Shown: piece after piece, positions 1-64,000 of the stretch
Layout: every line of letters begins with the position of its first letter
How positions within the stretch are numbered: position 1 is the stretch's first letter
Source: an uncultured Bacilli bacterium
GTDB lineage: Bacteria > Bacillota_I > Bacilli_A > RF39 > UBA660
Assembly (NCBI GenBank): GCA_947623925.1
Contig: CANQID010000001.1
Coordinates: 4,047-68,046 of the forward strand
Reading direction: 5' to 3'
DNA length: 64,000 nt
Program-made: the position numbers and the translations under genes
The notes under the pieces: generated by a model
The model's database searches: none
The model's input: the letters and a program-made list of their open reading frames with translations, nothing else
Told to the model about the DNA's origin: nothing

Positions 1-2
1 TT

Positions 3-257
3 TATGTAAATAAAAAAGATATAAATATTGATGGATACTTTGATGAAGATATTATCGGATTAGAGGCATATTATAATAACAGAAAAATAGGAATAGTAAG
101 TAGCATTTTAAAATCAAAAGCACATGAAATATTAGAAATAACCGATTGTAAAAAAAGATATTTGGTGCCTAATATAAAAGAATTTATAAACAATATTGAT
201 TTAGAAGAAAATAAAATATATATAAACGAAATGAAAGGTCTTATAGATGAAAATTGA
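3..257 (+). CDS. rimM: 16S rRNA processing protein RimM, C-terminal fragment (5' end lies outside the window)
   Basis: Frame 3 translates without stops to ...GIVSSILKSKAHEILEITDCKKRYLVPNIKEFINNIDLEENKIYINEMKGLIDEN*, which has the PRC-barrel-like C-terminus of RimM. It overlaps the trmD start by 11 nt, as in the conserved rimM-trmD-rplS operon. Confidence 0.6.
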   Translation, partial: YVNKKDINIDGYFDEDIIGLEAYYNNRKIGIVSSILKSKAHEILEITDCKKRYLVPNIKEFINNIDLEENKIYINEMKGLIDEN

Positions 258-915
258 TGTATTAACTTTATTTCCAAAAATGTTCGAAGGATTTTTATCT
301 GAATCAATAATTAAAAGAGCGATAGAACAAAAACTTGTAAAAATAAATGTGCATAATATAAGAGATTATACTCTTGATCCACACAAAAAAGTAGATGATT
401 ATGGTTTTGGTGGTGGTAAAGGTATGGTTTTAATGCCACAACCAATTTTTGATGCAGTAAATAAATTTAAAACCGATGATAGTTATGTTATACTTATGAC
501 TCCTCAAGGGAATACATATAATCAAAAAAAAGCATATGAATTAACAACAAAAAAACACATAATAATTATATGTGGACATTATGAAGGATTCGATGAAAGA
601 ATTAGAACCTTAGCCGATGAAGAAATAAGTATAGGAGATTATGTCTTAACAGGGGGAGAAATTCCATCAATGGCAATAATAGATAGTGTTACTAGACTAA
701 TTGATGGCGTTATAGAAAAAGAATCTCATGAAAATGATTCATTTAATGATAATTTACTAGATTATCCCGTTTATACAAAACCTGTTGATTTTAGAGGAAT
801 GAAAGTTCCCGATGTATTATTATCAGGTCACCATGAAAATATAAGAAAATGGAGATATGAACGTCAGTTAGAAAAAACTAAACAAAGAAGACCGGACTTA
901 ATAGAAAAGAGATGA
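247..915 (+). CDS. trmD: tRNA (guanine37-N1)-methyltransferase TrmD
   Basis: The 222-aa product has TrmD hallmarks (IDVLTLFPKMF..., GGGKGMVLMPQP, ICGHYEGFDERI, SIGDYVLTGGE). Position after rimM and before rplS matches the conserved operon. Confidence 0.9.
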   Translation: MKIDVLTLFPKMFEGFLSESIIKRAIEQKLVKINVHNIRDYTLDPHKKVDDYGFGGGKGMVLMPQPIFDAVNKFKTDDSYVILMTPQGNTYNQKKAYELTTKKHIIIICGHYEGFDERIRTLADEEISIGDYVLTGGEIPSMAIIDSVTRLIDGVIEKESHENDSFNDNLLDYPVYTKPVDFRGMKVPDVLLSGHHENIRKWRYERQLEKTKQRRPDLIEKR

Positions 916-1367
916 GCTTTATGAAAAAAGGATATATTATATGTAAAAATAAAATACAAAAAGAAATAATATTAATTAATTATGAGAAAGTTGGATTTAA
1001 TGTAAAGCCATTAAATAAAATAAAATATCCTGGAATTAAAGTTAATTCGATGATGATAATTAATCAGAGTTTTATTGAAAAAATATTAAAAAGAAAAATA
1101 AAAAAAAGATTGGATTTATTTGTTAAAGTAATGATTTCTGTTGTAGAAGAAGATGATACAAACCCAGATGATGTAACAAAAGCACTAAATGAAATTTCTA
1201 AATATAGAAGTATAATAATAAATAAATATAGAAAATTTTTAGATGAAAAATATATATCACTTTTACTTAAAAAATTAGATCTTTTAGAAAGAGAATTAAA
1301 ACAAAAAATAGTATACATTGATGATTATGAATATGAAGATGAAAAAGAAACAAGAAGGACTAGGTAA
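912..1367 (+). CDS. hypothetical K-rich protein between trmD and rplS
   Basis: 151-aa ORF that overlaps the trmD stop by 4 nt. Lysine-rich with a predicted coiled coil. No recognisable domain. Confidence 0.35.
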   Translation: MSFMKKGYIICKNKIQKEIILINYEKVGFNVKPLNKIKYPGIKVNSMMIINQSFIEKILKRKIKKRLDLFVKVMISVVEEDDTNPDDVTKALNEISKYRSIIINKYRKFLDEKYISLLLKKLDLLERELKQKIVYIDDYEYEDEKETRRTR

Positions 1368-1384
1368 TTTAAAATAAAAAGTAC

Positions 1385-1413
1385 TTGCATATATTTTAAA
1401 TATATGATAAAAT
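1385..1413 (+). promoter_or_regulatory. sigma-A-type promoter upstream of rplS (TTGCAT-17-TAAAAT)
   Basis: TTGCAT at 1385-1390 and TAAAAT at 1408-1413 with a 17-nt spacer. It is followed by a ~60-nt leader with small hairpins before the RBS GAGGAGG, which may be an L19 leader. Confidence 0.4.
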
Positions 1414-1476
1414 TTTCCATGTGATCCGCTGAGGGATATTACTTATGATCATTGTAATAAAAGAGGAGGCGTTGTT

Positions 1477-1818
1477 ATGAATTTAGTTGAAAAAATAACT
1501 AAAAGTCAATTAAGAACTGATATTCCTGAATTTCGTGTTGGAGATACAGTTAGAGTTGATGTAAAGATAATTGAAGGAAATCGTGAAAGAATCCAAGCTT
1601 TTGAAGGTTTAGTAATAGCTATTAAAGGTAGTGGTGTTTCTAAAAATTTTGTTGTTAGAAAATTATCTGGTGGTATAGGTGTTGAAAGAACATTTCCAAT
1701 TAATTCACCAAAAATTGCTGCAGTAACAGTAGTTAGAAAAGGTAAAGTTAGACGTGCTAAAATAGGTGGATATTTAAGAAAATCAGTAAAACAACCAAGA
1801 ATCAAAGAAAGAAATTAA
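1477..1818 (+). CDS. rplS: 50S ribosomal protein L19
   Basis: 113-aa product ([51 protein letters not shown]...) is a canonical L19. RBS AAGAGGAGG precedes the start. Confidence 0.95.
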
Positions 1819-1857
1819 GGCATTGTTTGCCTTATTTTTCATATAAAGGAGAACAAT

Positions 1858-2352
1858 ATGAAAATAATAAAAGAATTAATACCATATTTAATTATAATAG
1901 TAGTAGTAGTGCTTATTAGATGTTTTATAATTACGCCCGTTGCAGTAAGTGGTAGTTCTATGTATCCAACACTTAAAGATAAAGATGTAGTTATATTAAA
2001 AAAATTTGATAAGAATATTGAAAGATTTGATATCATAGTATTTAATTATAATGGTGAAAAACTAATAAAAAGAGTAATAGGATTACCTGGAGAAACTATA
2101 AAATATGTAAATGGAATTTTATATATAAACAATGAGAAAATAGATGATGTTAAATTAGATTCAAAAACAGATAACTTTTATTTAGAAAGTTTAGGTTATG
2201 ATGTTATACCTGATAATTACTATTTTGTTATGGGAGATAATAGAGAGTATTCACAAGACAGTAGAAAAATAGGACTTATTTCCAAAGATGATATATCTGG
2301 TGTAGGGGTCTTTAGAATTTTTCCTTTAAATAAAATAGGCATAGTTAAATAA
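1858..2352 (+). CDS. lepB: signal peptidase I
   Basis: N-terminal TM helix, catalytic Ser box GSSMYPTL, Lys box IKRVIGLPGE and the GDNR box (VMGDNREYSQDSR). Confidence 0.9.
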   Translation: MKIIKELIPYLIIIVVVVLIRCFIITPVAVSGSSMYPTLKDKDVVILKKFDKNIERFDIIVFNYNGEKLIKRVIGLPGETIKYVNGILYINNEKIDDVKLDSKTDNFYLESLGYDVIPDNYYFVMGDNREYSQDSRKIGLISKDDISGVGVFRIFPLNKIGIVK

Positions 2353-2378
2353 TATTTATATTAATAACAGGTGAAGTT

Positions 2379-3764
2379 ATGATAGGTGAGATTGGTAGTG
2401 CTTCAAACAAATTAAAAGTGTATAGGAACAATGTTTTAAAAAACAAGAAAAAGAATAAACTAAAATTAGAAAAGAAAAAACAAGTATTTATAATTAAAAA
2501 TAAAAAGAAATCAAAATTAAAATCATTTTTAATGATTTTATTAGGTTTTATATTTGGTTTTTTTGAAAATTTAGCTAATAAAAGTAATAAAAAAAATAAA
2601 GAAAATTTAAAAAAAGACAATATATATGCATCAAATAAACAAAATTTACATAAACATACTATTTTAAAAAAAGATAATTTTACTTGTAGTAATTCTTTTT
2701 CTAAAAACAACTTATATAAAGATAATAAAATAACTTATATTACTATTTGTAAAAAAGAAAAAAATAATAATATAAATAAAAGTGAAGAGCAAATTAAAAA
2801 TGATAAAATATGTGATTTTACAAATAACTATGTAATTTTACATAAACAAATTAATAATAATAAATTTGATACTAATTTAAAAACAAAATTAGATAAAAAA
2901 CAAAAAAAATTTGTAATTTCAAAAGAAAATTATTTTTTAAATAAACAATTAAATAAAAAAGAAAATTTAAATTTACAAACTTGTAATAATATTAATATAA
3001 AAAATTTAAATATTAAGAAAATAAAAAAAATAAATAATAAAATTAATCTGTTAAATGAACAAAAAAATACAAATAAAATTGTTGAACTTAAAAATCAAAA
3101 TAAAAAAGAAAAAAATAAAAACGTATTATATGATAAAAAAAATATATTAAGTAATAAAGAAGATATTTCTTCTAAAATAAATAATGAAGATATAAAAAAA
3201 GGTATGGATATAATATCTAAACATTTGAAAAAACAAATGAAATTTATCGATGAAAAAAAATTATTTTTAAAAGAATATAAAGAAAAAATAAATTATAAAT
3301 TAAAAATAAATTATTTTTCTATTTTTATTAATAATTCTCTAAAAGCAATAGCAAGTTTTTTACCGATTACAATTTTTAAAAATAAACTATTTGGTACATT
3401 AATAAGCACAATACTAATTAATAATACAATCAAAGTAATGAAAAACGAAATAGATTTAAAAAATAATGCAAAAATTATTGTTCCAAAATATTTAAACGAA
3501 ATAGAAAATCAAAATGATATTATAAATTCAATATATGATGTTTGTTTAGATTCTTCAAAGCAAGTTGATTTATTAAAAACACAATTTATTATAAAAAATC
3601 ATATGTATTCAGAAACAGTAGAATATAAACAAGCGTTAGAAAGTTTAAATTTATTAGAAATGAAAATAGAAAAATCATTAGAAGAAATTGAAAATATTAT
3701 TAAAGAAAAAAAACAAATAGAAATTCAAACTAAAAGAAAAATATATAAAATAATTAAAAATTAA
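2379..3764 (+). CDS. hypothetical Lys/Asn-rich low-complexity protein with one hydrophobic segment
   Basis: 461-aa ORF preceded by RBS AGGTGA. It is mostly K/N, has one TM-like segment (LMILLGFIFGFF) and a C-terminal coiled coil. No recognisable domain. Confidence 0.45.
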   Translation: MIGEIGSASNKLKVYRNNVLKNKKKNKLKLEKKKQVFIIKNKKKSKLKSFLMILLGFIFGFFENLANKSNKKNKENLKKDNIYASNKQNLHKHTILKKDNFTCSNSFSKNNLYKDNKITYITICKKEKNNNINKSEEQIKNDKICDFTNNYVILHKQINNNKFDTNLKTKLDKKQKKFVISKENYFLNKQLNKKENLNLQTCNNINIKNLNIKKIKKINNKINLLNEQKNTNKIVELKNQNKKEKNKNVLYDKKNILSNKEDISSKINNEDIKKGMDIISKHLKKQMKFIDEKKLFLKEYKEKINYKLKINYFSIFINNSLKAIASFLPITIFKNKLFGTLISTILINNTIKVMKNEIDLKNNAKIIVPKYLNEIENQNDIINSIYDVCLDSSKQVDLLKTQFIIKNHMYSETVEYKQALESLNLLEMKIEKSLEEIENIIKEKKQIEIQTKRKIYKIIKN

Positions 3765-3849
3765 ACTTACAAAAAAATAAAAAAAGTGATACAATTATAT
3801 TGCTTTGAAAAATATACTAAGTCGATTATAATCAATGAGTAGCAAAGAT

Positions 3850-3890
3850 GCGTAAGTCCAATTGTATAAGGACTTGCGTGTTTTTATTTT
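3850..3890 (+). terminator. rho-independent terminator
   Basis: Stem GCGTAAGTCC / GGACTTGCGT with loop aattgtataa, followed by TTTTTATTTT. Confidence 0.6.
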
Positions 3891-3912
3891 CAAAAAAAGA
3901 TGGAGGTATATT

Positions 3913-5316
3913 ATGAAAAATATAGATTTAGAAAAAGAAAAAATTTCTAAATTAATAAAAAAATTTGCAATACCATGTGTTATTAGTATGATTGTTGCAG
4001 CATTATACAATATTGTAGATCAAATATTTATAGGTTGGAGCAAGGCAGGTTCATTTGGAAATGCAGCAACAAATATAGTTTATCCTTTTACAGTAATTGC
4101 TCTTGCTTTTGCATTATTAATTGGAGATGGATCATCAGCATTATTTAATTTATTATTAGGAGCCAAAGATGAAAAAAATATAAATAAATCAATAGGTAAT
4201 GGAGTTGTACTATTAACTATAACATCTATTGTATTAACAATTATTGGATTTGTTTTTAATAAACAAATATTAAATATATTCGGAGCAAATCCAAATGAAG
4301 TAGAGTGCTATAACTATGCAAAAGATTATTTGAAAATAATTTGTTATGGATTACCCTTTTATATTATAGGTCAAGGGTTAAATGCTTCTATTAGAAGTGA
4401 TGGGAATCTTAAATATGCTATGTTTTCAACTACTATAGGAGCAATATCAAATATAATTTTAGATCCAATATTTATATTTGTATTTAAAATGGATGTTAAA
4501 GGAGCAGCGCTAGCAACCGTAATTGGACAAATTTTAACTTTTATAGTAAGTATTTTATATTTAAGAAAATCAAAATTATTTAAAATTGATAAGAAATCAA
4601 TAAAGTTAAATAAAAAAATAATAAAAAAAATAATATCATTAGGGTTACCATCTTTAATTACTCAAATTGCTATAGTAATTATAATATCAGTTGCAAATAA
4701 TTTAGTTGCTAAATATGGATATATAACAATATCTTCAACAAGTATACCTTATGGGGTTGTAACACCGCTTGCAGTTATTGGTATATGCATGAAAGTTTTT
4801 GGAATAGTCATTTCAATAATTATTGGTGTGTCATTAGGAGGTATGCCAATAATTGGATACAATATGGGTGCAGGAAATATTAAAAGAGTTAAAGAAACTG
4901 TTAAATATATTTTAATAACTAACTTAATTATAGGTTCTATAGCATTCGTAATATTTGAATTTTTTCCAACATTTATTATCAACATCTTTGGTAATGGAAA
5001 TTCTATTGAATACTTAGAATATTCAAAATATTGTTTAAATATATTCTTAGGTGGAATTATATTAACTTGTTTAATTAAATCAATATCTATATTATTACAG
5101 TCAATGGGTGCAAGTTTTAAATCAACAATACTTGCTTTATCACGAGATGTAATTTTCTTTGTACCTTCAATAACTATAATAGCCTATTTATCTAAAAGTG
5201 TTGTTATAATGTTATATAGCGCTATAATATCAGATGTTTTAGCTTTCATATTAGGAATAATATTGTTGAAAATAGAATTTAAAAAAATGGTAAATAAGGA
5301 GGATCAAAATGTATAA
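3913..5316 (+). CDS. MATE family efflux transporter
   Basis: 12-TM protein with MATE N-terminal signature (FAIPCVISMIVAALYNIVDQIFIG, ATNIVYPF). Start chosen at MKNIDLEK after RBS GGAGG. The ORF-track start at 3862 runs through the upstream terminator. Confidence 0.85.
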   Translation: MKNIDLEKEKISKLIKKFAIPCVISMIVAALYNIVDQIFIGWSKAGSFGNAATNIVYPFTVIALAFALLIGDGSSALFNLLLGAKDEKNINKSIGNGVVLLTITSIVLTIIGFVFNKQILNIFGANPNEVECYNYAKDYLKIICYGLPFYIIGQGLNASIRSDGNLKYAMFSTTIGAISNIILDPIFIFVFKMDVKGAALATVIGQILTFIVSILYLRKSKLFKIDKKSIKLNKKIIKKIISLGLPSLITQIAIVIIISVANNLVAKYGYITISSTSIPYGVVTPLAVIGICMKVFGIVISIIIGVSLGGMPIIGYNMGAGNIKRVKETVKYILITNLIIGSIAFVIFEFFPTFIINIFGNGNSIEYLEYSKYCLNIFLGGIILTCLIKSISILLQSMGASFKSTILALSRDVIFFVPSITIIAYLSKSVVIMLYSAIISDVLAFILGIILLKIEFKKMVNKEDQNV

Positions 5317-5803
5317 GGAAAATGAATATGTAGTATATAAAAAAGATGTATGCAAAATAAAAGAAATAAGAAAAAATAAAATGAATGGAATGGATTATTA
5401 TATTTTAGTTCCAATTGATGATGAATCATTAATTATTGATGTTCCTGTTGAAAATAAAATGGGTTACTTAAGAAGTATAATCAGTAAAGAAGAATCAAAT
5501 AAATTAATAAATAATATTCCAAACATTGAGCCATTAAAAAATATTGATGATAAATATGTTGAAAAAACATATAAAGATTTATTATATAATGGTACGCATG
5601 AGGATTTAATTAAAATTATAAAAACAACTTATTTAAGAAACAATAACAGGATAGTAAACAATAAAAAAATAAGTGAAAAAGATAATGATTATTTTATAAA
5701 AGCAGAAAAATATTTATATAATGAAATTTCAATTTCTTTAAATATGAGTTTTGATGAAACAAAAAACTATATAATAAAAAAAGTACAAGAATTAACAAAG
5801 TAA
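5309..5803 (+). CDS. CarD/CdnL-family transcriptional regulator (RNAP-interacting domain protein)
   Basis: N-terminal YVVYKKDVCKIKEI...YYILVPID...VPVENKMGYLRSIISKEE resembles the CarD_CdnL_TRCF domain. The C-terminal helical region resembles the CdnL C-domain. RBS AAGGAGG precedes the start. Confidence 0.55.
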   Translation: MYKENEYVVYKKDVCKIKEIRKNKMNGMDYYILVPIDDESLIIDVPVENKMGYLRSIISKEESNKLINNIPNIEPLKNIDDKYVEKTYKDLLYNGTHEDLIKIIKTTYLRNNNRIVNNKKISEKDNDYFIKAEKYLYNEISISLNMSFDETKNYIIKKVQELTK

Positions 5804-5825
5804 TTTTAAATATACAATTTATATT

Positions 5826-5850
5826 AAGAATGATAATTCTTGTTTTTTTA
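5826..5850 (+). terminator. weak rho-independent terminator
   Basis: AAGAAT gata ATTCTT followed by GTTTTTTTA. An extended -10 (TGtTATAAT) lies immediately downstream. Confidence 0.4.
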
Positions 5851-5917
5851 TGTTATAATGAATAAGTAGTGAAAAGTAAATTTATAATTGTTATTGTAGT
5901 GAAAGTGGTGAATTATT

Positions 5918-7105
5918 ATGAAAATATTTGATAAATTTGGTAAAAAAAATAATATAGAGTTTGAAAACGAAAAATATAATTTAACACAAATAAGCAATTA
6001 TATGTTGTCAAACATAAGAAAGGATAATTTAAATAAAAATTGTTATAGTTTACCTATATCAAAATTATCTGAAGTTAGTCCAATTATGACATCAACTGCA
6101 AATAATATAAAAGAAATAATTAAAAATAAAAAGAAAAATGATAAATTATATTGTATTACTAATCTTGGCAAAAATGATTCATTGAAATCAATGAGAGATG
6201 GTAAAACATTTTGGGGTTCTATAAAAAAAGAAGATGGAACTTCTACTATGGCAAAACTTAAAGAAGTAAATCCAAATGAAATAATGCAATTAGATCCAAT
6301 GATAATGATGATGTCTTTTGCGTTATCTAATATTGAATCTGAATTAAGTGAAATAAAAGAATTAAATAAAAAAATTTTGTCTTTTTTGGAAGATGAAAAA
6401 GAATCAGAAATTGAATCTGACTTAGAAATATTAAATAGATCTATTAGTGATTTTAGATTTAATTTAGAAGATGAAAAATATTTAGTTAATAATCATAAAC
6501 AAGTTATGGATATAAAAAGAACGGCAAACAAAAATATATTATTTTATAAAAAGCAAATAAAAGATGATTTATTAAAAGATAAACTTTTTACAACAAATAA
6601 TATGATGAATTCAATTATTGATGAAATTCAAAAGAAATTTAAATATTATAGATTATCTTTGTATATATATTCTTTTTCTTCTCTAATGGAGGTACTTCTT
6701 TTAGGAAATTATAAGAGTGATTATTTATTGTCTAAAAAACATGAATTAGATGAATTAGATAATGAATATTTAAATGTTTTTAATGAGGCATTAGAATATG
6801 TTAGAAAAAATGCAAATAAATCTTTAGAAGGAAACATACTATCAGGTCTTGGTAGTGCAGGAAAAACAATCGGTTCACTTGCTTCAAAAGTAAAAGTTAA
6901 AAATATAGATTCATGGTTAAATGATAAAAGTGATAATTTAAAGCAAACAAGTGATAATATAAAAGATAATTTTGTTAATAAATTTGATGAAATTAAAGAA
7001 TCTAATTCTAAAACATTTATTAATCAAATTGAAAAAATTAATTGTATTTACAATAATACTAAACAAATATATTTTGATGATGAAAATATATATTTGGAAA
7101 TGTAA
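5918..7105 (+). CDS. hypothetical protein
   Basis: 395-aa ORF with its own RBS. No recognisable domain. Central acidic coiled-coil segment. Confidence 0.5.
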   Translation: MKIFDKFGKKNNIEFENEKYNLTQISNYMLSNIRKDNLNKNCYSLPISKLSEVSPIMTSTANNIKEIIKNKKKNDKLYCITNLGKNDSLKSMRDGKTFWGSIKKEDGTSTMAKLKEVNPNEIMQLDPMIMMMSFALSNIESELSEIKELNKKILSFLEDEKESEIESDLEILNRSISDFRFNLEDEKYLVNNHKQVMDIKRTANKNILFYKKQIKDDLLKDKLFTTNNMMNSIIDEIQKKFKYYRLSLYIYSFSSLMEVLLLGNYKSDYLLSKKHELDELDNEYLNVFNEALEYVRKNANKSLEGNILSGLGSAGKTIGSLASKVKVKNIDSWLNDKSDNLKQTSDNIKDNFVNKFDEIKESNSKTFINQIEKINCIYNNTKQIYFDDENIYLEM

Positions 7106-7146
7106 ATTTATTTAATTTTTAATTATTTATGAAATTATATTAATTA

Positions 7147-7175
7147 TTGACATAGTTAGTATATTATTGTAAAAT
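7147..7175 (+). promoter_or_regulatory. consensus sigma-A promoter (TTGACA-17-TAAAAT)
   Basis: TTGACA at 7147-7152 and TAAAAT at 7170-7175 with a 17-nt spacer, upstream of the zinc-ribbon gene. Confidence 0.55.
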
Positions 7176-7203
7176 TGTTTTGTACATATTGGGAGGTATA
7201 GTT

Positions 7204-7587
7204 ATGGCTTTGATTAAATGTTTAGAATGTGGGAAAGAGGTATCTGATAAAGCTAAAAATTGTCCAAATTGTGGATGCCCTATTTATGAAGAAAAAGAGG
7301 AAAGTAAGGTAATTATTTTTGGATTAAGTCAAATGGGCTTGCTTGGTGGAAAATTAAAAATTTATGTTGATGGAGAGTACGTTGGAGATTTAAAGAAAGG
7401 TCAAAGATTAGAATTTCCTATAGAAAAGGACTGCACTATAACTGCAAAATGTGGAATTAATCCAAGCAAAGGTGCAATTGATGTTAAGGCAGGAAGAACT
7501 ACTAAAATAAAATATGAGTATAATAGAATATCAGGTTGTTTTATTCCATGTATTGTTGATGAAGTCACAAATTCAGTCAATTATTAA
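7204..7587 (+). CDS. zinc-ribbon domain protein
   Basis: N-terminal CxxC...CxxC (CLECGKEVSDKAKNCPNCGCP). RBS GGGAGG precedes ATG 7204. The ORF-track start at 7180 is upstream of the RBS. Confidence 0.5.
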   Translation: MALIKCLECGKEVSDKAKNCPNCGCPIYEEKEESKVIIFGLSQMGLLGGKLKIYVDGEYVGDLKKGQRLEFPIEKDCTITAKCGINPSKGAIDVKAGRTTKIKYEYNRISGCFIPCIVDEVTNSVNY

Positions 7588-7620
7588 AATATTAATTCAA
7601 AGTTATTTTGGAATATTTAA

Positions 7621-7646
7621 AGTAAGAACAAATTCTTACTTTTTTG
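7621..7646 (+). terminator. rho-independent terminator
   Basis: AGTAAGAA caaa TTCTTACT followed by TTTTT. An extended -10 (TGtTATAAT) follows. Confidence 0.6.
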
Positions 7647-7704
7647 TGTTATAATTTAAGCAGGGAGTATTTTATCAATTAAGATAAATTTTATAGGTGA
7701 TAAA

Positions 7705-8019
7705 ATGGATAAATATATAATAATAACAACACTTTGTGATAAAAAAGAAATAGCAAATAAAATAATAAAAACATTATTAAAAAAAAGATTAGTAGCTGGA
7801 AGTCAGTTGTATAAAGTATATTCTAAATATTGGTGGAATAGTGAATTGGAAAAATCTTATGAATACAAATTAGAATTTAGAACAAAAGAAAGTAAATTTA
7901 ATGAAATAGAAAATGAAATAAAAAAAATACATAATTATGAAGTTGCTGAAATTTTAAGTTATGAAATAACAAATGCAAGTAAAGAATTTTTAAATTGGAT
8001 AGATGAAAATATAAAATAG
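7705..8019 (+). CDS. cutA: divalent-cation tolerance protein CutA
   Basis: 104-aa product with CutA1 signature (IIITTLCDKKEIANKI...LVAGSQ...YWWNSELE...HNYEVAEILSYEI...EFLNWI). Confidence 0.8.
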   Translation: MDKYIIITTLCDKKEIANKIIKTLLKKRLVAGSQLYKVYSKYWWNSELEKSYEYKLEFRTKESKFNEIENEIKKIHNYEVAEILSYEITNASKEFLNWIDENIK

Positions 8020-8043
8020 AAAAAGAAAGTTGTAATAATTAAT

Positions 8044-8130
8044 GAAAATAAACATAAACTGTGCGATACGAATTTATGGAAACACCATAACTAATACTTA
8101 CAAATAAAGGTAACTTATAAAAAGTTTTTA
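8044..8130 (+). repeat. ~87-nt upstream element, copy A (contains palindrome TTATGG-N5-CCATAA at 8074-8090)
   Basis: Direct repeat (~85% identity) of the element at 9185-9277. Each copy sits immediately 5' of an accessory gene (rhuM, kilA-N). Confidence 0.6.
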
Positions 8131-8158
8131 CATTTTTAAGAAAAAAGAGGTGAACATA

Positions 8159-9183
8159 ATGAAAAATGAATTACAAGTTACAAATCATGATTTTTTAATA
8201 TATAAAGATGACAATAATGATGTTAAGGTAAGGGTACTATTAATTAATAATGATATTTGGCTAACACAAAATTTGATATCTGAATTATTTGGAGTTTCTA
8301 GGAGTACTATAACAGAACATATTAATAATATTTTAAATAGTGGTGAACTTGCCCCAAGTAACACCGTCGGAAAAACCGACATTGATAATTCTAAGAAACC
8401 TGTAAAAATCTATAATTTAGATATGGTTATTGCTGTTGGCTATCGAGTAAATTCTAAAAAAGCAACTCATTTTAGAATATGGGCAACTAAAGTGTTAAAA
8501 GAATATTTAATTACGGGATTTGTAATGGATGATGAAAGATTAAAGAATCCAAATTATATTTTTGGTGAAGATTACTTTGAAAAACTTTTAGAAAGAATAA
8601 GAAATATACGTTCTAGTGAAAGAAGATTTTATCAAAAAATAACAGATATTTATTCATCTTGTAGTATTGATTATGATAAAAACTCGGAAACTACAAAAAA
8701 ATTTTTTAAGACAGTTCAAAATAAATTACATTATGCTGTTACAGGCAATACAGCGCAGAGATAATATATAATCGTGTAGATTCTAATAGAGAAAATATGG
8801 GACTTACTAATTGGACAGAGTCACCAAATGGTCCAATTTATAGATATGATGTAGATATTGATAAAAATTATTTAACGGAAAAAGAATTAAAAAATTTAAA
8901 TAGAATTGTTACAATGTATTTAGATTATGCTGAGTTACAAGCAGAAAACCATAATGCAATGACAATGAATGATTGGATAGAAAAACTTAATGCTTTTTTA
9001 CAATTTAATGGACGAGAAATATTACATAACTCTGGAAAGATTTCTCATAAATTGGCTCAAGAACTTGCATATAAAGAATATGATAAATTTAGAAAAAAAC
9101 AAGACACATTATTAGTTTCAGATTTTGATAAATTTCTTGAAAATGATAAAATATTGAAAGAAATTGGTAGTGATAAAAATTAA
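8159..9183 (+). pseudogene. rhuM: RhuM-family virulence protein gene disrupted by a 1-nt frameshift near 8759-8764
   Basis: ORFs 8150-8764 and 8797-9183 together reconstruct a full-length RhuM-like protein. The split is at ...TGNTAQR* | (I)IYNRVDSNRENMGLTNW..., and the second ORF continues in the +1 frame directly after AG at 8759-8760. Confidence 0.65.
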
Positions 9184-9184
9184 C

Positions 9185-9277
9185 GAAAATAAAACAAACA
9201 TAAACTGTGTGATATGAATTTATGGAAACACCATAACAAGTCATTATAAATAAAGGAAACTATTAAAAAAAGTTTTA
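9185..9277 (+). repeat. ~87-nt upstream element, copy B (palindrome TTATGG-N5-CCATAA at 9220-9236)
   Basis: Homologous to copy A (8044-8130). Confidence 0.6.
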
Positions 9278-9314
9278 TTTGAAATATGTTTAATTGAAAA
9301 TAGGAGGTGAATAT

Positions 9315-10172
9315 ATGTTTAATAAAATATTAGAAGTTCAAAATATAAAAGTTAATGTTACAAAACTAAATGATAATGATTATATTTGTATTTCTGATTT
9401 TGGTAAATATAAAGAAGGAAAATCAAAATCTGATGATATCATACGCAATTGGTTAAGAAATCGGATAACTTTAGAGTTTTTAGGTACTTGGGAATCAATT
9501 TATAATCCAAATTTTAATTCCGTCGAATTCGACGGGTTTAGAAAAAATGCTGGTCTTCATACTTTTACACTTAGTGTAACTGAATGGTGTGAAAAAACTA
9601 ATGCTATTGGTATTTATTCTAAGCGTGGAAAATATGGTGGAACTTACGCACACAAAGATATTGCTTTTGAATTTGCATCTGCTATAAGTCCAGTATTTAA
9701 ATTATATTTAATAAAAGAATTTGAAAGATTAAAAGAAATAGAAAATCAAAATAGAGAATGGGATGTAAAAAGAATACTTACAAAGAATAATTATTTAATT
9801 CATACGGATGCTATAAAAAGATATATATTACCAGATAATGATTATTTTAAAAATAGAGAATGGCTAAAATATGCTGAAGAAGCTGATATTTTAAATGTTG
9901 TATTATTTCATACGACAGCAAAAGCATGGAGAGAACTTAATCCTAATTTAGCAAAAAACTCTAATATTAGAGACTATGCTTCCATTAATGAATTAACAGT
10001 ATTATCAAATCTTGAGTCACATAATGCAGAATTAATTAAAGAAGGGAAAAGTAAAGAAGAAAGATTTGATATATTAAGTGTTATTGCGAAATATCAATTA
10101 AATATACTTAATGATGCTGAAGAAATCAAATTATTAAAAGAAAGTAAAAATTGTGGTGATAAAAATGAATGA
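9315..10172 (+). CDS. KilA-N domain protein
   Basis: N-terminal region matches the KilA-N fold signature (...ICISDFGKY..., RNWLRNRITLEFLGTWE, GGTYAHKDIAFEFASAISPVFKLY). Start at ATG 9315 after RBS AGGAGG. The ORF-track start 9294 is a TTG upstream of the RBS. Confidence 0.65.
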   Translation: MFNKILEVQNIKVNVTKLNDNDYICISDFGKYKEGKSKSDDIIRNWLRNRITLEFLGTWESIYNPNFNSVEFDGFRKNAGLHTFTLSVTEWCEKTNAIGIYSKRGKYGGTYAHKDIAFEFASAISPVFKLYLIKEFERLKEIENQNREWDVKRILTKNNYLIHTDAIKRYILPDNDYFKNREWLKYAEEADILNVVLFHTTAKAWRELNPNLAKNSNIRDYASINELTVLSNLESHNAELIKEGKSKEERFDILSVIAKYQLNILNDAEEIKLLKESKNCGDKNE

Positions 10173-11037
10173 AAATAAAACAAATATCAACTGGTATCCT
10201 GGACACATGGCAAAAACTAAAAGATTGATTACAGAAAATATAGAAAAAATTGATATAGTTTATGAAGTAATAGACTCAAGAATCCCATATTCTTCAAAAA
10301 TTAAAGACATTGATACATTTATTAAAAATAAACCAAAAATTTTAGTAATGACTAAATCAGATTTATGTGATATTATTGAAACTAGTAAATGGATTAAGTA
10401 TTATGAGAAATTAGGATATAAAGTAATTCTTTTAGATTTAGAAAATAATCCAAATATGAAACAATTACTAAATATAACAAAACAAACAATGAATGAAATA
10501 AATGAAAAAAGAATTTCAAAAGGTATGATACCTAGAAAAGCTAGGGTACTTGTTGTTGGAATACCAAATAGTGGAAAATCAACACTTATAAATAGATTAG
10601 TAGGTAAAAAGGTAGTTAATACAGGAAACAGACCGGGAATTACAAAAGAATTAGGTTGGATAAGAATAAGTGAGGATATTGAATTATTAGACACTCCAGG
10701 AATATTATGGCCTAAATTAGATGAGCAAAAAGTTGCTTATAATTTGGCTAGTTTAACAGCTATAAAAGAAGAAATTTTGCCTATATATGATGTTGCTGAA
10801 TATATATTAAATACTTTGTATAAGTTTTATCCTGATATACTTGAAAATAGATATAAATTAAAAAAAGTAGATGAAGATATAATTGTTGATTTAGAACATA
10901 TAGGGAAAATAAGGGGATGTTTAATAAAAGGTGGAGAAATAGATTATGATAAAGCAGTACATATTATTATAAATGACATAAAAGAAGGCTTAATTAAAAA
11001 TATTACTTTTGATAGGATAGAAGATTATGGATTTTAA
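10165..11037 (+). CDS. rbgA: ribosome biogenesis GTPase A (YlqF/RbgA)
   Basis: NINWYPGHMAKTKR...IDIVYEVIDSRIPYSS... and circularly permuted GTPase motifs (GIPNSGKSTLINRL, DTPG). Confidence 0.85.
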   Translation: MNENKTNINWYPGHMAKTKRLITENIEKIDIVYEVIDSRIPYSSKIKDIDTFIKNKPKILVMTKSDLCDIIETSKWIKYYEKLGYKVILLDLENNPNMKQLLNITKQTMNEINEKRISKGMIPRKARVLVVGIPNSGKSTLINRLVGKKVVNTGNRPGITKELGWIRISEDIELLDTPGILWPKLDEQKVAYNLASLTAIKEEILPIYDVAEYILNTLYKFYPDILENRYKLKKVDEDIIVDLEHIGKIRGCLIKGGEIDYDKAVHIIINDIKEGLIKNITFDRIEDYGF

Positions 11038-11404
11038 AACATTAAATGTATTATCTTTAGCTTATGTAGGAGATGCAGTATATGAAATATATGTAAGAAG
11101 GTATTTAATACAACAAAAAATAGTTAAAGTTGATTTATTACAAAAAGAAGCGGTAAAATATGTAAGTGCAAAAAAACAATCTGAATTTTTAAAAAAATTA
11201 TTACAATTAAATTTCTTTAATTCTGAAGAATTAAATATAATTTCAAGGGCACGCAACCATAAAGGAAATAGACACCCTAAAAATACGGATATAGTAACAT
11301 ATAAATATTCAACAGGATTAGAAGCAATAATTGGATACTTATATTTGAATAATAACTTTGATAGAATTGATGAAATAATGAACTATATTTTGGAGGTAAA
11401 ATAA
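11027..11404 (+). CDS. mrnC: Mini-ribonuclease 3 (Mini-III, YazC/MrnC)
   Basis: LAYVGDAVYEIYVRRYL plus the RNase III-like catalytic region. Gene order mrnC-rlmB-sigH matches Firmicutes. Confidence 0.75.
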   Translation: MDFKTLNVLSLAYVGDAVYEIYVRRYLIQQKIVKVDLLQKEAVKYVSAKKQSEFLKKLLQLNFFNSEELNIISRARNHKGNRHPKNTDIVTYKYSTGLEAIIGYLYLNNNFDRIDEIMNYILEVK

Positions 11405-11406
11405 AT

Positions 11407-12102
11407 ATGTATGTATATGGAAAAAATGTAGTAAAAGAAGTGTTACAAAAAAAGAAAGATATAAGGCAAGCATATATTTATAAAAATTTTAGTGATAAGT
11501 CAATATTAGAAAAATTAAAAGGTACAAACATAAAATATTTAGATAAACATGAATTAGACAAAATTATAAAAGATAACCATCAAGGAATTATATTAGATAT
11601 AGATGATTATCAATATTGTGATGTAGATGAATTTATTAAAAGTAATAATTCAACAGTAATTATTTTAGATCATATAACAGATCCGCATAATTTTGGCGCA
11701 ATAATAAGAACTTGTGAGGCTGCTGGAATAGATGGAATAATAATACCAAAAGATAGAAGTGTTTTAGTTAATTCAACAGTAATAAAAGTTTCAACAGGTG
11801 CAATTGAAAATGTTAAAATATCAAAAGTTACAAATTTAGTAAATACTATAAAATATTTAAAAGAAAATGGCTTTTGGATTGTAGGAACTGATATGAAAGG
11901 AACACCATATACAAAATTAGATTATAATGGAAAAATTGCAGTAGTAATAGGAAATGAGGGAGAAGGTATGAGTAGATTGATAAAAGAAAATTGTGATTTT
12001 GTTGCTTCTATTCCTATGATAGGAAAAACAAACAGTCTCAATGCTTCCGTAGCGGCTGGTATAATAATATATGAAGTGGTAAGGCAAAAAAATGAAATAT
12101 AG
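11407..12102 (+). CDS. rlmB: 23S rRNA (guanosine-2'-O)-methyltransferase RlmB/YacO (SpoU/TrmH family)
   Basis: SpoU motifs DHITDPHNFGAIIRTCEAAG, VVIGNEGEGMS and SLNASVAAGIIIYE. Confidence 0.8.
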   Translation: MYVYGKNVVKEVLQKKKDIRQAYIYKNFSDKSILEKLKGTNIKYLDKHELDKIIKDNHQGIILDIDDYQYCDVDEFIKSNNSTVIILDHITDPHNFGAIIRTCEAAGIDGIIIPKDRSVLVNSTVIKVSTGAIENVKISKVTNLVNTIKYLKENGFWIVGTDMKGTPYTKLDYNGKIAVVIGNEGEGMSRLIKENCDFVASIPMIGKTNSLNASVAAGIIIYEVVRQKNEI

Positions 12103-12703
12103 TGACTATAACGATTATGAATTATTAAACTATATTTCTGAAAATAATGAGGAAGCTAATGAAATATTGTTTGAAAAATATAAGCCACTAATTGTAAATA
12201 TTTCAAATAAAATGTATAAATATTGTCAGAATAGAGGTTTAGAACTTAACGATTTAATACAAGAAGGAATGCTAGGATTAAATCTTGCATTAAAAAATTA
12301 TGATCAAGATAAAGAAGCAAGTTTTTATACATATGCTAAAAAATGTATAGAAAGAAAAATAATAAGTTTAGTAGTAAGTACATCCAGATTAAAACATAAG
12401 CCTTTAAATGATTCCGTTTCATTTGAAATAAAGTTAAATGATGATGATACTTTTGAAAGAGTAATAGAAGATAATAGTTATAATCCTGAAGAAATGATTG
12501 TAGTTAGTGAAACTGAAAATGAAATAATAAAAAAGGCACATGAAATACTTACTGATTTAGAGAAGCAAGTTTTTGATTTAAAGTTAAGTGGATTTAATTA
12601 TAAAGAAATTGCAACTATTCTTGATAAAGAACCTAAGACTATAGATAATGCAATACAAAGGATTAAAAATAAAATAAAATCTACAATTTTAAATAGTAAT
12701 TAA
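12092..12703 (+). CDS. sigH: RNA polymerase sigma-H factor
   Basis: Sigma-70 regions 2 and 4 (DLIQEGMLGL..., FYTYAKKCIERKI..., LKLSGFNYKEIATIL). Position matches Bacillus/Clostridium sigH. Confidence 0.8.
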   Translation: MKYSDYNDYELLNYISENNEEANEILFEKYKPLIVNISNKMYKYCQNRGLELNDLIQEGMLGLNLALKNYDQDKEASFYTYAKKCIERKIISLVVSTSRLKHKPLNDSVSFEIKLNDDDTFERVIEDNSYNPEEMIVVSETENEIIKKAHEILTDLEKQVFDLKLSGFNYKEIATILDKEPKTIDNAIQRIKNKIKSTILNSN

Positions 12704-12837
12704 GATAAAAGTACTAAAACTTTTATTTTTTTTCAAAAAAATGTTTTATTTTGTGAAAAAGTTTGTTATAATAATACTGTTATAATAAGTGAGTGTGTAT
12801 AATCACATATTTAAAAGAATGTAAAGGGGAATAGAAA

Positions 12838-13827
12838 ATGAATGAAAATGTAGAAACTCTAGATTTAGAAACAAATGAAAAACCTATAATGAATGACATT
12901 GATGAAAATGAATATTCTGATGATTTCTTTGAATCAAAAGAAGCAGAACAATTACCAGATGAAGAATGGCATACTGATGATTCACTTTTAAATGTTTCAC
13001 CAGAACCAGAACAAAATTTGACTTCTACTGACTATGTTGAACCAGTAGAACAACAAGTTTCTGAATATACTGATGATTCAGAAATAGAATCACCTGTTGT
13101 TACAGAAGAGGTGGCTTCATTAGAGCCAGAAGAAAGTAATGATTTTATTTCACTTGAAAATGATGAACAAAATAATGAAGATAATAGTGATTTTGATGCT
13201 TATTTTGACAGTTTATATGAAGATGTTGAAGGTGCAAATAATTTAATCTCAGAAATTATAGAAAAGAAAAAAACTATAAAAGAAAACGAAGATAATATAA
13301 ATCAAATAAAAGAAACTTTATCAAAGGATAGAGAAGACTTTGAAAAATACATGGAATCACAAAAAGAAAGCTTAGAATTGGAACGTAAACAATTTGAAGA
13401 ATATACAAGATTACAAAAAGTTCGTCTAGAAGAAGAGGAACAAGAATTAAAATCAGATATTGAAGTTAAAAATAGAGAATTAAAATTAAAACAAGATTCA
13501 TTAAAAATTGAACGTGAAAAATTAGAAGCTGATAAACAACAATTTAATAAATATAAAGAAACAGAAGAATCAAAATTATCAAATGAAAAAGAGAAACTTT
13601 CAAATGAACAAGCACAATTAGAAAAAGATACATTACTTAGTCTTCAAACAATTCAAAATGAAAAGAGAGATTTAGAAACAGCTAAAGAACACTTTGCTCA
13701 GCAAAAAGAAGCAGAAGAAAAAAAATTAGCTTTCGAAAAGGAAAATCTAGCTCAGTCATGTGCAAAATTCAAACAATTAGTATCTCAATTTAATAGTAGC
13801 TTTGAAAAATTGCCAGAAAATAATTAA
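12838..13827 (+). CDS. hypothetical acidic coiled-coil protein
   Basis: 329-aa product with a D/E-rich disordered N-terminus (~140 aa) and a long E/K heptad coiled coil. No enzymatic motifs. Confidence 0.5.
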   Translation: MNENVETLDLETNEKPIMNDIDENEYSDDFFESKEAEQLPDEEWHTDDSLLNVSPEPEQNLTSTDYVEPVEQQVSEYTDDSEIESPVVTEEVASLEPEESNDFISLENDEQNNEDNSDFDAYFDSLYEDVEGANNLISEIIEKKKTIKENEDNINQIKETLSKDREDFEKYMESQKESLELERKQFEEYTRLQKVRLEEEEQELKSDIEVKNRELKLKQDSLKIEREKLEADKQQFNKYKETEESKLSNEKEKLSNEQAQLEKDTLLSLQTIQNEKRDLETAKEHFAQQKEAEEKKLAFEKENLAQSCAKFKQLVSQFNSSFEKLPENN

Positions 13828-13838
13828 GAGCGTAATTA

Positions 13839-14492
13839 GTGGCTAGTGTTAAAACGAATGATACTAATGAAGTGAAAAAAAAGGATTCACAAAATAAAAA
13901 AGAAGATTTAGAAAAAGAAAGCAATGATTTAGAAGAAGCATTAAAAGGTTCAAATGTTAATATTAAAAATTTAGAAGAATTGTATAAGCAAAATTTACTT
14001 TTAAAACAACAAATTGACAGAGATAAAGTGATTTTAAAAAAAGCAAGAGAAAATTTCAAATTAGAAATAAGTCAAAAATATAGAGAATTTGATCAATATA
14101 GAAATGATATGAATTCAATAATAGAAAAAAGTAAGAAAGAACTTTCTACAGAATATGATCAATTATCAAAAGAACAAGATGAATTAGAAAAAAGTAAAAA
14201 GAAATTTGAAACACTTAAAAAAAAGCAACAAACAAGTTTTAAATTGAAAATGGAAAAACAGCAATCATTATTAGATACAAAAAAAAGTGAACTTGAGACA
14301 ATTGAACTTAATCTAAAATTGAAAAAAGAACAAATAGAATCACTTAGAAAAAAATTAGAATTTGATATAAAAGAATTTGATAATCAAAAAAAGCAATTAA
14401 CAAATAATTTAAATAGATTTAATTCATTAGTTTCTTCAATAGGAAAAGGAATGGATAGAATAAGTGAAAAAAATTCTAAAAGTAATGATTAA
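13839..14492 (+). CDS. hypothetical coiled-coil protein (GTG start)
   Basis: 217-aa K/E-rich coiled coil, 11 nt downstream of the previous gene. There is no in-frame ATG near the 5' end, so the start is GTG. Confidence 0.45.
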   Translation: MASVKTNDTNEVKKKDSQNKKEDLEKESNDLEEALKGSNVNIKNLEELYKQNLLLKQQIDRDKVILKKARENFKLEISQKYREFDQYRNDMNSIIEKSKKELSTEYDQLSKEQDELEKSKKKFETLKKKQQTSFKLKMEKQQSLLDTKKSELETIELNLKLKKEQIESLRKKLEFDIKEFDNQKKQLTNNLNRFNSLVSSIGKGMDRISEKNSKSND

Positions 14493-14506
14493 ATTTTAAT
14501 TGCTAA

Positions 14507-14535
14507 TTGACATATTAATACCTTTGTGTTACAAT
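14507..14535 (+). promoter_or_regulatory. consensus sigma-A promoter (TTGACA-17-TACAAT) for secE-nusG
   Basis: TTGACA at 14507-14512 and TACAAT at 14530-14535 with an exact 17-nt spacer. Confidence 0.6.
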
Positions 14536-14597
14536 TTAATTGCACGAAGGTGTTTTTATTTTGCATAAAAAACATATTATTAAAAGAAGGAGTTATT

Positions 14598-14903
14598 ATG
14601 GTGAAAAAAGAAGAAAATAAAACAGAAAAGGAAAAGAAAAAATCAATTGAACAAAATAAAAGCAATAAAAAGGATAATATAAAAAGTTCTACTAAGAAAA
14701 AAGCGACAAAGCCTAAAAAAGAAAAACAACAAAAAAACCATTTTATGAAAGATGTAAAAAACGAATTAAAAAAAGTAAGATGGCCATTAAAAAAAGAAAT
14801 GATAACATATAGTATAGCGACACTTGTATTTATAATTATACTTGGACTATTTTTTGTTGCAACCGACCTTATAATTGCTGGAATAAGGATGGTGTTCGTT
14901 TAA
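14598..14903 (+). CDS. secE: preprotein translocase subunit SecE
   Basis: K-rich N-terminus, the conserved KDVKNELKKVRWP, then a single TM helix. RBS AAGGAGT precedes the start. The ORF-track start 14526 overlaps the promoter. Confidence 0.8.
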   Translation: MVKKEENKTEKEKKKSIEQNKSNKKDNIKSSTKKKATKPKKEKQQKNHFMKDVKNELKKVRWPLKKEMITYSIATLVFIIILGLFFVATDLIIAGIRMVFV

Positions 14904-15436
14904 TGGAAAAAGAATGGTATGTAGTAAATACTTATTCTGGACACGAAAATAAAGTAAAAGAGAAATTAGAAATGCGTGCTAGTTCAATGGGTATGGAGGA
15001 TTATATATTTAGAGTAGTTGTTCCAGAACAAAAAGAAATTGAAGTAAAAGATGGCGTTTCAAAAACAAAAACAAAGAAAATGTTCCCAGGTTATATACTT
15101 GTTGAAATGATAATGACTGACGAAGCATGGTTTGTAGTTCGTAATACACCAGGAGTAACAGGATTTATAGGCTCATCTGGTAAAGGCGCTAAACCTTTCC
15201 CATTAACTCCACAAGAAGTTGATAAAATATTACACTCAATGGGAATGAGTAGAATTGATATTGGAAATGACTTAAATATTGATGACATGGTTAAAGTAAA
15301 TGAAGGACCTTTTTCAGGTATGTTTGGAAAAATTAAGAGTATTGATATTCCAAATAATAAGGTTGAGGTTTTACTAGATTTATTTGGTCAAGAGACAACG
15401 GTTGAACTAGAAATTACTGAAATTTCAAAAAGTTAA
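14903..15436 (+). CDS. nusG: transcription termination/antitermination factor NusG
   Basis: WYVVNTYSGHENKV..., the NGN domain (FPGYILVEM) and the KOW domain (VKVNEGPFSGMFGKI). Confidence 0.9.
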   Translation: MEKEWYVVNTYSGHENKVKEKLEMRASSMGMEDYIFRVVVPEQKEIEVKDGVSKTKTKKMFPGYILVEMIMTDEAWFVVRNTPGVTGFIGSSGKGAKPFPLTPQEVDKILHSMGMSRIDIGNDLNIDDMVKVNEGPFSGMFGKIKSIDIPNNKVEVLLDLFGQETTVELEITEISKS

Positions 15437-15589
15437 ATCAATATTTTTAAAAATAAATATTTACAAAATATTTAAAATATGTTATTATCATATTGCTATA
15501 TTTTGTCAAATATAGAGCAAGTGGGAGATTTTTCTTAAGCGTATATCATTATTACCACACGCGAAAAAAAATTATAGGAGGTGTTTTTC

Positions 15590-16015
15590 GTGGCAAAGCA
15601 AGTAACTAAAAAAATAAAATTACAAATACCTGCAGGTAAAGCAACACCAGCTCCACCAGTCGGAACTGTTTTAGGACCAGCAGGAATTAATTTACAAGAA
15701 TTTTGTACAAAATATAATGACGCAACTAAAGATAAAATGGGAGATATTCTACCAGTAGAAATCTCTGTTTATGAGGATAGAACTTTTGATTTTGTAGTTA
15801 AAACTCCACCAGCTGCATTTTTACTTAAAAAAGCTGCTAAAATTAAGTCAGGTTCTTCTAAAGGATCTAAGGAAACAGTTGCTACAATAACAAAAGAACA
15901 ATTAAAAGAAATAGCCGAAATTAAATTGCCAGATTTAAATGCATATACTGTAGAAGATGCTATGAAGCAGATCGAAGGTACTGCACGTAATATGGGAATT
16001 CAAATTTCTGAATAA
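15590..16015 (+). CDS. rplK: 50S ribosomal protein L11 (GTG start)
   Basis: [34 protein letters not shown]... RBS AGGAGG is 8 nt upstream of GTG 15590. Confidence 0.9.
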
Positions 16016-16095
16016 TTAGAAATTCCTAAGTGGGAGGAAAAACCGCTAATACGCTTAATAAAAAATAAAGTGTTAAACCACATAAGGAGGTAAAT

Positions 16096-16791
16096 ATGAA
16101 AAAAAGTAAAAAATATGTAGAAGCTAGCAAAAAAGTTGAAAAGTCAAAAACTTATACATTAGAAGAAGCTGTTAAATTAGTAAAAGAAACATCATTTACA
16201 AAATTTGATTCTTCAGTTGAACTTGCTATTCGTCTAAACTTAGACACTAAAAAAGCAGATCAACAATTAAGAGGAGCAACAGTTCTTCCAAATGGAACTG
16301 GAAAAATTAAAAGAGTATTAGTTTTAGCTAAAGGAGATAATGCTACTGCTGCTAAAGAAGCAGGTGCTGATTATGTTGGAGATACTGATTTAATTGAAAA
16401 AATATCAAAAGAAAATTGGTTTGAATTTGATGTTATGATTGCAACTCCAGATATGATGCCAGCTTTAGGTAAAATTGGTAGAGTTTTAGGACCAAAGGGA
16501 TTAATGCCAAACCCTAAAACAGGAACAGTTACAACTGATACTAAAAGAGCAGTAGAGGATGTTAAAAAAGGTCGTATTGAATATCGTACTGATACATATG
16601 GAAATGTACAAGTTATTGTTGGAAAAGTAAGTTTTGATGAAAAAGCATTAATAGAAAATATTAAATCATTCGTTTCATTAATATTAAAAGCAAAACCTTC
16701 AACAGTAAAAGGAACATATGTAAAAAATATTTCTATATCATCAACAATGGGACCTGGAATAAAAATTGATATAAATAGTTTTGACAATTAG
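16096..16791 (+). CDS. rplA: 50S ribosomal protein L1
   Basis: Canonical L1 sequence ([14 protein letters not shown]...[22 protein letters not shown]). Confidence 0.95.
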
Positions 16792-16809
16792 AAAATAATA
16801 TGTTACAAT
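16781..16809 (+). promoter_or_regulatory. consensus sigma-A promoter (TTGACA-17-TACAAT) for rplJ-rplL
   Basis: TTGACA at 16781-16786 (inside the rplA 3' end) and TACAAT at 16804-16809. Confidence 0.55.
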
Positions 16810-16957
16810 TAATTTGTTTTGAAAAGTTTATTAGTACCGTAGACAGTAGGAGCTATAAATGCTTAATATTTCCTACCGAGGACTTAAGTTGTTTTTAAGG
16901 CCTTACTGTTTACGTAAGGCTTTTTATTACTTATTAATTAAATAAGGAGGTGTCTTG
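16810..16957 (+). ncRNA. ribosomal protein L10 (rplJ) leader, putative autoregulatory structure with attenuator hairpin
   Basis: ~150-nt structured 5' leader including hairpin GCCTTAC tgtttac GTAAGGC followed by TTTTTATT. It sits upstream of rplJ, as the L10 leader does in Firmicutes. Confidence 0.45.
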
Positions 16958-17446
16958 ATGGCAAATGTAAAAATTCTTGAAAAAAAGCAATCAATAATTG
17001 ATGAAATTGCTACAAAAATAAAAGAATCTTCATCAGTTGTAGTATTTGAATATCAAGGATTAACAGTTACAGAAACAAATGAATTAAGAAGAAAATTACG
17101 TGAAACTAATTCAGAGTTTAAAGTTTATAAAAATACTTTAGCAACTAGAGCATTAGATTCACTAAAAATTGATTTAGGAGTTTTAGAAGGTCCTAAGGCT
17201 ATGGCTTTTGGAACTGATACAGTTGCACCAATTAAAGCACTAAATGATTTTGCAAAAAATCATCCTGCTTTAGAAATGAAAATTGGTATAGTAGATGGTG
17301 AAGTAGCAGATATAAATACACTTAAAAAACTTGCTTCAATACCTTCAAGAGAAACATTACTTACAATGTTTGCTGCTGGACTAATGAGCTCTGTTCGTGA
17401 TTTTGCAATCTGTCTAGATTTACATAGACAAAATTTAGAAAAATAA
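16958..17446 (+). CDS. rplJ: 50S ribosomal protein L10
   Basis: [18 protein letters not shown]... Start is ATG 16958 after RBS AAGGAGG. Confidence 0.9.
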
Positions 17447-17460
17447 AGGAGGAAAATAAA

Positions 17461-17832
17461 ATGGCAAAATTAAGTACAAAAGAAATTATTGATTCAATAA
17501 AAGAAATGACAATTTTAGAAGTTAATGAATTAGTAGATGCAATGAAAGAGGAATTTGGAGTAGATCCAAGTGCAGTAGCTGTAGCTGCTCCTGTAGCAGG
17601 TGCTGCTGTTGCTGAAGAAGGACCAAGCTCTGTTGATATTGTATTAACAGCTGCTGGTGCTAACAAAATTGCTGTTATCAAATTAGTTAGAGATATTACT
17701 GGATTAGGATTAAAAGAAGCTAAAGATATTGCTGATAACGGTGGTGTTGTTAAAGAAAAAGTATCTACTGATGAAGCTAATGAACTTAAAGCTAAATTTG
17801 AAGAAGCTGGAGCTTCAGTTGAATTAAAATAA
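17461..17832 (+). CDS. rplL: 50S ribosomal protein L7/L12
   Basis: [25 protein letters not shown]..., an Ala-rich hinge, and the C-terminus [12 protein letters not shown]...GASVELK. Confidence 0.95.
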
Positions 17833-17910
17833 TTAAAATTGATAGGTAGCCTGTACTAATGTTTTAGTATGGGCTTTAACCATTTAAAAAACTATATTTA
17901 GGAGTAATAT

Positions 17911-18123
17911 ATGAATTTAATTGAACAGTATAGGTATATACAATTAAAGCATAAAAAAAATAAATTAACTTTGATGAGTAATAAATTATATGAAGTTTTA
18001 TCTTACAATAACAATTTTGAAAATGAAAGTGAAGTTATTTATTCACCTGATTATTCATATGAATTATCAAAAAAAATATTAAAATTACAAAATAAAATAA
18101 ATATATTACAAAAGAGGAATTGA
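17911..18123 (+). CDS. small hypothetical protein (70 aa)
   Basis: RBS AGGAG 8 nt upstream. It overlaps the next gene by 4 nt. No homology recognised, and it could be spurious. Confidence 0.25.
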   Translation: MNLIEQYRYIQLKHKKNKLTLMSNKLYEVLSYNNNFENESEVIYSPDYSYELSKKILKLQNKINILQKRN

Positions 18124-18124
18124 A

Positions 18125-18709
18125 ATGTCTCATTATTTTACTAATGACAAAATTAAAAGTAATAAAAAAATATACTGCACAAATATATGTGGAATAAATA
18201 TAAAATTATATACAGATAATGGAGTTTTTTCAAAAAGTAAGTTAGATTTTGGGACTAGAACATTACTTGAAAATTTAGAAATTCAAAATTTAAAAGGTAA
18301 CATACTAGATTTTGGTTGTGGTATAGGTCCGATTGGAATATATTTGTCATTAAAATTAAATAAAGAAATAGATATGATAGATATAAATAAAAGAAGTATT
18401 AGTCTTGCTAAAGAAAACTCTATTTTAAATAGTGCAAAAACTAATATATTTGAAAGTAACATATATGAAAACGTAAATAAGAAATATGATTTTATAATAA
18501 GCAATCCTCCAATAAGAGTAGGAAATGATGTATTATATAAAATATTATTTGAAGCAAAAGAACACCTTACAAAAAATGGTGAACTTTGGATAGTTGTGAA
18601 CAAAGATCAAGGTGCAAAAACAATAACAAAAAAATTAGAACAATTTTATATAGTAACAATAGTTAAAAAAAATAAAGGTTTTTATGTTATTAGATGTATA
18701 AATCATTGA
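18125..18709 (+). CDS. class I SAM-dependent methyltransferase (RsmC/YbxB-like small-domain MTase)
   Basis: LDFGCGIGPIGIYLS (motif I) and FIISNPPIR (NPPY-like motif). Position between rplL and rpoB matches B. subtilis ybxB. Confidence 0.8.
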   Translation: MSHYFTNDKIKSNKKIYCTNICGINIKLYTDNGVFSKSKLDFGTRTLLENLEIQNLKGNILDFGCGIGPIGIYLSLKLNKEIDMIDINKRSISLAKENSILNSAKTNIFESNIYENVNKKYDFIISNPPIRVGNDVLYKILFEAKEHLTKNGELWIVVNKDQGAKTITKKLEQFYIVTIVKKNKGFYVIRCINH

Positions 18710-18805
18710 CAGATTGAACTTGATTTGGTACAATTATAAATTGGTGGCATATACTTTTTCTTAAGTATGTGCATTAAATATTATTATAGTTATAGGGGTG
18801 AAATA

Positions 18806-21800
18806 GTGGCTTATAAAGTTAAAAAATTTGGAGATCACCGAGAAAGACGTACGTATGCAAAAACAAAAAATGCAATTGAACTAGGAAATTTGTTAGAGAT
18901 TCAAAAAAAATCTTATGATTGGTTTATAACAGAAGGAATAAAAGAAGTATTTGAAGATATTTTTCCTGTGGAAAGTTTTACAGGAAATTTAACATTGGAG
19001 TTTGGAGAATATTCTTTTGATGAACCAAGATATTCTATTAAAGGATGTAAAGAAAGATATGCAACTTTTGCTGCACCTTTAAAAGTAGCTGCAAGACTAT
19101 TTAATCAAGAAACAGGAGAAGTAAAAGAACAAGAAATATTTTTAGGTGACATGCCTATAATGACTGAAAGTGGGACTTTTATTATAAATGGTGCAGAGCG
19201 TGTTATTGTGTCACAATTAGTGCGTTCACCTAGTGTTTATTTTGGAAGAGAAATTGATAAAAAAAATGGTAAATCAATAATAACTTCACAAGTTATTCCT
19301 ACACGTGGTACATGGCTAGAATACGAAACTGATGCAAGAGACATAGTGTATGTAAGAATAGACCGTACTAGAAAAGTAACAATAACAACACTACTTAGAG
19401 CATTAGGACTTTCAAACGATGAAGATATTATTGCTTTATTTGGTGAAGATGACTATATAAATAAAACATTAGAAAAAGATCCTAATAAGAATACAGACGA
19501 AGCATTAATTGATATTCACTCAAAATTAAGACCAGGAGAACCTTCTACGCTAGATAGTGCTAAAAATCAATTAATTTCAAGATTTTTTGATGCATTTAGA
19601 TATGATTTAGCTAAAGTAGGACGTTATAAATTTAATAGAAAATTAAATATAACAGAAAGATTACTTGGATGTGTATTAGCTGAAGATATAAAAATTAAAA
19701 ATAAAGTAATAGTTAAAGAAGGAACTTTAATTGATAAAGAAGTTTTAGAACAATTAAAAGAGATTTTTAAAGATGGCTATGGTATAAAAGAAGTACAAAT
19801 TAACGAAGAATTAGATTCTTATAATAAAGTACAAATTGTAAGTGTATATTCAAAATTAAATCCAACTAAAGTAATTAAAGTAATTGGTAATGATCAATCA
19901 ATAGATGAAAAACGTTTGACAATTTCAGATATATATGCATCAGTATCATATTATTTAAATTTACTTGAAGGTGTTGGAAATTTTGATGAAATAGATAACT
20001 TATCTAATCGTCGTGTTAGACAAGTAGGGGAATTACTTCAAAATCAATTTAGAATTGGTGTAAGTCGTATGGAAAGAGTTATAAGAGATAGAATGTCTAC
20101 TCAAGAAATATCTGATGTAACACCAAAAACACTTATAAATATAAGACCACTTACTGCTGCAATGAAAGAATTTTTTGGAAGCAGTCAGTTGTCACAATTC
20201 ATGGATCAAACAAATCCAGTTGCAGAACTTACAAATAAAAGACGTTTATCTTCTTTAGGACCAGGTGGATTGTCTCGTGATAGAGCAGGTATGGAAGTTC
20301 GTGATGTAAACCCATCACATTATGGAAGAATTTGCCCTATTGAATCACCAGAAGGACCAAATATAGGACTTATAACTTCTTTAGCAAGTTATGCAAAAGT
20401 AGATGACTATGGATTTATAATGACACCATACCGTAAAGTTGAAAACTGTAAATTAACAGATGAAATAGTTTATATGACAGCTGATGAAGAATTAGATCAT
20501 TATATTTCACAAGCAACTTCTACAGTTAATGAAAACAATGAATTAATAGATGAACGTGTACCTGCACGTTATCGTGGAGAAAATATAATAATTGAAAAAG
20601 AAAAAATAGATTATATAGATGTTTCACCTCAACAAGTTGTGTCTATTACAACACAAGGAATTCCATTCCTTGAACATGATGATGGAAAGCGTGCACTTAT
20701 GGGTGCTAATATGCAGCGTCAAGCAATCCCACTTTTAAAACCAGAAGCTCCAATTGTTGGAACAGGTGTAGAGGCAATTGCTGCTCGTGATTCAGGTGCT
20801 GTTGTAATTGCATCTGCTGATGGAATTGTTGATTATGTTGATGCAAGAAAAATAGTAGTAAAAACAATGGGTGGTTCAGATACTTATTATTTAAATGGAT
20901 TTGAACGTAGTAATGCAGGAACTTGTTATCATCAAGTACCTATTGTAAAACTAGGAGATAAAGTAACAAGAGGAATGGTTATTGCCGATGGGCCAGGTAC
21001 TGAAAAAGGAGAAATGGCTTTAGGTAGAAATGTTACAGTTGCATTCATGAACTATAATGGTTATAACTATGAGGATGCTGTAATATTAAATGAAAGATTA
21101 GTAAAAGACGATGTATATACTTCAATACATATAGAAGATTATCAAATAGAATGTAGAGATACTAAACTTGGACCAGAAGAATTTACAAGAGATATTCCAA
21201 ATGTAGGTGAGGAAGCTCGTAAAAATCTAGATGAAAATGGTATTATAAGAATTGGTACTGAAGTAAAAGATGATGATATACTAGTTGGTAAAGTAACACC
21301 TAAGGGAATGGCTGAACTTACTTCAGAAGAAAAATTATTACATGCAATATTTGGTGAAAAAACTCGTGAAGTAAGAGATACATCACTTCGTGTTCCACAT
21401 GGTGGAGAAGGTATAGTACATGATGTAAAAATATTTACAAAAGAAGATACAGATGAATTACCAGCAGGTGTTTCAAAAATAGTTCGTGTGTATATTGCTC
21501 AAAAACGTAAAATAAGCGTTGGTGATAAAATGGCAGGACGTCATGGAAATAAAGGTGTTATTTCACTTATACTTCCAGAAGAAGATATGCCATATACAGC
21601 AGATGGCCGTCCTGTAGATATACTTTTAAATCCACTTGGAGTTCCATCTCGTATGAATATAGGACAAATCCTTGAAATGCATTTAGGAATTGCAGCTAAA
21701 AATTTAGGGATTTATGTTGCTACACCAGTATTTGATGGTGCAAATAGAGAAGAAATTATAGATGCTTTAAAAGAAGCAGGACTTGATGAAGATGGAAAAA

Positions 21801-22423
21801 CAGTTCTTTATGATGGTAGAACAGGTGAACCATTTGAAAATAGAATAAGTGTTGGTGTAATGTACATGATTAAACTTCATCATATGGTTGATGATAAATT
21901 ACATTCACGTTCAACTGGACCTTATTCATTAGTAACTCAACAACCACTTGGTGGAAAAGCACAATTTGGTGGTCAAAGATTTGGAGAAATGGAAGTTTGG
22001 GCACTTTATGCTTATGGTGCTGCTCATGTACTTCAAGAAATGATGACTACTAAATCAGATGATGTAGTTGGTCGTGTTAAAGTATATGAATCACTAGTAA
22101 AAGGTACTCCAATTCCAAAACCAGGTGTACCAGAATCATTTAGAGTATTAATAAAAGAATTCCAAGCTTTAGGACTTAATATAACAGTTAAAAATGAAGA
22201 TGGTAATTTTGTTGAACTTAGGGATTTAGAAGAAAGTGAACAAGATAGTTACTTACTAAGTGAAGAATCAGAAGAAGCAAAAAACAATTTCGAACTTGCA
22301 GATCCTGATATTCCAAATGAAGAACTAGAAGAATATGATGATGAATTTGATGAAACAGAAGATGAGATAGACGAAGAAATAGAAAAAGGTTTTGAAAAAA
22401 TGATGGAAGGGGATGAGGAATAA
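18806..22423 (+). CDS. rpoB: DNA-directed RNA polymerase subunit beta (GTG start)
   Basis: [19 protein letters not shown]...[10 protein letters not shown] and full-length conservation. Acidic C-terminal tail ([19 protein letters not shown]...). Confidence 0.95.
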
Positions 22424-25400
22424 TGGATGTTAATCAATTTGAAGCAATAAAAATAGCCATAGCCTCACCTGAAACAATTCGTGGTTGGTCTCATGGAGAA
22501 GTAAAAAAAGCAGAAACAATTAATTACCGTACTTTAAAGCCAGAAAGAGATGGTTTATTCTGTGAAAAAATATTCGGACCTACTAAAGATTTTGAGTGTT
22601 CTTGTGGTAAATATAAAAGATTAAGATACAAAAACATAGTATGTGATAGATGTGGAGTAGAAGTAACAAGAAGTAAAGTTAGACGTGAAAGAATGGGGCA
22701 TATTGAACTTGCTACTCCTTGTTCTCACATTTGGTTTTTTAAAGGTATTCCATCTCGTATGGGACTTGTACTTGATATGTCTCCAAGAGACTTAGAGGAA
22801 GTACTATACTTTGTTTCATATGTAGTTTTAGACCCAGGTAGTACAACTTTAGAAAAAAAACAAACAATAAGTGATAAAGAGTATAGAGTTTACTACGAAA
22901 AATATGGCAATACTTTTAGAGTAGGAATGGGAGCAGAGGCTATCCAAGAATTATTAAAAGAAGTAGATATTGATAAAGAAGTAGAAGAAATCAAAAAAGA
23001 AATAGATGAAATAAAAGATTCTTCAAGTCAAAAACGTATAAGACTTATTAAACGTTTAGATGTACTTAGTGCATTTCAACAATCAGGAAATAAACCAGAA
23101 TGGATGATATTAAATGCACTTCCTGTTATACCACCAGAACTTCGTCCAATGATTCAATTAGATGGTGGTAGATTTGCAACATCCGATTTAAATGACTTAT
23201 ATAGACGTGTTATAAATCGTAATAATCGTCTTAAAAAATTAATGGAATTAGGTGCTCCATCAATTATAATTCAAAATGAAAAACGTATGTTACAAGAAGC
23301 TGTTGATGCATTATTTGATAATGGTAGACGTGGACGTAATATAACAGGAGCAGGTAATAGACCACTTAAATCATTATCAAGTATGTTAAAAGGAAAACAA
23401 GGTCGTTTCCGTCAAAACTTACTTGGTAAACGTGTTGATTATTCTGCTCGTTCAGTTATAGTTGTTGGCCCAAATTTAAAAATGTATGAATGTGGAATTC
23501 CTAAAGAAATGGCACTTGAATTATTTAAACCACATGTAATAAATGGTCTTGTTACAAAAGAAATAGCAAGCAATATTAAAGCTGCTAAAAGAATGATTGA
23601 AAATCAAGACCCTCGTGTTTGGGATATAGTAGAAGAAAAAATAAAAGAACATCCTGTTATGCTTAACCGTGCTCCAACTTTACATAGATTAGGTATTCAA
23701 GCATTTGAACCTAAATTAATAGGTGGTCGTGCAATTAGACTTCATCCACTTGTTTGTGCAGCATTTAATGCAGACTTCGATGGAGACCAAATGGCAGTCC
23801 ATGTACCAATTAGTGATGAAGCTCAAGCAGAAGCAAGAATCCTTATGTTAGGTGCTAACAACATACTATCTCCAAAAGATGGTAAACCAATTGTTACACC
23901 ATCACAAGATATGGTATTAGGAAATTATTATATTACTATGGAAAAAGCAGGCCTTCCTGGAGAAGGTAGAGTATTTAAAGACGACTCAGAAGCATTAATG
24001 TCTTATGAAAGAAGAGAAATTACTTTACATACTCGTATTGCTTTACCTGTAAAATCATTTAAACATAAAATATTCCCTGATATATATATGGACAAATATT
24101 TAGTAACAACACCAGGAAAACTTTTATTTAATGAAATATTCCCTGATACTTTCCAATATATAAATGATGGAAGTGCAGAAAACATTGAAAAAATAACTCC
24201 TAAAAAATATTTCATTAATAGAGGAGAAAATATAAAAGAAGCAATTAAAGAAATGCCACTTGTTGAAGCATTTAATAAAAGTGTATTAGGAAAACTAATC
24301 GCACAAATTTATAAAAGATATCAAACTACTGAAACTTCAGTAATGCTTGATAAATTAAAAGACTTAGGATTTAAGTATTCTACATTATCTGGTATTAGTA
24401 TCGCAATAAGTGATATAAAAGAAAGTAAAATTAAACCTACAGTATTAAAAGAAAGTCAAGATATGGTTGATGCTGTTAATAAACAATTTAAACGTGGTTT
24501 AATTACAGATAATGAAAGATATGAAAAAGTAATAGAAATTTGGAACAATGCTAAAAAGAAAATACAACAAGAACTTGAAGTTATGGTTAATGAAGACAAA
24601 GATAATCCAATTTCAATAATGATGATGAGTAAAGCTCGTGGAGATATTAATTCACATACTCAATTAGTAGGTATGCGTGGATTATTTGCTAAACCTAGTG
24701 GTGGTCAAGTAGAAATCCCTGTTAAATCTTCATTTAGTGAAGGTGTTACTATAAGTGAATTCTTCTTATCTACACACGGTGCTCGTAAAGGAGCAGTTGA
24801 TACTGCATTAAAAACAGCAGATGCTGGATATTTAACAAGAAGACTTGTTGATGTTGCTCAAGATGTAATTGTAAAAGAAGAGGACTGTGGAACTGAACAA
24901 GGTGTTGTTGTTGAAGCATTCATTAATGAAAAAGATGGAACTGTTATTGAATCTTTATATAATCGTATTTTAGGTCGTTATACAAATAAGAAAATAATTC
25001 ATCCTGAAACTAAAGAAGTTATGTACGAAAGAAATACATATATAACAGAACAAGTAGCAGATAAAATTATAGAAGCAGGAATTACAAAAGTACCAATTAG
25101 AACAGTACTTACTTGTAAAACTGAACATGGTGTTTGTAGAAAATGCTATGGTCGTAATTTAGCAACAGGTTCTATAGTTGAAATAGGAGAAGCAGTTGGA
25201 ATTATGGCTGCACAATCAATAGGTGAACCTGGTACTCAATTAACAATGAGAAACTTCAATACTGGTGGTGTAGCCGGTGGAGATGATATTACTCAAGGTT
25301 TACCTCGTGTTCAAGAACTATTTGAAGCACGTAATCCAAAAGGAAAAGCAACTATTTCTGATATAACAGGTAAAGTTACAAAAATAGAAGAATCTGGAGG

Positions 25401-26058
25401 TAAGTTTGTTATTACTGTAACAAATGATGCTGAAAGTAAAGAACACACTTCTAATTATGGTGCTAAACTTGCTGTTGAATTAAATAGTGATGTAGTTGCA
25501 GGTCAAAGACTTACACATGGTGCTATAAGTCCAAAAGAATTGTTAGTTGTAACAGATCCAATTACAGTACAACAATATATATTGCTTGAAATTCAAAAAG
25601 TTTATGGTTCACAAGGTGTTGATATTTCTGATAAACACGTTGAAATTATGGCAAAACGTATGATTTCAAAAATTAAAATTATAAACAGTGGGGATACAAC
25701 TTTCTTACCTGGAACACTTGTAAATATAAATCATTTTGCAAATGTAAATAAAAATTTGATTATAGAAGGTAAACGTCCAGCAACGGGTCGTCCTGTTTTA
25801 CTTGGTATTACTAAAGCATCTTTGGAAACTGATTCATTCTTATCAGCTGCATCTTTCCAAGAAACAACACGTATATTAACAGATGCTGCAATTCATGGAA
25901 AAGTTGATGAGTTAAATGGTTTAAAAGAGAATGTTATTATTGGTAAATTAATACCAGCAGGAACAGGTGCTAAAAAGTATAAAAAAACTGATTATAATTT
26001 AGAAATTGATTTATTAAAAGAAGAACCATTAGAAGCATTAGAAGAAGAATTATTATAA
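22423..26058 (+). CDS. rpoC: DNA-directed RNA polymerase subunit beta'
   Basis: [53 protein letters not shown], zinc-finger CSCGKY...CDRCG, and the NADFDGD catalytic motif. Confidence 0.95.
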
Positions 26059-26064
26059 AAATTT

Positions 26065-26091
26065 AGAGTGAAATAATCACTCTATTTTTTA
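26065..26091 (+). terminator. rho-independent terminator after rpoC
   Basis: AGAGTG aaataat CACTCT followed by ATTTTTTAT. Confidence 0.6.
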
Positions 26092-26204
26092 TAATTATAA
26101 CTATAAAAAATTATTTATTGAATATTTTTAATTATAAATAAATATTATAAATATGAATTTGCAATTTAAAAAAAAATGGTTATAATATATTCGAAGGTGA
26201 TTTT

Positions 26205-27116
26205 ATGAGAAATTTTAAATTCAATGCAAAACTTATTAGTATAATTATCGCTGGAATAATATTAGTAGGTGGTTGTTCTAATAAAAGTACATCAACTATA
26301 GATAATTCAAAAAGTAATGAAGATTATTCATTAGATTCTGCAATATCAGATGAAAAAACTATAATTCCAAATTCAAGTGATGAAGTAATTGATAATTCAA
26401 AAGATACAACACAAAAAAATACTTCAAGTAGTACAACATCAAATGATAATTCTTTAGAAAATAATTCAAGTAGTACTACATCAAAGAACAATTCTTTAGA
26501 AAATAATAAAGAACAATCTACAACCATACCTAATAAAGAAATTCAAAACCCTGTAGTAGAAGATACAAATATATCAAGTACTTCAAATTCTTATGTAGAA
26601 GAAACAAACGAAAATGATAATATTGTATTACAAGAATTTAGAAATTTAAAAGCGGATGTTAAAAAAATAACGGAAAGTGATACAGTTACAAATTTTAAAG
26701 AAGATTGCAAAAATGTATTTATTACAATAGTAGATTTTATATTTTATGATGGTGAAATAAAAGGTATAACATTTGATGAATTAAGCGATGCAGCAAAACA
26801 AGAATTATTAAAAGAAGCATCAGAAATTGATAGTTTAATAGTTAAAAAATTTCCAAATTATAAAGAAGAAATAAGTTCATTTGCAACCTCTGCATATAAT
26901 AAAGCATCTAATTTAATAAAGACAGGTGCAAATAATATAAAAGATTTTGCTAAAGACAAATTAGGGGAAGATAACTATAATAAGATTAAACAAGTTAAAG
27001 ATGATTTGAAACAAAGCGCTTCAACTGTTTGGGAAGATTTAAAAGATGATGTAGGAAATGTCTATGATAAAGCAAAAGAAAAAATAAAAAATTGGTATGA
27101 GAATTTTAAAAATTAG
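26205..27116 (+). CDS. lipoprotein with Ser/Thr/Asn-rich linker
   Basis: Signal peptide with lipobox LVGGC. S/T/N-rich linker containing a 42-nt tandem repeat (SSSTTS.NNSLENN x2). Folded C-terminal domain of unknown function. Confidence 0.6.
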   Translation: MRNFKFNAKLISIIIAGIILVGGCSNKSTSTIDNSKSNEDYSLDSAISDEKTIIPNSSDEVIDNSKDTTQKNTSSSTTSNDNSLENNSSSTTSKNNSLENNKEQSTTIPNKEIQNPVVEDTNISSTSNSYVEETNENDNIVLQEFRNLKADVKKITESDTVTNFKEDCKNVFITIVDFIFYDGEIKGITFDELSDAAKQELLKEASEIDSLIVKKFPNYKEEISSFATSAYNKASNLIKTGANNIKDFAKDKLGEDNYNKIKQVKDDLKQSASTVWEDLKDDVGNVYDKAKEKIKNWYENFKN

Positions 27117-27117
27117 A

Positions 27118-27146
27118 TTGACTAATTATATTATTTATTATACAAT
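27118..27146 (+). promoter_or_regulatory. consensus sigma-A promoter (TTGACT-17-TACAAT) for the proS leader
   Basis: TTGACT at 27118-27123 and TACAAT at 27141-27146. Confidence 0.5.
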
Positions 27147-27360
27147 TTAATTATAAATGTGATGATTAGGACATAACAATAAAACATTTTATAAAAGTGA
27201 TTTGAGGATAGTGTGAACTCAATTATAAATAATTATTGTTCCTACCTATGAACAGTTTTTTGAAAGAAAAACCGGTATTACCGTTATTTAAATTAAGCAA
27301 ACAAAGGATGGTACCGTGCTCATGCACTCCTTAAGTATCATTCTTTTTTTTGAGGGAGGA
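27147..27360 (+). promoter_or_regulatory. T-box riboswitch leader (probable proline specifier)
   Basis: ~210-nt leader upstream of an aaRS gene. T-box consensus-like AAAGGATGGTACCGTG at 27303-27320, and a U-run (TTCTTTTTTTT) before the RBS. CCT/ACC triplets in the candidate specifier region (...TTGTTCCTACCTATG...). Confidence 0.5.
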
Positions 27361-27364
27361 TTAT

Positions 27365-28798
27365 ATGGAAAATAATAAATTGAAGGAAATTACAAGCCGT
27401 GATGTAGATTTTGCTAAGTGGTATACTGATATTGTAAGGGTTGCTCATTTAGCAGATTACTCATCAGTTAAAGGTTGTATTGTAATTGAGCCAAATGGAT
27501 ATGCAATATGGGAACGTATGCAAGAAATATTAGATAAAGAATTTAAAAAACTAGGGCATGTTAATTGTCAAATGCCTTTGTTAATACCAGAAAATTTACT
27601 TAAAAAAGAAGGAGAACTAGTGAATGGTTTCGCACCTGAAGTAGCTTGGGTAACTAAAGGAGGAGAAAAAGAGTTAGATGAAAGATTATGCATAAGACCA
27701 ACTAGTGAAACTTTATTTTGTGATTACTATTCAACTCATCTAAAATCATATAGAGATTTACCAAAACTTTACAATCAATGGTGTAATGTTTTAAGATGGG
27801 AAAAAGAAACAAGACCTTTTTTAAGGAGTAGAGAGTTTTTATGGCAAGAAGGTCATACTATTCATGCAACAAGTGAAGAGGCTAAAAAAGAAACAGATCA
27901 AATGATGGATGTATATTATAGATTTCATCATGATGTTTTAGCTATACCATCTATTAGAGGTAAAAAAACTGAAAAAGAAAAATTTGCAGGGGCAGAATAT
28001 ACATTAACAAACGAGGCACTTATGTATAATGGTGTTTCATTACAATTAGGTACATCACATTATTTTGGACAAAAATTTTCAGAAGCTTATAATGTAACAT
28101 TTACTAATAAAGAAAATAAAGAAGAATATCCATATCAAACTTCATGGGGAACAACTACTAGAATGATAGGTGGATTGATAATGGTACATAGTGACGATTA
28201 TGGACTTGTATTACCTCCTAAAATTGCGCCAAAACAAGTAGTTATAATACCAATAGGTAATGATAAAGAAATAATAGATTTATCAGAGTCAATAAAAAAA
28301 CAATTACTTGATAACGAAATATCAGTTTATATTGATAACAGTGAAAAATCACCCGGATTTAAATTTGCAGATGCTGAAGTAAATGGTATTCCAATAAGAA
28401 TTGAAATAGGAAAAAGAGATTTAGAAAAAAATATGATTACATTTGTAAGAAGAGACACAAGAGAAAAAATGCAAGTACAAATCGATATAGATATTATAAA
28501 TTATACTAAAAAAATGTTAGATACTATACAAAATGATATGTATGAAAGAGCAAAACAAAGAAGAGATAGCCTTACCTTTACTGCACATAATTTAAAAGAA
28601 ATGGAAGATATATTAAATAAGCAACCAGGATTTATACATGCAATGTGGTGTGGAGATCCTAAATGTGAAGAAAAAATAAAAGAAATAAAAGGTTGTAAAT
28701 CAAGATGTATATTAGAAGATAAAAAACCAATAGATGATTTTTGTGTTTGTTGTGGCAAAAAAGCAAAACATTATGTAGTATGGGGCATACAATATTAG
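27365..28798 (+). CDS. proS: proline--tRNA ligase (archaeal/eukaryotic-type class II ProRS with C-terminal zinc-binding domain)
   Basis: WYTDIVRVAHLADYSSVKGCIVIEPNGYAIWERMQ, class II motifs 2 and 3, and a C-terminal Cys cluster (CGDPKCE...CKSRC...CVCCG). ATG 27365 follows RBS GGGAGG. Confidence 0.9.
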   Translation: MENNKLKEITSRDVDFAKWYTDIVRVAHLADYSSVKGCIVIEPNGYAIWERMQEILDKEFKKLGHVNCQMPLLIPENLLKKEGELVNGFAPEVAWVTKGGEKELDERLCIRPTSETLFCDYYSTHLKSYRDLPKLYNQWCNVLRWEKETRPFLRSREFLWQEGHTIHATSEEAKKETDQMMDVYYRFHHDVLAIPSIRGKKTEKEKFAGAEYTLTNEALMYNGVSLQLGTSHYFGQKFSEAYNVTFTNKENKEEYPYQTSWGTTTRMIGGLIMVHSDDYGLVLPPKIAPKQVVIIPIGNDKEIIDLSESIKKQLLDNEISVYIDNSEKSPGFKFADAEVNGIPIRIEIGKRDLEKNMITFVRRDTREKMQVQIDIDIINYTKKMLDTIQNDMYERAKQRRDSLTFTAHNLKEMEDILNKQPGFIHAMWCGDPKCEEKIKEIKGCKSRCILEDKKPIDDFCVCCGKKAKHYVVWGIQY

Positions 28799-28938
28799 AG
28801 CAATAGTCTCTTTTTTTTTTAATTATTATAAATTTACTTTACATATTATTAATATTGATATGTATTTTTATTAATATTAATATGTACTTTTTTGTCGAAT
28901 TTTGGTATAATTATAACAAAGTATAGGAAGTGGTATAA

Positions 28939-31077
28939 TTGAATAAATTCAAAAAAATAATTTCAATAATTTTTTGTTTAACTCTTTTATTAAATATAGT
29001 ACCTGTTTATGCTGCAAGTAATAAACAAATAGTAGTAACTACTAGTTTATTAAGATTTAGAAGTGCTGCAACTACAAATTCTACAATTTATTCTTCACTT
29101 ACATATGGAGATATACTTACAGTTTTAGATGAACAAACTGTAAATAATAGTGGATGTAGTAGTAATAAATGGTATAAAGTTAGTTATTCTAATAAAGTTG
29201 GATATGTTTGCTCTTCATATACAAGTGTAATAGATGAAAAAGACAAAAATTTATCTGCATATATAGTAGAAGAAAAAACATTAAGAAAGGGGCCATCTAC
29301 AAGTTCTAGCGCTATAACTGATATGAAATCAGGTTCTAGCATAACTATTTTAGGACAAAGTGGTAGTTGGTATTATGTAAAATATAATAATCAAACTGGA
29401 TGGATTAATGAAAATAGGGTTACTATAGTTCCTAATGAAGATACTGATGCAAATTTTAAAAATACAGTATTATCAAAATTTCCAAGCAGTTATCACCCTT
29501 ATTTAATTAAAATGCATAATGATCATCCAAATTGGGTATTTGAACCATTTGAAACTAATGTGGATTTTAAAACTGCAGTTGAAAAAGAATCAGCAATTGG
29601 TGTTAGTTTAACAAATAGTACTTCACAAGGCTTTTATTCAACAGCAGGTGGAGCATATGATTATAAAACTGATACTTTTTATTTGAAAGAGGGAAGTAGC
29701 TGGTATGCAGCAAACTCAGAAGCAATAGCTTATTATATGGACCCTAGAAATTATTTAAATGAAATAAGTATATTTGCATTTGAAAAATTATCTTATGATC
29801 CAAACTTACATACAGTTGAGACTGTAAAATCGACTTTAGCAAATTTTCCTACTTTATCTACTTATGCTGATGATTTTATAACTGCTGCCCAAGAAACTAA
29901 AGTTAGTCCAATTCATTTAGCGACAAGATCAATTCAAGAAATAGGAAATTCTACAACTGCGATTTCAGGCACAACCGTATTTAATTGTAATGGTGTTAAA
30001 TATAATGGCGGATATTATAATTTTTATAATATAGGAGCATATACATCAAGTAATCCTGTTGAACTTGGGTTATGTTATGCTGTAAATAAAGGATGGAATA
30101 CACCAGCTAAAGCAATAGCAGGTGGTGCTTCTACAATATCTAATGGGTATGTAAATGCAGGTCAAGATACAGGTTATTTACAAAAATATAATGTTAAAAA
30201 TGGAACAGTTACTACAAGTCATCAATTTATGACAAATATAGCTGCGCCTATAAGTGAATCAACAATTACATATAATGGTCATGTTAAAGCTAAAACTTTA
30301 GATGGAAATTTTGTATTTAAAATTCCAATTTATAAAGAAGGTACATTGCCAGAAAATTTATCTGTTTTACCATCAGGAGGAAATCCTAATAATTATTTAA
30401 AAACTGTTCTTGTTAATGGAAATATATTAGATACATTCAACTTAGATAAGACAACTTATACTGTAAATTTACCATCTAATGCAACTAGTGTAACAATATC
30501 AGGATTGCCTGTAAGTTCTAAATCAACAGTAACGGGAGGGGGAACTATTGATTTAACTAAAACTAAACAAGCAACACTTACTGTTAAAGCACAAAATAAA
30601 ACAACTAGGACATACACATTTAATTTTGCTTTAGTAAATCCTACTTCTAGTAAAGTTGAAGACATAGTAAATAGTATTGGTGTAAAAAATGATGGAACTT
30701 ACATATATGGTATAAATAATAAAGAAACAACAGATATAATAGAGGAAATTAAGAGTAAAAATGCAAGTGCAACAATTCAATTTAAAAACAGTAAGGGACA
30801 GGTAAAATCAAATACATCTTTTGCAACAGGAGATACTGTGACTGTTACTATTGGAACTAGTTCAAAAACATATAAATTAGTAGTTCTTGGTGATACAAGT
30901 GGAGATGGAAAAATAGATATATTAGATTTATTAAAAATACAAAAAAATATATTAGAATCTAGTAAATTGTCTAATGAATATTTAAGAGCGGCTAATGTAA
31001 ATTCAGATGGAAAAGTAGATATATTGGACTTACTTAAAGTTCAAAAGCATATACTAGGACATGGAAATATTGAATAA
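28939..31077 (+). CDS. secreted multidomain cell-wall hydrolase: 2x SH3b, GH73-like glucosaminidase domain, cadherin-like beta-sandwich, Ig-like domains, C-terminal dockerin (TTG start)
   Basis: Signal peptide (IVPVYAAS). Two SH3_3-like repeats (SSLTYGDILTV..., NKWYKVSYSNKVGYV / WYYVKYNNQTGWI). Central region with GH73-like motifs (SPIHLATRSIQEIG..., NFYNIGAY). CLBD-like segment. C-terminal dockerin pair DTSGDGKIDILDLLKIQKNIL / NVNSDGKVDILDLLKVQKHIL. Confidence 0.7.
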   Translation: MNKFKKIISIIFCLTLLLNIVPVYAASNKQIVVTTSLLRFRSAATTNSTIYSSLTYGDILTVLDEQTVNNSGCSSNKWYKVSYSNKVGYVCSSYTSVIDEKDKNLSAYIVEEKTLRKGPSTSSSAITDMKSGSSITILGQSGSWYYVKYNNQTGWINENRVTIVPNEDTDANFKNTVLSKFPSSYHPYLIKMHNDHPNWVFEPFETNVDFKTAVEKESAIGVSLTNSTSQGFYSTAGGAYDYKTDTFYLKEGSSWYAANSEAIAYYMDPRNYLNEISIFAFEKLSYDPNLHTVETVKSTLANFPTLSTYADDFITAAQETKVSPIHLATRSIQEIGNSTTAISGTTVFNCNGVKYNGGYYNFYNIGAYTSSNPVELGLCYAVNKGWNTPAKAIAGGASTISNGYVNAGQDTGYLQKYNVKNGTVTTSHQFMTNIAAPISESTITYNGHVKAKTLDGNFVFKIPIYKEGTLPENLSVLPSGGNPNNYLKTVLVNGNILDTFNLDKTTYTVNLPSNATSVTISGLPVSSKSTVTGGGTIDLTKTKQATLTVKAQNKTTRTYTFNFALVNPTSSKVEDIVNSIGVKNDGTYIYGINNKETTDIIEEIKSKNASATIQFKNSKGQVKSNTSFATGDTVTVTIGTSSKTYKLVVLGDTSGDGKIDILDLLKIQKNILESSKLSNEYLRAANVNSDGKVDILDLLKVQKHILGHGNIE

Positions 31078-31087
31078 GGAGATAAAT

Positions 31088-32569
31088 ATGAAAAAGAGTA
31101 AATTTACATTATTTATGGTTATTGCTTTTACTTCTTTATTGTTCAATGTTAAGGCATTGGCGGCAACAAGCATAGGTATAAGTGCATCATCTTCTGTAAC
31201 TGTAGGTAACACTGTAACTGCAACTGTTACAATTTCATCAAATTCGACATTGGGAACATGGGATTTTGTAATAGGATACGATACTTCGAAACTAACTCTT
31301 CTAGATGATGCAAATCAAAGAATAGCTGATTTTGGTGATGGAAAAATTAAAAGTAGGTCATATACATTTAGATTTATGACTAAAGCAACTGGAAGTGCTA
31401 AAATATATGTTGATAGTGCTTCATATTATAGTTATTGGGATGAAAAGTTAGAAAATGTTTCAAAAGGTTCAAAAACTATAACAATAAATCCTAAAAAAGT
31501 TAGTAACCCAACGACATATAGTTCAAATAATTATTTATCTAGTTTAGGTATTGATGGATATGAATTAACTCCTGCTTTTAATAAAAACACATTAGAATAT
31601 TCTGTTAAATTACCAAAAGAAACTTACAATATAAAATTGAATGGAAAAACAGAAGATAGTAAAGCAAAAATAGATGGAATTGGAGATATCACTCTTGTAG
31701 ACGGAGAAAATAAACTAGAAGTAAAAGTAACTGCTGAAAATGGTAATATTAGAACTTATGTAATTAAAGCTACAGTAGAAGAACCAAATCCAATAAAAGT
31801 AAATATTGATGAAAAAGAATATACTGTTGTAAGAAAAAAAGATGGATTAACTATTCCTTCTAATTATAAAGAAACAACTATTGATATACAAGGAGAATCA
31901 GTTTTAGCTTTTAATGGTGAAATAACTAAATATAATCTAGTAGCGTTAAAAGATAATGAAGGTAATATAGGATTATATATATATAATTCTACTAATGAAA
32001 CATATGAGTTATATAAAGAATTAAAATTCAATTCAATAAATATTTATCCATATCTAATAAGTGATGACAAAATATTAGATGGATATAAAAAGGGTAAAAT
32101 GACCATAAATAATAATGAAGTAGAAGTATTACAAAATAAAAGTGGTTATCCTATAATTTATGGAATGAATTTATCAACTGGGGAAGTATCATATTATACT
32201 TATGATGCTAAAGATAACACTCTTCAAAGATATAATGAAGAGGAAGTATTAAAAAATAATAAAGAAAATAAAGATAAACTTTATATAATATATGGTTTAG
32301 CAGCATTTTCAATATTAGAATTATTTATAATAATTATAATACTTGCAGTAAAAAATAAAAAAACTAATAAAAAATTAGAAGAAACATTAGAAAAAACAAT
32401 GAAATTTGCTCCTATTGATGAAGACAATATAGAAGAAAAAAGCAAAAAGGAAATAAAAAAAGAAGAAAAACAAAAATTGAAAGAAGAAAAATTAAAGAAA
32501 AAAGAAGAAAAGAAAAAATTAAAAGAAAAAAATAAAGATGATGATTATGAAGATATGGATGAATTTTAA
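31088..32569 (+). CDS. membrane-anchored cohesin-domain protein with cadherin-like beta-sandwich domain and K/E-rich cytoplasmic tail
   Basis: Signal peptide. Cohesin-like N-domain (ATSIGISASSSVTVGNTVTATVTISSNSTLGTWDFVIGYDTSKLTL). CLBD (YLSSLGIDGYELTPAFNKNTLEYSVKLP). C-terminal TM helix (LYIIYGLAAFSILELFIIIIILAV) and a charged tail. It overlaps the end of the upstream dockerin gene. Confidence 0.65.
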   Translation: MKKSKFTLFMVIAFTSLLFNVKALAATSIGISASSSVTVGNTVTATVTISSNSTLGTWDFVIGYDTSKLTLLDDANQRIADFGDGKIKSRSYTFRFMTKATGSAKIYVDSASYYSYWDEKLENVSKGSKTITINPKKVSNPTTYSSNNYLSSLGIDGYELTPAFNKNTLEYSVKLPKETYNIKLNGKTEDSKAKIDGIGDITLVDGENKLEVKVTAENGNIRTYVIKATVEEPNPIKVNIDEKEYTVVRKKDGLTIPSNYKETTIDIQGESVLAFNGEITKYNLVALKDNEGNIGLYIYNSTNETYELYKELKFNSINIYPYLISDDKILDGYKKGKMTINNNEVEVLQNKSGYPIIYGMNLSTGEVSYYTYDAKDNTLQRYNEEEVLKNNKENKDKLYIIYGLAAFSILELFIIIIILAVKNKKTNKKLEETLEKTMKFAPIDEDNIEEKSKKEIKKEEKQKLKEEKLKKKEEKKKLKEKNKDDDYEDMDEF

Positions 32570-32583
32570 TCCATATCTTTTTG
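32552..32583 (+). terminator. rho-independent terminator overlapping the stop codon of the cohesin gene
   Basis: GATATGGAT gaattttaa TCCATATC followed by TTTTT. Confidence 0.6.
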
Positions 32584-32665
32584 TAAAAAAGTGTATATAT
32601 TTAAATAAATATAAATTTTTATTAAAAAAAATGTTATACTAATTATATATGATAGAGGTGAATAT

Positions 32666-33796
32666 ATGGGTATTTTTGATATGTTTGTTAATGATAAAAA
32701 GAAAACTGAAGAGATTGTATCAGAGGAAGTTCAAAAATATGTAACTGCTTCTGTTAGAAATATAGATTCAGAATTGATTCCAATTAAAAATAAATTAAAT
32801 ACATATAGAGGTATAATTGTATTTCCTGAAGCATTATCTTATTATCCTATAGATAGACCACAAAATATATTAAGAACATTTGCTAAAAAAGGATTTTTGT
32901 GTTTCTTTTGTACCGATGACGAAAAAGTAGGACTAAAAGAAGTTGAACCAAATTTATTCGTAATTAGTAGGCAAGAAAGGCTACTTCCTTTATTAAAAGG
33001 TCAAAAAGTTTTATTTTTAATAACTTATTTTTTACAATATATATTTGCTAAAATGGTTGAAAATAGAGTTATTTGGATAGATATAATGGGTAATATAGAA
33101 AAATATAAACATTACAATAATTATTCAATAGGAATATATAAAGAAATAATGAATGAAGCTTTAATTGCTACATATAGTAAAGAACAGTATAAAAAATATT
33201 ATGATGGTGTAAGAGAAAATGTAATGTTATTAAAAGATGGAATAATGGTAGAAGATTTTATAAATAGCAAAAATATAATAGGTGAAGATATTAGAAAGTA
33301 CCTATTTATGAATAAAAAAGTAATTGGATATTATGGTGATATAGATAATAATATTGACTTTGATTTGATAAAAAAAATAGATTCATTAAATTCATATGTA
33401 ATAGTATTAATAGGTAAATTAGATGATACAATTTCACTTAAAGATTATTCTCTTCATAACACATATGTAATACCAAGTAAAAATTATTCTGAACTTAAAA
33501 ATTATGTAACACATTTTGATGTAGTTTTTTTCCCACTAAAATCTGATATTATGAATGATTTATATACTAAAACACTACAGTGTAGTGCAATGAATAAAAA
33601 AATAATAACATATCCATATGCTGAATTATCACAACTTATGTTACCAAATATAATGTTTGTTAAAAATGCAGATGATTTTATAAAAAATTTAGATTTGTTT
33701 ACTGAAACGAATGATTATGAATTGTCTAAAAAAATATCTGAAGTGTTAATTAAATACAGTTGGGAAAATGTAATAAATAAAGTGTTGGTATTATAA
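32666..33796 (+). CDS. hypothetical protein (possible degenerate GT-B/Rossmann-like glycan-associated protein)
   Basis: 376-aa product with no clear motif. Alternating beta-alpha character in the C-terminal half. Sits directly upstream of tagO/wecA. Confidence 0.4.
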   Translation: MGIFDMFVNDKKKTEEIVSEEVQKYVTASVRNIDSELIPIKNKLNTYRGIIVFPEALSYYPIDRPQNILRTFAKKGFLCFFCTDDEKVGLKEVEPNLFVISRQERLLPLLKGQKVLFLITYFLQYIFAKMVENRVIWIDIMGNIEKYKHYNNYSIGIYKEIMNEALIATYSKEQYKKYYDGVRENVMLLKDGIMVEDFINSKNIIGEDIRKYLFMNKKVIGYYGDIDNNIDFDLIKKIDSLNSYVIVLIGKLDDTISLKDYSLHNTYVIPSKNYSELKNYVTHFDVVFFPLKSDIMNDLYTKTLQCSAMNKKIITYPYAELSQLMLPNIMFVKNADDFIKNLDLFTETNDYELSKKISEVLIKYSWENVINKVLVL

Positions 33797-33830
33797 TTCG
33801 TTTTGTGTTAAAATATACATGGTGGTATTA

Positions 33831-34889
33831 ATGGAATTAAATATTATGTTAAAAATAATTTTAATGGTTTGTTGTACATTTTTCTTTGTTGCTTTATTTA
33901 TTCCTGTTGTAAAAAAAATAGCAAATCATGTTGGAGCACTTGATATTCCAAATGAAAGAAAAGTTCATAAAAAACCTATGCCTAGATTAGGTGGGATAGG
34001 AATATATGCAGGATTTTTGTTTGGGTATATGATTTTTTGTGAGCCTACACCCCTTATGAATTCTGTTTTAATAGGAAGTTTTATAATAGTATTTACAGGT
34101 ATAGTTGATGATATTAAACCGATAAAAGCTAAATATAAGTTAATAGGTCAATTTTTAGCTGCATTAATTGTTGTATGTTATGGTGGTTTATTAATTAAAG
34201 ATTTAAGTGCATTTGGTTTTTATATAAATTTTGGATATTTTTCTTATCCTATAACTATATTATTTATATTAGGTTGTATAAATTGTATGAATTTAATTGA
34301 TGGACTAGATGGATTAGCTGGTGGTATAAGTTCTATATTCTTTTTAACAATTGGAATAATTGCTACTATGAAGGGAAGTTTTAATACAAGTTTTTTACTA
34401 ACTTTTATAATGCTTGGATCAACACTTGGATTTCTAGTTTACAATTTTAATCCTGCTAGTATATTTATGGGTGATTCTGGAAGTATGTTTTTAGGATTTA
34501 TTATATCTGTTATAACTTTAATGGGGTATAAAAATGTTATGATGTCTTCACTTATAATTCCATTATTAATACTTGCTATTCCAATATTAGATACTTTGTT
34601 TGCTATTATTAGAAGAAGTTTAAAAGGTGAAAAAGTGTCAGAACCTGATAAATATCATATACATCATCAATTATTAAATAGAAATTTAAGTCAAAGAGCA
34701 ACTGTTGTATGTATATATATAATAAATTTACTTTTTGCTTTTGCTTCTATTGTTTATGTATTAAAAGATCAAATACTTGGATATTTTATATATGGGGTTT
34801 TATTGTTAATTGTTGTATTTTTTGTAGCAAAAACAAATGTTGTTTTTGAACATAAAAATAAAAATGATTCTAAAAGTTCTAAAAAATAG
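33831..34889 (+). CDS. tagO: undecaprenyl-phosphate N-acetylhexosamine-1-phosphate transferase (MraY/WecA/TagO family, GT4 polyprenyl-P sugar-1-P transferase)
   Basis: PNERKVHKKPMPRLGGIGIY, IVDDIKPIKAKYKLIGQ, and 10-11 TM helices. Confidence 0.85.
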   Translation: MELNIMLKIILMVCCTFFFVALFIPVVKKIANHVGALDIPNERKVHKKPMPRLGGIGIYAGFLFGYMIFCEPTPLMNSVLIGSFIIVFTGIVDDIKPIKAKYKLIGQFLAALIVVCYGGLLIKDLSAFGFYINFGYFSYPITILFILGCINCMNLIDGLDGLAGGISSIFFLTIGIIATMKGSFNTSFLLTFIMLGSTLGFLVYNFNPASIFMGDSGSMFLGFIISVITLMGYKNVMMSSLIIPLLILAIPILDTLFAIIRRSLKGEKVSEPDKYHIHHQLLNRNLSQRATVVCIYIINLLFAFASIVYVLKDQILGYFIYGVLLLIVVFFVAKTNVVFEHKNKNDSKSSKK

Positions 34890-34958
34890 AACTTTTTTTG
34901 TAAATAATAGCAAAAATGACAATAAATCTTAAAAAAAATGTATAAATATGGTATAATC
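34890..34958 (+). promoter_or_regulatory. promoter module copy 1 with extended -10 (TGgTATAAT at 34949-34957)
   Basis: ~70 nt near-identical to 43762-43830 (AACTTTTTTTGTAAATAATAG[C/T]AAAAATG[A/G]CAATAAATCTTAAAAAAAATGTATAAATATGGTATAAT). It starts right after the tagO stop codon. Confidence 0.55.
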
Positions 34959-34988
34959 AATATATGTAGTTTTACTTTTTTGAGGTGT

Positions 34989-36707
34989 AATATGAAAACA
35001 TTTTTAGTAGGGTATACAGGTTTTGTAGGATCAAATTTAAATAATGAATACAAATTTGATAAAGTATTTAATTCTAAAAATATAGAAGATGCATTTAACG
35101 AAAATCCTGATCTTCTAGTTTATAGTGGAGTTCCTGCACAAAAATTTATTGCTAATCAAAATCCTGATGAGGATTTCAATGTAATAAAAAATGCAATTGA
35201 GAATATTGAAAAAATTAATCCTAAGAAGATTGTATTAATATCAACAATTGATGTTTATGAAGCACCAGTTAATGTTGATGAAGATGATATTCCAGAAAAT
35301 AACCCAGAAGCATATGGTAAGAATAGAAGATATTTGGAAAAATGGATCGAAGGAAATTTTAAAGATTATTTAATAGTAAGGCTTCCTGGATTATATGGTG
35401 AAAATATTAAAAAAAATTTTATTTATGATTTAATAAATTATATACCAACTATGTTAAAAGACACTAAGTATAATGAATTAATAAATATTTGCCCTGAAAT
35501 ATCTAATTATTACACATTAGGTAAAAATAATTTTTATGAATGTAAAAAATTAGATAATAATGAAAAAACTAAATTAAAAAAGCTTTTAAAAGAAGTTAAT
35601 TTTTCGGCTCTAAATTTTACAGATAGCCGTGGGTCATTTCAATTTTACAATTTAGAATATTTATGGAAACATATAGAAATAGCTTTAAAAAACAATATAA
35701 AAATACTTAATATTGCAACAGAACCAATCACAATAAGTGAACTATATCAATATATCTATAATGAAAAATTTAATAATGAATTATCAGTTAAAATACCAAG
35801 TTATAATTTTAAAACTAAATATGCTGAAATATTTAATGGTAAAGATGGTTATATATTGAATAAAGAGTATATTTTAGAGGATATTAAAAATTTTGTTAAT
35901 AGAAAAGTTCAAACTTTACAAATGTGTATATCAAATATTGCTTGGAACAATGTAGATGATGCGGAAATATATGATTATTTAAAATTAAGAGGAATCAATC
36001 ATATTGAAATAGCGCCAACTAAATTAGTTGGTGAAGATCCTTATAATAATTTAGAAAAGGCTGAATTAAAAGCTAGAGAATTAAAGGAAAAATATGCTAT
36101 TAACATATCCTCAATTCAATCTGTTTGGTATGGCAAAACTGAAAATATTTTTAAAGATGAAGATGATTATAATAATTTGTTAGATTATACAAAAAAGGCT
36201 ATAGAATTTGCTCATGTAGTAAATTGTTCCAATATTGTATTTGGCTGTCCTAAAAATAGAAATATAACAAATTATAATGAAGATTATCCAAAAGCCATTA
36301 AATTTTTTCAAGAAGTAGGGCAATACGCTAAAGATAAAAATGTTGTTATTGCTATTGAACCAAATCCAACGATATATAACACTAATTTTTTAAATACTAC
36401 AGAAGAAGCATTGAAATTTGTAAAAGATGTTAATAACTCAAATATTAAAATAAATTATGATTTAGGAACTGTAATAGCAAATAATGAAAGTTTAAGCGTA
36501 TTAGAAGAAAATATTGATTATATTAATCATGTTCATATCAGTGAACCTAATTTAGCTTTAATTGAAAAAAGAAAACTTCATAAAGAGTTAATAGAAATTT
36601 TGAAGAAGAAAAATTATGATAAATTAATTTCTATTGAAATGAAAGAAAATTCTGTTACTGATGTAAAAAAAATTATTGATTATGTTAATAACTTAATAAG
36701 AGGATGA
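34989..36707 (+). CDS. two-domain protein: N-terminal NAD(P)-binding RmlD/epimerase-like domain fused to C-terminal xylose-isomerase-like TIM-barrel (sugar-phosphate isomerase/epimerase) domain
   Basis: GYTGFVGSNL (GxxGxxG) and RLPGLYGEN (RmlD-like). C-terminal half has AP-endonuclease-2/xylose-isomerase-like TIM motifs (IEIAP..., VIAIEPNP..., NYDLGT, HVHISE). RBS GAGGTG precedes ATG 34989. Confidence 0.6.
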   Translation, partial: NMKTFLVGYTGFVGSNLNNEYKFDKVFNSKNIEDAFNENPDLLVYSGVPAQKFIANQNPDEDFNVIKNAIENIEKINPKKIVLISTIDVYEAPVNVDEDDIPENNPEAYGKNRRYLEKWIEGNFKDYLIVRLPGLYGENIKKNFIYDLINYIPTMLKDTKYNELINICPEISNYYTLGKNNFYECKKLDNNEKTKLKKLLKEVNFSALNFTDSRGSFQFYNLEYLWKHIEIALKNNIKILNIATEPITISELYQYIYNEKFNNELSVKIPSYNFKTKYAEIFNGKDGYILNKEYILEDIKNFVNRKVQTLQMCISNIAWNNVDDAEIYDYLKLRGINHIEIAPTKLVGEDPYNNLEKAELKARELKEKYAINISSIQSVWYGKTENIFKDEDDYNNLLDYTKKAIEFAHVVNCSNIVFGCPKNRNITNYNEDYPKAIKFFQEVGQYAKDKNVVIAIEPNPTIYNTNFLNTTEEALKFVKDVNNSNIKINYDLGTVIANNESLSVLEENIDYINHVHISEPNLALIEKRKLHKELIEILKKKNYDKLISIEMKENSVTDVKKIIDYVNNLIRG

Positions 36708-36711
36708 TAGA

Positions 36712-37515
36712 ATGAAACAAAAAATTAAGGGAGTACCAAATTTTATGGCTAAAGAATTTGATGAAAAAAAACATAAGTATTGTTTATGTATTCCAATAAT
36801 AAATGAAGGGGAAAGAATAAAAAAAGAGTTAGAAAGAGCTAAAAATCATAATATATCTTCACTAGTAGATATAATAATTTGTGATGGCGATTCAACTGAT
36901 GGTTGTACTGATGAAAAATCTTTAAAAGAATTAAAAGTAAATACATTACTTATTAAAAAGGATAATGGTAAACAAGGAGCTCAATTGAGAATGGGAATAT
37001 ATTGGGCTTTAAAAAGAGGCTATGAAGGAATAATAACAATTGATGGTAATAACAAGGATAGTATTGAAGATGTTCCAAAGTTTATTCAAAAATTAGAAGA
37101 AGGCTATGACTTTGTTCAAGGATCAAGATTTATTAAAGGTGGTAAAGCTATAAATACTCCACTAATTAGATATTTATCAGTACGATTAATACATGCCCCA
37201 ATAATATCATTAACAGCAAGAAAATGGTATACTGATACTACAAATGCTTATAGAGCTTACTCTAAAAAATATTTAACTAATAATGAAGTTCAACCTTTAA
37301 GAGATATTTTTATGAATTATGAATTATTGGCGTATTTATCAGTTAAGGCTGACCAGTTAAAAATGAAAACATGTGAAATTCCAGTTACAAGAGAATATCC
37401 TAAAAAAGGAAAAACTCCAACTAAAATAAGTAAATTTAAAGGAAACTTTGAATTGTTTAAAGTATTGTTTAAAAATTTATTCCATAAGTATGATGTAAAG
37501 TGTGAAAAAAAATAA
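36712..37515 (+). CDS. glycosyltransferase family 2 protein (DPM1-like, soluble)
   Basis: CIPIINEGERI, IICDGDSTDG and TIDGNNKD (DxD) motifs. Confidence 0.7.
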   Translation: MKQKIKGVPNFMAKEFDEKKHKYCLCIPIINEGERIKKELERAKNHNISSLVDIIICDGDSTDGCTDEKSLKELKVNTLLIKKDNGKQGAQLRMGIYWALKRGYEGIITIDGNNKDSIEDVPKFIQKLEEGYDFVQGSRFIKGGKAINTPLIRYLSVRLIHAPIISLTARKWYTDTTNAYRAYSKKYLTNNEVQPLRDIFMNYELLAYLSVKADQLKMKTCEIPVTREYPKKGKTPTKISKFKGNFELFKVLFKNLFHKYDVKCEKK

Positions 37516-37609
37516 ATATTTTTTGAATCAAACAGTAAAATTAATAAATATTGTATTTATGTTTTATATATAATACAATTACAAAATAAAAATTACGGAG
37601 GTGTTACAT

Positions 37610-38731
37610 ATGAATAATTCTACAAAACAAACAGCAGAAGAAAAAAATCGTGATGTTACTTATGACTGGCTTAGATTAATTGCTACTATATTTGTTATAA
37701 TAGGACATAGTGCATATTTAAGTATTCATACAACTATGGGGGGGGTGAGTTATTCATTACCTGAATATACAAATTCATTTTATTATAACTCACATGTTTT
37801 AAGTTTTTTAAGATATCTATCATCTTGGGTTTATACATTTCATATGCCATTATTTTTTATTTTATCTGGATGTGTATTAGGACTTAAACCAATTGGAACA
37901 TTTGAAAAAGTTACAAAATCAAAAATTAAAAGATTATTAGTTCCATATTTTGTTTGTGGATGGTTGTTTATGTTACCTGTAAAATTACTAGGTGGTTTTT
38001 ACAATAAGGAAACTTTTTTGTTAGCTATGAATGGATTTTTATCAGGAACTGATAGTGGTCATTTGTGGTTTTTACCGGCCCTTTTTTGGACTTTCATAGT
38101 GTTTATTATATTAGAAAAGATTTGTAAAAGGTTCAAAATTAACAATCCATATGTTTTATTAATGCTTGCTGGTGTAATACAACTGCTGTATAATAGAATA
38201 CCATTTGATGTTTTAGGTTTTAAAATAGGAATGTCTTATATTTTTTGGTTTGCTTTGGGATTTTGTTTTGAACATGAGAAACAGAAAAATATTAAATGGA
38301 ATTTAAAAAAGACAACAATAGCTTTTCTTATATTATTAGTTATTGAATATTTAAATAAAAGATATAGTTTATTAAATTCATTTTTCTTAATTTTATGTGG
38401 TTCATTTATGACATATTTATTTGCTGATATATGTAGTAGATTATTTAAAAATGTTGCTAAAACAAAAATTTGGCAAATAATAGTTAGAAATTTATTTAGT
38501 ATATATTTATTTCATGACCCATTAGAATATATAGTTTTGCGAGTATTTATGACAAGCAATTATATGAGTAGTGTCTTTGGTTGTATATCATATACACTTT
38601 TGAGGACATTAGGTGTATTTATAGTTAGTATTATTTTAGGAGAATTAGTAAGAATTATGAAAAGATTGATTATGTCAATTATCGAAAATAATAATTTCAC
38701 ATTTAGTAAAGCTTATAAAAATAAAGCTTAA
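37610..38731 (+). CDS. acyltransferase family 3 membrane protein (putative O-acetyltransferase)
   Basis: YDWLRLIATIFVIIGHS signature and ~10 TM helices. ATG 37610 follows RBS GGAGGTG. Confidence 0.75.
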   Translation: MNNSTKQTAEEKNRDVTYDWLRLIATIFVIIGHSAYLSIHTTMGGVSYSLPEYTNSFYYNSHVLSFLRYLSSWVYTFHMPLFFILSGCVLGLKPIGTFEKVTKSKIKRLLVPYFVCGWLFMLPVKLLGGFYNKETFLLAMNGFLSGTDSGHLWFLPALFWTFIVFIILEKICKRFKINNPYVLLMLAGVIQLLYNRIPFDVLGFKIGMSYIFWFALGFCFEHEKQKNIKWNLKKTTIAFLILLVIEYLNKRYSLLNSFFLILCGSFMTYLFADICSRLFKNVAKTKIWQIIVRNLFSIYLFHDPLEYIVLRVFMTSNYMSSVFGCISYTLLRTLGVFIVSIILGELVRIMKRLIMSIIENNNFTFSKAYKNKA

Positions 38732-38808
38732 TATGAAGTTTTAAATCAAAAATATAGTTTATTTTAATTTTACTAAATTATATAATAAAAAAGTAAGTAG
38801 GTGTAATA

Positions 38809-39942
38809 ATGAAATATGATAAAATAATTATAGGTGCTGGTTTATATGGTTTATATTCAGCATTGTATTGTGGCAAAAAGGGTGAGAAAGTAATAGTGCT
38901 AGAAAAAGATAATGAAGCGTTTAAAAGAGCTACCTATATAAATCAAGCTAGAGTTCATATGGGTTATCATTATCCAAGATCATTTTCTACGGCTATTAAA
39001 TCAGCAAATTATTTTGAAAGATTTAATAAAGATTATGGATTTTCAATTTTAAGAGATTTTGATCAAATATATGCAACTAGTTCTAAATTTTCTTGGACAA
39101 ATGCGGAACAATTTAAAAAATTTTGCAAAAATGCTAATATTTTATGTGATGAGGTACCAACAACTAAGTATTTTAAAGAAGGAATGTGCGATGGATGTTT
39201 TTTAACTAAAGAATATACATATGATGCACAAATATTAAAAGATTATTTTTTAAAGGAAATATCTAAATACAAAAATATAACTTTAGAATTTAATGTTGAT
39301 ATAAAAAAGATAGAGAAAAAAGATAAAGTTTATGAGATAATAACTGAAGATAAAAAGTATACTAGTGGTTTTGTTTTAAATTCTACTTATGCCAGTATAA
39401 ATCAAATATTAAAGCTTTTAGATAACAATGCAGAACCATTTAAAATTAAATATGAATTATGTGAAATAATATTATGCACAGTTTCAGAAAAATTTAAAAA
39501 TGTTGGAATAACTGTTATGGATGGTCCATTTTTCTCAATTATGCCATTTGGTAAAACAGGTTATCACTCATTAACATCAGTAACATTTACTCCTCATATT
39601 ACTTCATATGATAGTTTGCCTACTTTTCCATGTCAAAAGAATGCTGAAAAATTAATACCAGGGTATTGTAATCCTGATAAGTTAGGTAATTGTAATGATT
39701 GCCCAGCAAAACCAAAAAGTGCATGGCCTTATATGTCAAACTTGGCTAGAAAATATTTAAAAGAAGAATTTGGATTTGAATATGTAGGATCATTGTTTTC
39801 AATGAAACCAATTTTACTAGCTTCAGAAATAGATGATTCAAGACCAACAGTAATTAAAACATTTTCTACAAATCCAACATTTGTAAGTGTTTTATCTGGA
39901 AAAATAAATACCGTATATGATTTAGAGGAGGTTTTAAAATGA
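38809..39942 (+). CDS. FAD-dependent oxidoreductase (Rossmann GxGxxG, DAO/GR2-like)
   Basis: KIIIGAGLYGLYSALYCGKKGEKVIVLEKD dinucleotide-binding motif. 377 aa. Confidence 0.6.
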   Translation: MKYDKIIIGAGLYGLYSALYCGKKGEKVIVLEKDNEAFKRATYINQARVHMGYHYPRSFSTAIKSANYFERFNKDYGFSILRDFDQIYATSSKFSWTNAEQFKKFCKNANILCDEVPTTKYFKEGMCDGCFLTKEYTYDAQILKDYFLKEISKYKNITLEFNVDIKKIEKKDKVYEIITEDKKYTSGFVLNSTYASINQILKLLDNNAEPFKIKYELCEIILCTVSEKFKNVGITVMDGPFFSIMPFGKTGYHSLTSVTFTPHITSYDSLPTFPCQKNAEKLIPGYCNPDKLGNCNDCPAKPKSAWPYMSNLARKYLKEEFGFEYVGSLFSMKPILLASEIDDSRPTVIKTFSTNPTFVSVLSGKINTVYDLEEVLK

Positions 39943-40871
39943 ATAAAGAAAAAAATTTCGTTTCAGCTGTTGTATATGTAAGGAATAATGAAAATAATAT
40001 TGCTAAATTTATTAAGGAGTTAAATAAGGTATTAAAAACTAACTTTCTTAAATATGAAATTATTTTTGTGAATGATTATTCTACTGATAATACTGTTTAT
40101 GAAATTAAAAAGTTAGTTAAAACTTTGGATACTGCTAGTATAAGTATAATAAATATGAGTATGTATCAAGGAAAAGAAATCGCTATGAATGCTGGTGTTG
40201 ATTTATCAATTGGTGATTTTGTTTATCAATTTGATACAATTTTAATGGATTACGATCCTAATGTTATATTTGATATTTATAAAAAATCATTAGAAGAGTA
40301 TGATATCGTTAATGCTGTTCCAAATAAAAAAAGAAAAGTTTCTTCTAAACTATTTTATAAAATATTTAATAAACATGCTAATTTATCTTATAAATTAGAT
40401 ACTGAAACTTTTAAAATAATATCAAGAAGAGCAATAAATAGAATTTATGCAATAAACAAAACAGTGCCTTATAGAAAAGCAATCGAAGCTGGTAGTGGCT
40501 TAAGAATGGCGAATGTAGAATATGAAGTAGTTAATAATGTTGATTATAAATTAGATAAAACAATTCAAAAAGAAAGAAGAAAAACCGCTGTAAATTCTTT
40601 AATATTATTTACTGATGTAAGTTATAAAATAGCCTTAACTTTATCACTTATAATGATGCTTTTAGTTGTATTAACTGGATGTTATACAGTTGTTATATTT
40701 TTAAGAAATGAAGCTATTAAAGGTTGGACAACTACTATGTTATTTTTAGCTTTTGGATTCTTTGGTATATTTTTAATATTTACAATTATAATTAAGTATT
40801 TATCTATTATTTTAAACCTTGTTTTCAAAAAAACCGATTTCCTAATTGAGTCAGTTCAAAAAATAAAATAG
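39939..40871 (+). CDS. GtrB/CsbB/ArnC-like GT2 polyprenyl-phosphate glycosyltransferase with two C-terminal TM helices
   Basis: N-terminal GT2 fold (VSAVVYVRNNEN..., IIFVNDYSTDNT). Two C-terminal TM helices (IALTLSLIMMLLVVLTG..., TTMLFLAFGFFGIFLIF), the GtrB architecture. Confidence 0.75.
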   Translation: MNKEKNFVSAVVYVRNNENNIAKFIKELNKVLKTNFLKYEIIFVNDYSTDNTVYEIKKLVKTLDTASISIINMSMYQGKEIAMNAGVDLSIGDFVYQFDTILMDYDPNVIFDIYKKSLEEYDIVNAVPNKKRKVSSKLFYKIFNKHANLSYKLDTETFKIISRRAINRIYAINKTVPYRKAIEAGSGLRMANVEYEVVNNVDYKLDKTIQKERRKTAVNSLILFTDVSYKIALTLSLIMMLLVVLTGCYTVVIFLRNEAIKGWTTTMLFLAFGFFGIFLIFTIIIKYLSIILNLVFKKTDFLIESVQKIK

Positions 40872-40878
40872 GTGATTT

Positions 40879-42834
40879 ATGATGAATAAAAAGAAATCAA
40901 TATATATATTATCAATATTAAATGCTATATATTTAATCTATTTAATATGTAGACCATATAAATATCCAGTATTAGGTATTGCATTAATATCTATAATTAT
41001 AATCCTTTTAGATATTTATTTAACACATAAATGGTTAAAAGCTGTAAAAAAAGATAAATTATATTCGAATAAAAAGAAATTAATTCTATATACTGGATTT
41101 AGTACATTATTTTTAATATTGTATTTTTGTGTATGTGGAGGGGTTAAATTTTTTACAAACACTTACCAAGATGCAAAAATTGTTTTTAGTAAAGAAGATA
41201 TATCTCAATCTTTTATTACTAGTATAACTATAGACAATGAAGTATTTAATAATTCTAATAATAAGTTTTATGATGATTTAGGAACAGAGAATACCAAAAT
41301 AAAATTTAAATTAGAAGAAAATAATGCAACATTGACGATAGAAGATGCTCGAAGCGGAATAATTACATTAAATAAAACTAGTGATGGAATGAAAGTAAAA
41401 GATGGTGAAAATAATCGTACAATAAAATTAGAAGATAACGAAGCTATAGAATATGAAATTGGATCATTATCAGTTTTTGATGGTAAATCAGTTATAAGGT
41501 CAGTTATATCCTTAGAATTAATATTGTTTGTAACATTTATGATAGCATCATATTTAATGAATATAAATAATAAAAATAATAAAAATAAGAAAAATATTAT
41601 TATAGCAATGTTAATAGTTGTATTAATAGGCCTATATTATTATCAAACAACAAGAATAGGAAATTTACATCCTGATTCACACGGGTATATTAATTATAAT
41701 TTTCAAGACTTATTAAAATTAAAATTAAATGATCGAACTCCAGTGTATCCATTAATAATAAGAATAATTAGGTTATGCTTTGGTATTAATAATTATTTAA
41801 GAATTATATCTTTCTTTCAATACATTGTATGGTTTATATCAATGATATATTTATATAAATTATTAGAAATATTAATAAAAAATAAAAAATTAGTATTTCT
41901 ATCAACAATATTGTATTCCCTAATGACATCAATTGTTGGTTGGAATAATGTAATTTTAACTGAATCTCTAGCCTTATCAGGAACGGTAATATACATATAT
42001 TATGTAATTAAGTATATAAAAGAAAATAAATTATCAAGCATTATGAAAGCTATAGTCTTATCATTAATATTAACTTTCCATAGACCAACTGCTATAATAT
42101 TAGTATTCTTTTTACCAATATTTTGGATAGTAAGATTTATTTTTGAAAGAGAGCATATAAGGAATGATATAAAGGGTTTTATAGGAAGTATGCTATCAGT
42201 TATAGTAATAGTAATTTATGCAATATTATTTCATAGAACCTATAATATATATTCCATTACCTCTGCAATGGTTAGACAAAATCTTTATGTGAATATGTAT
42301 AGTGGATTTTATAAAAATAGTAATGATGAACAATTTATTTACAGAGTAGAACAAGCTATTGCTAATAATCCTAATAACAAGTGGCAAGGATTAGGAGAAG
42401 TAAAATCACAATATTCAAATGAAGAATTAGTAAGGATTAATAGGCAATGTAAATTAAATAATATTAAAGGGTATTTAAGGTATTTAGTAAATTTAACTGT
42501 AAGTAATATGCCTGTAGAGTTTAGTAGTTATTCTTTTACAACAATAAATTCTAGTGTAAATATAATAAACCAATTTATATCTAGTTCAATTAATATTATA
42601 ACATTTGCAAGTGTTTATTTAGCAATTATAATAGAATTTATAATATTTATTTATAAATGGATTAAAGATAAAAAAATTCCATGGTTAGATGGCGGTTTAT
42701 TTGCTTTTCCACTAGTAATAGTTGCATCAACATTCATAGGAACTAATGCAGAGTTTATGCGTACTGCTATATGTGCAGTTCCATTTACTTTTATTACATA
42801 TATTTTATTAATATCAAGGATAATTAAGGAGTGA
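40879..42834 (+). CDS. large polytopic membrane protein, putative GT-C-fold glycosyltransferase (GtrC/YfhO-like role)
   Basis: 651-aa product with >10 TM helices and an extracytoplasmic loop domain. Sits between the GtrB-like GT2 and the ArnE/F-like pair. Confidence 0.5.
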   Translation: MMNKKKSIYILSILNAIYLIYLICRPYKYPVLGIALISIIIILLDIYLTHKWLKAVKKDKLYSNKKKLILYTGFSTLFLILYFCVCGGVKFFTNTYQDAKIVFSKEDISQSFITSITIDNEVFNNSNNKFYDDLGTENTKIKFKLEENNATLTIEDARSGIITLNKTSDGMKVKDGENNRTIKLEDNEAIEYEIGSLSVFDGKSVIRSVISLELILFVTFMIASYLMNINNKNNKNKKNIIIAMLIVVLIGLYYYQTTRIGNLHPDSHGYINYNFQDLLKLKLNDRTPVYPLIIRIIRLCFGINNYLRIISFFQYIVWFISMIYLYKLLEILIKNKKLVFLSTILYSLMTSIVGWNNVILTESLALSGTVIYIYYVIKYIKENKLSSIMKAIVLSLILTFHRPTAIILVFFLPIFWIVRFIFEREHIRNDIKGFIGSMLSVIVIVIYAILFHRTYNIYSITSAMVRQNLYVNMYSGFYKNSNDEQFIYRVEQAIANNPNNKWQGLGEVKSQYSNEELVRINRQCKLNNIKGYLRYLVNLTVSNMPVEFSSYSFTTINSSVNIINQFISSSINIITFASVYLAIIIEFIIFIYKWIKDKKIPWLDGGLFAFPLVIVASTFIGTNAEFMRTAICAVPFTFITYILLISRIIKE

Positions 42835-42882
42835 TGAAAAATAGTTGCATCGTTAAAAAAAAATAAAAAAGGTATTTTATTA

Positions 42883-43179
42883 ATGCTAGTATCGTCTATA
42901 TTTGCCTGTACAGGTCAATTATTATGGAAATTATCTGCTAATGGTAATATAATATTGTTATTGTGTGGCTTCTGTTTATATGGTTTAGGTGCATTAGTTA
43001 TGCTCTATGCTTATAAGTTTGGGAGCTTATCAGTTCTTCAACCTATTTTAAGTGCTAACTATATTTTTACAATTATTTTAGGAGGATTAATTTTAAAAGA
43101 AGTGATAACAATTAAAAAGGTTATAGGAATACTTATTATTATGGTTGGTGTCATCTTAATTGGTGGTGGCGAAAAATGA
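42883..43179 (+). CDS. small 4-TM DMT/SMR-like transporter subunit (ArnE-like putative polyprenyl-P-sugar flippase subunit)
   Basis: 98-aa product with 3-4 TM helices and the EamA/SMR-like GxxxG pattern. Overlaps the following paralogue by 4 nt. Confidence 0.6.
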   Translation: MLVSSIFACTGQLLWKLSANGNIILLLCGFCLYGLGALVMLYAYKFGSLSVLQPILSANYIFTIILGGLILKEVITIKKVIGILIIMVGVILIGGGEK

Positions 43180-43505
43180 TAAAGTATTACTTAATTTTAA
43201 TAATAATGACTTTTATGGGTTCTATTGCATCTTTATTTTTAAAAAAAACATCTAGTGCTGGTAATTTTATAAGTATGTTAAAAAATATAAATCTTTATAT
43301 TGGAGGTATTTTATATGTAATATCAGCCTTATTAAATATTTATCTTTTAAAATATTTAGATTATTCAATTGTTTTACCAATGACATCTATAACTTATATT
43401 TGGACTCTTATAATATCTGCTAAAATATTAAAAGAGAAAATAACTTTAAATAAAGTACTTGGAGTTACAAGTGTTATTATTGGTGTAATTATATTGGTTA
43501 TATAA
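43176..43505 (+). CDS. small 4-TM DMT/SMR-like transporter subunit (ArnF-like)
   Basis: 109-aa paralogue of the previous gene. Paired small subunits are typical of ArnE/ArnF. Confidence 0.6.
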   Translation: MIKYYLILIIMTFMGSIASLFLKKTSSAGNFISMLKNINLYIGGILYVISALLNIYLLKYLDYSIVLPMTSITYIWTLIISAKILKEKITLNKVLGVTSVIIGVIILVI

Positions 43506-43704
43506 ATAAATATAAAGGTTATAGTATTTGTATTAAATAAAATAACATAATACGTTAAAATATATTTATAAATAAGTTTAATGTCATTATTATGAAATAT
43601 ATATTTAATCATAACATGGATAAATTATAAAAAGAAAAATTCCCTTTGATTTATGCTTTATCTTTTATATGTAATGTATATGATTATATAAGTAGTTAAA
43701 GAAG

Positions 43705-43741
43705 ATTGTCATTTATATTTTTTGTAGATGACAATTTTTTA
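43705..43741 (+). terminator. rho-independent terminator
   Basis: ATTGTCAT (43705-43712) / ATGACAAT (43728-43735) with a 15-nt loop, followed by TTTTTT. Confidence 0.55.
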
Positions 43742-43761
43742 AGTTTTATATTAGAAAACAT

Positions 43762-43830
43762 AACTTTTTTTGTAAATAATAGTAAAAATGGCAATAAATC
43801 TTAAAAAAAATGTATAAATATGGTATAATT
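43762..43830 (+). promoter_or_regulatory. promoter module copy 2 with extended -10 (TGgTATAAT at 43821-43829)
   Basis: Near-identical to 34890-34958. Drives the phosphonate operon. Confidence 0.55.
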
Positions 43831-43881
43831 TTATTTAGGACTTAAAATTAAATTAAGCTGATTTTTTAAGAGGAGATTGAA

Positions 43882-44961
43882 TTGAGTATGTTAAATTTTA
43901 CAGTAGGACCGGTACAGTCTAGTGATAATGTAAGAAAAATTGGTGGTGAACAAGTACCATATTTTAGAACAGAAGAGTTCTCAAATATCATGTTAGAAAA
44001 CGAAAGATTAATTAAAAAATTTTCCAATTCTGGTGAAAATTCTAGAGTAGTATTTATAACAGGCTCTGGTACTGCTTCTATGGAAGCATCTGTTATAAAT
44101 ACTCTTACGAGAGAAGATAAATTATTAATAGTAAATGGTGGTAGTTTTGGACAAAGATTTGCAGAAATTTGTAATATACATGAACTTAATTATACTGAAA
44201 TAAAACTTGAAAGTGGTTGCAAATTAAAATCAAGTGATTTAGAACCATATGATAATAAAGGATATACTGCATTTATTGTTAATGTAGATGAAACATCTAC
44301 AGGAGTATATTATGATTTGAATTTAATTCATGAATTTTGTAAAAAAAATAATTTATTTTTAATAGTAGATGCAATAAGTTCATTTTTAGCAGATGAACTT
44401 GATATGCAAAAATATGAAATAGATGTTATGATCACAGGTTCTCAAAAAGCACTTGCTTGTCCACCTGGAATTTCAGTAATAGTACTTAGAGAAAATGCTT
44501 TAAAAAGAGTCCAAAATACTAATCCTAAATGTATGTATTTGGATTTAAAAAATGCACTATTAAATGGAGAAAGAGGTCAAACTCCTTTTACACCTGCTGT
44601 TGGAATTTTACTTCAAATAAATGAAAGACTAAAAGAAATAGAAAAAAATGGTGGAGTAGAATCTGAAATAAGAAAAATATCATCTATTGCGAATGACTTT
44701 AGAAATAGAATAAAAGATTTGCCTTTAAAAATAACATCAGAATCTTTATCAAATGCTGTAACACCATTATCTCCTTTAAATGTTTCAGCATATGATGTCT
44801 TTCTTACATTAAAAGATAAATATGACATATGGGTTTGTCCAAATGGGGGAGATTTAAAAGAAAAAATCTTTAGAGTTGGTCATATTGGAGATTTAACAAT
44901 TGAAGATAATGATAAATTGATATTAGCTTTAAAAGATATGGCAGATAAGCATTTATTATAA
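43882..44961 (+). CDS. class V aminotransferase, putative 2-aminoethylphosphonate:pyruvate aminotransferase (PhnW/AEP transaminase-like)
   Basis: AGT/class-V PLP fold (FTVGP, ITGSGTASMEA, PLP-lysine context ITGSQKALACPPG). First gene of an operon that also encodes PEP mutase and phosphonopyruvate decarboxylase. The start may be TTG 43882 or ATG 43888. Confidence 0.65.
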   Translation: MSMLNFTVGPVQSSDNVRKIGGEQVPYFRTEEFSNIMLENERLIKKFSNSGENSRVVFITGSGTASMEASVINTLTREDKLLIVNGGSFGQRFAEICNIHELNYTEIKLESGCKLKSSDLEPYDNKGYTAFIVNVDETSTGVYYDLNLIHEFCKKNNLFLIVDAISSFLADELDMQKYEIDVMITGSQKALACPPGISVIVLRENALKRVQNTNPKCMYLDLKNALLNGERGQTPFTPAVGILLQINERLKEIEKNGGVESEIRKISSIANDFRNRIKDLPLKITSESLSNAVTPLSPLNVSAYDVFLTLKDKYDIWVCPNGGDLKEKIFRVGHIGDLTIEDNDKLILALKDMADKHLL

Positions 44962-44982
44962 TATAAAAATGGAAGTGATATA

Positions 44983-46335
44983 TTGACTAGAGTAATTACT
45001 TATGGAACATATGATTTGTTACATTATGGACATATACGTTTATTAGAAAGAGCTAAACAATTAGGAGATTACTTAATTGTTGCAGTTACTTCAGATGACT
45101 TTGATAAAAAAAGAGGTAAAATTAATGTAAAACAATCATTAATGGAACGTATAGAAGCAGTAAGAAATACAGGACTTGCTGATGAGATTATAGTTGAAGA
45201 ATATGAAGGGCAAAAAATTGATGATATTAAAAGATATAATATTGATATATTTACTGTCGGATCTGATTGGAAGGGTAAATTTGATTATTTAAAAGAATAT
45301 TGTGATGTAGTGTATTTAGATAGAACGGAAGGTATTTCAAGTTCTAAACTTCGTTCAGAAACAACAACTCTTAAATTAGGAATAGTAGGTAACATTAAAC
45401 TTGCAGAAAAGTATATAACTGAAAGCAAATTTGTAAATGGATTAGAAATAGTTTCAATTTGTACAAATGATATTATTGAATTTGATACCGAAAATTTACA
45501 AAAATATTCTTATGATGAATATGATAAATTTTTAAGTAATATTGATGCAGTATATGTAGTATCTAATCCTAATGAACATTTTAATTTTGTTGATGAGGCA
45601 ATTAAAAATAAAAAACATGTTTTGTGTGAAACACCAATATGTTTAAAAAAAGATGAATGTTTATTATTATTTAAACAAGCTAAAGAAAATGGTGTAATAT
45701 TAATGGAGTCTAATAAGACTGCTTATTCAACTGCTTTTAATAGACTCTCATTATTAGTAAAAACAGGTTTAATAGGAAAAATTGTCTCAGTAGATGCAAC
45801 TTGTACAAGCATGGAAGAATATTTAAAGACAAATATAGAAGATATGCCAAAAAAACAAAATAGTATGTGTGCTTGGGGGTCTGTCGCTTTAGTTCCTATA
45901 TTTCAGTTGTTAGGAACGAATTATAACAAAATTCATTTTAGCACTTATTATTTAGATAAAAATATAAATTTTGATTTGTTTACGAAAGTAGATTTTAACT
46001 ATAATAATGCAGTTGCCTCTATAAAGGTTGGAAAAGGTGTTAAATCAGAGGGGGAACTTATTATTACAGGCACTAAAGGTTATATTTATGTCCCATCTCC
46101 TTGGTGGAAAACAGATTACTTTGAGATAAGATATGAATCACAAAATGACAATAAAAGATATTTCTATCAACTTGATGGTGAAGGCATAAGATATGAATTA
46201 GTAACTTTTCTTAAATCTGTTGAAAATGAAAAAAATTTATCATATATAGAACAAGAAATTAGTGAAGCAATAACTTTAGTTATTGAGAAATTTAATAATA
46301 AAGAAAATTTAGATGAAATATTTGTAGAAAGTTAG
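44983..46335 (+). CDS. bifunctional fusion: TagD-like glycerol-3-phosphate cytidylyltransferase domain + Gfo/Idh/MocA-family NAD(P)-dependent oxidoreductase domain
   Basis: N-terminal 130 aa closely match TagD (VITYGTYDLLHYGHIRLLERAKQLGDYLIVAV, DIFTVGSDWKGKFDYL, RTEGISSSKLR). C-terminal ~310 aa have a Gfo/Idh/MocA Rossmann region (LKLGIVGNIKLAEKYI, HVLCETP). Confidence 0.8.
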   Translation: MTRVITYGTYDLLHYGHIRLLERAKQLGDYLIVAVTSDDFDKKRGKINVKQSLMERIEAVRNTGLADEIIVEEYEGQKIDDIKRYNIDIFTVGSDWKGKFDYLKEYCDVVYLDRTEGISSSKLRSETTTLKLGIVGNIKLAEKYITESKFVNGLEIVSICTNDIIEFDTENLQKYSYDEYDKFLSNIDAVYVVSNPNEHFNFVDEAIKNKKHVLCETPICLKKDECLLLFKQAKENGVILMESNKTAYSTAFNRLSLLVKTGLIGKIVSVDATCTSMEEYLKTNIEDMPKKQNSMCAWGSVALVPIFQLLGTNYNKIHFSTYYLDKNINFDLFTKVDFNYNNAVASIKVGKGVKSEGELIITGTKGYIYVPSPWWKTDYFEIRYESQNDNKRYFYQLDGEGIRYELVTFLKSVENEKNLSYIEQEISEAITLVIEKFNNKENLDEIFVES

Positions 46336-46343
46336 GTTATAGT

Positions 46344-47231
46344 ATGACTGAGGTAAAAGAATTAACAAAAGAAGAATTCAGAAAAATGCAATTAATGCAG
46401 TTAGATATGATTAAAGAACTTGATAGGGTGTGTAGAAAACATAACATTAAATATACAATATTTGCGGGCACATTACTTGGAGCAGTAAGACATAAAGGAT
46501 ATATACCATGGGATGATGATGCTGATATTGCCATGTTAAGAGAAGAATATGAAAAGTTTAAATTAGTTGCAGATGAATTAGATTCAAGTATATGTTATTT
46601 TCAAGACCATACTACTGATCCTAATTACAGATGGGGGTATGCAAAATTAAGACGAACTAATACTGAATATATTAGGGTTGGTCAAGAACACTTAAAATGT
46701 AAAACTGGATTTTTTATAGATATTTTTCCAATGGATGATATTCCAAAATCTACAATTGGTCAAGTTTTTAATGATTTTTATTGCTTTTGCTTGAGAAAAA
46801 TATTATATTCTGAGGTTGGCAAAGTTTCAAAAAGTGAAAGTAAATTATCAAGAAAATGGTATTCATTATTGTCAAAAATTCCAACTAATAAAGTATGGAA
46901 AAGATTAGATAAAATGACAAAAAAAAGTAATAATTCTAGTGAAAATAGAGTTAGAATATATCTTTTCCCTTCACTTGGAAAATCAAATAAAAAAAATTCA
47001 TTAAAGACAAAGTATGGAATGCCAAAGGAATGGTTTTTAAATTTTAACGAATATGATTTTGAAGAAAATAAATTTTATGGTACAGCTGATTATGATTCTT
47101 GTTTAAAATATCTTTATGATGACTATATGAAGTTACCACCTGAAGATAAAAGAGAGCAACACTCACCAACTTCTTCATATAGTTTTGATACGACAATTAG
47201 AAATAAAATTCGAGAGGATGATAATAAATGA
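46344..47231 (+). CDS. licD: LicD-family phosphotransferase (CDP/CMP-activated phospho-head-group transferase, fukutin/LicD superfamily)
   Basis: MQLMQLDMIKELDRVCRKHNIKYTIFAGTLLGAVRHKGYIPWDDDADIAM (LicD DxD core) and a conserved downstream D.F.D segment (GFFIDIFPMDD). Confidence 0.8.
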   Translation: MTEVKELTKEEFRKMQLMQLDMIKELDRVCRKHNIKYTIFAGTLLGAVRHKGYIPWDDDADIAMLREEYEKFKLVADELDSSICYFQDHTTDPNYRWGYAKLRRTNTEYIRVGQEHLKCKTGFFIDIFPMDDIPKSTIGQVFNDFYCFCLRKILYSEVGKVSKSESKLSRKWYSLLSKIPTNKVWKRLDKMTKKSNNSSENRVRIYLFPSLGKSNKKNSLKTKYGMPKEWFLNFNEYDFEENKFYGTADYDSCLKYLYDDYMKLPPEDKREQHSPTSSYSFDTTIRNKIREDDNK

Positions 47232-48535
47232 ATAAAAAAGTATATATAGCTATGTCCGCTGATTTTATTCATGATGGTCATATTAATGTAATAGAAGAAG
47301 GCTCAAGATATGGAGATGTAATTATTGGACTTTTAACAGATGAAGCAATAGCAACTTATAAAAGGATGCCATTACTAAATTATGATACTAGAAAGCGCAT
47401 TTTTGAGAACATGAAACATGTTAAAGAAGTAGTAAAGCAAGAAACTTTGGATTATACAAATAATTTAAAAAAAATAAAACCTGATTATGTAATTCATGGA
47501 GACGATTGGAAAAAAGGAATACAAAGTGTTATTAGACAAAAGGTTATTGATACTTTAAAAGAATGGAATGGAAAACTTATAGAAATTCCTTATACTATAG
47601 GTAACAATTGCACAGATTTAGAACATGAATATAGAATGCTAACAAATACACCTGATAATAGAAGAAGTAAACTAAAAAAATTATTAAATTTAAAACCTTA
47701 TATAAGTGTAATGGAAGCATCTAATGGATTAACAGGGTTGATTGTTGAAAATGCAAGAGTTGAAAACGAAAAGACAGGTTATTTAAAAGAATTTGATGCT
47801 ATGTGGGTAAGTAGTTTATGTGATTCTACATTTAAGGGAAAACCTGATATTGAATTAGTTGATTTAACTAGTAGAATAAATACAATTAATGAAATAATGG
47901 AAGTTACTACGAAACCTATAATTTTAGATGGTGATACAGGTGGAAAGGTAGAACACTTTGTTTATAATGTAAAAACACTAGAAAGATTGGGCGTTTCAGC
48001 AATAATAATAGAGGATAAAACTGGTTTAAAGAAAAACTCACTTTTTGGTACAGAAGTAGAACAGACACTTGATGATCCAGATAATTTTGCTAATAAAATT
48101 AGAGCAGGTAAGCAGGCTTTAGTAACTCGTGATTTTTTGATATTTGCTCGTCTAGAAAGTTTAATTGCAGGTAAAGGTATTGATGATGCATTATTTCGTG
48201 CTAAAAAATATTTAGAAGCAGGTGCTGATGGAATAATGATTCATAGCAAAGAAAAAGATGGCTCTGAAATTAAAGAATTTTTGAAAATATTTAGGAAAAA
48301 TTATCCAAATGTTCCAGTAATTGTTGTTCCAACTTCATATAATCAGTTTACTGAAAGTGAATTACATGAGTGGGGAGCAAATATAATAATTCATGCTAAT
48401 CATTTACTTAGAAGTGCATATCCAGCTATGATGAAAACAGCAAAATCAATTTTAGAAAATGGAAGAAGTAAAGAAGCAGATGAATACTGTATGCCTATTA
48501 AAGAAATTTTAACATTAATTCCAGGAGGTAAATAA
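47228..48535 (+). CDS. ppm: fusion: HxGH-type cytidylyltransferase domain + phosphoenolpyruvate phosphomutase (Ppm)
   Basis: N-terminal ~130 aa match the cytidylyltransferase-like family (IAMSADFIHDGHINVI). C-terminal ~290 aa are PEP mutase/ICL superfamily (VMEASNGLTGLIVENA, ILDGDTGGKVEHF, IIEDKTGLKKNSLFG, ARLES). Confidence 0.85.
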   Translation: MNKKVYIAMSADFIHDGHINVIEEGSRYGDVIIGLLTDEAIATYKRMPLLNYDTRKRIFENMKHVKEVVKQETLDYTNNLKKIKPDYVIHGDDWKKGIQSVIRQKVIDTLKEWNGKLIEIPYTIGNNCTDLEHEYRMLTNTPDNRRSKLKKLLNLKPYISVMEASNGLTGLIVENARVENEKTGYLKEFDAMWVSSLCDSTFKGKPDIELVDLTSRINTINEIMEVTTKPIILDGDTGGKVEHFVYNVKTLERLGVSAIIIEDKTGLKKNSLFGTEVEQTLDDPDNFANKIRAGKQALVTRDFLIFARLESLIAGKGIDDALFRAKKYLEAGADGIMIHSKEKDGSEIKEFLKIFRKNYPNVPVIVVPTSYNQFTESELHEWGANIIIHANHLLRSAYPAMMKTAKSILENGRSKEADEYCMPIKEILTLIPGGK

Positions 48536-49645
48536 ATGGTTGATACTGAAAAATTTTATGATTATTTGATTACTAAAAATTTAGATTTTTTTGCAGGGGT
48601 ACCGGATTCTTTATTAAAGAATCTGTGTTCTTGTATTAAAGAAAAATCTGATAAAACGCATAATATTATAACATCAAATGAAGGTAATGCAGTAGCTCTA
48701 GCGTCAGGTTATCATATTTCATCAGGTAAGTATGGTGTTGTATATATGCAAAATTCTGGAATTGGAAATGCGGTTAATCCTTTACTATCTTTAGCTGATG
48801 AAGAGGTTTATAGTATTCCAATGTTATTAATAGTTGGATGGCGTGGAGAGCCTGGCATTAAAGACGAACCTCAACATATTAAACAAGGTAAAGTTACAAT
48901 CGAATTATTTGAAACAATGGGAATAGAGTGTGTTATATTAGATGAAAATTATCAAGAAAAAATAGATTATTGCTATAAATATATAAGCAGTAATAATAAA
49001 CCTATTGCTTTAATTGTAAAAAAAGGTTTATTTACTGAATATAAATCTTCTAAACCAATTAATAATTATTTAATAACTAGAGAAGAAGCTTTAGAAACAA
49101 TTGTAGATTGTTTAAATGAAAATGATTTTATTGTTTCTACAACAGGAAAAACTTCAAGAGAACTTTTTGAAATAAGAGAAAAAAGGAAAGAAAAACATAG
49201 TAATGATTTTTTAACTGTTGGTTCTATGGGACATACTTCTTCTATAGCTCTAGGAATGAGTATTGGCAGTGAAAATAATATATATTGCATTGATGGTGAT
49301 GGTTCATTTATTATGCATATGGGTTCATTTGCAATAATACCTACAGTTGCAAAACAAAATTTTAAGTATATTTTAATAAATAATGGTGCACATGAATCTG
49401 TTGGGGGACAACCTACTGTTGCATTCAATATAGATATTCAAAAAATGTTATTATCATTAGGATTTAAAAATGTATATATTGCAAAAACAAATGAAGAAAT
49501 AAAAAAGTATATGAATAATTTAAAAAATGGTGAATTACAAGCATTAGTAATTTATACTAAATTAGGTTCTAGAGATAATCTTGGAAGACCTACAATTAGT
49601 CCTATAGAAAATAAAAAAGCAATGATGGAAAAATTTAGAAATTAG
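48536..49645 (+). CDS. ppd: phosphonopyruvate decarboxylase (ThDP-dependent)
   Basis: N-terminal FFAGVPDSLLKN, ThDP-binding GDGS...NNG region (IDGDGSFIMHMGS...INNGAHESVGG). Immediately follows ppm. Confidence 0.85.
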   Translation: MVDTEKFYDYLITKNLDFFAGVPDSLLKNLCSCIKEKSDKTHNIITSNEGNAVALASGYHISSGKYGVVYMQNSGIGNAVNPLLSLADEEVYSIPMLLIVGWRGEPGIKDEPQHIKQGKVTIELFETMGIECVILDENYQEKIDYCYKYISSNNKPIALIVKKGLFTEYKSSKPINNYLITREEALETIVDCLNENDFIVSTTGKTSRELFEIREKRKEKHSNDFLTVGSMGHTSSIALGMSIGSENNIYCIDGDGSFIMHMGSFAIIPTVAKQNFKYILINNGAHESVGGQPTVAFNIDIQKMLLSLGFKNVYIAKTNEEIKKYMNNLKNGELQALVIYTKLGSRDNLGRPTISPIENKKAMMEKFRN

Positions 49646-49653
49646 GTGTAGAA

Positions 49654-50382
49654 ATGAAAGCAATTATATTTAATTCTGGTATTGGTAAACGAATGGGTGA
49701 ATTTACAAAAAAGCATCATAAATCAATGGCAGTATTAAAAAATAAAGAAACAATTTTTGAAAGACAGATTAGGATTTTAAGTGAATGTGGAATAAGAGAA
49801 TTTGTTGTTACAACAGGTCCTTTTAAAGAACAACTTATAGAGGTAACTAAAAAGTTTCAAAATTTGAAATTTAATTTTGTTCAAAATGATTTATATGATA
49901 GTACAAACTATATATATTCTATGTATTTAGCTAGAAAAAATTTTGATGATGATTTTTTGTTACTACATGGTGATTTGGTTTTTAATAAAGATTTAGTAGA
50001 AGAAATGATAGGTGAAAAAAATTCAACTTGTTTAATAAATGAAAATAAACCTTTACCTGAAAAAGATTTTAAAGGAAGAATAAAAAATGGTAAATTAAAA
50101 GAAGTTTCAATAAATATTTTTGATCAAGATTGCTATGCTTTTCAACCACTTTACAAGTTAAATAAATCTGATTTATTAGCGTGGTCTAATGCTGTTGAAA
50201 AATTTGTAGAAGAAGGTAATAGAGGTGTATATGCAGAAAATGCATTAAATACAATTTTAAATGATATAAATATATATGCAAAATCATATAGTAATCACTA
50301 TATTGATGAGATAGATAATTTAGAAGATTATAATAGAGTTATAAATGAAATTGAAGAATTTGAAAAATTAAAAACAAAGTAA
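49654..50382 (+). CDS. LicC-like nucleotidyltransferase (putative phosphonate/phospho-head-group cytidylyltransferase, PntC-like)
   Basis: NTP_transferase fold with MKAIIFNSGIGKRMGEFT (G-x-G-x-R). 242 aa, similar in size to LicC. Confidence 0.7.
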   Translation: MKAIIFNSGIGKRMGEFTKKHHKSMAVLKNKETIFERQIRILSECGIREFVVTTGPFKEQLIEVTKKFQNLKFNFVQNDLYDSTNYIYSMYLARKNFDDDFLLLHGDLVFNKDLVEEMIGEKNSTCLINENKPLPEKDFKGRIKNGKLKEVSINIFDQDCYAFQPLYKLNKSDLLAWSNAVEKFVEEGNRGVYAENALNTILNDINIYAKSYSNHYIDEIDNLEDYNRVINEIEEFEKLKTK

Positions 50383-50397
50383 TGTTTGAGGTGATTT

Positions 50398-51492
50398 ATG
50401 AATAATCAACAATTTATTTATAGTTATGATGAAATATCTAATATAATTGATTTAGAACAAAATAATAATATCTTTATTGTATGTGATAAATTTTTAATGG
50501 ATTCATTTATTATAAATTATTTAAAAAAAATAAGTAGAAATATTTTTATATTTACTGAATTTAATCCAAATCCAAAATATGAAGATGTATTATTAGGAAT
50601 TGATTTATTCAAAAAAAATAATTGTAACTTTATAATATCTATAGGTGGTGGTAGTGCTATAGATGTTGCGAAATGTATAAAGGCTTTTGTTACATTAAAT
50701 GATAAAAAAAATTATTTGGAACAGGAAATTATTAAAAATGATATAAATCATTTAGCAATTCCTACAACTGCTGGGACAGGCAGTGAATCTACTCATTTTG
50801 CTGTAATTTATTATGAAGAAAATAAATATTCAGTAGATGATAGTACCTTACTTCCAACTTATGTATTATTGGAATCTAAATTTTTAGAAAGTTTACCAAT
50901 ATATCAAAAAAAATCAACGATGTTAGATGCACTTTGTCAAGGAATAGAATCACTTTGGAGCGTCAATTCAACAGAAGAAAGTAAGGAATATGCTATTAAG
51001 GCTATTCAATTAATTTTAAATAATTATAGAGATTATATTAATGAAAATAAAAGTGTTTATAATGATATTATGTTAGCAGCGAATTACAGTGGGAGAGCTA
51101 TAAATATAAGTAAAACAACTGCACCTCATGCAATGAGTTATAAAATAACATCTTTATATGGAATTAGTCATGGACATGCTGTTGCATTATGTTTACCATA
51201 TGTATGGGAATATATGATTAATAATATAGATAAGATAATTGATAAAAGGGGAGTAAAATATTTAAAAGATATTTTTAATAGACTAGATATATTATTTAAT
51301 TGTGATTCACATATTGAATCAATAAATAAATTTAAGAATATTTGTAGTGAAATAAATTTAAATATTAAAGGTATAGTAAAAAGGAAAGATTTACAACTTT
51401 TGGTTTCTTCAGTGAATATACAAAGATTAAGCAATAATCCAGTTAGTTTAAATAAAGAAGAAATAAAAAAAATATATGAAAAACTTGCTTAG
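50398..51492 (+). CDS. iron-containing (group III) alcohol dehydrogenase, candidate phosphonoacetaldehyde reductase
   Basis: Fe-ADH motifs IISIGGGSAIDVAKCI and IPTTAGTGSEST. It is the last gene of the ppm-ppd operon. Confidence 0.7.
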   Translation: MNNQQFIYSYDEISNIIDLEQNNNIFIVCDKFLMDSFIINYLKKISRNIFIFTEFNPNPKYEDVLLGIDLFKKNNCNFIISIGGGSAIDVAKCIKAFVTLNDKKNYLEQEIIKNDINHLAIPTTAGTGSESTHFAVIYYEENKYSVDDSTLLPTYVLLESKFLESLPIYQKKSTMLDALCQGIESLWSVNSTEESKEYAIKAIQLILNNYRDYINENKSVYNDIMLAANYSGRAINISKTTAPHAMSYKITSLYGISHGHAVALCLPYVWEYMINNIDKIIDKRGVKYLKDIFNRLDILFNCDSHIESINKFKNICSEINLNIKGIVKRKDLQLLVSSVNIQRLSNNPVSLNKEEIKKIYEKLA

Positions 51493-51634
51493 TTTATATG
51501 TACTACTTTACACTCTTATTTTATTGCAACTTTATTTTAATGTGTATATATGGTATACTTTATAGTAAGATATAAAATTTTTATAATATAAATTAATGTT
51601 ATAGTATTAATTAAGACTAGTTTAGAGGTGTTTC

Positions 51635-52660
51635 ATGAAAAAGATAATAGTACCTGTAAGTTATATGGGATCTGGTTCTTCAGCAGTAACCGATTTAATA
51701 AGTGAATTTAAAGATGTAAACAATGAATATGGATATTTTGAATATGTTTTTTTACATTGTCCTGGTGGTGTTTTTGATTTAGAGGATAAATTATTAAATG
51801 GCAATAATATTTTAAGAAGTGACGAAGCAATTAAAAATTTTTTAAATACAATGAAACAACTTTATGATAAAAAATATTGGTGGGTTGGTAATTACAAATA
51901 TAAGATAAATGAAAAATTTTATAGTAGAACAGAACAATATATTAAAGAATTAACAGATTTTTCTTTAAACAGTTATTGGTATTATCAAGAAAATACTAAT
52001 TTAAAAATGTATTTTAAACTTATAGTAAATAAAATAGTTAAATTTATAACATTTGGCAAGGTTAAATTAAAAAGACCTTTGTTATATAATACAATGAATC
52101 TTGCATACCCTTCAAAAGAAAAATTTTATGCTATTACAAAAAAATATATATATGATATTTTAGAAATGTTTGATGATTCTGACAATGATATTTTATTTGA
52201 TCAATTATTGTTACCTTATAATCTTTTTAGAATAGATAATTATTTTAATGACGATTTAAAGGTTATAGTTGTTGAAAGAGATCCACGTGATGTTTTTTTA
52301 CAAAATAAATATATTTATTCTAAAACAAATAATATTGTACCTTTTTCATGTGATGTAGATGAATTTTGTAAGCAATATAGAATGATACGTGAGATGGAAG
52401 TAATAAGTAATAGTTCTAAGATTCTTAGAATTAGATTTGAAGATTTGGTATATAAATATGATAAAACAAAACAAATTATAATGAAATTTTTAGGATATAA
52501 TGAAAAAGATCATATTAATCCAAAGGGGAAATTTGATCCTAGTAAATCAATAAAAAATACCCAATTATTTAAAAAAGAAGAATATGTTAAGGAAGGAAAA
52601 ATTATTGAAAAAAATTTAAAAGAATATTTATATGATTTTGAAGATGAAGAGAGGAATTAA
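51635..52660 (+). CDS. sulfotransferase-family protein (putative polysaccharide sulfotransferase)
   Basis: N-terminal PAPS 5'-phosphosulfate-binding-like loop (VSYMGSGSSAVTDLI) and a 3'-phosphate-binding-like VVERDPRDVFLQ (the RDPRD motif of the Sulfotransfer_3/Stf0 family). Confidence 0.45.
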   Translation: MKKIIVPVSYMGSGSSAVTDLISEFKDVNNEYGYFEYVFLHCPGGVFDLEDKLLNGNNILRSDEAIKNFLNTMKQLYDKKYWWVGNYKYKINEKFYSRTEQYIKELTDFSLNSYWYYQENTNLKMYFKLIVNKIVKFITFGKVKLKRPLLYNTMNLAYPSKEKFYAITKKYIYDILEMFDDSDNDILFDQLLLPYNLFRIDNYFNDDLKVIVVERDPRDVFLQNKYIYSKTNNIVPFSCDVDEFCKQYRMIREMEVISNSSKILRIRFEDLVYKYDKTKQIIMKFLGYNEKDHINPKGKFDPSKSIKNTQLFKKEEYVKEGKIIEKNLKEYLYDFEDEERN

Positions 52661-52661
52661 A

Positions 52662-54299
52662 GTGAAAAATTTATTAGATAAGTTTTCAAATAAAATAGAA
52701 CTGCAAATATTAATTTTTTTAGTTATACAGCCATTTGTTGATATCTATAGGAGTTTACTAGGAAATAAATTAGAAATATTCAACATTTCTTTAGTTGAAA
52801 TTTTTAATTTTGTTTGCATATTTTATTTATTAATTATAAGTTTACATAAGTATAAAAATGAAATTGTAAAATATATAAAATCAAATAAGATAAAAGTAAC
52901 TGTTATTAGTTTAATTTATACCCTTTTCTTCATATTCCATTGTATAAATGTATTAAATTTTAATACAAATATATTAACTGGCTCATCTAATAATATTTTT
53001 GTTGAAATATATTATATTTTAAGAACATATATATTATGTTTATTGTTATTAATGATAGTTTTATTTAATAAATTAGGTAGTTATAAAATAATAAAAACAT
53101 TATCATTTATTTCATTTTTAATAAGTGCATTACTAGTTTTATCTAATATTTTTTGTATCGGTTTTCCTTCGTATAACTATTATGGAAGTGGAAATTATGT
53201 TATTCAAGGGAATATATTTTCTTGGTTTAGCAATTTAAACGCAATAAACGCAGATTCATATACTACAAAATCATTTTTTTATTCAACAAATCAATTATCT
53301 ATAATGCTATTTTGTTTATTGATAATATCAATATTAAATATAAAACTTTCAAAAAGAAAAATTTTATATTTTAGCCTAATTATTAAAATAATTGCAATGT
53401 TAATGTTATCAACTAAAGTTTGTGGCTTAGGTGTTTTTTTAATACTAGGTATATCTATATTAATAGAAATATTGTTACCAATTATTAAAAAAGAAAAGAT
53501 AAATTTTAAACTTATTTCTTATTTTGTATTACTAATTATGGTATATTTTCCATTATTTATTAATTCGCCTGTATATTATAAAACACAAAAGTATATTGCA
53601 AATGAGTCACAATCTGAAACTATTATTGATTCTAACGAAAATTATGATGAAATCATTGATGATGAAATCATTGATGAAAATACAAATAGTAAAAAATATG
53701 ATATATTTACTTTAGCCAATAAGGAAAAATTAACCAAAATGGAAGAAAAAATATTTGTCAGGGAATTGATAAAATACAGATCTAATTTGGGTATTCATGT
53801 TGAATATATCAATTTATATCCTGTTCAAGATAATATTGATTTTTGGAAATATGTAGTAACCTTACCACAAAATGAAAGAATTAATTTTAGAAAATTTAAA
53901 ACTATTATATATCAAGATGTTCTTAATAAAAATGATAATAAAATTTCTGATATTATTTTTGGAATAGGCTATATTTCTAATTTTCCTTATCTCGAAATGG
54001 ATTATATTGGACAAGTAGTATATTTTGGAATTTATGGTCTTATGGTTTTAATTGCTCCTTTCATATTTTGCACAATTTATTATTTAATATATTTAATAAA
54101 ATCTTATGTTGTCAATGGATTTAGAAAAACTTTAAATTATAAACAAATTTACATATTGTTTTTAATTGGTAGTTATTTTCTACTATCATTAATAACAGGA
54201 CATGGTTTTGGAAATATATTTCCAATGTGTGTACTTATTTTTAGTTTGAAAATTTTTAAAGACATGATAGGAGAAAAATATGAAGAAAAGTGTAACTAG
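52662..54299 (+). CDS. polytopic membrane protein, Wzy/O-antigen-ligase-like polymerase candidate (GTG start)
   Basis: ~12 TM helices with a large acidic extracytoplasmic loop. RBS GAGAGG is 8 nt before GTG 52662. The ORF-track start 52632 overlaps the upstream gene by 29 nt. Confidence 0.5.
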   Translation: MKNLLDKFSNKIELQILIFLVIQPFVDIYRSLLGNKLEIFNISLVEIFNFVCIFYLLIISLHKYKNEIVKYIKSNKIKVTVISLIYTLFFIFHCINVLNFNTNILTGSSNNIFVEIYYILRTYILCLLLLMIVLFNKLGSYKIIKTLSFISFLISALLVLSNIFCIGFPSYNYYGSGNYVIQGNIFSWFSNLNAINADSYTTKSFFYSTNQLSIMLFCLLIISILNIKLSKRKILYFSLIIKIIAMLMLSTKVCGLGVFLILGISILIEILLPIIKKEKINFKLISYFVLLIMVYFPLFINSPVYYKTQKYIANESQSETIIDSNENYDEIIDDEIIDENTNSKKYDIFTLANKEKLTKMEEKIFVRELIKYRSNLGIHVEYINLYPVQDNIDFWKYVVTLPQNERINFRKFKTIIYQDVLNKNDNKISDIIFGIGYISNFPYLEMDYIGQVVYFGIYGLMVLIAPFIFCTIYYLIYLIKSYVVNGFRKTLNYKQIYILFLIGSYFLLSLITGHGFGNIFPMCVLIFSLKIFKDMIGEKYEEKCN

Positions 54300-55743
54300 T
54301 AATGTTGTATATAATATGTTATTTCAATTTTTTGTAACATTTTTGCCTGTAATAACAACTCCTTATCTATCTAGGACTTTAGGTGTAACTCAAAGTGGTG
54401 TATATTCTTTTGTTGAATCTATAGTTACACTTTTCACTGTGTTTGGAGCAATAGGCACATCATTATATGGATGTAGGAAAATTGCTTATGTTAGAGATGA
54501 TAAAAAACAATTATCTCAAGTTGCATATGAAATATTGACACTTAAATTTTTATTATTGATTCCAATTTGCATAATTTATCTTTTACTTTTTTGTATAAAT
54601 GGTGAATATAGTGTATATTTTATAATAAATATTTTAACCATTATTGGTTCAGCAATAGAAATTGGTTGGTTTTTTAATGGTGTTGAAAATTTCAAATTAG
54701 TTACAATAAGAAATTTTGTAATTAAAATAATATTTGTAATTTGTTTATTTATTTTTATAAAAACACCAGATGATTTATGGAAATATATAGTACTTGTTTG
54801 TGTTAGTAATTTTCTTGGGAATATTTCAATGTGGTTATGTTTACCAAAGTATTTATTACCTATTAAAGAAATTCATAATATTAAACCATTTAAGCATTTA
54901 AAAGAATCATTTACATTATTTATACCACAATCTGCAAATTATGTTTATTCGTTATCTGATAAGACTATGTTAGGAGTATTAACTCCAACTTTAGATAGTG
55001 TCGGCATATATGATTATTCATATAGAATTGTAAAAATGATAATTAGTATATTACAATCAATGGGTTATGTGATTTTATCAAGAATAGCTAATTTGTCAGC
55101 CAATGAGGACAAGAAAGGAATTAAAAAATATATATATAAATCAATTGAGTTTTCTTTATTTTTAGCATTTCCAATGATGTTAGGTTTGGTAGGAATTGCA
55201 GATAGTTTTGTTCCAATATATCTTGGAGAAGAATTTATAGAAGTTTCAAAAGTTATTCTGTTAATAAGCCCACTTGTAGTTATTACATCATTTAATAGTA
55301 TATTAGGAGTACAATTGTTATTAGCTTTAAAAAAAGATAAACAATATACAGTTGCAACTGTAACAGGTGCTGTTGTAAATATATTATCGAATTTTATATT
55401 AATTCCAATTTTAGGAATATATGGAGCATGTATAACTTCATTATTTTCAGAAATTTTAGTTTTAATAATTCAATTTTATTATTCTAGAGAATATGTTTCA
55501 GTTACCAAAATAATGAAAGATAATTTAAAACCATTAATTGCTTCAATAATTATGTTTATTGTATGTAAGGCGTTATCATTTATAAAAATTAACATGGTTT
55601 TCTTGGTTTTAATTCAAATGTTAATTTCTGTTATAGTATATTTTGGATTAATGTTTATGTTTAAAAATAGAATTTTATTTGAAATTTTAAATAAAGTTTT
55701 TGAAATTCTAAAAATTAAGTATCGTTTTAAGGAGGAAGTATAG
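54280..55743 (+). CDS. wzx: Wzx-type polysaccharide flippase (MOP/PST family)
   Basis: 487-aa product with 12-14 TM helices and a polysaccharide-biosynthesis-protein N-terminus (NVVYNMLFQFFVTFLPVITTPYLSRTLGVTQSGVY). Confidence 0.8.
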   Translation: MKKSVTSNVVYNMLFQFFVTFLPVITTPYLSRTLGVTQSGVYSFVESIVTLFTVFGAIGTSLYGCRKIAYVRDDKKQLSQVAYEILTLKFLLLIPICIIYLLLFCINGEYSVYFIINILTIIGSAIEIGWFFNGVENFKLVTIRNFVIKIIFVICLFIFIKTPDDLWKYIVLVCVSNFLGNISMWLCLPKYLLPIKEIHNIKPFKHLKESFTLFIPQSANYVYSLSDKTMLGVLTPTLDSVGIYDYSYRIVKMIISILQSMGYVILSRIANLSANEDKKGIKKYIYKSIEFSLFLAFPMMLGLVGIADSFVPIYLGEEFIEVSKVILLISPLVVITSFNSILGVQLLLALKKDKQYTVATVTGAVVNILSNFILIPILGIYGACITSLFSEILVLIIQFYYSREYVSVTKIMKDNLKPLIASIIMFIVCKALSFIKINMVFLVLIQMLISVIVYFGLMFMFKNRILFEILNKVFEILKIKYRFKEEV

Positions 55744-56876
55744 TGAAAAAAAAGAAAATTTTATTTATCATATGGTCATTTACTTATGGTGGAGGAGCAG
55801 AGAAGGTTTTAGCAAATTTAGTGAATAGAATGGATTTTGATAAATATGAAATTGATGTAATAGAATATTGGCATTCTGATATAAATATAGAAAAAGTAGA
55901 TAAAAGAGTAAATATTTTAAAGCCTATAGTAGATTCTACTAAAGCTTCAAAAATTAAAATGTATATAACAAAAATTTTATTAGAACATTTTCCTTCTATA
56001 TTGAGGAAAAAATTTTTAGGAAATAAAAAATATGATTATGAAATTTCATTTAATTCAATGATTCCTACTTTTTTATTAAAAAAAGATTGCAAAACTATTT
56101 CATGGGTACATGGTGATGTATATAATATTAAAAAAAATAAACATAATTGGAATTTACAAAATAATAGTTTTAAAAATGTTAATAGGATAGTTGCAATTTC
56201 ACAAAATACATATAATTCAATAATAACAGTATTTCCTCATTATAAAGATAAAACATGTGTTATTAACAATTCATTTGATTTTGAAAATATTTATTCATTG
56301 TCACAAGAAAACATTGATATTAAAACAAATAAGTTTACAATGCTGTTTGCTGGTAGATTAGATGATAATAAAAATCCTTTATTTTTGTTAGATGTTGCAA
56401 AAATATTAAAAAATAAAAATTTATCATTTGAATTATGGATTATAGGAAAAGGAATTTTAGAAGATAAAATAAAGGAAAGAATAAAAGAATACGAACTTGA
56501 ATCTTATATTAAAGTTTTAGGGTTTCAAAAAAATCCATATCCTTTTTTTAAAGCAACTGATATAGTTGTTATGTCATCTAAAAGTGAAGGCTTCCCAACA
56601 GTTATAGCCGAAGGTTTAGCACTTGGAAAACCTTTTGTTTCAACAAATGTTGGTGGAACGTATGAATTATCTGATAATGGAAAATGTGGAATAATTGCTG
56701 ATAGTGTTGATGAATATGCTAATGCAGTTATTAAATTTATTCAAGATAAGCAGTTATATGAGAAAATGTCTAATTATGGTAAAAAACATATAAGTAAGTT
56801 TACATATGAAAATCAAATAAAGAAATTAGAAAGTTTATTTGAGGAGATAGAAAATGAAGAAAAAAATAAAGATTAG
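55743..56876 (+). CDS. glycosyltransferase family 4 (GT-B)
   Basis: C-terminal Glycos_transf_1 motif (SSKSEGFPTVIAEGLALGKPFVSTNVGG). Confidence 0.8.
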   Translation: MKKKKILFIIWSFTYGGGAEKVLANLVNRMDFDKYEIDVIEYWHSDINIEKVDKRVNILKPIVDSTKASKIKMYITKILLEHFPSILRKKFLGNKKYDYEISFNSMIPTFLLKKDCKTISWVHGDVYNIKKNKHNWNLQNNSFKNVNRIVAISQNTYNSIITVFPHYKDKTCVINNSFDFENIYSLSQENIDIKTNKFTMLFAGRLDDNKNPLFLLDVAKILKNKNLSFELWIIGKGILEDKIKERIKEYELESYIKVLGFQKNPYPFFKATDIVVMSSKSEGFPTVIAEGLALGKPFVSTNVGGTYELSDNGKCGIIADSVDEYANAVIKFIQDKQLYEKMSNYGKKHISKFTYENQIKKLESLFEEIENEEKNKD

Positions 56877-57834
56877 TATTATAGTCCCAGTATATAATGT
56901 TGAAAAATACTTAAATCGTTGTTTAGATTCATTAGTAAATCAAACTTTTAAAGATATTGAAATTATAATTGTAAATGATGGAAGTCCAGATAATAGCCAA
57001 CAAATTATTGATGAATATAAAAATAAGTATCCAAAATTAATAAAAGCATTCGTAAAAGAAAATGGTGGTGTTTCAAGTGCAAAAAATTTTGGATTAAGAC
57101 ATGCTTCTGGAGAGTATGTACTATTTATTGATTCTGATGATTATGTAAATATAAATATGATAGAGAAAATGTATGATGTAGCCTACAAAGAAAATTCTGA
57201 TATGGTTATTTGTAATGTATATGATGTTTTTGAAAAAAACAATAAGATTGTTAGATATTCAAATAATTTCATTGGTAATACAAATATATATGAAAATAAA
57301 AAGATTATTTTTAATAGACCTGCTAATTGGAATAAGTTAATTAAAAAAAGTTTATTTAATTATTTTGAATTTGAATTAGATAAATGGTATGAAGATATGA
57401 GAGTATCTATAAAATTGTATTTATTGTGTAAAAAAATAACTTTTATAGATGAACCATTATATTACTATGTTACTCATGAAAATTCAATTATGAACAATAA
57501 AAATATATCTAAAAACTATCAAATTATTGATGCCTTTGACGACATAATTAACTATTATAAGGAAAATAATTTATATGATGAATTTAAAGAAGAAATAAAT
57601 TTTTTAGCAATCGATCATATTTTCATCTCAGCTTCAGTGAGAATCATTATAAATAGTGATAAAAGACAATTAGAAAAAAATTTAAAACCCCTTATAGATT
57701 ATTTTTATAAGACATTTAATTTAAAGAGTGACTATTATTATTTATTGAGTAAAAATAAAAAAATAATATATCAGTTGCTTAAGTATAGAAAGTATAATTT
57801 AATAAAATTTATTTTTAAAGTAAAGGGTGCATGA
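56854..57834 (+). CDS. glycosyltransferase family 2
   Basis: ISIIVPVYNVEKYLNRCLDSLVNQTFKDIEIIIVNDGSPDNS and the DxD motif (FIDSDD). Confidence 0.85.
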   Translation: MKKKIKISIIVPVYNVEKYLNRCLDSLVNQTFKDIEIIIVNDGSPDNSQQIIDEYKNKYPKLIKAFVKENGGVSSAKNFGLRHASGEYVLFIDSDDYVNINMIEKMYDVAYKENSDMVICNVYDVFEKNNKIVRYSNNFIGNTNIYENKKIIFNRPANWNKLIKKSLFNYFEFELDKWYEDMRVSIKLYLLCKKITFIDEPLYYYVTHENSIMNNKNISKNYQIIDAFDDIINYYKENNLYDEFKEEINFLAIDHIFISASVRIIINSDKRQLEKNLKPLIDYFYKTFNLKSDYYYLLSKNKKIIYQLLKYRKYNLIKFIFKVKGA

Positions 57835-57837
57835 AAA

Positions 57838-58956
57838 ATGAAAAAATTAACATTTTTATTACTTCATTTAGGATATGGTGGAATAGAAACAGCAACTATA
57901 AATACTGTAAATGCTTTATCTAATGAGTATGATGTTGAAATAGTTTCTTTTTATAATTTGAAAAATAACCAAGAAAATCGAATTAATAAAAAAGTAAAGA
58001 TTAAGTATTTATACAATGGAGAGCCTAATAAAAAAGAATTTTTACTGGCATTAAAGAACAAAAAAATTTTTTCAATTTTAAAAGAAGGCATAAAATCAAT
58101 TAATATTTTGAAAAATAAAAAACTTTTTTTAAAAAAAGAAATTAAAAATAGTTCTGCTGATGTTATCATTTCTACTCGCTATGAGTTTAGTACGATTTTA
58201 AGTAAATATGGAAAAAGTGAAACTCTTAAAATAGCACAAGAACATCATCATCATAATAATGATAAAAAATATATAAAAATTTTATCAACAAAGTATTATA
58301 ATATTGATTATTTATTTGCTTTGACTGAAGGGTTAAAAAAGGATTATGAGAAATTTTTATTAAAAAATAAGCATACAAAGATTGTTGTTGTTCCAAATAT
58401 GCTAGTTGATTTGCCAGTTAAAAAATCTAATTTAATAAGTAATAATCTAATAACTATTAGTAGATTAGATTATGGCAAAAGAAATAATGAATTAATAAAT
58501 ATAGTTTCAAACTTAAAAATAGATTTTAAATTATATATAATTGGTGATGGTGAAGAATATGCTAATTTACAAAATCAAATTAATGAACTTAATTTATCTG
58601 ATAAAGTTATTTTAACAGGTTATAAAAACAAAGCTGAAATTGAAAAATATATGTTGAAATCAAGTATATTTTTAATGGCATCAGTTAGTGAAGGATTACC
58701 AATGGTTTTGCTTGAGGCTATGAGTTATGGACTTCCATGTATTGCATATGAGACGGATAGTGGTGTATGTGATATTATTGAAAATGAAAAAAACGGATAT
58801 GTAATTAAAAATAGAGATGAAAAAAATTACATTAAATTATTAGAGAATTTAATGTGTAGTAATGATTTAAAAAAAACATTTTCTAAAGAAGCAGTAAAAA
58901 AATCAGAACAATTTTATAAAGATAAAATAATAAAAATTTGGAAAAAAATAATTTAA
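57838..58956 (+). CDS. glycosyltransferase family 4 (GT-B)
   Basis: ASVSEGLPMVLLEAMSYGLPCIAYE and NGYVI. Confidence 0.8.
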   Translation: MKKLTFLLLHLGYGGIETATINTVNALSNEYDVEIVSFYNLKNNQENRINKKVKIKYLYNGEPNKKEFLLALKNKKIFSILKEGIKSINILKNKKLFLKKEIKNSSADVIISTRYEFSTILSKYGKSETLKIAQEHHHHNNDKKYIKILSTKYYNIDYLFALTEGLKKDYEKFLLKNKHTKIVVVPNMLVDLPVKKSNLISNNLITISRLDYGKRNNELINIVSNLKIDFKLYIIGDGEEYANLQNQINELNLSDKVILTGYKNKAEIEKYMLKSSIFLMASVSEGLPMVLLEAMSYGLPCIAYETDSGVCDIIENEKNGYVIKNRDEKNYIKLLENLMCSNDLKKTFSKEAVKKSEQFYKDKIIKIWKKII

Positions 58957-58963
58957 GAATTTA

Positions 58964-59005
58964 TTAAATTAGTGCTATTATATATTAAATTAGTGCTATT
59001 ATATA
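58964..59005 (+). repeat. perfect 21-nt tandem duplication (TTAAATTAGTGCTATTATATA x2) in the intergenic region
   Basis: 58964-58984 equals 58985-59005, just upstream of the RBS of the 59030 gene. Confidence 0.7.
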
Positions 59006-59029
59006 AATAATACAAGGAGTGATACATGT

Positions 59030-60736
59030 ATGAATAATAAAAAAATATTGCATTTAGGGATATCAATATTGTTATTTATTTTTAATATATTATTTGTTTC
59101 AACATTTCTTTTTATTTTTAAAATATCTATAAATGTTTGGAATACCATTTTAGCTATATTAATAACAACATTTGAATATTTTATTTTAATGAAAAAAAGG
59201 GAATATGATTTAAAGGATATAATTAAGTATATTATTATATTTTTATTTCTAATAATAGCTTGTAATTATATATCAGGAAAAATTTATGATACATCCTGGG
59301 ATGGAAGTTCATATCATAAAGTTGCTGTTGGAGAATTAAAAAACGGATGGAATCCTTTATATGAAAATATAGAAGATTTTAATGAAAGTGAAGAAAATCC
59401 TTTAGTTCTTCAAAATACACATTCAATATGGGATAATCATTATGCAAAAGGGTATTGGATTTATGCAGCAAATATGTACAAAATTACTAATAATATAGAA
59501 AGTGGAAAAAGTATATTATTACTTTCTATTATATCTACATTTTTAATTTCTTTTAGTTTTTTGAATGACAAAATAAAAAAAGGATATAGCTTTATATTGT
59601 CTTGCTTGCTGGCATTAAATCCAGTTATGTTATGTCAAATTTCTACCTATTATAATGATGGATTATTGGGAAATTTTGTAATTATGCTAATAATTGCGCT
59701 ATTCATGATTACGGATAGTAAAAAGGAAATTATATTTGAAAAGTATTTACTATATTTTTTGATATTATGTATTTTAATTAATATAAAGTTTACTGGTTTT
59801 GCATATGCAGGTATATATTCATTTGTGTTTTACATGTATATATTAATAAGTAAAAAGCAACGTAAAAACAATTTAAAATTATTGACTATTGTAACAGTAA
59901 TCGGTTTAGTAGTGAGTTTAGGGGTAATTGGACTTTCAACATATCCTAAAAATTTTGTTGAACATGGTCATCCTTTTTACCCACTTTATGGTAAGGGAAA
60001 TGTAGATATAATGGAATCTACAACACCTACAGAATTATATAAAATGAATAGATTTAAACGATTCGTAATATCTAATTTCTCTTATACTTATAATAGAATT
60101 AATTATTCGTATAGAATAAAAGTACCATTTACTTTTGAATCAAGTGAACTAGAAAATTTTAGAACACCAGATACAAGAGTTGGTGGATATGGGGTTTTGT
60201 TTGGAGGAATATTAATTCTTAGTTTAGCATTTGGAATATATGCATTGTTTAAAAATTATAAAGAAAGGAAAAATTGCACTAATTATTTATTAACTATATT
60301 TTGCATGTTTATAGTTATAGCTATATTGAAAGAAAGTTGGTGGGCAAGGTATTTTCCACAATTCTATTTGATTCCAATATTAGTGATATTAATGCTTTTA
60401 AATTTAAAAAAAGATAAAATAACAAAAATTGCTCCTTTATTAATGATCATAGCTTTGATATTTAATTCTTACTTAATAGCAAATTATTCATTAAGTGAAA
60501 TCATTCATCAAAGAAATGTTATAAATACAACTAGATCTATTATCAAAAATATAAATGAAGATAAAATGTTATTAGTTGATACCTCTTCATATCTTAATGA
60601 TTCAACTTTTGATGGCATGGCTTATGATATATATGATATACATAAAAATATGAAAGTAATTAAACCAGATGAAATATTAGATGGATATACGATGTATAGC
60701 TATCCTAATCTTAAGATTTTTGTAAAGGAGGAATAA
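59030..60736 (+). CDS. polytopic membrane protein, candidate GT-C-fold glycosyltransferase/polymerase
   Basis: 568-aa product with >10 TM helices and a C-terminal extracytoplasmic domain. Immediately upstream of a UbiA-type polyprenyl-P phosphoribosyltransferase-like gene. Confidence 0.5.
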   Translation: MNNKKILHLGISILLFIFNILFVSTFLFIFKISINVWNTILAILITTFEYFILMKKREYDLKDIIKYIIIFLFLIIACNYISGKIYDTSWDGSSYHKVAVGELKNGWNPLYENIEDFNESEENPLVLQNTHSIWDNHYAKGYWIYAANMYKITNNIESGKSILLLSIISTFLISFSFLNDKIKKGYSFILSCLLALNPVMLCQISTYYNDGLLGNFVIMLIIALFMITDSKKEIIFEKYLLYFLILCILINIKFTGFAYAGIYSFVFYMYILISKKQRKNNLKLLTIVTVIGLVVSLGVIGLSTYPKNFVEHGHPFYPLYGKGNVDIMESTTPTELYKMNRFKRFVISNFSYTYNRINYSYRIKVPFTFESSELENFRTPDTRVGGYGVLFGGILILSLAFGIYALFKNYKERKNCTNYLLTIFCMFIVIAILKESWWARYFPQFYLIPILVILMLLNLKKDKITKIAPLLMIIALIFNSYLIANYSLSEIIHQRNVINTTRSIIKNINEDKMLLVDTSSYLNDSTFDGMAYDIYDIHKNMKVIKPDEILDGYTMYSYPNLKIFVKEE

Positions 60737-60737
60737 T

Positions 60738-61580
60738 GTGAAAAAATATTTTCAATTAATAAGAATTAATCATTGGATAAAAAATTTTTTGATATTTATT
60801 CCAATGTTGACTGCTCATATTTTGACCTCTCAAAATGTTTTTAAAGTAATCTTAGGTTTTTTGTCATTTTCATTTTTAACATCATTTATTTATATAATTA
60901 ATGATATTCAAGATATTGAAAAAGATAAGTTGCATCCGAGAAAATGTAAAAGGCCCTTACCTAGTGGTGAAATAAAAAAATCTGAAGCAATATATATTGC
61001 TTTGTTAATTATAATAACAAGTATTATAATTAATAGTATTATAAACAAATCATTTATAAATTTTTCTTTGTTGTGGTTAATAGCTTATCTTGTAATCAAT
61101 GTTTTATATAGTTTTGGATTAAAAAATGTGCCAATAGTAGATATTTTTATTTTAGCTTTAGGATTTGTTATAAGGATATATTATGGAGCATCAATAATAA
61201 ATGTTGAAGTTTCTGATTGGCTATTTTTAACTATTTTAAGTGCATCGTTATTTCTAGGTTTAGGTAAGAGAAAGAAGGAAATTAAACAAAGTAAAAAATC
61301 TCGTAAAGTTTTAGAAGAATATAGTGAAAATTTTTTAGATAAATTTCAATATATATGTTTAACTTTGACTTTAGTATTTTATTCATTATGGGTTATTTTA
61401 CAAAATATAAAATATTTAATTGTAACTATACCATTAATTATGATTATTTTTATGAAGTATTGTTTAAAAATTGAAAATAGTGATGAAGGTGATCCTACTA
61501 CTATTTTATATCAGGATAAAAGCTTATTAATTTTATGCTTCTTATATGGCATTTTATTATTGATATTGATGGTGTGCTAA
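60738..61580 (+). CDS. UbiA-family prenyltransferase, decaprenyl-phosphate phosphoribosyltransferase (DPPR synthase, Rv3806c)-like
   Basis: NDIQDIEKDKLHPRKCKRPLPSGEI (NDxxDxxxD plus RPLPSG), 7-8 TM helices, 280 aa. Confidence 0.65.
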   Translation: MKKYFQLIRINHWIKNFLIFIPMLTAHILTSQNVFKVILGFLSFSFLTSFIYIINDIQDIEKDKLHPRKCKRPLPSGEIKKSEAIYIALLIIITSIIINSIINKSFINFSLLWLIAYLVINVLYSFGLKNVPIVDIFILALGFVIRIYYGASIINVEVSDWLFLTILSASLFLGLGKRKKEIKQSKKSRKVLEEYSENFLDKFQYICLTLTLVFYSLWVILQNIKYLIVTIPLIMIIFMKYCLKIENSDEGDPTTILYQDKSLLILCFLYGILLLILMVC

Positions 61581-61581
61581 T

Positions 61582-62241
61582 ATGAATGTGTATGATTTTG
61601 ATGGCACTATTTATGATGGTGATAGTTCATTAGATTTTTTCCTATTTTGTTTAAAAAAAGGTAAGGTTGGAATAATTTGTTTATTAAAAATATTATTCTC
61701 TACTCCATTGTATCTAATCAAAGTTATTTCTACTAAGAAATATAAACAAATATTTTTTTCGTTTTTGAAAAAATTAAAAAATCCAGATGAACTTATAGAA
61801 GTTTTTTGGGTACAACATGTTTATAAAATAAATAATGAAATGGATGCTATTTTAAGAAACAGAATTAATAATATTATTATAACTGCTTCTCCAGAATTTT
61901 TAGTTAGTCCTATAGCAATAAAATATAATTGCAAAATCATAGGTACTAGAATGAATGTAAGAACAGGTATTATTACTGGTAATAATTGTAGCGGAGATGA
62001 AAAAATTAAAAGATTAAATCAAAATTATTCTGATGTTAAAATTTTTGAATTTTATACTGACTCGTTAAAAGATAAGCCGCTTGCAAAATTGGCAAAAGAA
62101 AGTTATATGGTAGTAAATAAAAAAATAGTCTTATGGAATGAAAAAATTTTAAAATTTAAAAAAAGAAAAAATAATATTTTGATTATAGTATTACTATTTT
62201 TTATAGTATGTTTTTCATTTCTTTTATTACAAGTATTTTAA
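61582..62241 (+). CDS. HAD-superfamily (IB-like) phosphatase with C-terminal TM anchor
   Basis: HAD motif I YDFDGTIYDGDS and C-terminal hydrophobic helix (ILIIVLLFFIVCFSFLLL). Confidence 0.6.
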   Translation: MNVYDFDGTIYDGDSSLDFFLFCLKKGKVGIICLLKILFSTPLYLIKVISTKKYKQIFFSFLKKLKNPDELIEVFWVQHVYKINNEMDAILRNRINNIIITASPEFLVSPIAIKYNCKIIGTRMNVRTGIITGNNCSGDEKIKRLNQNYSDVKIFEFYTDSLKDKPLAKLAKESYMVVNKKIVLWNEKILKFKKRKNNILIIVLLFFIVCFSFLLLQVF

Positions 62242-62345
62242 TTTATTTTTAAAATATCGATTCAAGTATATTTGAATATTACAAAATTATAAGCAATAGT
62301 TTATAAGATAACAATAAGTTAATGAAAATTAATTAATAGTATGTA

Positions 62346-62378
62346 AGAATATATTTGATTTATATTCTTTTTTTGGTA
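62346..62378 (+). terminator. rho-independent terminator
   Basis: AAGAATAT atttgattt ATATTCTT followed by TTTTT. An extended -10 (TGgTATAAT) follows. Confidence 0.5.
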
Positions 62379-62462
62379 TAATTAAATTGTGCCATAGGTA
62401 CTAATAGTATTACTATTTTAGGAGAGGAGAAGTAATGAAATAAAATTTCATTGTGATTTATT

Positions 62463-63209
62463 ATGAAATATTGTAATTTAAATATTAATCTTACAAATAA
62501 AAAAGAATTATTTGAAATAGATTCTAATAAAACAAAATGCATAGTAACTTTAAATGCACAGATAATTAGATTAGCTAATACTAATAAAAAATTATTTGAT
62601 TTTGTTAATAGAAATTATGCAACAATAGATGGACAAGTTCCATTGAAAATAGCTAGACTTGTTGATAAAAGATTTAAACAAGTAGAAAAACTATCAGGTA
62701 GTGAAATAGTTTATGATTTTTGTGAATATGCTAAAAAAAATAATATGAAGATATATTTTCTAGGTGGAAAAGAAGATTCAAATAAGCAGGCAGTAAAGAA
62801 TGTAAAGGAAAAATATGGGATCGAAGTAGATGGATATTCTCCATCATATGAAGATTATCCTTTTTCTGAAAAATTTGTTAAAGATTGCATGTCTCATATC
62901 AAAAAATCAAAACCTGATATAATTTTTGTTGGATTTGGAGCACCAAAACAAGAATTTTTTATGAACGATAATTTAGATGAATTGACAAAATGTGGTGTTA
63001 AATTTGCTATAGGTAGTGGGGGAACTGTTGATTTTGTTTCTGGAAAAGTTAAAAGAGCACCAGAAAAAGTAAGTAAAATGGGATTAGAAGGTGTTTATAG
63101 GTTATTTAAGGAATTTAACAAAGCACGTTTTAAAAGAATAATATATTCATTTGGATTTTTTAAATATGTAAAAGGTAAACCTTCTTTTATTAAGGAAGAG
63201 GAGAAGTAA
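62463..63209 (+). CDS. tagA: WecB/TagA/CpsF-family (GT26) glycosyltransferase
   Basis: GT26 motifs (IYFLGGKEDS..., IIFVGFGAPKQEFFM, AIGSGGTVDFVSGKVKRAP, GLEGVYRL). Confidence 0.75.
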   Translation: MKYCNLNINLTNKKELFEIDSNKTKCIVTLNAQIIRLANTNKKLFDFVNRNYATIDGQVPLKIARLVDKRFKQVEKLSGSEIVYDFCEYAKKNNMKIYFLGGKEDSNKQAVKNVKEKYGIEVDGYSPSYEDYPFSEKFVKDCMSHIKKSKPDIIFVGFGAPKQEFFMNDNLDELTKCGVKFAIGSGGTVDFVSGKVKRAPEKVSKMGLEGVYRLFKEFNKARFKRIIYSFGFFKYVKGKPSFIKEEEK

Positions 63210-63210
63210 T

Positions 63211-64000
63211 ATGTTATGTGCTTTAATAATGGCTGGAGGTATTGGTTCAAGATTTTGGCCACAATCAACACTTGAAAGACCAAAACAATTTTTATCATTA
63301 ATTAATGATAAAACAATGTTACAAATGACATATGACAGAATTAATAAATTAATTCCTAAAGAGAATATATTTATTGTAACAAATTCAAGGTATATTGCTT
63401 CTGTAAAAGAACAAATAGTTGGTATAGATGATTTTAATATTATAGTTGAACCTTGTTCAAAAAATACCGCACCATGTATATTATTATCAGCTTTATATAT
63501 AAAAAAAGTTTATAAAGAAGCGAATGTTGTATGTATATCATCTGATAGTTATATAAAAAATGAAAGTAAATTTATAGAAGATATAAAACTTGCTAATAAA
63601 TTCATTTCTGAAAAGAAAGATGCCATAGTAACAATTGGAATAGAACCATCAAGGCCAGAAACTGGTTATGGATACATAAAATATGAAAGGGGTAATTGTA
63701 AGGTTTTAAAGGTTTCACGATTTGTTGAAAAACCAAATTACGAATTAGCAAAAAGTTATTATGAAAGTGAAGAATATCTATGGAATGCTGGAATGTTTAT
63801 TTTTAATACAACTGCTATATTAAATGAATTTAAAGAAAATACGCCTCATGAATATGAATTATTGAGTGAATTGCCAGATTACAGAGATGACAATTACTAT
63901 AATATTTTAAATTTAAATTATGAAAAATGTACAAAAATATCTATTGATTATGCAATAATGGAAAAATCAAATAATATATATACAATTCCAACAAATATAG
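63211..64000 (+). CDS. manC: mannose-1-phosphate guanylyltransferase (GDP-mannose pyrophosphorylase), 3' end outside the window
   Basis: MLCALIMAGGIGSRFWPQSTLERPKQFL followed by GTase core motifs. The frame is open to the window end. Confidence 0.75.
   Translation, partial: MLCALIMAGGIGSRFWPQSTLERPKQFLSLINDKTMLQMTYDRINKLIPKENIFIVTNSRYIASVKEQIVGIDDFNIIVEPCSKNTAPCILLSALYIKKVYKEANVVCISSDSYIKNESKFIEDIKLANKFISEKKDAIVTIGIEPSRPETGYGYIKYERGNCKVLKVSRFVEKPNYELAKSYYESEEYLWNAGMFIFNTTAILNEFKENTPHEYELLSELPDYRDDNYYNILNLNYEKCTKISIDYAIMEKSNNIYTIPTNI

Follow-up and report, generated by a model that had tools for sequence, protein, structure and literature searches.

In cellulosomes, from which cohesin-dockerin recognition is best known, type-I pairs such as CipA/Xyn10B of Clostridium thermocellum (1OHZ/2CCL) and CaCohA2-Doc0917 of Clostridium acetobutylicum (6KGC) place a duplicated Ca-loop/helix dockerin at the end of a secreted glycoside hydrolase and a beta-sandwich cohesin on a cell-bound protein. 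Classical anchoring scaffoldins are anchored via SLH repeats or sortase motifs. Non-cellulosomal cohesin-dockerin systems include the Ruminococcus bromii amylosome (PMC4611034) and mucinolysomes (PMC12997984). These, like the NagJ/NagH-type complexes of Clostridium perfringens, assemble secreted glycoside hydrolases outside cellulose degradation. They bring together several enzymes, whose targets are host or dietary glycans, and for none of them has membrane tethering of a peptidoglycan hydrolase been described. For peptidoglycan hydrolases, the report on the SagB-SpdC peptidoglycan release complex of Staphylococcus aureus predicted that other membrane-anchored hydrolase complexes exist (bioRxiv 10.1101/2020.05.21.109470). 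SagB has its own transmembrane (TM) anchor and docks on an eight-TM CAAX-like protein beside the membrane.

The only precedent that our literature searches found is a passing remark in one paper on a single cohesin and a single dockerin associated with a GH73 in Ruminococcus bicirculans (PMC4611034, citing Wegmann et al. 2014). The sequence-only reading of the locus described here had called this mode of autolysin localisation essentially unexplored, which is nearly true; the R. bicirculans remark precedes it. R. bicirculans, a gut Firmicute that is not cellulolytic, likewise has just one dockerin and one cohesin, and these are linked to a GH73. It belongs to the Clostridia, whereas the hosts of the pairs related to ours are uncultured gut bacteria of low GC content (Bacilli, or MAGs labelled "Mollicutes"). 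The precedent is a genome-annotation remark.

Our gene pair lies in a 64-kb window (the whole stretch of DNA analysed, 64,000 nucleotides) from an uncultured low-GC gut bacterium. It resembles the cellulosomal pairs in both partners, and its dockerin is internally symmetric, like dockerins that bind in two orientations. It differs from them in joining one cohesin to one enzyme rather than building a multi-enzyme scaffold, in its predicted substrate, which is peptidoglycan and not plant polysaccharide, and in its anchor, a C-terminal TM helix. We rejected a cellulosome-type multi-enzyme complex because there is one cohesin per anchor and one dockerin ORF in the window and in each related neighbourhood. 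The pair also resembles SagB-SpdC: SagB is the closest solved relative of its catalytic domain and has the same catalytic Glu, and here too a GH73 enzyme would be kept at the membrane by a membrane-protein partner. In our pair, however, a secreted enzyme is matched with a single-pass protein that carries the putative binding module atop a long stalk.

Domain architecture of the two proteins

Both ORFs were found on the + strand at 28939-32583, the place first noted; all features below are on this strand and are numbered along the window. Gene 1 (28939..31077, TTG start) is preceded by the ribosome binding site AGGAAGTGG at 28926-34 and encodes a secreted SH3b-SH3b-GH73-cadherin-like-X-dockerin protein of 712 aa, identical to P0121 of a public collection, where it is unnamed. 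Sequence inspection placed a signal peptide at aa 1-25 (28939..29013; ending in VYA, followed by AS), with hydrophobic windows beginning at aa 3-10. It looks cleavable, and the hydropathy profile contains no further hydrophobic segment. Two bacterial SH3 (SH3b) domains follow at aa ~30-95 and 113-160 (29026..29418; Pfam SH3_3 E 4.5e-24, two stretches), with the PDB SH3b matches 2kt8, 2krs, 2kyb, and 2kq8. In characterised wall hydrolases, SH3b domains of this type bind peptidoglycan.

PDB homology identified a GH73-type endo-beta-N-acetylglucosaminidase domain at aa ~172-469 (29452..30345). Residues 242-469 matched SagB (6u0o/6fxp, E ~4e-22), Atl-GL (6fxo, 8e-19), AtlE (4pi7, 1e-10), and 5wqw (2.6e-9), while the Glucosaminidase model PF01832 was not among the Pfam matches of gene 1 at E <= 1. 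The codon for the catalytic Glu334 (29938-29940) lies within SIQEIG and aligns with SagB E155, a residue needed for SagB activity. This position was Glu in 79 of 80 orthologue sequences and a gap in the other. By homology the domain is a SagB/Atl-like glucosaminidase with its catalytic Glu conserved, and the SH3_3 and SagB/Atl/AtlE matches bear out the original description of an SH3b/GH73-like hydrolase. A SagB equivalog was ruled out, as the protein reached only 94 bits against the NCBIfam SagB cut-off of 425 (E 8.9e-27), has no TM anchor, and is paired with a single-pass partner.

A cadherin-like beta-sandwich module at aa ~484-572 (30388..30654) is homologous to a module of gene 2. This copy is sub-threshold in Pfam (E 0.33), but phmmer comparisons of the two modules (2e-5 / 6e-7) establish that the module proposed to be common to both proteins is real, and an orthologue of gene 1 (in L085) carries PF12733. 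It is followed by a ~70-aa module (30661..30873) that is conserved in part of the orthologues and for which no family match was found in the Pfam search.

The C-terminus (aa 650-706, 30886..31056) consists of two 22-residue Ca-loop/helix repeats, and the duplicated segment quoted in the sequence-only reading is indeed present twice, as GDTSGDGKIDILDLLKIQKNIL and ANVNSDGKVDILDLLKVQKHIL. It covers profile positions 1-57/57 of Dockerin_1 (PF00404) at 44.9 bits against a gathering threshold of 22.9 (49.2 bits for the L083 orthologue), and the PDB dockerins matched were 2ccl_B, 1ohz_B, and 2vn5_B. We looked for two ~22-residue segments, each an EF-hand-like loop with D/N at positions 1, 3, 5, and 12 followed by a helix; the residues there are D652, S654, D656, and D663 in repeat 1 and N686, N688, D690, and D697 in repeat 2, and these columns are 92-100% D/N/S among 78 orthologues. 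The repeats evolve in concert, the variable position p10 being identical in 70 of 81 cases (24.8 expected by chance). Judged by its sequence, this C-terminus is a bona fide type-I dockerin.

Gene 2 (31088..32569, 493 aa) encodes a type-I membrane protein with cohesin-like, cadherin-like, and beta-rich domains, a TM helix, and a charged tail. Its longest ORF begins at 31061, a 17-nt overlap with gene 1, and the gene had been said to begin 11 nt before gene 1 ends. This is wrong: the Shine-Dalgarno sequence AAGGAGA (31076-82, overlapping the gene 1 stop; 31076..31090 with the ATG), the 100% identity of the product from ATG 31088 to the 493-aa database protein P0001, and the stop-to-ATG gap, which falls between 8 and 17 nt at 75 of the 79 related loci measured (median 11 nt), all favour ATG 31088. 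The start is most likely this ATG, 10 nt past the gene 1 stop, and the genes therefore do not overlap.

The protein has an N-terminal signal peptide, and the other features ascribed to it beyond its N-domain were all found. The cadherin-like beta-sandwich at aa 151-229 (31538..31774) matched PF12733 at 31.6 bits (cut-off 24.2), a domain found in 35/35 gene 2 homologues. The membrane-proximal beta-hairpin-rich domain at aa ~237-381 (31796..32230; AF2 pLDDT 87.6) is usually the most conserved part of the protein, and a Foldseek search of the PDB found no solved relative (best E 0.085, TM <= 0.23). The one hydrophobic segment is a TM helix at aa ~397-425 (32276..32362), a helix in the AF2 model as well. 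The highly charged cytoplasmic tail (32363..32566) varies in length and sequence among orthologues and has 18 K/R and 20 D/E in its 51-residue end.

Conservation, covariation, and proposed site of action of the pair

Of 159 related loci that were informative, 158 have a GH73-dockerin gene immediately upstream of the gene for the anchor: 80/80 loci from species-representative genomes (34-61% identity) and 78/79 further loci, 75 of the latter 79 metagenomic. Vertical conservation of the pair spans hundreds of related species. The 64-kb window contains a single dockerin ORF and a single cohesin ORF, and so does every one of the 80 genome neighbourhoods, none of which yielded a second copy of either.

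Covariation was scored by APC-MI for 140,194 inter-protein column pairs in 150 gene pairs (Neff 84.5). The dockerin-cohesin block holds 5.9% of the column pairs, yet it contributed 16 of the 20 top scores, where 1.2 would be expected, and 42 of the 100 highest, against an expectation of 5.9; these counts are not phylogenetically independent events. The control blocks (GH73 with cohesin, and dockerin with the cadherin-like or C-terminal domain) were at or below expectation. The top pairs linked position 11 of both dockerin repeats (L662, L696) with cohesin Y114, and position 15 of both (K666, K700) with cohesin E119. Dockerin and cohesin co-evolve, and the enrichment is limited to their block. 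The suggestion of a self-contained two-component system is strongly backed by this block-specific covariation, by the adjacency, and by the single dockerin and cohesin per neighbourhood.

The conservation and co-evolution of the pair make it probable that the enzyme is leashed to the membrane of its own cell. We consider it likely that a secreted GH73 enzyme is tethered by its dockerin to a cohesin on the producer's membrane and acts on the producer's own wall. The two genes would form a dedicated module expressed as one transcription unit. Gene 1 would yield a Sec-exported SagB/Atl-type GH73 endo-beta-N-acetylglucosaminidase ending in a symmetric type-I dockerin, and gene 2 a single-pass type-I membrane protein whose N-terminal cohesin, furthest from the membrane, would be kept at a distance from it by the cadherin-like domain together with a beta-rich stalk. 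Binding of the dockerin to this cohesin, presumably Ca2+-dependent, would leash the hydrolase non-covalently to the membrane of the producing cell. On a leash several domains in length, the enzyme would work on the wall of the cell that made it (in remodelling, glycan-strand trimming, or daughter-cell separation) and would not diffuse away. The label "autolysin" assumes that its substrate is the own wall.

The genomic context is that of the cell envelope. The pair is flanked by proS/rpoBC on one side and a wall-glycopolymer cluster on the other, and all the genes share one strand; a WecA/TagO-like GT4 gene lies <=6 kb away in 33 of 80 loci, and LCP ligase, Amidase_3, and CHAP genes adjoin the pair in others. 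The same tether could instead display the enzyme against foreign peptidoglycan, as a one-enzyme "peptidoglycan-osome" akin to amylosomes, for competitor lysis or to harvest GlcNAc/MurNAc-peptides from gut debris. Amylosomes and mucinolysomes do degrade extracellular polymers through cohesin-dockerin complexes (PMC4611034; PMC12997984), a cohesin at the outer end of a stalk of three domains together with the enzyme's spacer modules would give a long reach, and the hosts live in the gut. We nevertheless regard this use as unlikely, given a single-copy, universally syntenic pair beside wall-polymer biosynthesis genes, a window in which no linked transporter or catabolic genes were found, and closest characterised enzymes (SagB, Atl, and AtlE) that are autolysins.

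The own-wall reading can be taken further, if tentatively. The pair may be a non-covalent, membrane-leashed peptidoglycan machine, SagB-SpdC-like in function, with a lineage-specific recognition code written in positions 11 and 15 of each dockerin repeat and in cohesin Y114 and E119. If true, the code would retain the autolysin of each species on that species' cells in a crowded gut community, and cohesin-dockerin recognition would be a general device of cell-envelope assembly, beyond polysaccharide degradation.

The N-terminal domain of gene 2

The compact beta-sandwich at aa ~26-134 (31163..31489) was assigned by HMM, profile, phmmer, and AF2 analyses. The window copy scored 18.5-20.1 bits against PF00963 (gathering 24.1), over profile positions 7-48 of 139 only. 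Among gene 2 homologues, 14/35 matched at E <= 0.01, and 10/10 selected orthologues passed gathering (26-33.8 bits, up to positions 3-113 of 139). In a library of 1.84 billion proteins, the 123-aa window domain matched P0218 at a phmmer E of 1.4e-8. Pfam finds four cohesins in P0218 (189 bits), and in BLASTP each of these modules aligned with the window domain (33-43% identity). Family profiles returned nearly only cohesins from the PDB: cohesins took the first 17 places with the full-length profile (3l8q at 3.5e-6) and the first 13 with the N-domain profile, and the C. perfringens NagJ/NagH-type cohesins 2o4e/2ozn were among the matches of gene 2 profiles. An hhalign comparison with CipA Coh7 gave E 4.9e-4 at a probability of 32%.

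Classical cohesins have ~140-170 aa, and the cohesin fold is a nine-stranded beta-sandwich (jelly-roll) of ~140 aa. The N-domain, at ~110 aa, diverges from them in its second half, its similarity lying mostly within the first ~60-110 residues. The AF2 model (pLDDT 92.2) has ten predicted beta-strands, and its top Foldseek match was the cohesin 6kgc_A (CaCohA2); complement MG domains, CARDB, and TRAP-beta scored about as well (TM ~0.6), so the fold alone cannot single out a cohesin. One lineage, that of L099 and L160, retains the dockerin, but its N-domain scores under the threshold of the family HMM and has no YD-x-SKL motif.

Could the operon be conserved with an N-domain that is a generic Ig-like beta-sandwich and binds no dockerin? 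On that reading gene 2 would span the wall as a spacer, sensor, or regulator, with the dockerin binding another partner or acting only as a Ca2+-stabilised terminal module. The sub-threshold window copy, the Foldseek scores, the absence of the motif in L099/L160, and matches of certain orthologues to BatD/DUF11 or chagasin-like models are all consistent with this. We find it improbable because orthologues pass the cohesin gathering score, a four-cohesin protein is matched directly, covariation is enriched in the dockerin/N-domain block and not with other gene 2 domains or with GH73, and no neighbourhood offers the dockerin a second cohesin. Failure in cohesin HMMs or fold prediction was to refute the proposal of a cohesin-like domain. 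The comparisons above did not refute it, with the window copy sub-threshold and the fold shared with other beta-sandwiches, and the data support a compact, divergent cohesin with significant sequence homology to bona fide cohesins.

Locus origin and transcription signals

The GH73 region matches PHROG 759 ("tail associated cell-wall hydrolase", E 2.9e-16), but a prophage or phage-derived lysis cassette of endolysin and membrane protein is very improbable for a pair with no PHROG match for gene 2, Sec signal peptides on both proteins, the genomic setting described above, and vertical conservation in so many species.

A promoter-like extended -10 (TGgTATAAT, 28903..28911) was read by eye upstream of gene 1; a consensus scan of this AT-rich DNA gave a signal no higher than in shuffles, so that we only infer this site. 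A terminator-like hairpin and U-run at 32551..32583 overlaps the gene 2 stop and has a 9-bp perfect stem (AGATATGGA/TCCATATCT), with a calculated dG of -15.2 kcal/mol and z of -5.46. In all, the pair has a promoter-like site of its own, a Shine-Dalgarno sequence ahead of gene 2, and, downstream of gene 2, a strong hairpin of the terminator type. The end first assigned to the pair, 32583, is the end of this hairpin and U-run.

The hydrolase and its membrane-anchored neighbor

In the window, gene 1 and gene 2, which are tightly linked to each other, lie beyond rpoB/rpoC and proS. Gene 1 (28939–31077, + strand, TTG start) encodes a 712-aa protein that opens with a Sec-type signal peptide, followed by two SH3b domains (Pfam SH3_3, E 4.5e-24), a GH73 region, a cadherin-like domain, an unassigned module of ~70 aa (the X-module), and a C-terminal type-I dockerin. 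The dockerin match (PF00404) covers the whole Pfam profile and scores 44.9 bits against a gathering cut-off of 22.9. Among solved structures, the catalytic region is closest to GH73 glucosaminidases of S. aureus, namely SagB (6u0o/6fxp, E ~4e-22), the Atl glucosaminidase domain, and AtlE. Both results agree with the sequence-only reading, which had described an SH3b/GH73-like hydrolase with a type-I dockerin at its C-terminus. SagB activity needs the glutamate E155 (bioRxiv 10.1101/2020.05.21.109470), to which Glu334 of gene 1 (motif SIQEIG) was aligned; a Glu occupied this position in 79 of 80 orthologue sequences, the remaining one having a gap. Gene 1 was rejected as a SagB equivalog because it reached 94 bits (E 8.9e-27) with the NCBIfam SagB model, for which the equivalog cut-off is 425. 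With SagB-SpdC, the pair has in common only its catalytic family and the principle of working with a membrane partner. A search with the X-module and dockerin for further enzymes carrying the same dockerin type returned 18 short fragments and nothing else.

Gene 2, which encodes the membrane anchor, had been read as starting inside gene 1, 11 nt before its end. Its true start is most probably the ATG at 31088, which has AAGGAGA 5 nt upstream and yields a 493-aa protein identical to the database gene call; the gap from stop codon to ATG was 8–17 nt in 75 of 79 related loci, as it is in the window. On these three grounds the ATG of the longest ORF (31061), which would overlap gene 1, was rejected, and the genes are therefore adjacent without overlap. 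This was the one detail corrected in an observation that was borne out as a whole.

After its signal peptide, the anchor has an all-beta N-domain of ~110 aa, a cadherin-like domain (31.6 bits vs 24.2), a membrane-proximal domain rich in beta-hairpins (31796–32230; aa ~237–381, ~150 aa), a single TM helix (aa ~397–425), and a K/E-rich tail lacking conservation among orthologues. The cadherin-like domain, the one helix, and the charged tail had all been recognized previously, as had the cadherin-like module common to both proteins, and each was recovered here. The membrane-proximal domain was modeled by AF2 with a pLDDT of 87.6, and a Foldseek search against the PDB found no solved structural relative (best E 0.085). 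Because it is usually the most conserved portion of gene 2 among orthologues, this domain may have a role beyond that of a stalk.

An extended -10-like site (TGgTATAAT, spotted by eye) lies 5' of gene 1, and a hairpin with a 9-bp perfect stem and a U-run overlaps the gene 2 stop (dG -15.2 kcal/mol, z -5.5), so that the pair looks like its own bicistronic unit. Immediately 3' of the pair is a 376-aa ORF (32666–33796) with no match in Pfam, NCBIfam, or PHROG; its homologue was found only in the closest related locus (L001).

Relationship of the anchor N-domain to cohesins

The Pfam cohesin model (PF00963) upheld the cohesin claim for the orthologues tested but not for the window copy, which scored 18.5–20.1 bits against a cut-off of 24.1 and matched only profile positions 7–48, whereas all 10 of the 10 orthologues tested passed the gathering threshold (26–33.8 bits), with coverage of up to positions 3–113 of 139. 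In a PDB sequence search with a profile of 35 full-length homologues, the best 17 matches were all cohesins, including 3l8q (E 3.5e-6) and the non-cellulosomal cohesin of NagJ, and the 13 best matches of a profile built from the N-domain only were cohesins as well. Run with phmmer against 1.84 billion representative proteins, the window domain (123 residues) retrieved 214 relatives, nearly all of 430–620 aa with the domain at residues ~25–145. Among these matches was the database protein P0218 (E 1.4e-8), which consists of four tandem cohesins by Pfam (189 bits), and the window N-domain aligned to each of the four by BLASTP.

Membership of some other beta-sandwich family is the alternative to be weighed. 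The AF2 model of the N-domain (pLDDT 92.2, pTM 0.82, ten predicted beta-strands) had the C. acetobutylicum cohesin CaCohA2 as its top Foldseek match in the PDB (E 1.9e-5, TMq 0.60), in line with the earlier claim, with about equal scores for complement MG, CARDB, and TRAP-beta. The sequence resemblance to cohesins lies mostly in the domain's first half, and hhalign to a validated CipA cohesin gave a probability of only 32%. From these comparisons we conclude that the gene 2 N-domain probably belongs to the cohesin superfamily, as a compact and divergent representative. Another database match, P0235 (1262 aa), contains 13 separate stretches resembling the N-domain (24% identity) and has only spurious-looking Pfam matches; the stretches may form an array of cohesin-like repeats or may be an artefact of low complexity.

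Pairing across genomes and covariation between the partners

A scan of one genome per species identified 408 gene 2 relatives, hosted mostly by MAGs labelled Bacilli, Mollicutes/Tenericutes, "Clostridium sp. CAG:524" or Candidatus Onthocola. The same-strand gene directly upstream of the anchor encoded a GH73 protein with a C-terminal dockerin in 80 of 80 retained loci (34–61% identity), and with family HMMs the 64-kb window and every one of the 80 neighborhoods gave a single dockerin ORF and a single cohesin ORF. Metagenome scanning used a 35-sequence set. Of 84 further loci, 80 were obtained by scanning metagenomes with a divergent member as the anchor point and 4 by exact-protein look-ups, and the GH73-dockerin gene directly preceded the anchor gene in 78 of the 79 with usable upstream sequence. 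The sole informative locus lacking it, L089 (2193–3771), was rejected as a counter-example since a break inside the N-domain interrupts its anchor ORF, with long minus-strand ORFs (386 and 476 aa) overlapping or adjoining the break. An insertion, a disrupted contig, or a chimeric assembly may account for it. Conservation of the hydrolase-anchor arrangement appears to extend to at least ~400 genomes, counted at species level, of little-known gut Bacilli.

In one metagenomic lineage (loci L099:1375–2955 and L160:1378–2970), the GH73 domain appears circularly permuted, its C-terminal lobe (…HQYMGN…FTIPIYENM) preceding the N-terminal lobe (FPESY…QELG…YNFYNIGAY). The dockerin of these loci is a distinct variant (VINSADLLKMRQHLIG), and the partner N-domain has no LGSW or YD-x-SKL motifs.

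Covariation was evaluated by APC-corrected mutual information over 150 dockerin/cohesin pairs (Neff 84.5), comparing columns of the gene 1 dockerin and GH73 with those of the gene 2 cohesin-like, cadherin-like, and C-terminal domains (140,194 column pairs). The dockerin-by-cohesin block makes up 5.9% of these pairs but contributed 16 of the 20, 29 of the 50, and 42 of the 100 highest scores (1.2, 2.9, and 5.9 expected), while the five control blocks, which have the same phylogeny and similar column entropies, were at or below expectation. In a first run with only 78 pairs, the best dockerin-cohesin score was 0.32 vs a control noise of 0.30. The strongest covarying pairs linked dockerin position 11 in both repeats (L662, L696) with cohesin Y114, at the end of a long strand (aa 102–114) in the AF2 model, and dockerin position 15 (K666, K700) with cohesin E119. 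In type-I dockerins, recognition classically involves positions 10 and 11. The repeats of the dockerin show concerted evolution (72% identity within a protein vs 55% across orthologues), and in 70 of 81 proteins they agree at position 10 (24.8 expected). Dockerins capable of binding in two alternative orientations typically show internal symmetry of this kind. As the counts represent non-independent evolutionary events, the covariation argues for a specific interface without proving it.

A proposed tether and its envelope setting

The reading of the pair as a hydrolase tethered to its anchor is supported in silico. The secreted hydrolase would be caught at the end of the anchor farthest from the membrane, where the cohesin lies, on a leash several domains long formed by the cadherin-like and beta-rich domains of the anchor plus the spacer modules of the enzyme, while the SH3b domains would engage peptidoglycan by analogy with characterized wall hydrolases. 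Captured on such a leash, the hydrolase would stay on the producer cell and act on its wall. We infer the dockerin-cohesin binding, its Ca2+ dependence, the substrate (self or foreign wall), and the physiological role.

Cohesin-dockerin pairs are textbook cellulosome components, and autolysins are otherwise placed by wall-binding repeats, TM anchors, or partners (SpdC, ActH, FtsEX). To our knowledge, the non-cellulosomal uses of cohesin-dockerin pairs are few and all serve enzymes that degrade external glycans. NagJ-type cohesins are one such non-cellulosomal system, and others are the R. bromii amylosome (PMC4611034) and the mucinolysomes (PMC12997984). Our literature search found no study on cohesin-dockerin tethering of a peptidoglycan hydrolase; the nearest precedent is a passing mention in PMC4611034 that Ruminococcus bicirculans has one cohesin and one dockerin, associated with a GH73 enzyme. 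Unlike cellulosomes, the system described here is 1:1, TM-anchored, and probably wall-directed, and it appears to be a plug-and-socket that serves a single peptidoglycan hydrolase and a single transmembrane anchor. If binding is confirmed, the pair would represent a new means for Gram-positive-type cells to set the site of autolysin action, a minimal and naturally orthogonal 1:1 cohesin-dockerin set with a readable specificity code that would be useful in protein engineering, and an entry point to the cell-wall biology of a clade for which we know of no cultured model. For a clade that has gone unstudied, it offers a minimal cohesin-dockerin pair that can be tested directly, appears to be self-specific, and has a predicted role at the cell wall.

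A phage origin of the pair was rejected on PHROG comparison and genomic context. In 33 of 80 loci, a WecA/TagO-like GT4 gene occurs within 6 kb of the pair, on either side, and the window has one directly downstream; in other loci (e.g., L083, L085) the pair is flanked by an LytR_cpsA_psr (LCP) ligase, Amidase_3, a CHAP/NlpC-like protein, and a CtpB-like S41 peptidase. This setting fits cell-envelope biogenesis.

The window is very AT-rich (GC ~0.17–0.34), and its strand bias (49 of 49 ORFs ≥150 aa on the + strand) and positive GC skew throughout are consistent with a leading-strand region near rpoBC. Amid housekeeping genes upstream of the rpoBC region is a KilA-N domain protein (9294–10172, E 1.1e-19). 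A 303-aa protein (26205–27116) without a family match resembles a lipoprotein at its N-terminus (…LVGGCSNK) and also contains a long low-complexity stretch, rich in S/T/N, in which a near-repeat occurs (…SSSTTSNDNSLENN / SSSTTSKNNSLENN…). Directly downstream of the pair is a surface-glycopolymer cluster of ~30 kb (33819–63209) encoding WecA/TagO-like GT4, GT2, GT1, Acyl_transf_3, LicD, O-antigen-ligase-like, Wzx-like flippase, and WecG/TagA proteins. It includes a PEP mutase fused to an N-terminal cytidylyltransferase (47228–48535; TIGR02320, 391.6 bits against a cut-off of 319.55), a TPP decarboxylase-like gene (48536–49645), an Fe-ADH (50398–51492), and a class-V aminotransferase (43882–44961), a phosphonate set that suggests a wall polymer decorated with phosphonate.

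Follow-up and report, generated by a model that had tools for sequence, protein, structure and literature searches.

The seven genes g1 to g7 probably make up two independent head-group cassettes, A (g1 to g3) and B (g4 to g7), within a cell-wall glycopolymer locus; the genome is a MAG of an uncultured Bacilli bacterium from rabbit gut, and the window, the whole stretch of DNA analysed, is 64,000 nucleotides long. Cassette B is a common kit whose predicted product is CMP-2-hydroxyethylphosphonate (CMP-HEP), cassette A is a common, uncharacterised kit, and their joining is rare. The CMP-HEP prediction and our inference that cassette A is independent and depends on an aminotransferase are both based on conserved synteny, gene fusions and non-orthologous displacement. 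The seven open reading frames are real and tightly spaced, and a Pfam search confirmed all domain calls made for them in an earlier, sequence-only reading:

43882-44961, + strand: g1, Pfam Aminotran_5
44983-46335, + strand: g2, Pfam CTP_transf_like and GFO_IDH_MocA
46344-47231, + strand: g3, Pfam LicD
47228-48535, + strand: g4, Pfam CTP_transf_like and PEP_mutase
48536-49645, + strand: g5, Pfam TPP_enzyme_N/C
49654-50382, + strand: g6, Pfam NTP_transf_3
50398-51492, + strand: g7, Pfam Fe-ADH and ADH_Fe_C

The intergenic gaps from g1 to g7 measure, in order, 21, 8, -4, 0, 8 and 15 nt, and a ribosome-binding site, GAGGAG, lies at 43870, upstream of g1. Two further features precede it:

43700-43740, + strand: hairpin with U-run, RNA fold -18.2 kcal/mol, z = -6.7
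43801..43829, + strand: promoter-like site, TTAAAA, 17 nt, TATAAT, with TG upstream (10/12 matches)

None of 200 shuffles folds as well as the hairpin, which is likely the terminator of the upstream EamA-pair unit and the 5' boundary of the operon; closing that unit, it supports a fresh transcription start before g1. The single extended -10 promoter proposed earlier stands in so far as a TG-extended -10 (TGgTATAAT, about 43821-43829) is present, but promoter-like matches in this 24 % GC DNA show no excess over chance (94 found, 91.7 expected), so that an operon promoter at this site is only plausible. The 142-nt gap 3' of g7 holds no terminator-like fold (z = +1.2), and sulfotransferase-like, Wzy-like and Wzx genes lie downstream on the same strand. 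The placement of the operon in a TagO/TagA/Wzx/Wzy cell-wall glycopolymer locus, as first described for Wzx, Wzy and TagO, is confirmed by the following genes and by several further glycosyltransferase genes, a setting that makes a surface-glycan destination reasonable:

33819-34889, + strand: TagO/WecA-like GT4 initiating transferase, Pfam Glycos_transf_4, 138 bits
52632-54299, + strand: Wzy-like (O-antigen ligase-like) protein, Pfam O-antigen_lig, 60 bits
54280-55743, + strand: Wzx flippase, Pfam Polysacc_synt, 108 bits
62463-63209, + strand: WecG/TagA-family glycosyltransferase of linkage-unit type, Pfam Glyco_tran_WecG, 141 bits

Cassette B opens with PEP mutase (Ppm) and phosphonopyruvate decarboxylase (Ppd), whose identities and domain architectures can be assigned firmly at the sequence level. 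The first of these genes encodes a fusion:

47240..47623, + strand: g4 N-terminal Fom1-type cytidylyltransferase domain (HDGH), 160 bits to 5x3d
47672..48526, + strand: g4 C-terminal PEP mutase domain, 391.6 bits on TIGR02320 (cut-off 319.55)

The PEP mutase domain has the motif EDKTGLKKNS (g4 residues 262-271), the pattern EDKxxxxxNS being kept in 74/74 g4 homologues, and g5 scores 436.8 bits on the phosphonopyruvate decarboxylase model TIGR03297 (cut-off 312.5). Ppd lies immediately 3' of Ppm in about 70 loci. Ppm would turn PEP into phosphonopyruvate, and Ppd would draw that reaction forward by forming phosphonoacetaldehyde, the committed route already named in the sequence-only reading; because both proteins exceed NCBIfam equivalog cut-offs, this assignment to g4 and g5 is well supported. 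The N-terminal domain of g4 matches the structure of the Fom1 CyTase (5x3d) with an E-value of 7e-46 and is predicted to be a HEP cytidylyltransferase; PMC6697681, citing Cho 2017, gives the Fom1 CyTase product as CMP-HEP.

Relatives of cassette B were retrieved with g4 as query, giving 80 genome loci. The order CT::Ppm-Ppd-NT-Fe-ADH is colinear in about 65-70 of these, many from Bacillota, some from Actinomycetota and one from an archaeon, and a search within about 10 kb of the colinear loci found no gene resembling an AEP transaminase (AEPT). Only two of the 80 loci, L075 and L082, have an AEPT, and both lack NT and Fe-ADH. After CT::Ppm-Ppd the two alternatives are thus mutually exclusive, contrary to the suggestion that a reductase and a transaminase both act on phosphonoacetaldehyde in this operon. 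In 50/69 loci, moreover, one ORF encodes NT and Fe-ADH together as a protein of about 590 aa. Together, the colinearity of g4 to g7, the lack of AEPT, the NT/Fe-ADH fusion and the Fom1 domain match lead us to predict CMP-HEP as the product.

The residues of g6 point the same way. Glu104 of the AEP-specific Tde-PntC touches the AEP amine (PMC6697681); at this position a histidine, His105, is found in 63/65 HEP-linked NTs, g6 included, and Glu is kept in the four AEP-linked PntC-like proteins. The match of g6 to Tde-PntC reaches only 26.5 bits. This histidine and the Fe-ADH fusion speak against the earlier view that the LicC-like enzyme makes CMP-AEP; g6 does retain one acidic residue close to the head-group site, Glu195, and might therefore still accept an amine-bearing substrate. 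We predict g6 to be a LicC/PntC-like NT of the HEP-linked clade and a second CMP-HEP-forming enzyme. That two nucleotidyltransferases would serve one substrate, HEP, counts against this reading. Their pairing is the rule in the g4-g7 cluster family and not the unusual feature it was taken for, and was already noted by Rice et al. 2019 (PMC6697681). For g7, a score of 131 bits on TIGR03405 (PsrA/Phn_Fe-ADH equivalog) falls under the cut-off of 423.7; the same model is the top NCBIfam match of a fused NT::Fe-ADH homologue, and the Fe-ADH position after Ppm-Ppd-NT is conserved. This PF00465 dehydrogenase is a putative phosphonoacetaldehyde reductase of the PhpC/FomC type, which would reduce phosphonoacetaldehyde to 2-hydroxyethylphosphonate (HEP). 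HEP and CTP would then be joined into CMP-HEP by g6, by the Ppm-fused Fom1-type domain or by both, and cassette B would yield no AEP.

The genome-neighbourhood comparison suggested earlier thus bears out a Pnt-like CT::Ppm-Ppd-NT architecture and not the AEP reading, g4 to g7 being colinear without AEPT. The Pnt clusters of Treponema denticola, Atopobium rimae and Olsenella uli (PMC6697681) likewise combine NT::Ppm, Ppd and a second LicC-like NT coupled to a phosphonoacetaldehyde-consuming enzyme, with LicD or glycosyltransferase genes nearby and a proposed surface-glycan destination. Their coupled enzyme, however, is an AEP transaminase and their product CMP-AEP, whereas in the window a PF00465 reductase takes its place, which leads to the prediction of CMP-HEP. 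The PntC::AEPT fusion of T. denticola, Tde1415, parallels the NT::Fe-ADH fusion of g6-g7 relatives. The early fosfomycin genes of Streptomyces wedmorensis are also alike, with Fom1 (CyTase::Ppm), Fom2 (Ppd) and FomC (Fe-ADH), but here tailoring genes of the Fom3, Fom4 and FomD types are absent, there is an additional LicC-like NT, and the setting is cell-wall glycan assembly and not antibiotic synthesis. In the phosphonoglycans of Glycomyces and Stackebrandtia, HEP made via Ppm, Ppd and a PhpC-like ADH is attached to exopolysaccharide; these are actinomycete products, whereas the family in the window is the Bacillota CT::Ppm-Ppd-NT(::)ADH type, for which the literature searched describes no isolated product. 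HEP-type (PhpC-type) neighbourhoods make up 8.5 % of ppm neighbourhoods (Li & Horsman 2022, PMC8942020).

Cassette A would need no phosphonate. Its central protein, g2, is again a fusion:

44983..45363, + strand: g2 N-terminal TagD-like cytidylyltransferase domain (HYGH, RTEGISS), 139 bits to TagD
45370..46335, + strand: g2 C-terminal Gfo/Idh/MocA-like domain, non-canonical, Pfam GFO_IDH_MocA, 55.5 bits

The N-terminal domain matches Bacillus subtilis TagD (1coz) and, at 136 bits, Staphylococcus aureus TarD (2b7l), and scores 120.5 bits on TIGR01518, under the cut-off of 165.4. At two positions where TagD/TarD carry N and W, the g2 family has D41 and E75, each conserved to at least 98 %. We predict that this domain produces the CDP-activated head group for cassette A. 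What the Gfo-like domain does is uncertain: the EKP lysine is absent in 196/196 family members (E-[S/A/T]-P instead) and, in the g2 of the window, non-catalytic residues occupy the positions of the D...H/Y dyad seen in the PDB homologue 4had, yet many other residues are invariant across the family. The fusion is very common, with at least 528 matches in metagenomes and at least 8000 protein clusters at E <= 1e-30. In a g2-seeded sample of 79 loci, a g1-type class-V aminotransferase lies upstream of g2 in 47 (median offset about 1.1 kb) and a HisC-like class I/II aminotransferase (241 bits on hisC) downstream in 25 (about 1.3 kb), so that 72/79 have an adjacent aminotransferase of one class or the other and never both. 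Ppm is present in only five of these loci, and the closest g2 relatives (74 % and 71 % identity) occur in LicD-AT-TagD::Gfo cassettes without it.

The sequence-only reading had g1 form 2-aminoethylphosphonate (AEP), an assignment for which we find no support. On the AEPT equivalog TIGR03301 g1 reaches 168 bits, under the cut-off of 360.8, and true AEPTs in related loci score 408 and 465; it matches PDB 3f0h with 474 bits and AEPT structures with 64-91, at 24-30 % identity to AEPTs. In Ppm-free loci its orthologues stand beside the TagD::Gfo fusion, one such cassette (L165) holding an aminotransferase 76 % identical to g1, and in another locus (L159) a g1 orthologue occurs alongside a true AEPT. 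Given the distant kinship, g1 may have some activity on phosphonoacetaldehyde. It is predicted to be a class-V PLP aminotransferase that produces an amino-alcohol phosphate, our best guess being conversion of DHAP to serinol phosphate; the identity of the amino alcohol is inference only, and the head group may instead be phosphoserine-derived or of the ethanolamine type. The TagD-like domain of g2 would activate the amino-alcohol phosphate as a CDP-alcohol, and the LicD-family g3 would pass the phospho-alcohol on to the glycan.

The LicD-family transferase named earlier is present as g3 (147.9 bits on Pfam LicD) and, as a putative phosphotransferase, is best assigned to cassette A: homologues with 56-69 % identity accompany g1-g2 in three Ppm-free loci (L083, L084 and L121) and also occur in L113 and L042. 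A search of the window for a second LicD or TagF-like gene found none besides g3, which leaves cassette B there without a dedicated transferase gene, and g3 possibly also transfers HEP; about half of related core g4-g7 loci have a LicD or TagF-like gene nearby. Cassette A follows the logic of the phosphocholine Lic pathway (LicC, LicD) and of CDP-glycerol synthesis by TagD/TarD, with cytidylyl activation of a small phospho-alcohol and then LicD-type transfer. It differs in its need for an aminotransferase, class V or HisC-like, in the fused non-canonical Gfo-like domain, in D41/E75 and in the sub-cut-off TagD equivalog score. Campylobacter jejuni Cj1437, a DHAP transaminase making (S)-serinol phosphate (PMC12096443), is, likened by reaction, a precedent for a PLP transaminase that turns a keto-phosphate of glycolysis into an amino-alcohol phosphate for decorating a surface polysaccharide. 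In that system, however, serinol phosphate goes to an ATP-dependent amide ligase, with neither cytidylyl activation nor LicD.

The single transferase of the window is also consistent with a convergent model, in which both cassettes build one composite head group, such as HEP ester-linked to a C3 amino-alcohol or glycerol-type unit, and one LicD installs it or joins its two parts. A HEP core and a g2/aminotransferase pair have been joined independently four times (in the window, L042, L113 and L146), with different gene orders, aminotransferase classes and Ppm fusion types, each time with a single LicD beside or between the two modules (blast). Actinomycete phosphonoglycans reportedly release 2-HEP mono(2,3-dihydroxypropyl) ester, in which HEP is bound to a C3 polyol through an ester link. 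We nevertheless consider this model doubtful: the two modules seldom occur together (for the HEP type, in 2 of about 78 loci seeded with Ppm and in about 2 of 79 seeded with g2), each cassette usually acts alone, cassette B often beside its own LicD or TagF-like gene, and, the contigs being short, a second transferase may sit beyond the stretch examined.

It is also unlikely that g1 to g7 form one pathway branching at phosphonoacetaldehyde, with g1 leading to AEP and g7 to HEP, g6 (as PntC) making CMP-AEP, the Ppm-fused domain making CMP-HEP, and LicD installing a mixture of the two. The tight, apparently co-transcribed block, the AEPT model as the best, though sub-threshold, NCBIfam match of g1, the separate substrate that each nucleotidyltransferase would have and Glu195 in g6 are consistent with such a pathway. 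Against it stand the low AEPT score of g1, the linkage of its orthologues to g2 in Ppm-free loci, its replacement by a HisC-like enzyme elsewhere, the locus with both aminotransferases and the histidine of g6, and both nucleotidyltransferases are kept in about 65 loci without any aminotransferase.

Another reading has g4 to g7 make a diffusible phosphonate, fosfomycin-like or another HEP-derived antibiotic, instead of a surface decoration; the likeness to Fom1, Fom2 and FomC, the first steps of fosfomycin biosynthesis, is real, but such a product is highly improbable, since the annotated 26-63 kb genes include no Fom3 radical-SAM methyltransferase, epoxidase, HEP dioxygenase, ATP-grasp or NRPS, and glycosyltransferase, Wzx, Wzy, TagO-like and TagA-like genes surround the block, which is flanked in relatives by TagF-like, TagGH-like and LicD genes. 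CDP-polyols can be made by routes such as the pneumococcal CDP-2-glycerol route, g7 weakly matches models for dehydrogenases of glycerol and of glycerol-1-phosphate, and g6 is only a generic LicC-like enzyme, but it is scarcely credible that the pair acts off phosphonates in this way, as about 65 loci have g6-g7 behind Ppm-Ppd in an unvarying order and phosphonoacetaldehyde would otherwise lack an onward enzyme there, and the fused form best matches a phosphonate-associated Fe-ADH model.

The operon comprises seven open reading frames on the positive strand, separated by successive gaps of 21, 8, -4, 0, 8 and 15 nt, and every domain called in them by the sequence-only reading was reproduced by Pfam.

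Genes of the operon, 43882-51492, + strand, in order, with Pfam domains
g1, class-V aminotransferase (AT): Aminotran_5
g2, TagD::Gfo-like fusion: CTP_transf_like and GFO_IDH_MocA
g3, LicD: LicD
g4, cytidylyltransferase (CT, CyTase)::PEP mutase (Ppm) fusion: CTP_transf_like and PEP_mutase
g5, phosphonopyruvate decarboxylase (Ppd): TPP_enzyme_N/C
g6, LicC/PntC-like nucleotidyltransferase (NT): NTP_transf_3
g7, Fe-ADH (PF00465): Fe-ADH

Upstream of g1, RNA folding revealed a strong hairpin followed by a U-run (43700-43740, z = -6.7), downstream of which lie a TG-extended -10 element at approximately 43821-43829 and a GAGGAG ribosome-binding site. The -10 element is graded as only a plausible promoter because promoter-like sites are at chance level in DNA of 24 % GC (94 found versus 91.7 in shuffles). 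No terminator-like fold was found 3′ of g7, and transcription may therefore run past this gene into sulfotransferase-like, Wzy-like and Wzx genes. An Rfam scan of 43400-51700 returned no RNA family, and thus no riboswitch leader.

Genes g4 to g7 are referred to here as cassette B, or the 2-hydroxyethylphosphonate (HEP) core, and g1 to g3 as cassette A; L-numbers denote loci of related genomes retrieved with g4 (80 loci) or g2 (79 loci). The synthesis of phosphonoacetaldehyde by g4 and g5 is well supported by profile comparisons, and the Ppm plus Ppd route proposed at the outset is upheld, with both proteins above their equivalog cut-offs. On the PEP-mutase model TIGR02320, g4 scored 391.6 bits (cut-off 319.55) versus 133 bits on the phosphonopyruvate hydrolase model and 95 bits on PrpB (methylisocitrate lyase), while g5, which follows with a 0-nt gap, scored 436.8 bits on the Ppd model TIGR03297 (cut-off 312.5). 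Residues 262-271 of g4 read EDKTGLKKNS, conserved in 74 of 74 homologues and corresponding to the catalytic motif EDKXXXXXNS that tells Ppm from its isocitrate-lyase relatives (Rice 2019, PMC6697681). With this motif and a Ppm score well above those of the lyase and hydrolase models, g4 does not group with the lyases, the placement that had been named as speaking against its identity. The N-terminal domain of g4 contains HDGH at residue 15 and matches the Fom1 CyTase structure 5x3d (160 bits, E 7e-46); it is a Fom1-type CyTase fused N-terminally to Ppm, with HEP as its predicted substrate. Fom1 CyTase is described as converting HEP to CMP-HEP in fosfomycin biosynthesis (PMC6697681).

The phosphonate made from phosphonoacetaldehyde had been read as 2-aminoethylphosphonate (AEP). 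A g4 search of one-genome-per-species data found a relative encoded in 306 of 331 candidate stretches, and the best 80 loci of the 306 were fetched. The order g4-g5-g6-g7 is exact in approximately 65-70 of these best 80, a pattern that does not include g1 and g2, and no g1-type orthologue occurs in approximately 65 CT::Ppm-Ppd-NT-ADH loci. The HEP core is also present in a cultured organism, Yeguia hominis NSJ-40 (L023). When the best 80 were searched with bona fide AEP transaminases (AEPTs), an AEPT was found only in L075 and L082, where it directly follows Ppd and both NT and Fe-ADH are absent. In these loci, AEPT and NT/Fe-ADH are thus alternative branches after Ppd, which is at odds with the mixed branch, reductase plus transaminase, suggested for the operon.

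The nucleotidyltransferase and the reductase point in the same direction. Tde-PntC contacts the amine of AEP through Glu104 (Rice et al. 2019, PMC6697681), and in an NT alignment anchored on its structure (6pd1), His105 ('HGD') is found in 63 of 65 HEP-linked NTs, in g6 itself and in two NT::Ppm fusions, with 'ESD' kept in all four AEP-linked PntC-like proteins. Given this His105 in place of the AEP-contacting Glu and a score against 6pd1 of 26.5 bits, where the AEP-linked homologue of L159 reaches 173 bits, g6 is not retained as a CMP-AEP-forming PntC. We infer instead a CTP-dependent phosphonate-activating enzyme, on the basis of its fusion to Fe-ADH in 50 of 69 related loci (a single protein of approximately 590 aa, for example L025 12422-14185) and the fixed synteny with Ppm-Ppd. 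NT and Fe-ADH are separate genes in the clade of the window, and the closest g6 relatives among the matches listed are stand-alone proteins; homologues bear only generic names such as 'NTP transferase domain-containing protein' or 'choline kinase'. The g7 product scored 118.5 bits on Pfam Fe-ADH and 131 bits on TIGR03405 (cut-off 423.7), and those PhpC-type enzymes that have been characterised are said to diverge strongly (PMC13576164). It is predicted to be a PhpC/FomC-type phosphonoacetaldehyde reductase, a role supported by synteny and fusion.

Together, the fusion, the synteny, the Fom1 match and the His-for-Glu change lead to HEP, activated as CMP-HEP, as the predicted product of g4 to g7. 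AEP is not borne out in view of the AEPT-free colinear cores, the NT::Fe-ADH fusions and g1, which scored 168.1 bits on the AEPT equivalog (cut-off 360.8), where the true AEPTs of L159 and L075 reached 465 and 408 bits. Below this cut-off and with no conserved ppm/ppd linkage, g1 is not supported as the AEP-forming transaminase. The two NT families, taken to be unusual, are not so, since a Ppm-fused and a separate NT are the rule in this cluster family and were already remarked on by Rice et al. 2019 (PMC6697681).

Cassette B would be the HEP counterpart of the Pnt (phosphonyl-tailoring) clusters of T. denticola and A. rimae, and the NT::Fe-ADH fusions of its relatives follow the same logic as T. 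denticola Tde1415, a PntC::AEPT fusion (Rice et al., PMC6697681). The first three enzyme types are common to the fosfomycin pathway, however the antibiotic tailoring genes are absent from cassette B. HEP-type neighbourhoods make up 8.5 % of catalogued ppm neighbourhoods, and only Stackebrandtia exopolysaccharide and Nitrosopumilus have yielded isolated products derived from HEP (PMC8942020). If the prediction is true, gut and rumen Bacillota would commonly display HEP, and not AEP alone, as a phosphonate on the cell surface, judging by the CT::Ppm gene in 306 species-representative stretches and the HEP core in most of the best 80. This would matter for phosphorus cycling in the gut and for the recognition of cell walls by phages or the immune system. 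The phosphonate of a Pnt cluster could then be predicted from two simple sequence features, namely whether Fe-ADH or AEPT follows Ppm-Ppd and whether the LicC-like enzyme has His or Glu.

A second kind of HEP cluster, in which a LicC-like (PF12804) domain is fused to Ppm and followed by Fe-ADH and Ppd, adjoins a g1-g2(-LicD) cassette in L113 (7452-9461) and L146 (1744-3786). Six MAGs labelled uncultured Clostridia, Ruminococcus sp. or Clostridiales (L035, L040, L041, L046, L058 and L062) carry a three-gene core of CT::Ppm, Ppd and NT::ADH in a recurring neighbourhood, with P-type ATPase-like, penicillin-binding-protein-like and usually O-antigen-ligase-like ORFs and an HD-domain protein upstream, a GT8-like gene downstream in most, and no LicD or TagF-like gene nearby; among these neighbours the HD domain alone is Pfam-confirmed, the other labels being a reading of the sequences.

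Cassette A appears to be a separate unit. The closest solved relative of g1 is PDB 3f0h (474 bits), a structure of unknown function deposited only as 'Aminotransferase'; AEPT structures scored 64-91 bits. Among 79 retrieved g2 loci, 47 have a g1-type AT upstream of g2 (median offset approximately 1.1 kb) and 25 a class I/II HisC-like AT (241 bits on hisC) downstream (median offset approximately 1.3 kb); the two types never occur together, and Ppm is present in only 5 loci. Non-orthologous displacement of this kind points to g2 working together with a transaminase and independently of phosphonates. Cassettes of the LicD-AT-TagD::Gfo type that lack Ppm house the g2 relatives closest in sequence (74 % and 71 % identity), and the AT there is 76 % identical to g1. 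Because of such Ppm-free loci, of L159, where a g1-g2 pair exists alongside a full AEP cluster that includes a true AEPT, and of g3 homologues (56-69 % identity) found alongside g1-g2 in the Ppm-free L083, L084 and L121, g1 to g3 are treated as a distinct cassette, which quite probably serves, independently of Ppm, to make a CDP-activated amino-alcohol phosphate. If so, a common AT family would be spared mis-annotation as AEPT.

The N-terminal domain of g2 has HYGH and RTEGISS motifs and matches TagD (1coz, 139 bits), with 120.5 bits on TIGR01518 (cut-off 165.4); Asp41 and Glu75, at least 98 % conserved, replace Asn41/Trp74 of solved TagD and TarD. The Gfo/Idh/MocA N-terminal Rossmann match is present, however the catalytic residues of that family are not. 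In the Gfo-like domain (45370-46335 in the window), all 196 family members read E-[S/A/T]-P and so lack the EKP lysine; in the g2 of the window, W/G and L also occupy the positions of the Asp/His(Tyr) dyad of 4had, a PDB homologue. A standard dehydrogenase step should therefore not be assumed. Many residues are nevertheless invariant, among them K143, E147, N152, K245-T-A-Y248, W298, PWW and DYFE, which indicates a conserved but probably non-canonical function. Oxidation of CDP-glycerol by this domain followed by transamination was downgraded since the canonical lysine is missing family-wide.

The HisC and class-V SerC families handle 2-oxo-3-phosphooxypropyl skeletons, imidazole-acetol phosphate and 3-phosphohydroxypyruvate respectively. 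C. jejuni Cj1437 is a DHAP transaminase giving serinol phosphate (PMC12096443). As a best guess, cassette A would convert DHAP to serinol phosphate and CDP-serinol for transfer by LicD, with serinol a tentative choice of amino-alcohol. The logic of the cassette would be that of Lic/TagD, except that a transaminase and a non-canonical fused domain are needed as well. The papers searched contained no mention of CDP-serinol and no description of an AT/TagD::Gfo-like/LicD cassette, and a preprint on the S. pyogenes qim operon, checked for similar genes, was irrelevant. The g2 family is very abundant, with at least 528 full-length relatives in a metagenome scan and 8000 clusters at E <= 1e-30 in a protein search, under generic names only (e.g., 'Gfo/Idh/MocA family oxidoreductase'). 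On the most far-reaching reading, this widespread and unnamed three-gene cassette could introduce an amino-alcohol phosphate decoration not described before in the cell walls of gut Bacillota. If the main prediction is right, the cassette may be a source of a novel cationic decoration of the wall. In the window, an SH3/dockerin protein and a cadherin-like protein (28939-32569) precede the glycan locus; the same types precede a Ppm-free LicD-AT-TagD::Gfo cassette in L165 (4022-12154) and L166. Downstream of that cassette come a GNAT acetyltransferase and a TagO-like GT4, a hint that the amino head group may be N-acetylated.

With 147.9 bits on Pfam LicD (gathering score 22.6), g3 belongs to the LicD phosphotransferases and probably acts in cassette A. 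A role as HEP transferase of cassette B was set aside, as its close homologues accompany g1-g2 in Ppm-free loci instead. The window contains no second LicD or TagF-like gene, and LicD and/or TagF-like genes lie within 10 kb of 33 of 65 related HEP cores. Co-occurrence of a HEP core with g2 and an AT is rare but recurrent, being found in the species of the window and in L042, L113 and L146, each of which has, by BLAST matches, a single LicD gene adjoining or between the two modules.

Gene order in two loci with both modules
L042: LicD, CT::Ppm, Ppd, NT::ADH, TagD::Gfo, HisC-like AT
L113: AT, TagD::Gfo, LicD, NT::Ppm, ADH, Ppd

It is unlikely, though conceivable, that both products are combined around the single LicD into one composite head group, which would be zwitterion-like, with HEP joined by an ester bond to an amino-C3-alcohol phosphate of CDP origin, for example serinol phosphate, and would yield a phosphonate-containing teichoic-type side chain. 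The HEP phosphonoglycans of Yu et al. 2014 reportedly contain a glycerol-HEP ester.

The operon lies in a glycopolymer locus (33.8-63.2 kb) encoding a TagO/WecA-like GT4, several GT2/GT1 enzymes, an acyltransferase, Wzy-like, Wzx, UbiA and HAD proteins and a WecG/TagA-family GT. A surface-glycan destination therefore still holds: the phosphonate and its destination survive from the original interpretation, and AEP, the mixed branch and the unusual NT pair do not. Proteins of the window are 97-100 % identical to those of L013, a rabbit-gut MAG labelled 'uncultured Bacilli bacterium'. The TagO/WecA-like GT4 (33819-34889) and the WecG/TagA-family GT (62463-63209, 141 bits) flank the locus on both sides, which suggests a polymer with a teichoic-acid-type linkage unit.

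Further genes of the glycopolymer locus
38809-39942: FAD oxidoreductase
39939-40871: GT2
40879-42834: 651-aa multi-pass membrane protein, no Pfam match
42883-43179 and 43176-43505: two small EamA/SMR-like proteins
59030-60736: 568-aa protein, no Pfam match
60738-61580: UbiA prenyltransferase-family protein
61582-62241: HAD hydrolase

The genes at 39939-43505 resemble a glycosylation system that uses polyprenol-phosphate-linked sugars and has three parts, an ArnC/GtrB-like transferase, a pair of ArnE/F-like flippase proteins and a GT-C-like transferase. The UbiA, HAD, 568-aa and FAD oxidoreductase proteins are reminiscent of lipid-linked pentose donor synthesis of the decaprenyl-phospho-ribose/arabinose type. 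At 34938-36707 lies the gene for a 589-aa protein in which an RmlD/epimerase-like NAD domain is fused to a xylose-isomerase-like TIM barrel (AP_endonuc_2). Directly after g7, 51635-52660 encodes a sulfotransferase-like protein whose Pfam score of 26.0 bits falls slightly short of the gathering score, with homologues near the HEP core in L007 (55 % identical) and near the g1-g2 pair in L103 (34 %).

Follow-up and report, generated by a model that had tools for sequence, protein, structure and literature searches.

Surface glycans carry charged head groups (such as phosphocholine, phosphoethanolamine, aminoethylphosphonate and D-alanyl or glycerol phosphate) that control recognition by the immune system, adsorption of phages and resistance to cationic peptides, and zwitterionic polysaccharides from gut commensals are known immunomodulators. 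The Bcs1 and TarIJ systems, which make CDP-ribitol, belong to the IspD-like and MDR/SDR families, unlike the protein described here. In Streptococcus pneumoniae, the Gtp1-Gtp2-Gtp3 pathway to CDP-2-glycerol, reportedly worked out by Wang et al. in 2010, is said to combine a dihydroxyacetone reductase with a cytidylyltransferase, yielding an unusual CDP-glycerol for a capsule side group. WchX is the dedicated phosphotransferase that finishes this pneumococcal pathway (PMC1391919). In Campylobacter jejuni, Cj1437 transaminates DHAP with glutamate toward (S)-serinol phosphate (PMC12096443).

The window analysed here, a 64,000-nucleotide stretch of DNA from an uncultured Bacilli bacterium, carries a gene in which a cytidylyltransferase (CT) domain resembling TagD is joined to a domain of the GFO/Idh/MocA (GFO) fold. 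Because the GFO-fold domain has lost its cofactor and catalytic residues and the protein is nearly always encoded beside an aminotransferase, the sequences suggest that a CDP-activated amino-alcohol phosphate, destined for bacterial surface sugars, is made by a route that is widespread and uncharacterised.

A conserved two-domain fusion

The fusion gene (44983..46335, plus strand) is an uninterrupted ORF of 450 aa with a TTG start codon, which lies 21 nt past the stop of the preceding gene and has the purine-rich stretch GGAAGTGA just 5' of it. Promoters and terminators predicted across 43300..52000 scored no better than in shuffled sequence in this AT-rich DNA. Pfam recognized CTP_transf_like at residues 5-124 (E 3e-20) and GFO_IDH_MocA at residues 131-241 (E 1.2e-14; PF01408, 55.5 bits against a cutoff of 24), both exceeding their gathering scores. 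We thus refer to residues 1-127 (44983..45363, plus strand) as the CT domain and to residues 128-450 (45364..46335, plus strand) as the GFO-fold domain. The AlphaFold2 model of the fusion has a mean pLDDT of 88.7, with values below 50 only at linker residues 122-124. In a PDB sequence search the C-terminal part matched the GFO-family structures 4HAD, 3E9M and 3EVN, and Foldseek placed it on GFO folds with target TM-scores of 0.77-0.84 to 3E9M, 3EVN, 2O48, 4HAD and KijD10, in agreement with the two-part GFO architecture of a Rossmann domain and an alpha/beta sheet domain.

The best 120 homologues are 434-474 aa long, at least 60% identical, and contain both Pfam domains without exception. The uninterrupted ORF and the full-length conservation of the two-domain architecture show that the fusion is genuine and not an assembly artefact. 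The initial annotation had already described a TagD-type cytidylyltransferase and a GFO domain in one polypeptide, which the ORF, Pfam, AlphaFold2 and the 120 homologues bear out. It had also raised the prospect of an unnoticed frameshift or stop in the linker; neither is present at the domain junction, and the two domains are encoded by one gene.

The family is large, with more than 8000 database matches. Relatives were found in at least 590 GTDB species by a contig scan whose peptide patterns favour clade A (defined below), and the module occurs in Bacillota, Bacteroidota, Spirochaetota, Elusimicrobiota and Campylobacterota. Eubacterium ramulus, Segatella copri and Blautia faecis are among its carriers. 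Members carry only the public labels 'Gfo/Idh/MocA family oxidoreductase' or 'glycerol-3-phosphate cytidylyltransferase', both of which are probably misleading for clade A. We define clade A as the window protein and its 120 close relatives, and clade B as a sister clade, about 48% identical, with a member (P0234) in Butyricimonas; residue counts below are over 120 clade A and 25 clade B sequences. Three 'stand-alone' clade A C-terminal domains from a representative search (P0390, P0391 and P0394) look like truncated or chimeric gene calls and were set aside as evidence.

A TagD-like domain with divergent positions

The best PDB match of residues 1-127 was Bacillus subtilis TagD (1COZ, E 1.6e-38). 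The HxGH motif is present, H14-Y-G-H17 pairing with TagD H14-W-G-H17, and RTEGISS at residues 114-120 pairs with TagD RTEGISTT; H14, G16 and H17, as well as R114, T115, S119 and S120, are invariant across the 120 relatives. The CT domain is the most conserved part of the fusion, with a mean pairwise identity of 83% in clade A and 76% in clade B. We propose, from these sequence features, that it performs the active CDP-forming step.

The description of this domain as an 'almost textbook' TagD was right as to the type and its motifs but overstated, as the window protein scored 120.5 bits against the TagD equivalog TIGR01518, below the cutoff of 165.4. Moreover, three TagD positions are replaced: R63 by G64, K72 by E73 and W74 by E75. 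G64 occurs in 119 and E75 in all of the 120 relatives, so that the conserved RYVD arginine and W74 of TagD are both missing from the family. From the CCT/GCT literature, we take W74 to be the equivalent of CCT W151 in the head-group pocket and R63 to be the RYVD arginine. Residues G64, E73 and E75 are, however, common to clades A and B, whose CT domains differ only by the subtle changes F40/Y40 and I47/L47; thus, they are no marker of amine specificity. An acidic loop (E72-E73-Y74-E75) was considered as such a mark and rejected, since clade B has it too.

The protein could be seen as a plain CDP-glycerol synthase of the TagD type carrying an inert extra domain, with the neighbouring aminotransferase serving an unrelated polysaccharide step. 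The TagD match, the intact HxGH and RTEGISS motifs, the public annotation of some members and the TagF-like partners found in seven loci all agree with this, whereas the sub-cutoff TIGR01518 score and the replacement of R63, K72 and W74 do not. Gene neighbourhoods, given below, also bear on this reading.

Loss of the redox motifs in clade A

The EKP motifs of 4HAD, 3E9M, 3EVN, YjhC and GFOR all align with ETP (E216-T217-P218) in the window protein. At the Lys position, where the window protein has Thr217, clade A has Ser (83 sequences), Ala (21), Thr (15) or Gly (1) and never Lys (0/120), while Lys is found in 24 of the 25 clade B sequences. The position of the acid/base His or Tyr is Val301 in the window protein and Thr (82), Val (14), Ile (13) or Ala (8) in clade A, with His or Tyr in 0/120; in clade B it is Tyr throughout (25/25), with a Glu four residues before in 23/25. 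The dinucleotide loop of the window protein reads G136-N-I138-K-L-A141, Ile138 replacing the central Gly. This central Gly of GxGxxG/A is kept in 9/120 clade A sequences versus 24/25 in clade B, and the last G/A in 4/120 versus 25/25 (Ala in clade B), the clade A loop carrying bulky, variable residues. His199 and Glu216 are retained.

The cofactor-binding region is the fastest-evolving part of the protein in clade A: from the P-loop to beta3, identity is 35% within clade A versus 62% within clade B. The C-terminal subdomain of the GFO fold is 65% identical in either clade. Constraint on the cofactor-binding half is therefore relaxed in clade A, despite the higher conservation of the CT domain there, and loss of the redox motifs extends throughout the clade. 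The clade A domain is best read as a pseudo-dehydrogenase, the likely relic of a reductase. It may instead have another function, catalytic or ligand-binding, that has so far gone unrecognised, because its C-terminal half is as conserved as in the active clade.

These observations bear directly on the initial annotation, in which the GFO domain was an NAD(P)-dependent reductase supplying an alditol phosphate for CDP activation. It had named the absence of the conserved catalytic Lys/His as the finding that would speak against this role, and this is what the sequences show (Thr217, Val301 and Ile138 in the window protein; Lys and His/Tyr in 0/120 relatives). A bifunctional CDP-alditol synthase would use the GFO domain and NAD(P)H to reduce DHAP or a pentulose phosphate and the CT domain to activate the product. 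Its logic parallels that of Bcs1/TarIJ, and it suits clade B, which has intact GxGxxA, EKP and E-x3-Y motifs and LicD or TagF neighbours. However, an active reductase needs a cofactor loop, a catalytic Lys and a catalytic Tyr/His, and their absence from the window protein and all 120 close relatives makes such a synthase extremely improbable in clade A. For clade B, with its intact GFO domain and no aminotransferase partner, the combination of reductase and cytidylyltransferase is a reasonable hypothesis.

Linkage to two unrelated aminotransferase families

The gene immediately upstream in the window (43882..44961, plus strand) encodes a class V PLP aminotransferase (Pfam Aminotran_5, E 9.5e-22), hereafter AT5, which we propose to catalyse the first step of the pathway. 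This gene, the strongest clue at the locus, had been overlooked in the initial annotation.

Neighbourhoods were compared at 71 clade A loci, drawn from the best 80 matches to the window protein and annotated by our own ORF calls and BLAST clusters. An aminotransferase gene lies within six genes of the fusion at 64/71 loci (about 90%), with none nearby in the other seven, and sits immediately 5' on the same strand at 57/71 (about 80%), at a median gap of 12-14 nt. The class V family accounts for 40 of the 71 loci in this immediate 5' position (median gap 14 nt). A second family found in the same slot is HisC-like, of class I/II; it scored 235 bits against TIGR01141 (hisC) and 144 bits against CobD, and its best PDB matches are all histidinol-phosphate aminotransferases. 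Two unrelated families in one slot look like non-orthologous displacement at a single pathway step.

The picture was different in clade B. In the small sample available, eight independent contexts (including L073) from a limited number of exact-protein look-ups, an aminotransferase was found beside the fusion in 0/8, against 64/71 in clade A (Fisher p = 2.5e-7). The clade B neighbours are TagF-like and/or LicD transferases. The degenerate-GFO fusion is thus tightly and specifically linked to either of two unrelated aminotransferase families, and the mutual exclusion of an intact GFO domain and an adjoining aminotransferase argues for the aminotransferase as a substitute for the reductase and not as a step added after it.

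A plain CDP-glycerol synthase with an inert domain leaves two observations unaccounted for: in about 80% of loci one or the other aminotransferase family lies 12-14 nt 5' of the fusion, and it does so only beside a degenerate GFO domain. We regard that reading as unlikely.

The pairing also bears on a route at the nucleotide level, in which the CT domain would form CDP-glycerol, the GFO domain would oxidise the C2 hydroxyl by means of non-canonical residues or of a cofactor that stays tightly bound, and the aminotransferase would aminate the resulting CDP-dihydroxyacetone, as in GnnA/GnnB and WlbA/WlbC. Pairs of a GFO dehydrogenase and an aminotransferase are an established route to amino sugars, the weaker matches of the protein include models and structures of UDP-GlcNAc 3-dehydrogenase (NF040723, 7BVJ, 3Q2K), and the retention of His199 and Glu216 would fit as well. 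Yet this route predicts the opposite of the observed pairing, in which the aminotransferase accompanies a degenerate GFO domain and never an intact one. No conserved functional group takes the place of the Lys (S/A/T/G) or of the Tyr (T/V/I/A), the dinucleotide loop bears bulky and variable residues, and the partner aminotransferases come from families acting on small phosphorylated substrates, not from the DegT family of sugar-nucleotide enzymes. We consider amination at the nucleotide level very unlikely.

LicD and the neighbouring phosphonate genes

A LicD-family phosphotransferase gene (46344..47231, plus strand; Pfam LicD PF04991, E 6.2e-43) starts 8 nt past the fusion stop codon; its product is a candidate for the transfer of the head group to a glycan. 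Near the fusion, the window also holds genes of the flippase, O-antigen-ligase-like and glycosyltransferase types, so that a cytidylyltransferase gene lies beside licD in a glycan locus, the arrangement of Lic/Pnt-type head-group modules. The initial annotation had called for a survey of LicD co-occurrence, and LicD did prove to be a recurrent partner: it is directly 3' of the fusion in 10/71 related loci and within six genes in 33/71. TagF-like CDP-glycerol glycerophosphotransferases are partners in seven loci.

In the window, the fusion is also co-directional, in one block, with genes for a CT-Ppm protein, Ppd, a PntC-like transferase and an Fe-ADH. This block would be consistent with a phosphonate route, in which AT5 would be an AEP transaminase and the CT domain would form CMP-AEP or a related CMP-phosphonate. 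The best NCBIfam match of AT5 is indeed the PhnW-AepZ model, and phosphonates are as a rule tailored by way of nucleotidyl activation (PMC6697681). However, AT5 fell far under the cutoffs of the AEP transaminase models (168 bits versus 361 for TIGR03301; 128 bits versus 401 for TIGR02326), and its PDB orthologue is 3F0H, a structure of unknown function (474 bits), rather than a solved AEP transaminase (7E7G, 91 bits). Moreover, the cluster already holds two further cytidylyltransferase domains for phosphonates. The pair of aminotransferase and fusion occurs without Ppm in essentially all other loci: a Ppm homologue lies beside the fusion only in the window's own contigs, Ppd-like genes are 9 kb off in two other loci, and AT5 orthologues accompany the fusion where Ppm is absent. 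The phosphonate genes thus stand outside the core module, which does not depend on phosphonate synthesis. Given the gene neighbourhoods and the PDB matches, we rejected AT5 as the AEP transaminase of the phosphonate cluster, and activation of a phosphonate by the fusion is most unlikely; AT5 could additionally serve the adjoining phosphonate genes in the window, and LicD may install the phosphonate, as the initial annotation suggested.

A possible route to a CDP-amino-alcohol

The best explanation of the whole, tentative although close to evenly balanced in our judgement, is that the 450-aa protein carries out nucleotide activation in a head-group module of three genes (aminotransferase, CT-GFO fusion and LicD) that makes a CDP-amino-alcohol. 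The PLP aminotransferase would first convert a small keto-phosphate to an amino-alcohol phosphate, most likely DHAP to serinol phosphate. The TagD-like domain would then couple the amino-alcohol phosphate to CTP, giving a CDP derivative (CDP-serinol), from which LicD would move the amino-alcohol phosphate to a cell-surface glycan, creating a zwitterionic decoration. In clade A, the GFO-fold domain would have lost its dehydrogenase function and probably be retained for folding, oligomerisation or docking, while the intact reductase of clade B probably converts the same keto-phosphate to an alcohol. In this scheme we infer the sequence of reactions, which compounds serve as substrate and product (DHAP and serinol phosphate), that the CT domain is active and what the dead domain does. 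GNAT acetyltransferases occur near the fusion in seven loci, which makes an amine product plausible.

The chemistry is probably that of a C3, phosphorylated compound. Indeed, the HisC substrate has a ketone adjacent to a CH2-O-phosphate, Cj1437 provides a precedent with DHAP, the CT domain is TagD-like, and relatives of the GFO domain occur in fusions with GDPD, Metallophos, LicD and CT domains, each an enzyme of glycerophospho-diester chemistry. The same succession of aminotransferase, CT domain and LicD might nevertheless deliver another head group: ethanolamine phosphate, a longer amino-alditol phosphate, or an aminopropanediol phosphate formed from glyceraldehyde-3-P. Neither the linkage with aminotransferases nor the degenerate GFO domain specifies the substrate. 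The class V partner is a member of the AGXT / serine-pyruvate / AEP transaminase group, which acts on aldehydes as well, and the HisC family includes decarboxylases such as CobD, against which the HisC-like partner does score. However, that score is far lower than the one against hisC, the surrounding network of domains is centred on glycerol phosphate, and the CT fold is of the small TagD type. To our knowledge, DHAP is also the sole abundant keto-phosphate that resembles the HisC substrate. We consider these other head groups distinctly unlikely.

In its specific form, the three-gene scheme is possible but more tentative. The aminotransferase and the TagD-like domain would produce CDP-serinol (CDP-2-amino-2-deoxyglycerol), a previously undescribed compound, and LicD- or TagF-type transferases would decorate surface glycans with zwitterionic serinol phosphate in hundreds of gut and rumen species, among them Segatella copri, Blautia and Eubacterium; the GFO domain may have turned into a pseudoenzyme once a recruited aminotransferase took its substrate. 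A search of a literature library for a characterised TagD-GFO fusion, for CDP-serinol or for serinol-phosphate decoration returned nothing relevant except the C. jejuni serinol-amide work, and none of the papers in that library mentions CDP-serinol.

If a CDP-amino-alcohol is indeed made, both the donor substrate and the surface epitope to be sought would be new, a function could be assigned to the structural-genomics entry 3F0H, and the GFO domain would illustrate clearly how an enzyme domain becomes a pseudoenzyme in nature. The paired clades, one with an intact GFO domain and no aminotransferase, the other with a degenerate domain and an aminotransferase, offer a testable case in which a product would have been changed by swapping a reductase for a transaminase, the old domain remaining as a scaffold.

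Comparison with known systems

The first 127 residues of the fusion share with TagD/TarD (1COZ, 1N1D, 2B7L) the fold, the HxGH and RTEGIS(S/T) motifs and, presumably, the chemistry that converts CTP and a small phosphate monoester to a CDP-alcohol. The fusion differs by its sub-cutoff score, by the addition of a GFO-fold domain of 320 residues and by its aminotransferase partner. Bcs1 and TarI-TarJ similarly couple the maker of an alcohol phosphate to its CDP-activator, a logic that plausibly applies to clade B; in the window clade, by contrast, the reductase-like domain is without catalytic and cofactor motifs. The pneumococcal Gtp1-Gtp2-Gtp3 pathway, as described, also pairs a reductase of a C3 ketone with a cytidylyltransferase, but as separate proteins and with no aminotransferase.

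GnnA/GnnB and WlbA/WlbC resemble the module in that a GFO-fold protein is co-encoded with an aminotransferase in a glycan pathway. Their GFO enzyme, however, is catalytically intact and acts first, whereas the aminotransferase of the fusion occurs only with a degenerate GFO domain, and the partner aminotransferases of the fusion are not of the DegT family.

In the Lic/Pnt systems (LicC or PntC with LicD), a small cationic phosphate or phosphonate undergoes CMP/CDP activation, after which a LicD-family enzyme transfers it to a glycan (PMC6697681), and in the window licD likewise lies directly 3' of the fusion. The activating domain is nevertheless of the TagD type (PF01467) and not of the LicC type (PF12804), and the proposed head group would be made de novo by transamination rather than via a kinase or Ppm/Ppd. 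The reaction described for C. jejuni Cj1437 is a precedent for the proposed first step, as a dedicated aminotransferase of the capsule locus converts DHAP to serinol phosphate (PMC12096443, PMC13276843). There, however, an ATP-dependent ligase joins serinol phosphate to glucuronate through an amide bond and the phosphate is removed afterwards, with neither cytidylyl activation nor LicD, whereas the module described here would activate serinol phosphate as a CDP derivative and pass it to a LicD transferase.

A widespread fusion of a TagD-like cytidylyltransferase to a Gfo/Idh/MocA fold

The gene at 44983..46335 (+ strand) is one uninterrupted ORF of 450 aa with a TTG start, directly preceded by the purine-rich GGAAGTGA; the stop of the preceding gene lies 21 nt 5' of this start. 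Its two Pfam domains are CTP_transf_like (residues 5-124, E 3e-20) and GFO_IDH_MocA (residues 131-241, E 1.2e-14). Among solved structures, residues 1-127 (the CT domain) matched Bacillus subtilis TagD (1COZ, E 1.6e-38) and also Staphylococcus aureus TarD (2B7L), and the remainder matched the GFO-family oxidoreductases 4HAD, 3E9M and 3EVN. An AlphaFold2 model, with 120 homologues as input, had a mean pLDDT of 88.7, falling below 50 only at linker residues 122-124, and Foldseek placed its C-terminal part onto GFO folds (target TM-score ~0.8). At least 8000 matches were obtained in a homologue search, the best 120 of which are 434-474 aa long, share 60% identity or more along their whole length and without exception have both domains. 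The TagD-GFO fusion is thus genuine and no artefact, as the initial annotation had it. A pattern scan found relatives in at least 590 GTDB species, carriers including Eubacterium ramulus, Segatella copri, Muribaculaceae, Oscillospiraceae and Lachnospiraceae and, among MAGs, spirochaetes, Elusimicrobia and Helicobacter. Public databases label these proteins generically ("Gfo/Idh/MocA family oxidoreductase", "glycerol-3-phosphate cytidylyltransferase", "choline-phosphate cytidylyltransferase").

The window derives from an uncultured, low-GC lineage of Bacilli. The module around the fusion belongs to an extended surface-polysaccharide locus read in one direction, 3' of rpoB and rpoC (18767..26058). 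Every one of the window's 49 ORFs of 150 aa or more is on the + strand, GC ranges from 17 to 34% with a persistently positive skew, and the nearest named relatives of RpoB (~81% identity) are uncultured "Bacilli bacterium" MAGs. At 39939..43505, a GT2 glycosyltransferase gene is followed by one for a 651-aa protein with no Pfam match and by two neighbouring half-size EamA genes (98 and 109 aa), an order reminiscent of a set for sugar transfer via a lipid carrier and a flippase.

The GFO-fold domain has lost its catalytic motifs in one of two clades

Every pairwise alignment with a solved GFO enzyme puts E216-T217-P218 opposite the catalytic EKP; Val301 is aligned with the His/Tyr acid/base, and the dinucleotide loop reads G133-I-V-G136-N-I138-K-L-A141 where GxxGxGxxG/A is canonical. 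These losses are shared by the close relatives (clade A, 120 aligned): the lysine of EKP is replaced by S (83), A (21), T (15) or G (1), the tyrosine or histidine by T (82), V (14), I (13) or A (8), neither catalytic position being retained in a single sequence, and the central glycine and last G/A of the loop persist in only 9 and 4 sequences. By contrast, a sister clade of fusions (clade B), reached via locus L073 and a second protein search, has GxGxxA, EKP and E-x3-Y intact: among 25 sequences, the lysine is present in 24, the tyrosine in 25, the central glycine in 24, the last alanine in 25, and the glutamate four residues ahead of the tyrosine, without conservation in clade A, in 23. Clade B is large (L073, L083-L093; proteins P0150-P0269). 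The clades separate cleanly: sequences of one clade share a median identity of 61% (A) or 62% (B), sequences from different clades 48%.

From P-loop to beta3, identity is 35% within clade A versus 62% within clade B, although the CT domain is the better conserved in A (83% versus 76%); the C-terminal sheet subdomain stands at 65% in both. In clade A, it is specifically the cofactor-binding part on which constraint is relaxed. His199, Glu216, Lys245 and the blocks WWKTDYFE, GKGVKSEG and QLDGEGIRYE are conserved, so the domain is still selected for something; it could serve in folding, GFO-sheet oligomerisation, docking or some other function. Judging from its motifs, the domain is very probably not a canonical dehydrogenase: the fold is clear, but the protein falls outside the catalytic GFO oxidoreductases. 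The initial annotation had read it as an NAD(P)-dependent reductase within a candidate CDP-alditol synthase and had named absence of the catalytic Lys/His as evidence against this. That absence is what clade A shows throughout, and the reading is extremely improbable for the window protein; for clade B it is plausible.

With the C-terminal domain as query, an exhaustive HMMER search gave 159 representative clusters (E <= 1e-30). Those relatives that keep EKP are found stand-alone and in several fusions: GFO+GDPD, GFO+Metallophos, Metallophos+CT+GFO, CT+CT+GFO, Metallophos+CT+GFO+GDPD (1240 aa) and LicD+GFO+GDPD (907 aa). Multi-domain examples are P0414, P0417, P0425, P0431, P0435-P0437 and P0459, with EKP intact in the members checked. 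Such fusions embed the subfamily in glycerophospho-diester and CDP-glycerol-type chemistry, which supports a three-carbon phosphorylated substrate.

The cytidylyltransferase domain is probably active

HxGH and RTEGISS are intact and invariant among relatives, and the CT domain is thus probably active. It had been called almost textbook TagD, which it is not: the fold is clearly shared, but the score (120.5 bits) is below the TagD equivalog cutoff of 165.4, and where TagD has R63, K72 and W74 the fusion has G64, E73 and E75, invariant across the family. In the CCT/GCT literature, W74 of TagD corresponds to W151 of CCT, in the head-group pocket. These replacements are common to both clades, so that they set the whole family apart from TagD; A and B differ here only at F40/Y40 and I47/L47, within the lysine-bearing substrate loop. 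With HxGH and RTEGISS intact, the protein could be a plain TagD carrying an inert domain, an unlikely reading.

Clade A fusions travel with aminotransferase genes

Eighty loci were fetched as the best matches of a pattern scan biased towards clade A, and 71 clade A loci were analysed, neighbour families being defined by BLAST clustering of ORFs that we called, with a single annotated representative (Pfam, NCBIfam) per family. A PLP aminotransferase lies within six genes of the fusion in 64 of the 71, and directly 5' on the same strand in 57 (median gap 12-14 nt). Two unrelated families share this slot. The class V type, whose window member (43882..44961, + strand) is orthologous to PDB 3F0H (474 bits), is the sole family in 39 loci; a HisC-like class I/II type (235 bits against TIGR01141 hisC; best PDB matches histidinol-phosphate aminotransferases throughout) is the sole family in 23. 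Neither was found beside the fusion in eight independent clade B contexts, a small sample in which the neighbours are TagF-like and/or LicD transferases, often with a Metallophos phosphoesterase. Aminotransferase and degenerate GFO domain are associated (Fisher p = 2.5e-7; 71 loci, 8 contexts), and fusion and aminotransferase are very probably functionally coupled. The gene context suggests a function for 3F0H, a structural-genomics "aminotransferase" entry without an assigned one.

The proposed link to LicD (here at 46344..47231, + strand) was borne out by the survey, with LicD within six genes in 33/71 clade A loci and directly 3' in 10. TagF-like transferases and GNAT acetyltransferases each occur nearby in 7/71. 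Immediately beside the module, a gene for a polysaccharide pyruvyl transferase recurs together with one for an FrhB/FdhB-like Fe-S protein in about 11 loci (including L006, L008, L024, L027, L034, L057, L067 and L071).

Phosphonate genes lie outside the module

Directly 3' of LicD, 47228..51492 holds a cytidylyltransferase-Ppm fusion (TIGR02320, 392 bits), a phosphonopyruvate decarboxylase (TIGR03297, 437 bits), a LicC/PntC-like NTP_transf_3 protein and an Fe-alcohol dehydrogenase. The window aminotransferase was rejected as a bona fide 2-aminoethylphosphonate transaminase, scoring far under the NCBIfam cutoffs and only ~90 bits against a solved enzyme of that kind; the set therefore reads as a Fom1/FomC-like 2-hydroxyethylphosphonate/CMP-HEP route and not as one to 2-aminoethylphosphonate. 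Among surveyed loci, Ppm adjoins the fusion only in the window's own contigs; two Bacteroidales loci have Ppd-like genes at a distance of 9 kb. The conserved module does not include phosphonate genes, and that the fusion serves its phosphonate neighbours, adjacent as they are here, seems very improbable indeed. Between them and an O-antigen-ligase-like gene, 51635..52660 encodes a 341-aa protein with only weak sulfotransferase-family matches (E 1e-5, under the gathering score).

A proposed route to CDP-serinol

The aminotransferase occurs only with a dead GFO domain; most plausibly, then, it takes the reductase's place rather than acting after it. Oxidation at the nucleotide level followed by transamination would also employ an aminotransferase, but predicts one beside an intact GFO domain and is very unlikely. 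DHAP would be the simplest precursor common to both clades. The GFO domain of clade B, being intact, would reduce it to a glycerol phosphate for the CT domain, essentially as initially annotated. For clade A, we propose that the aminotransferase converts DHAP to serinol phosphate and that the CT domain turns this into CDP-serinol for LicD. HisC acts naturally on a ketone adjoining CH2-O-phosphate, and an amine product would fit the GNAT neighbours. The first step has a precedent in Campylobacter jejuni, where Cj1437 transaminates DHAP with glutamate (PMC12096443) and the capsule uses (S)-serinol phosphate as a building block (PMC12096443; PMC13276843). A different amino-alcohol phosphate as product would suit the same genes, and we think it distinctly unlikely. 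Step order, substrate and what the dead domain does are inferred, and the full route from DHAP through serinol phosphate and CDP-serinol to LicD is a tentative proposal, slightly less likely than not.

Comparison with known systems

A literature search found no description of a TagD-GFO fusion, its partner aminotransferases or CDP-serinol. Bcs1/TarIJ resembles the fusion only in ancestral logic. The module would work like the Lic/Pnt head-group pathways, in which a small cationic phosph(on)ate is activated by cytidylyl transfer and then passed on by LicD (PMC6697681); it differs from them in its TagD-type CT domain and in a substrate that we propose to be made by a transaminase.
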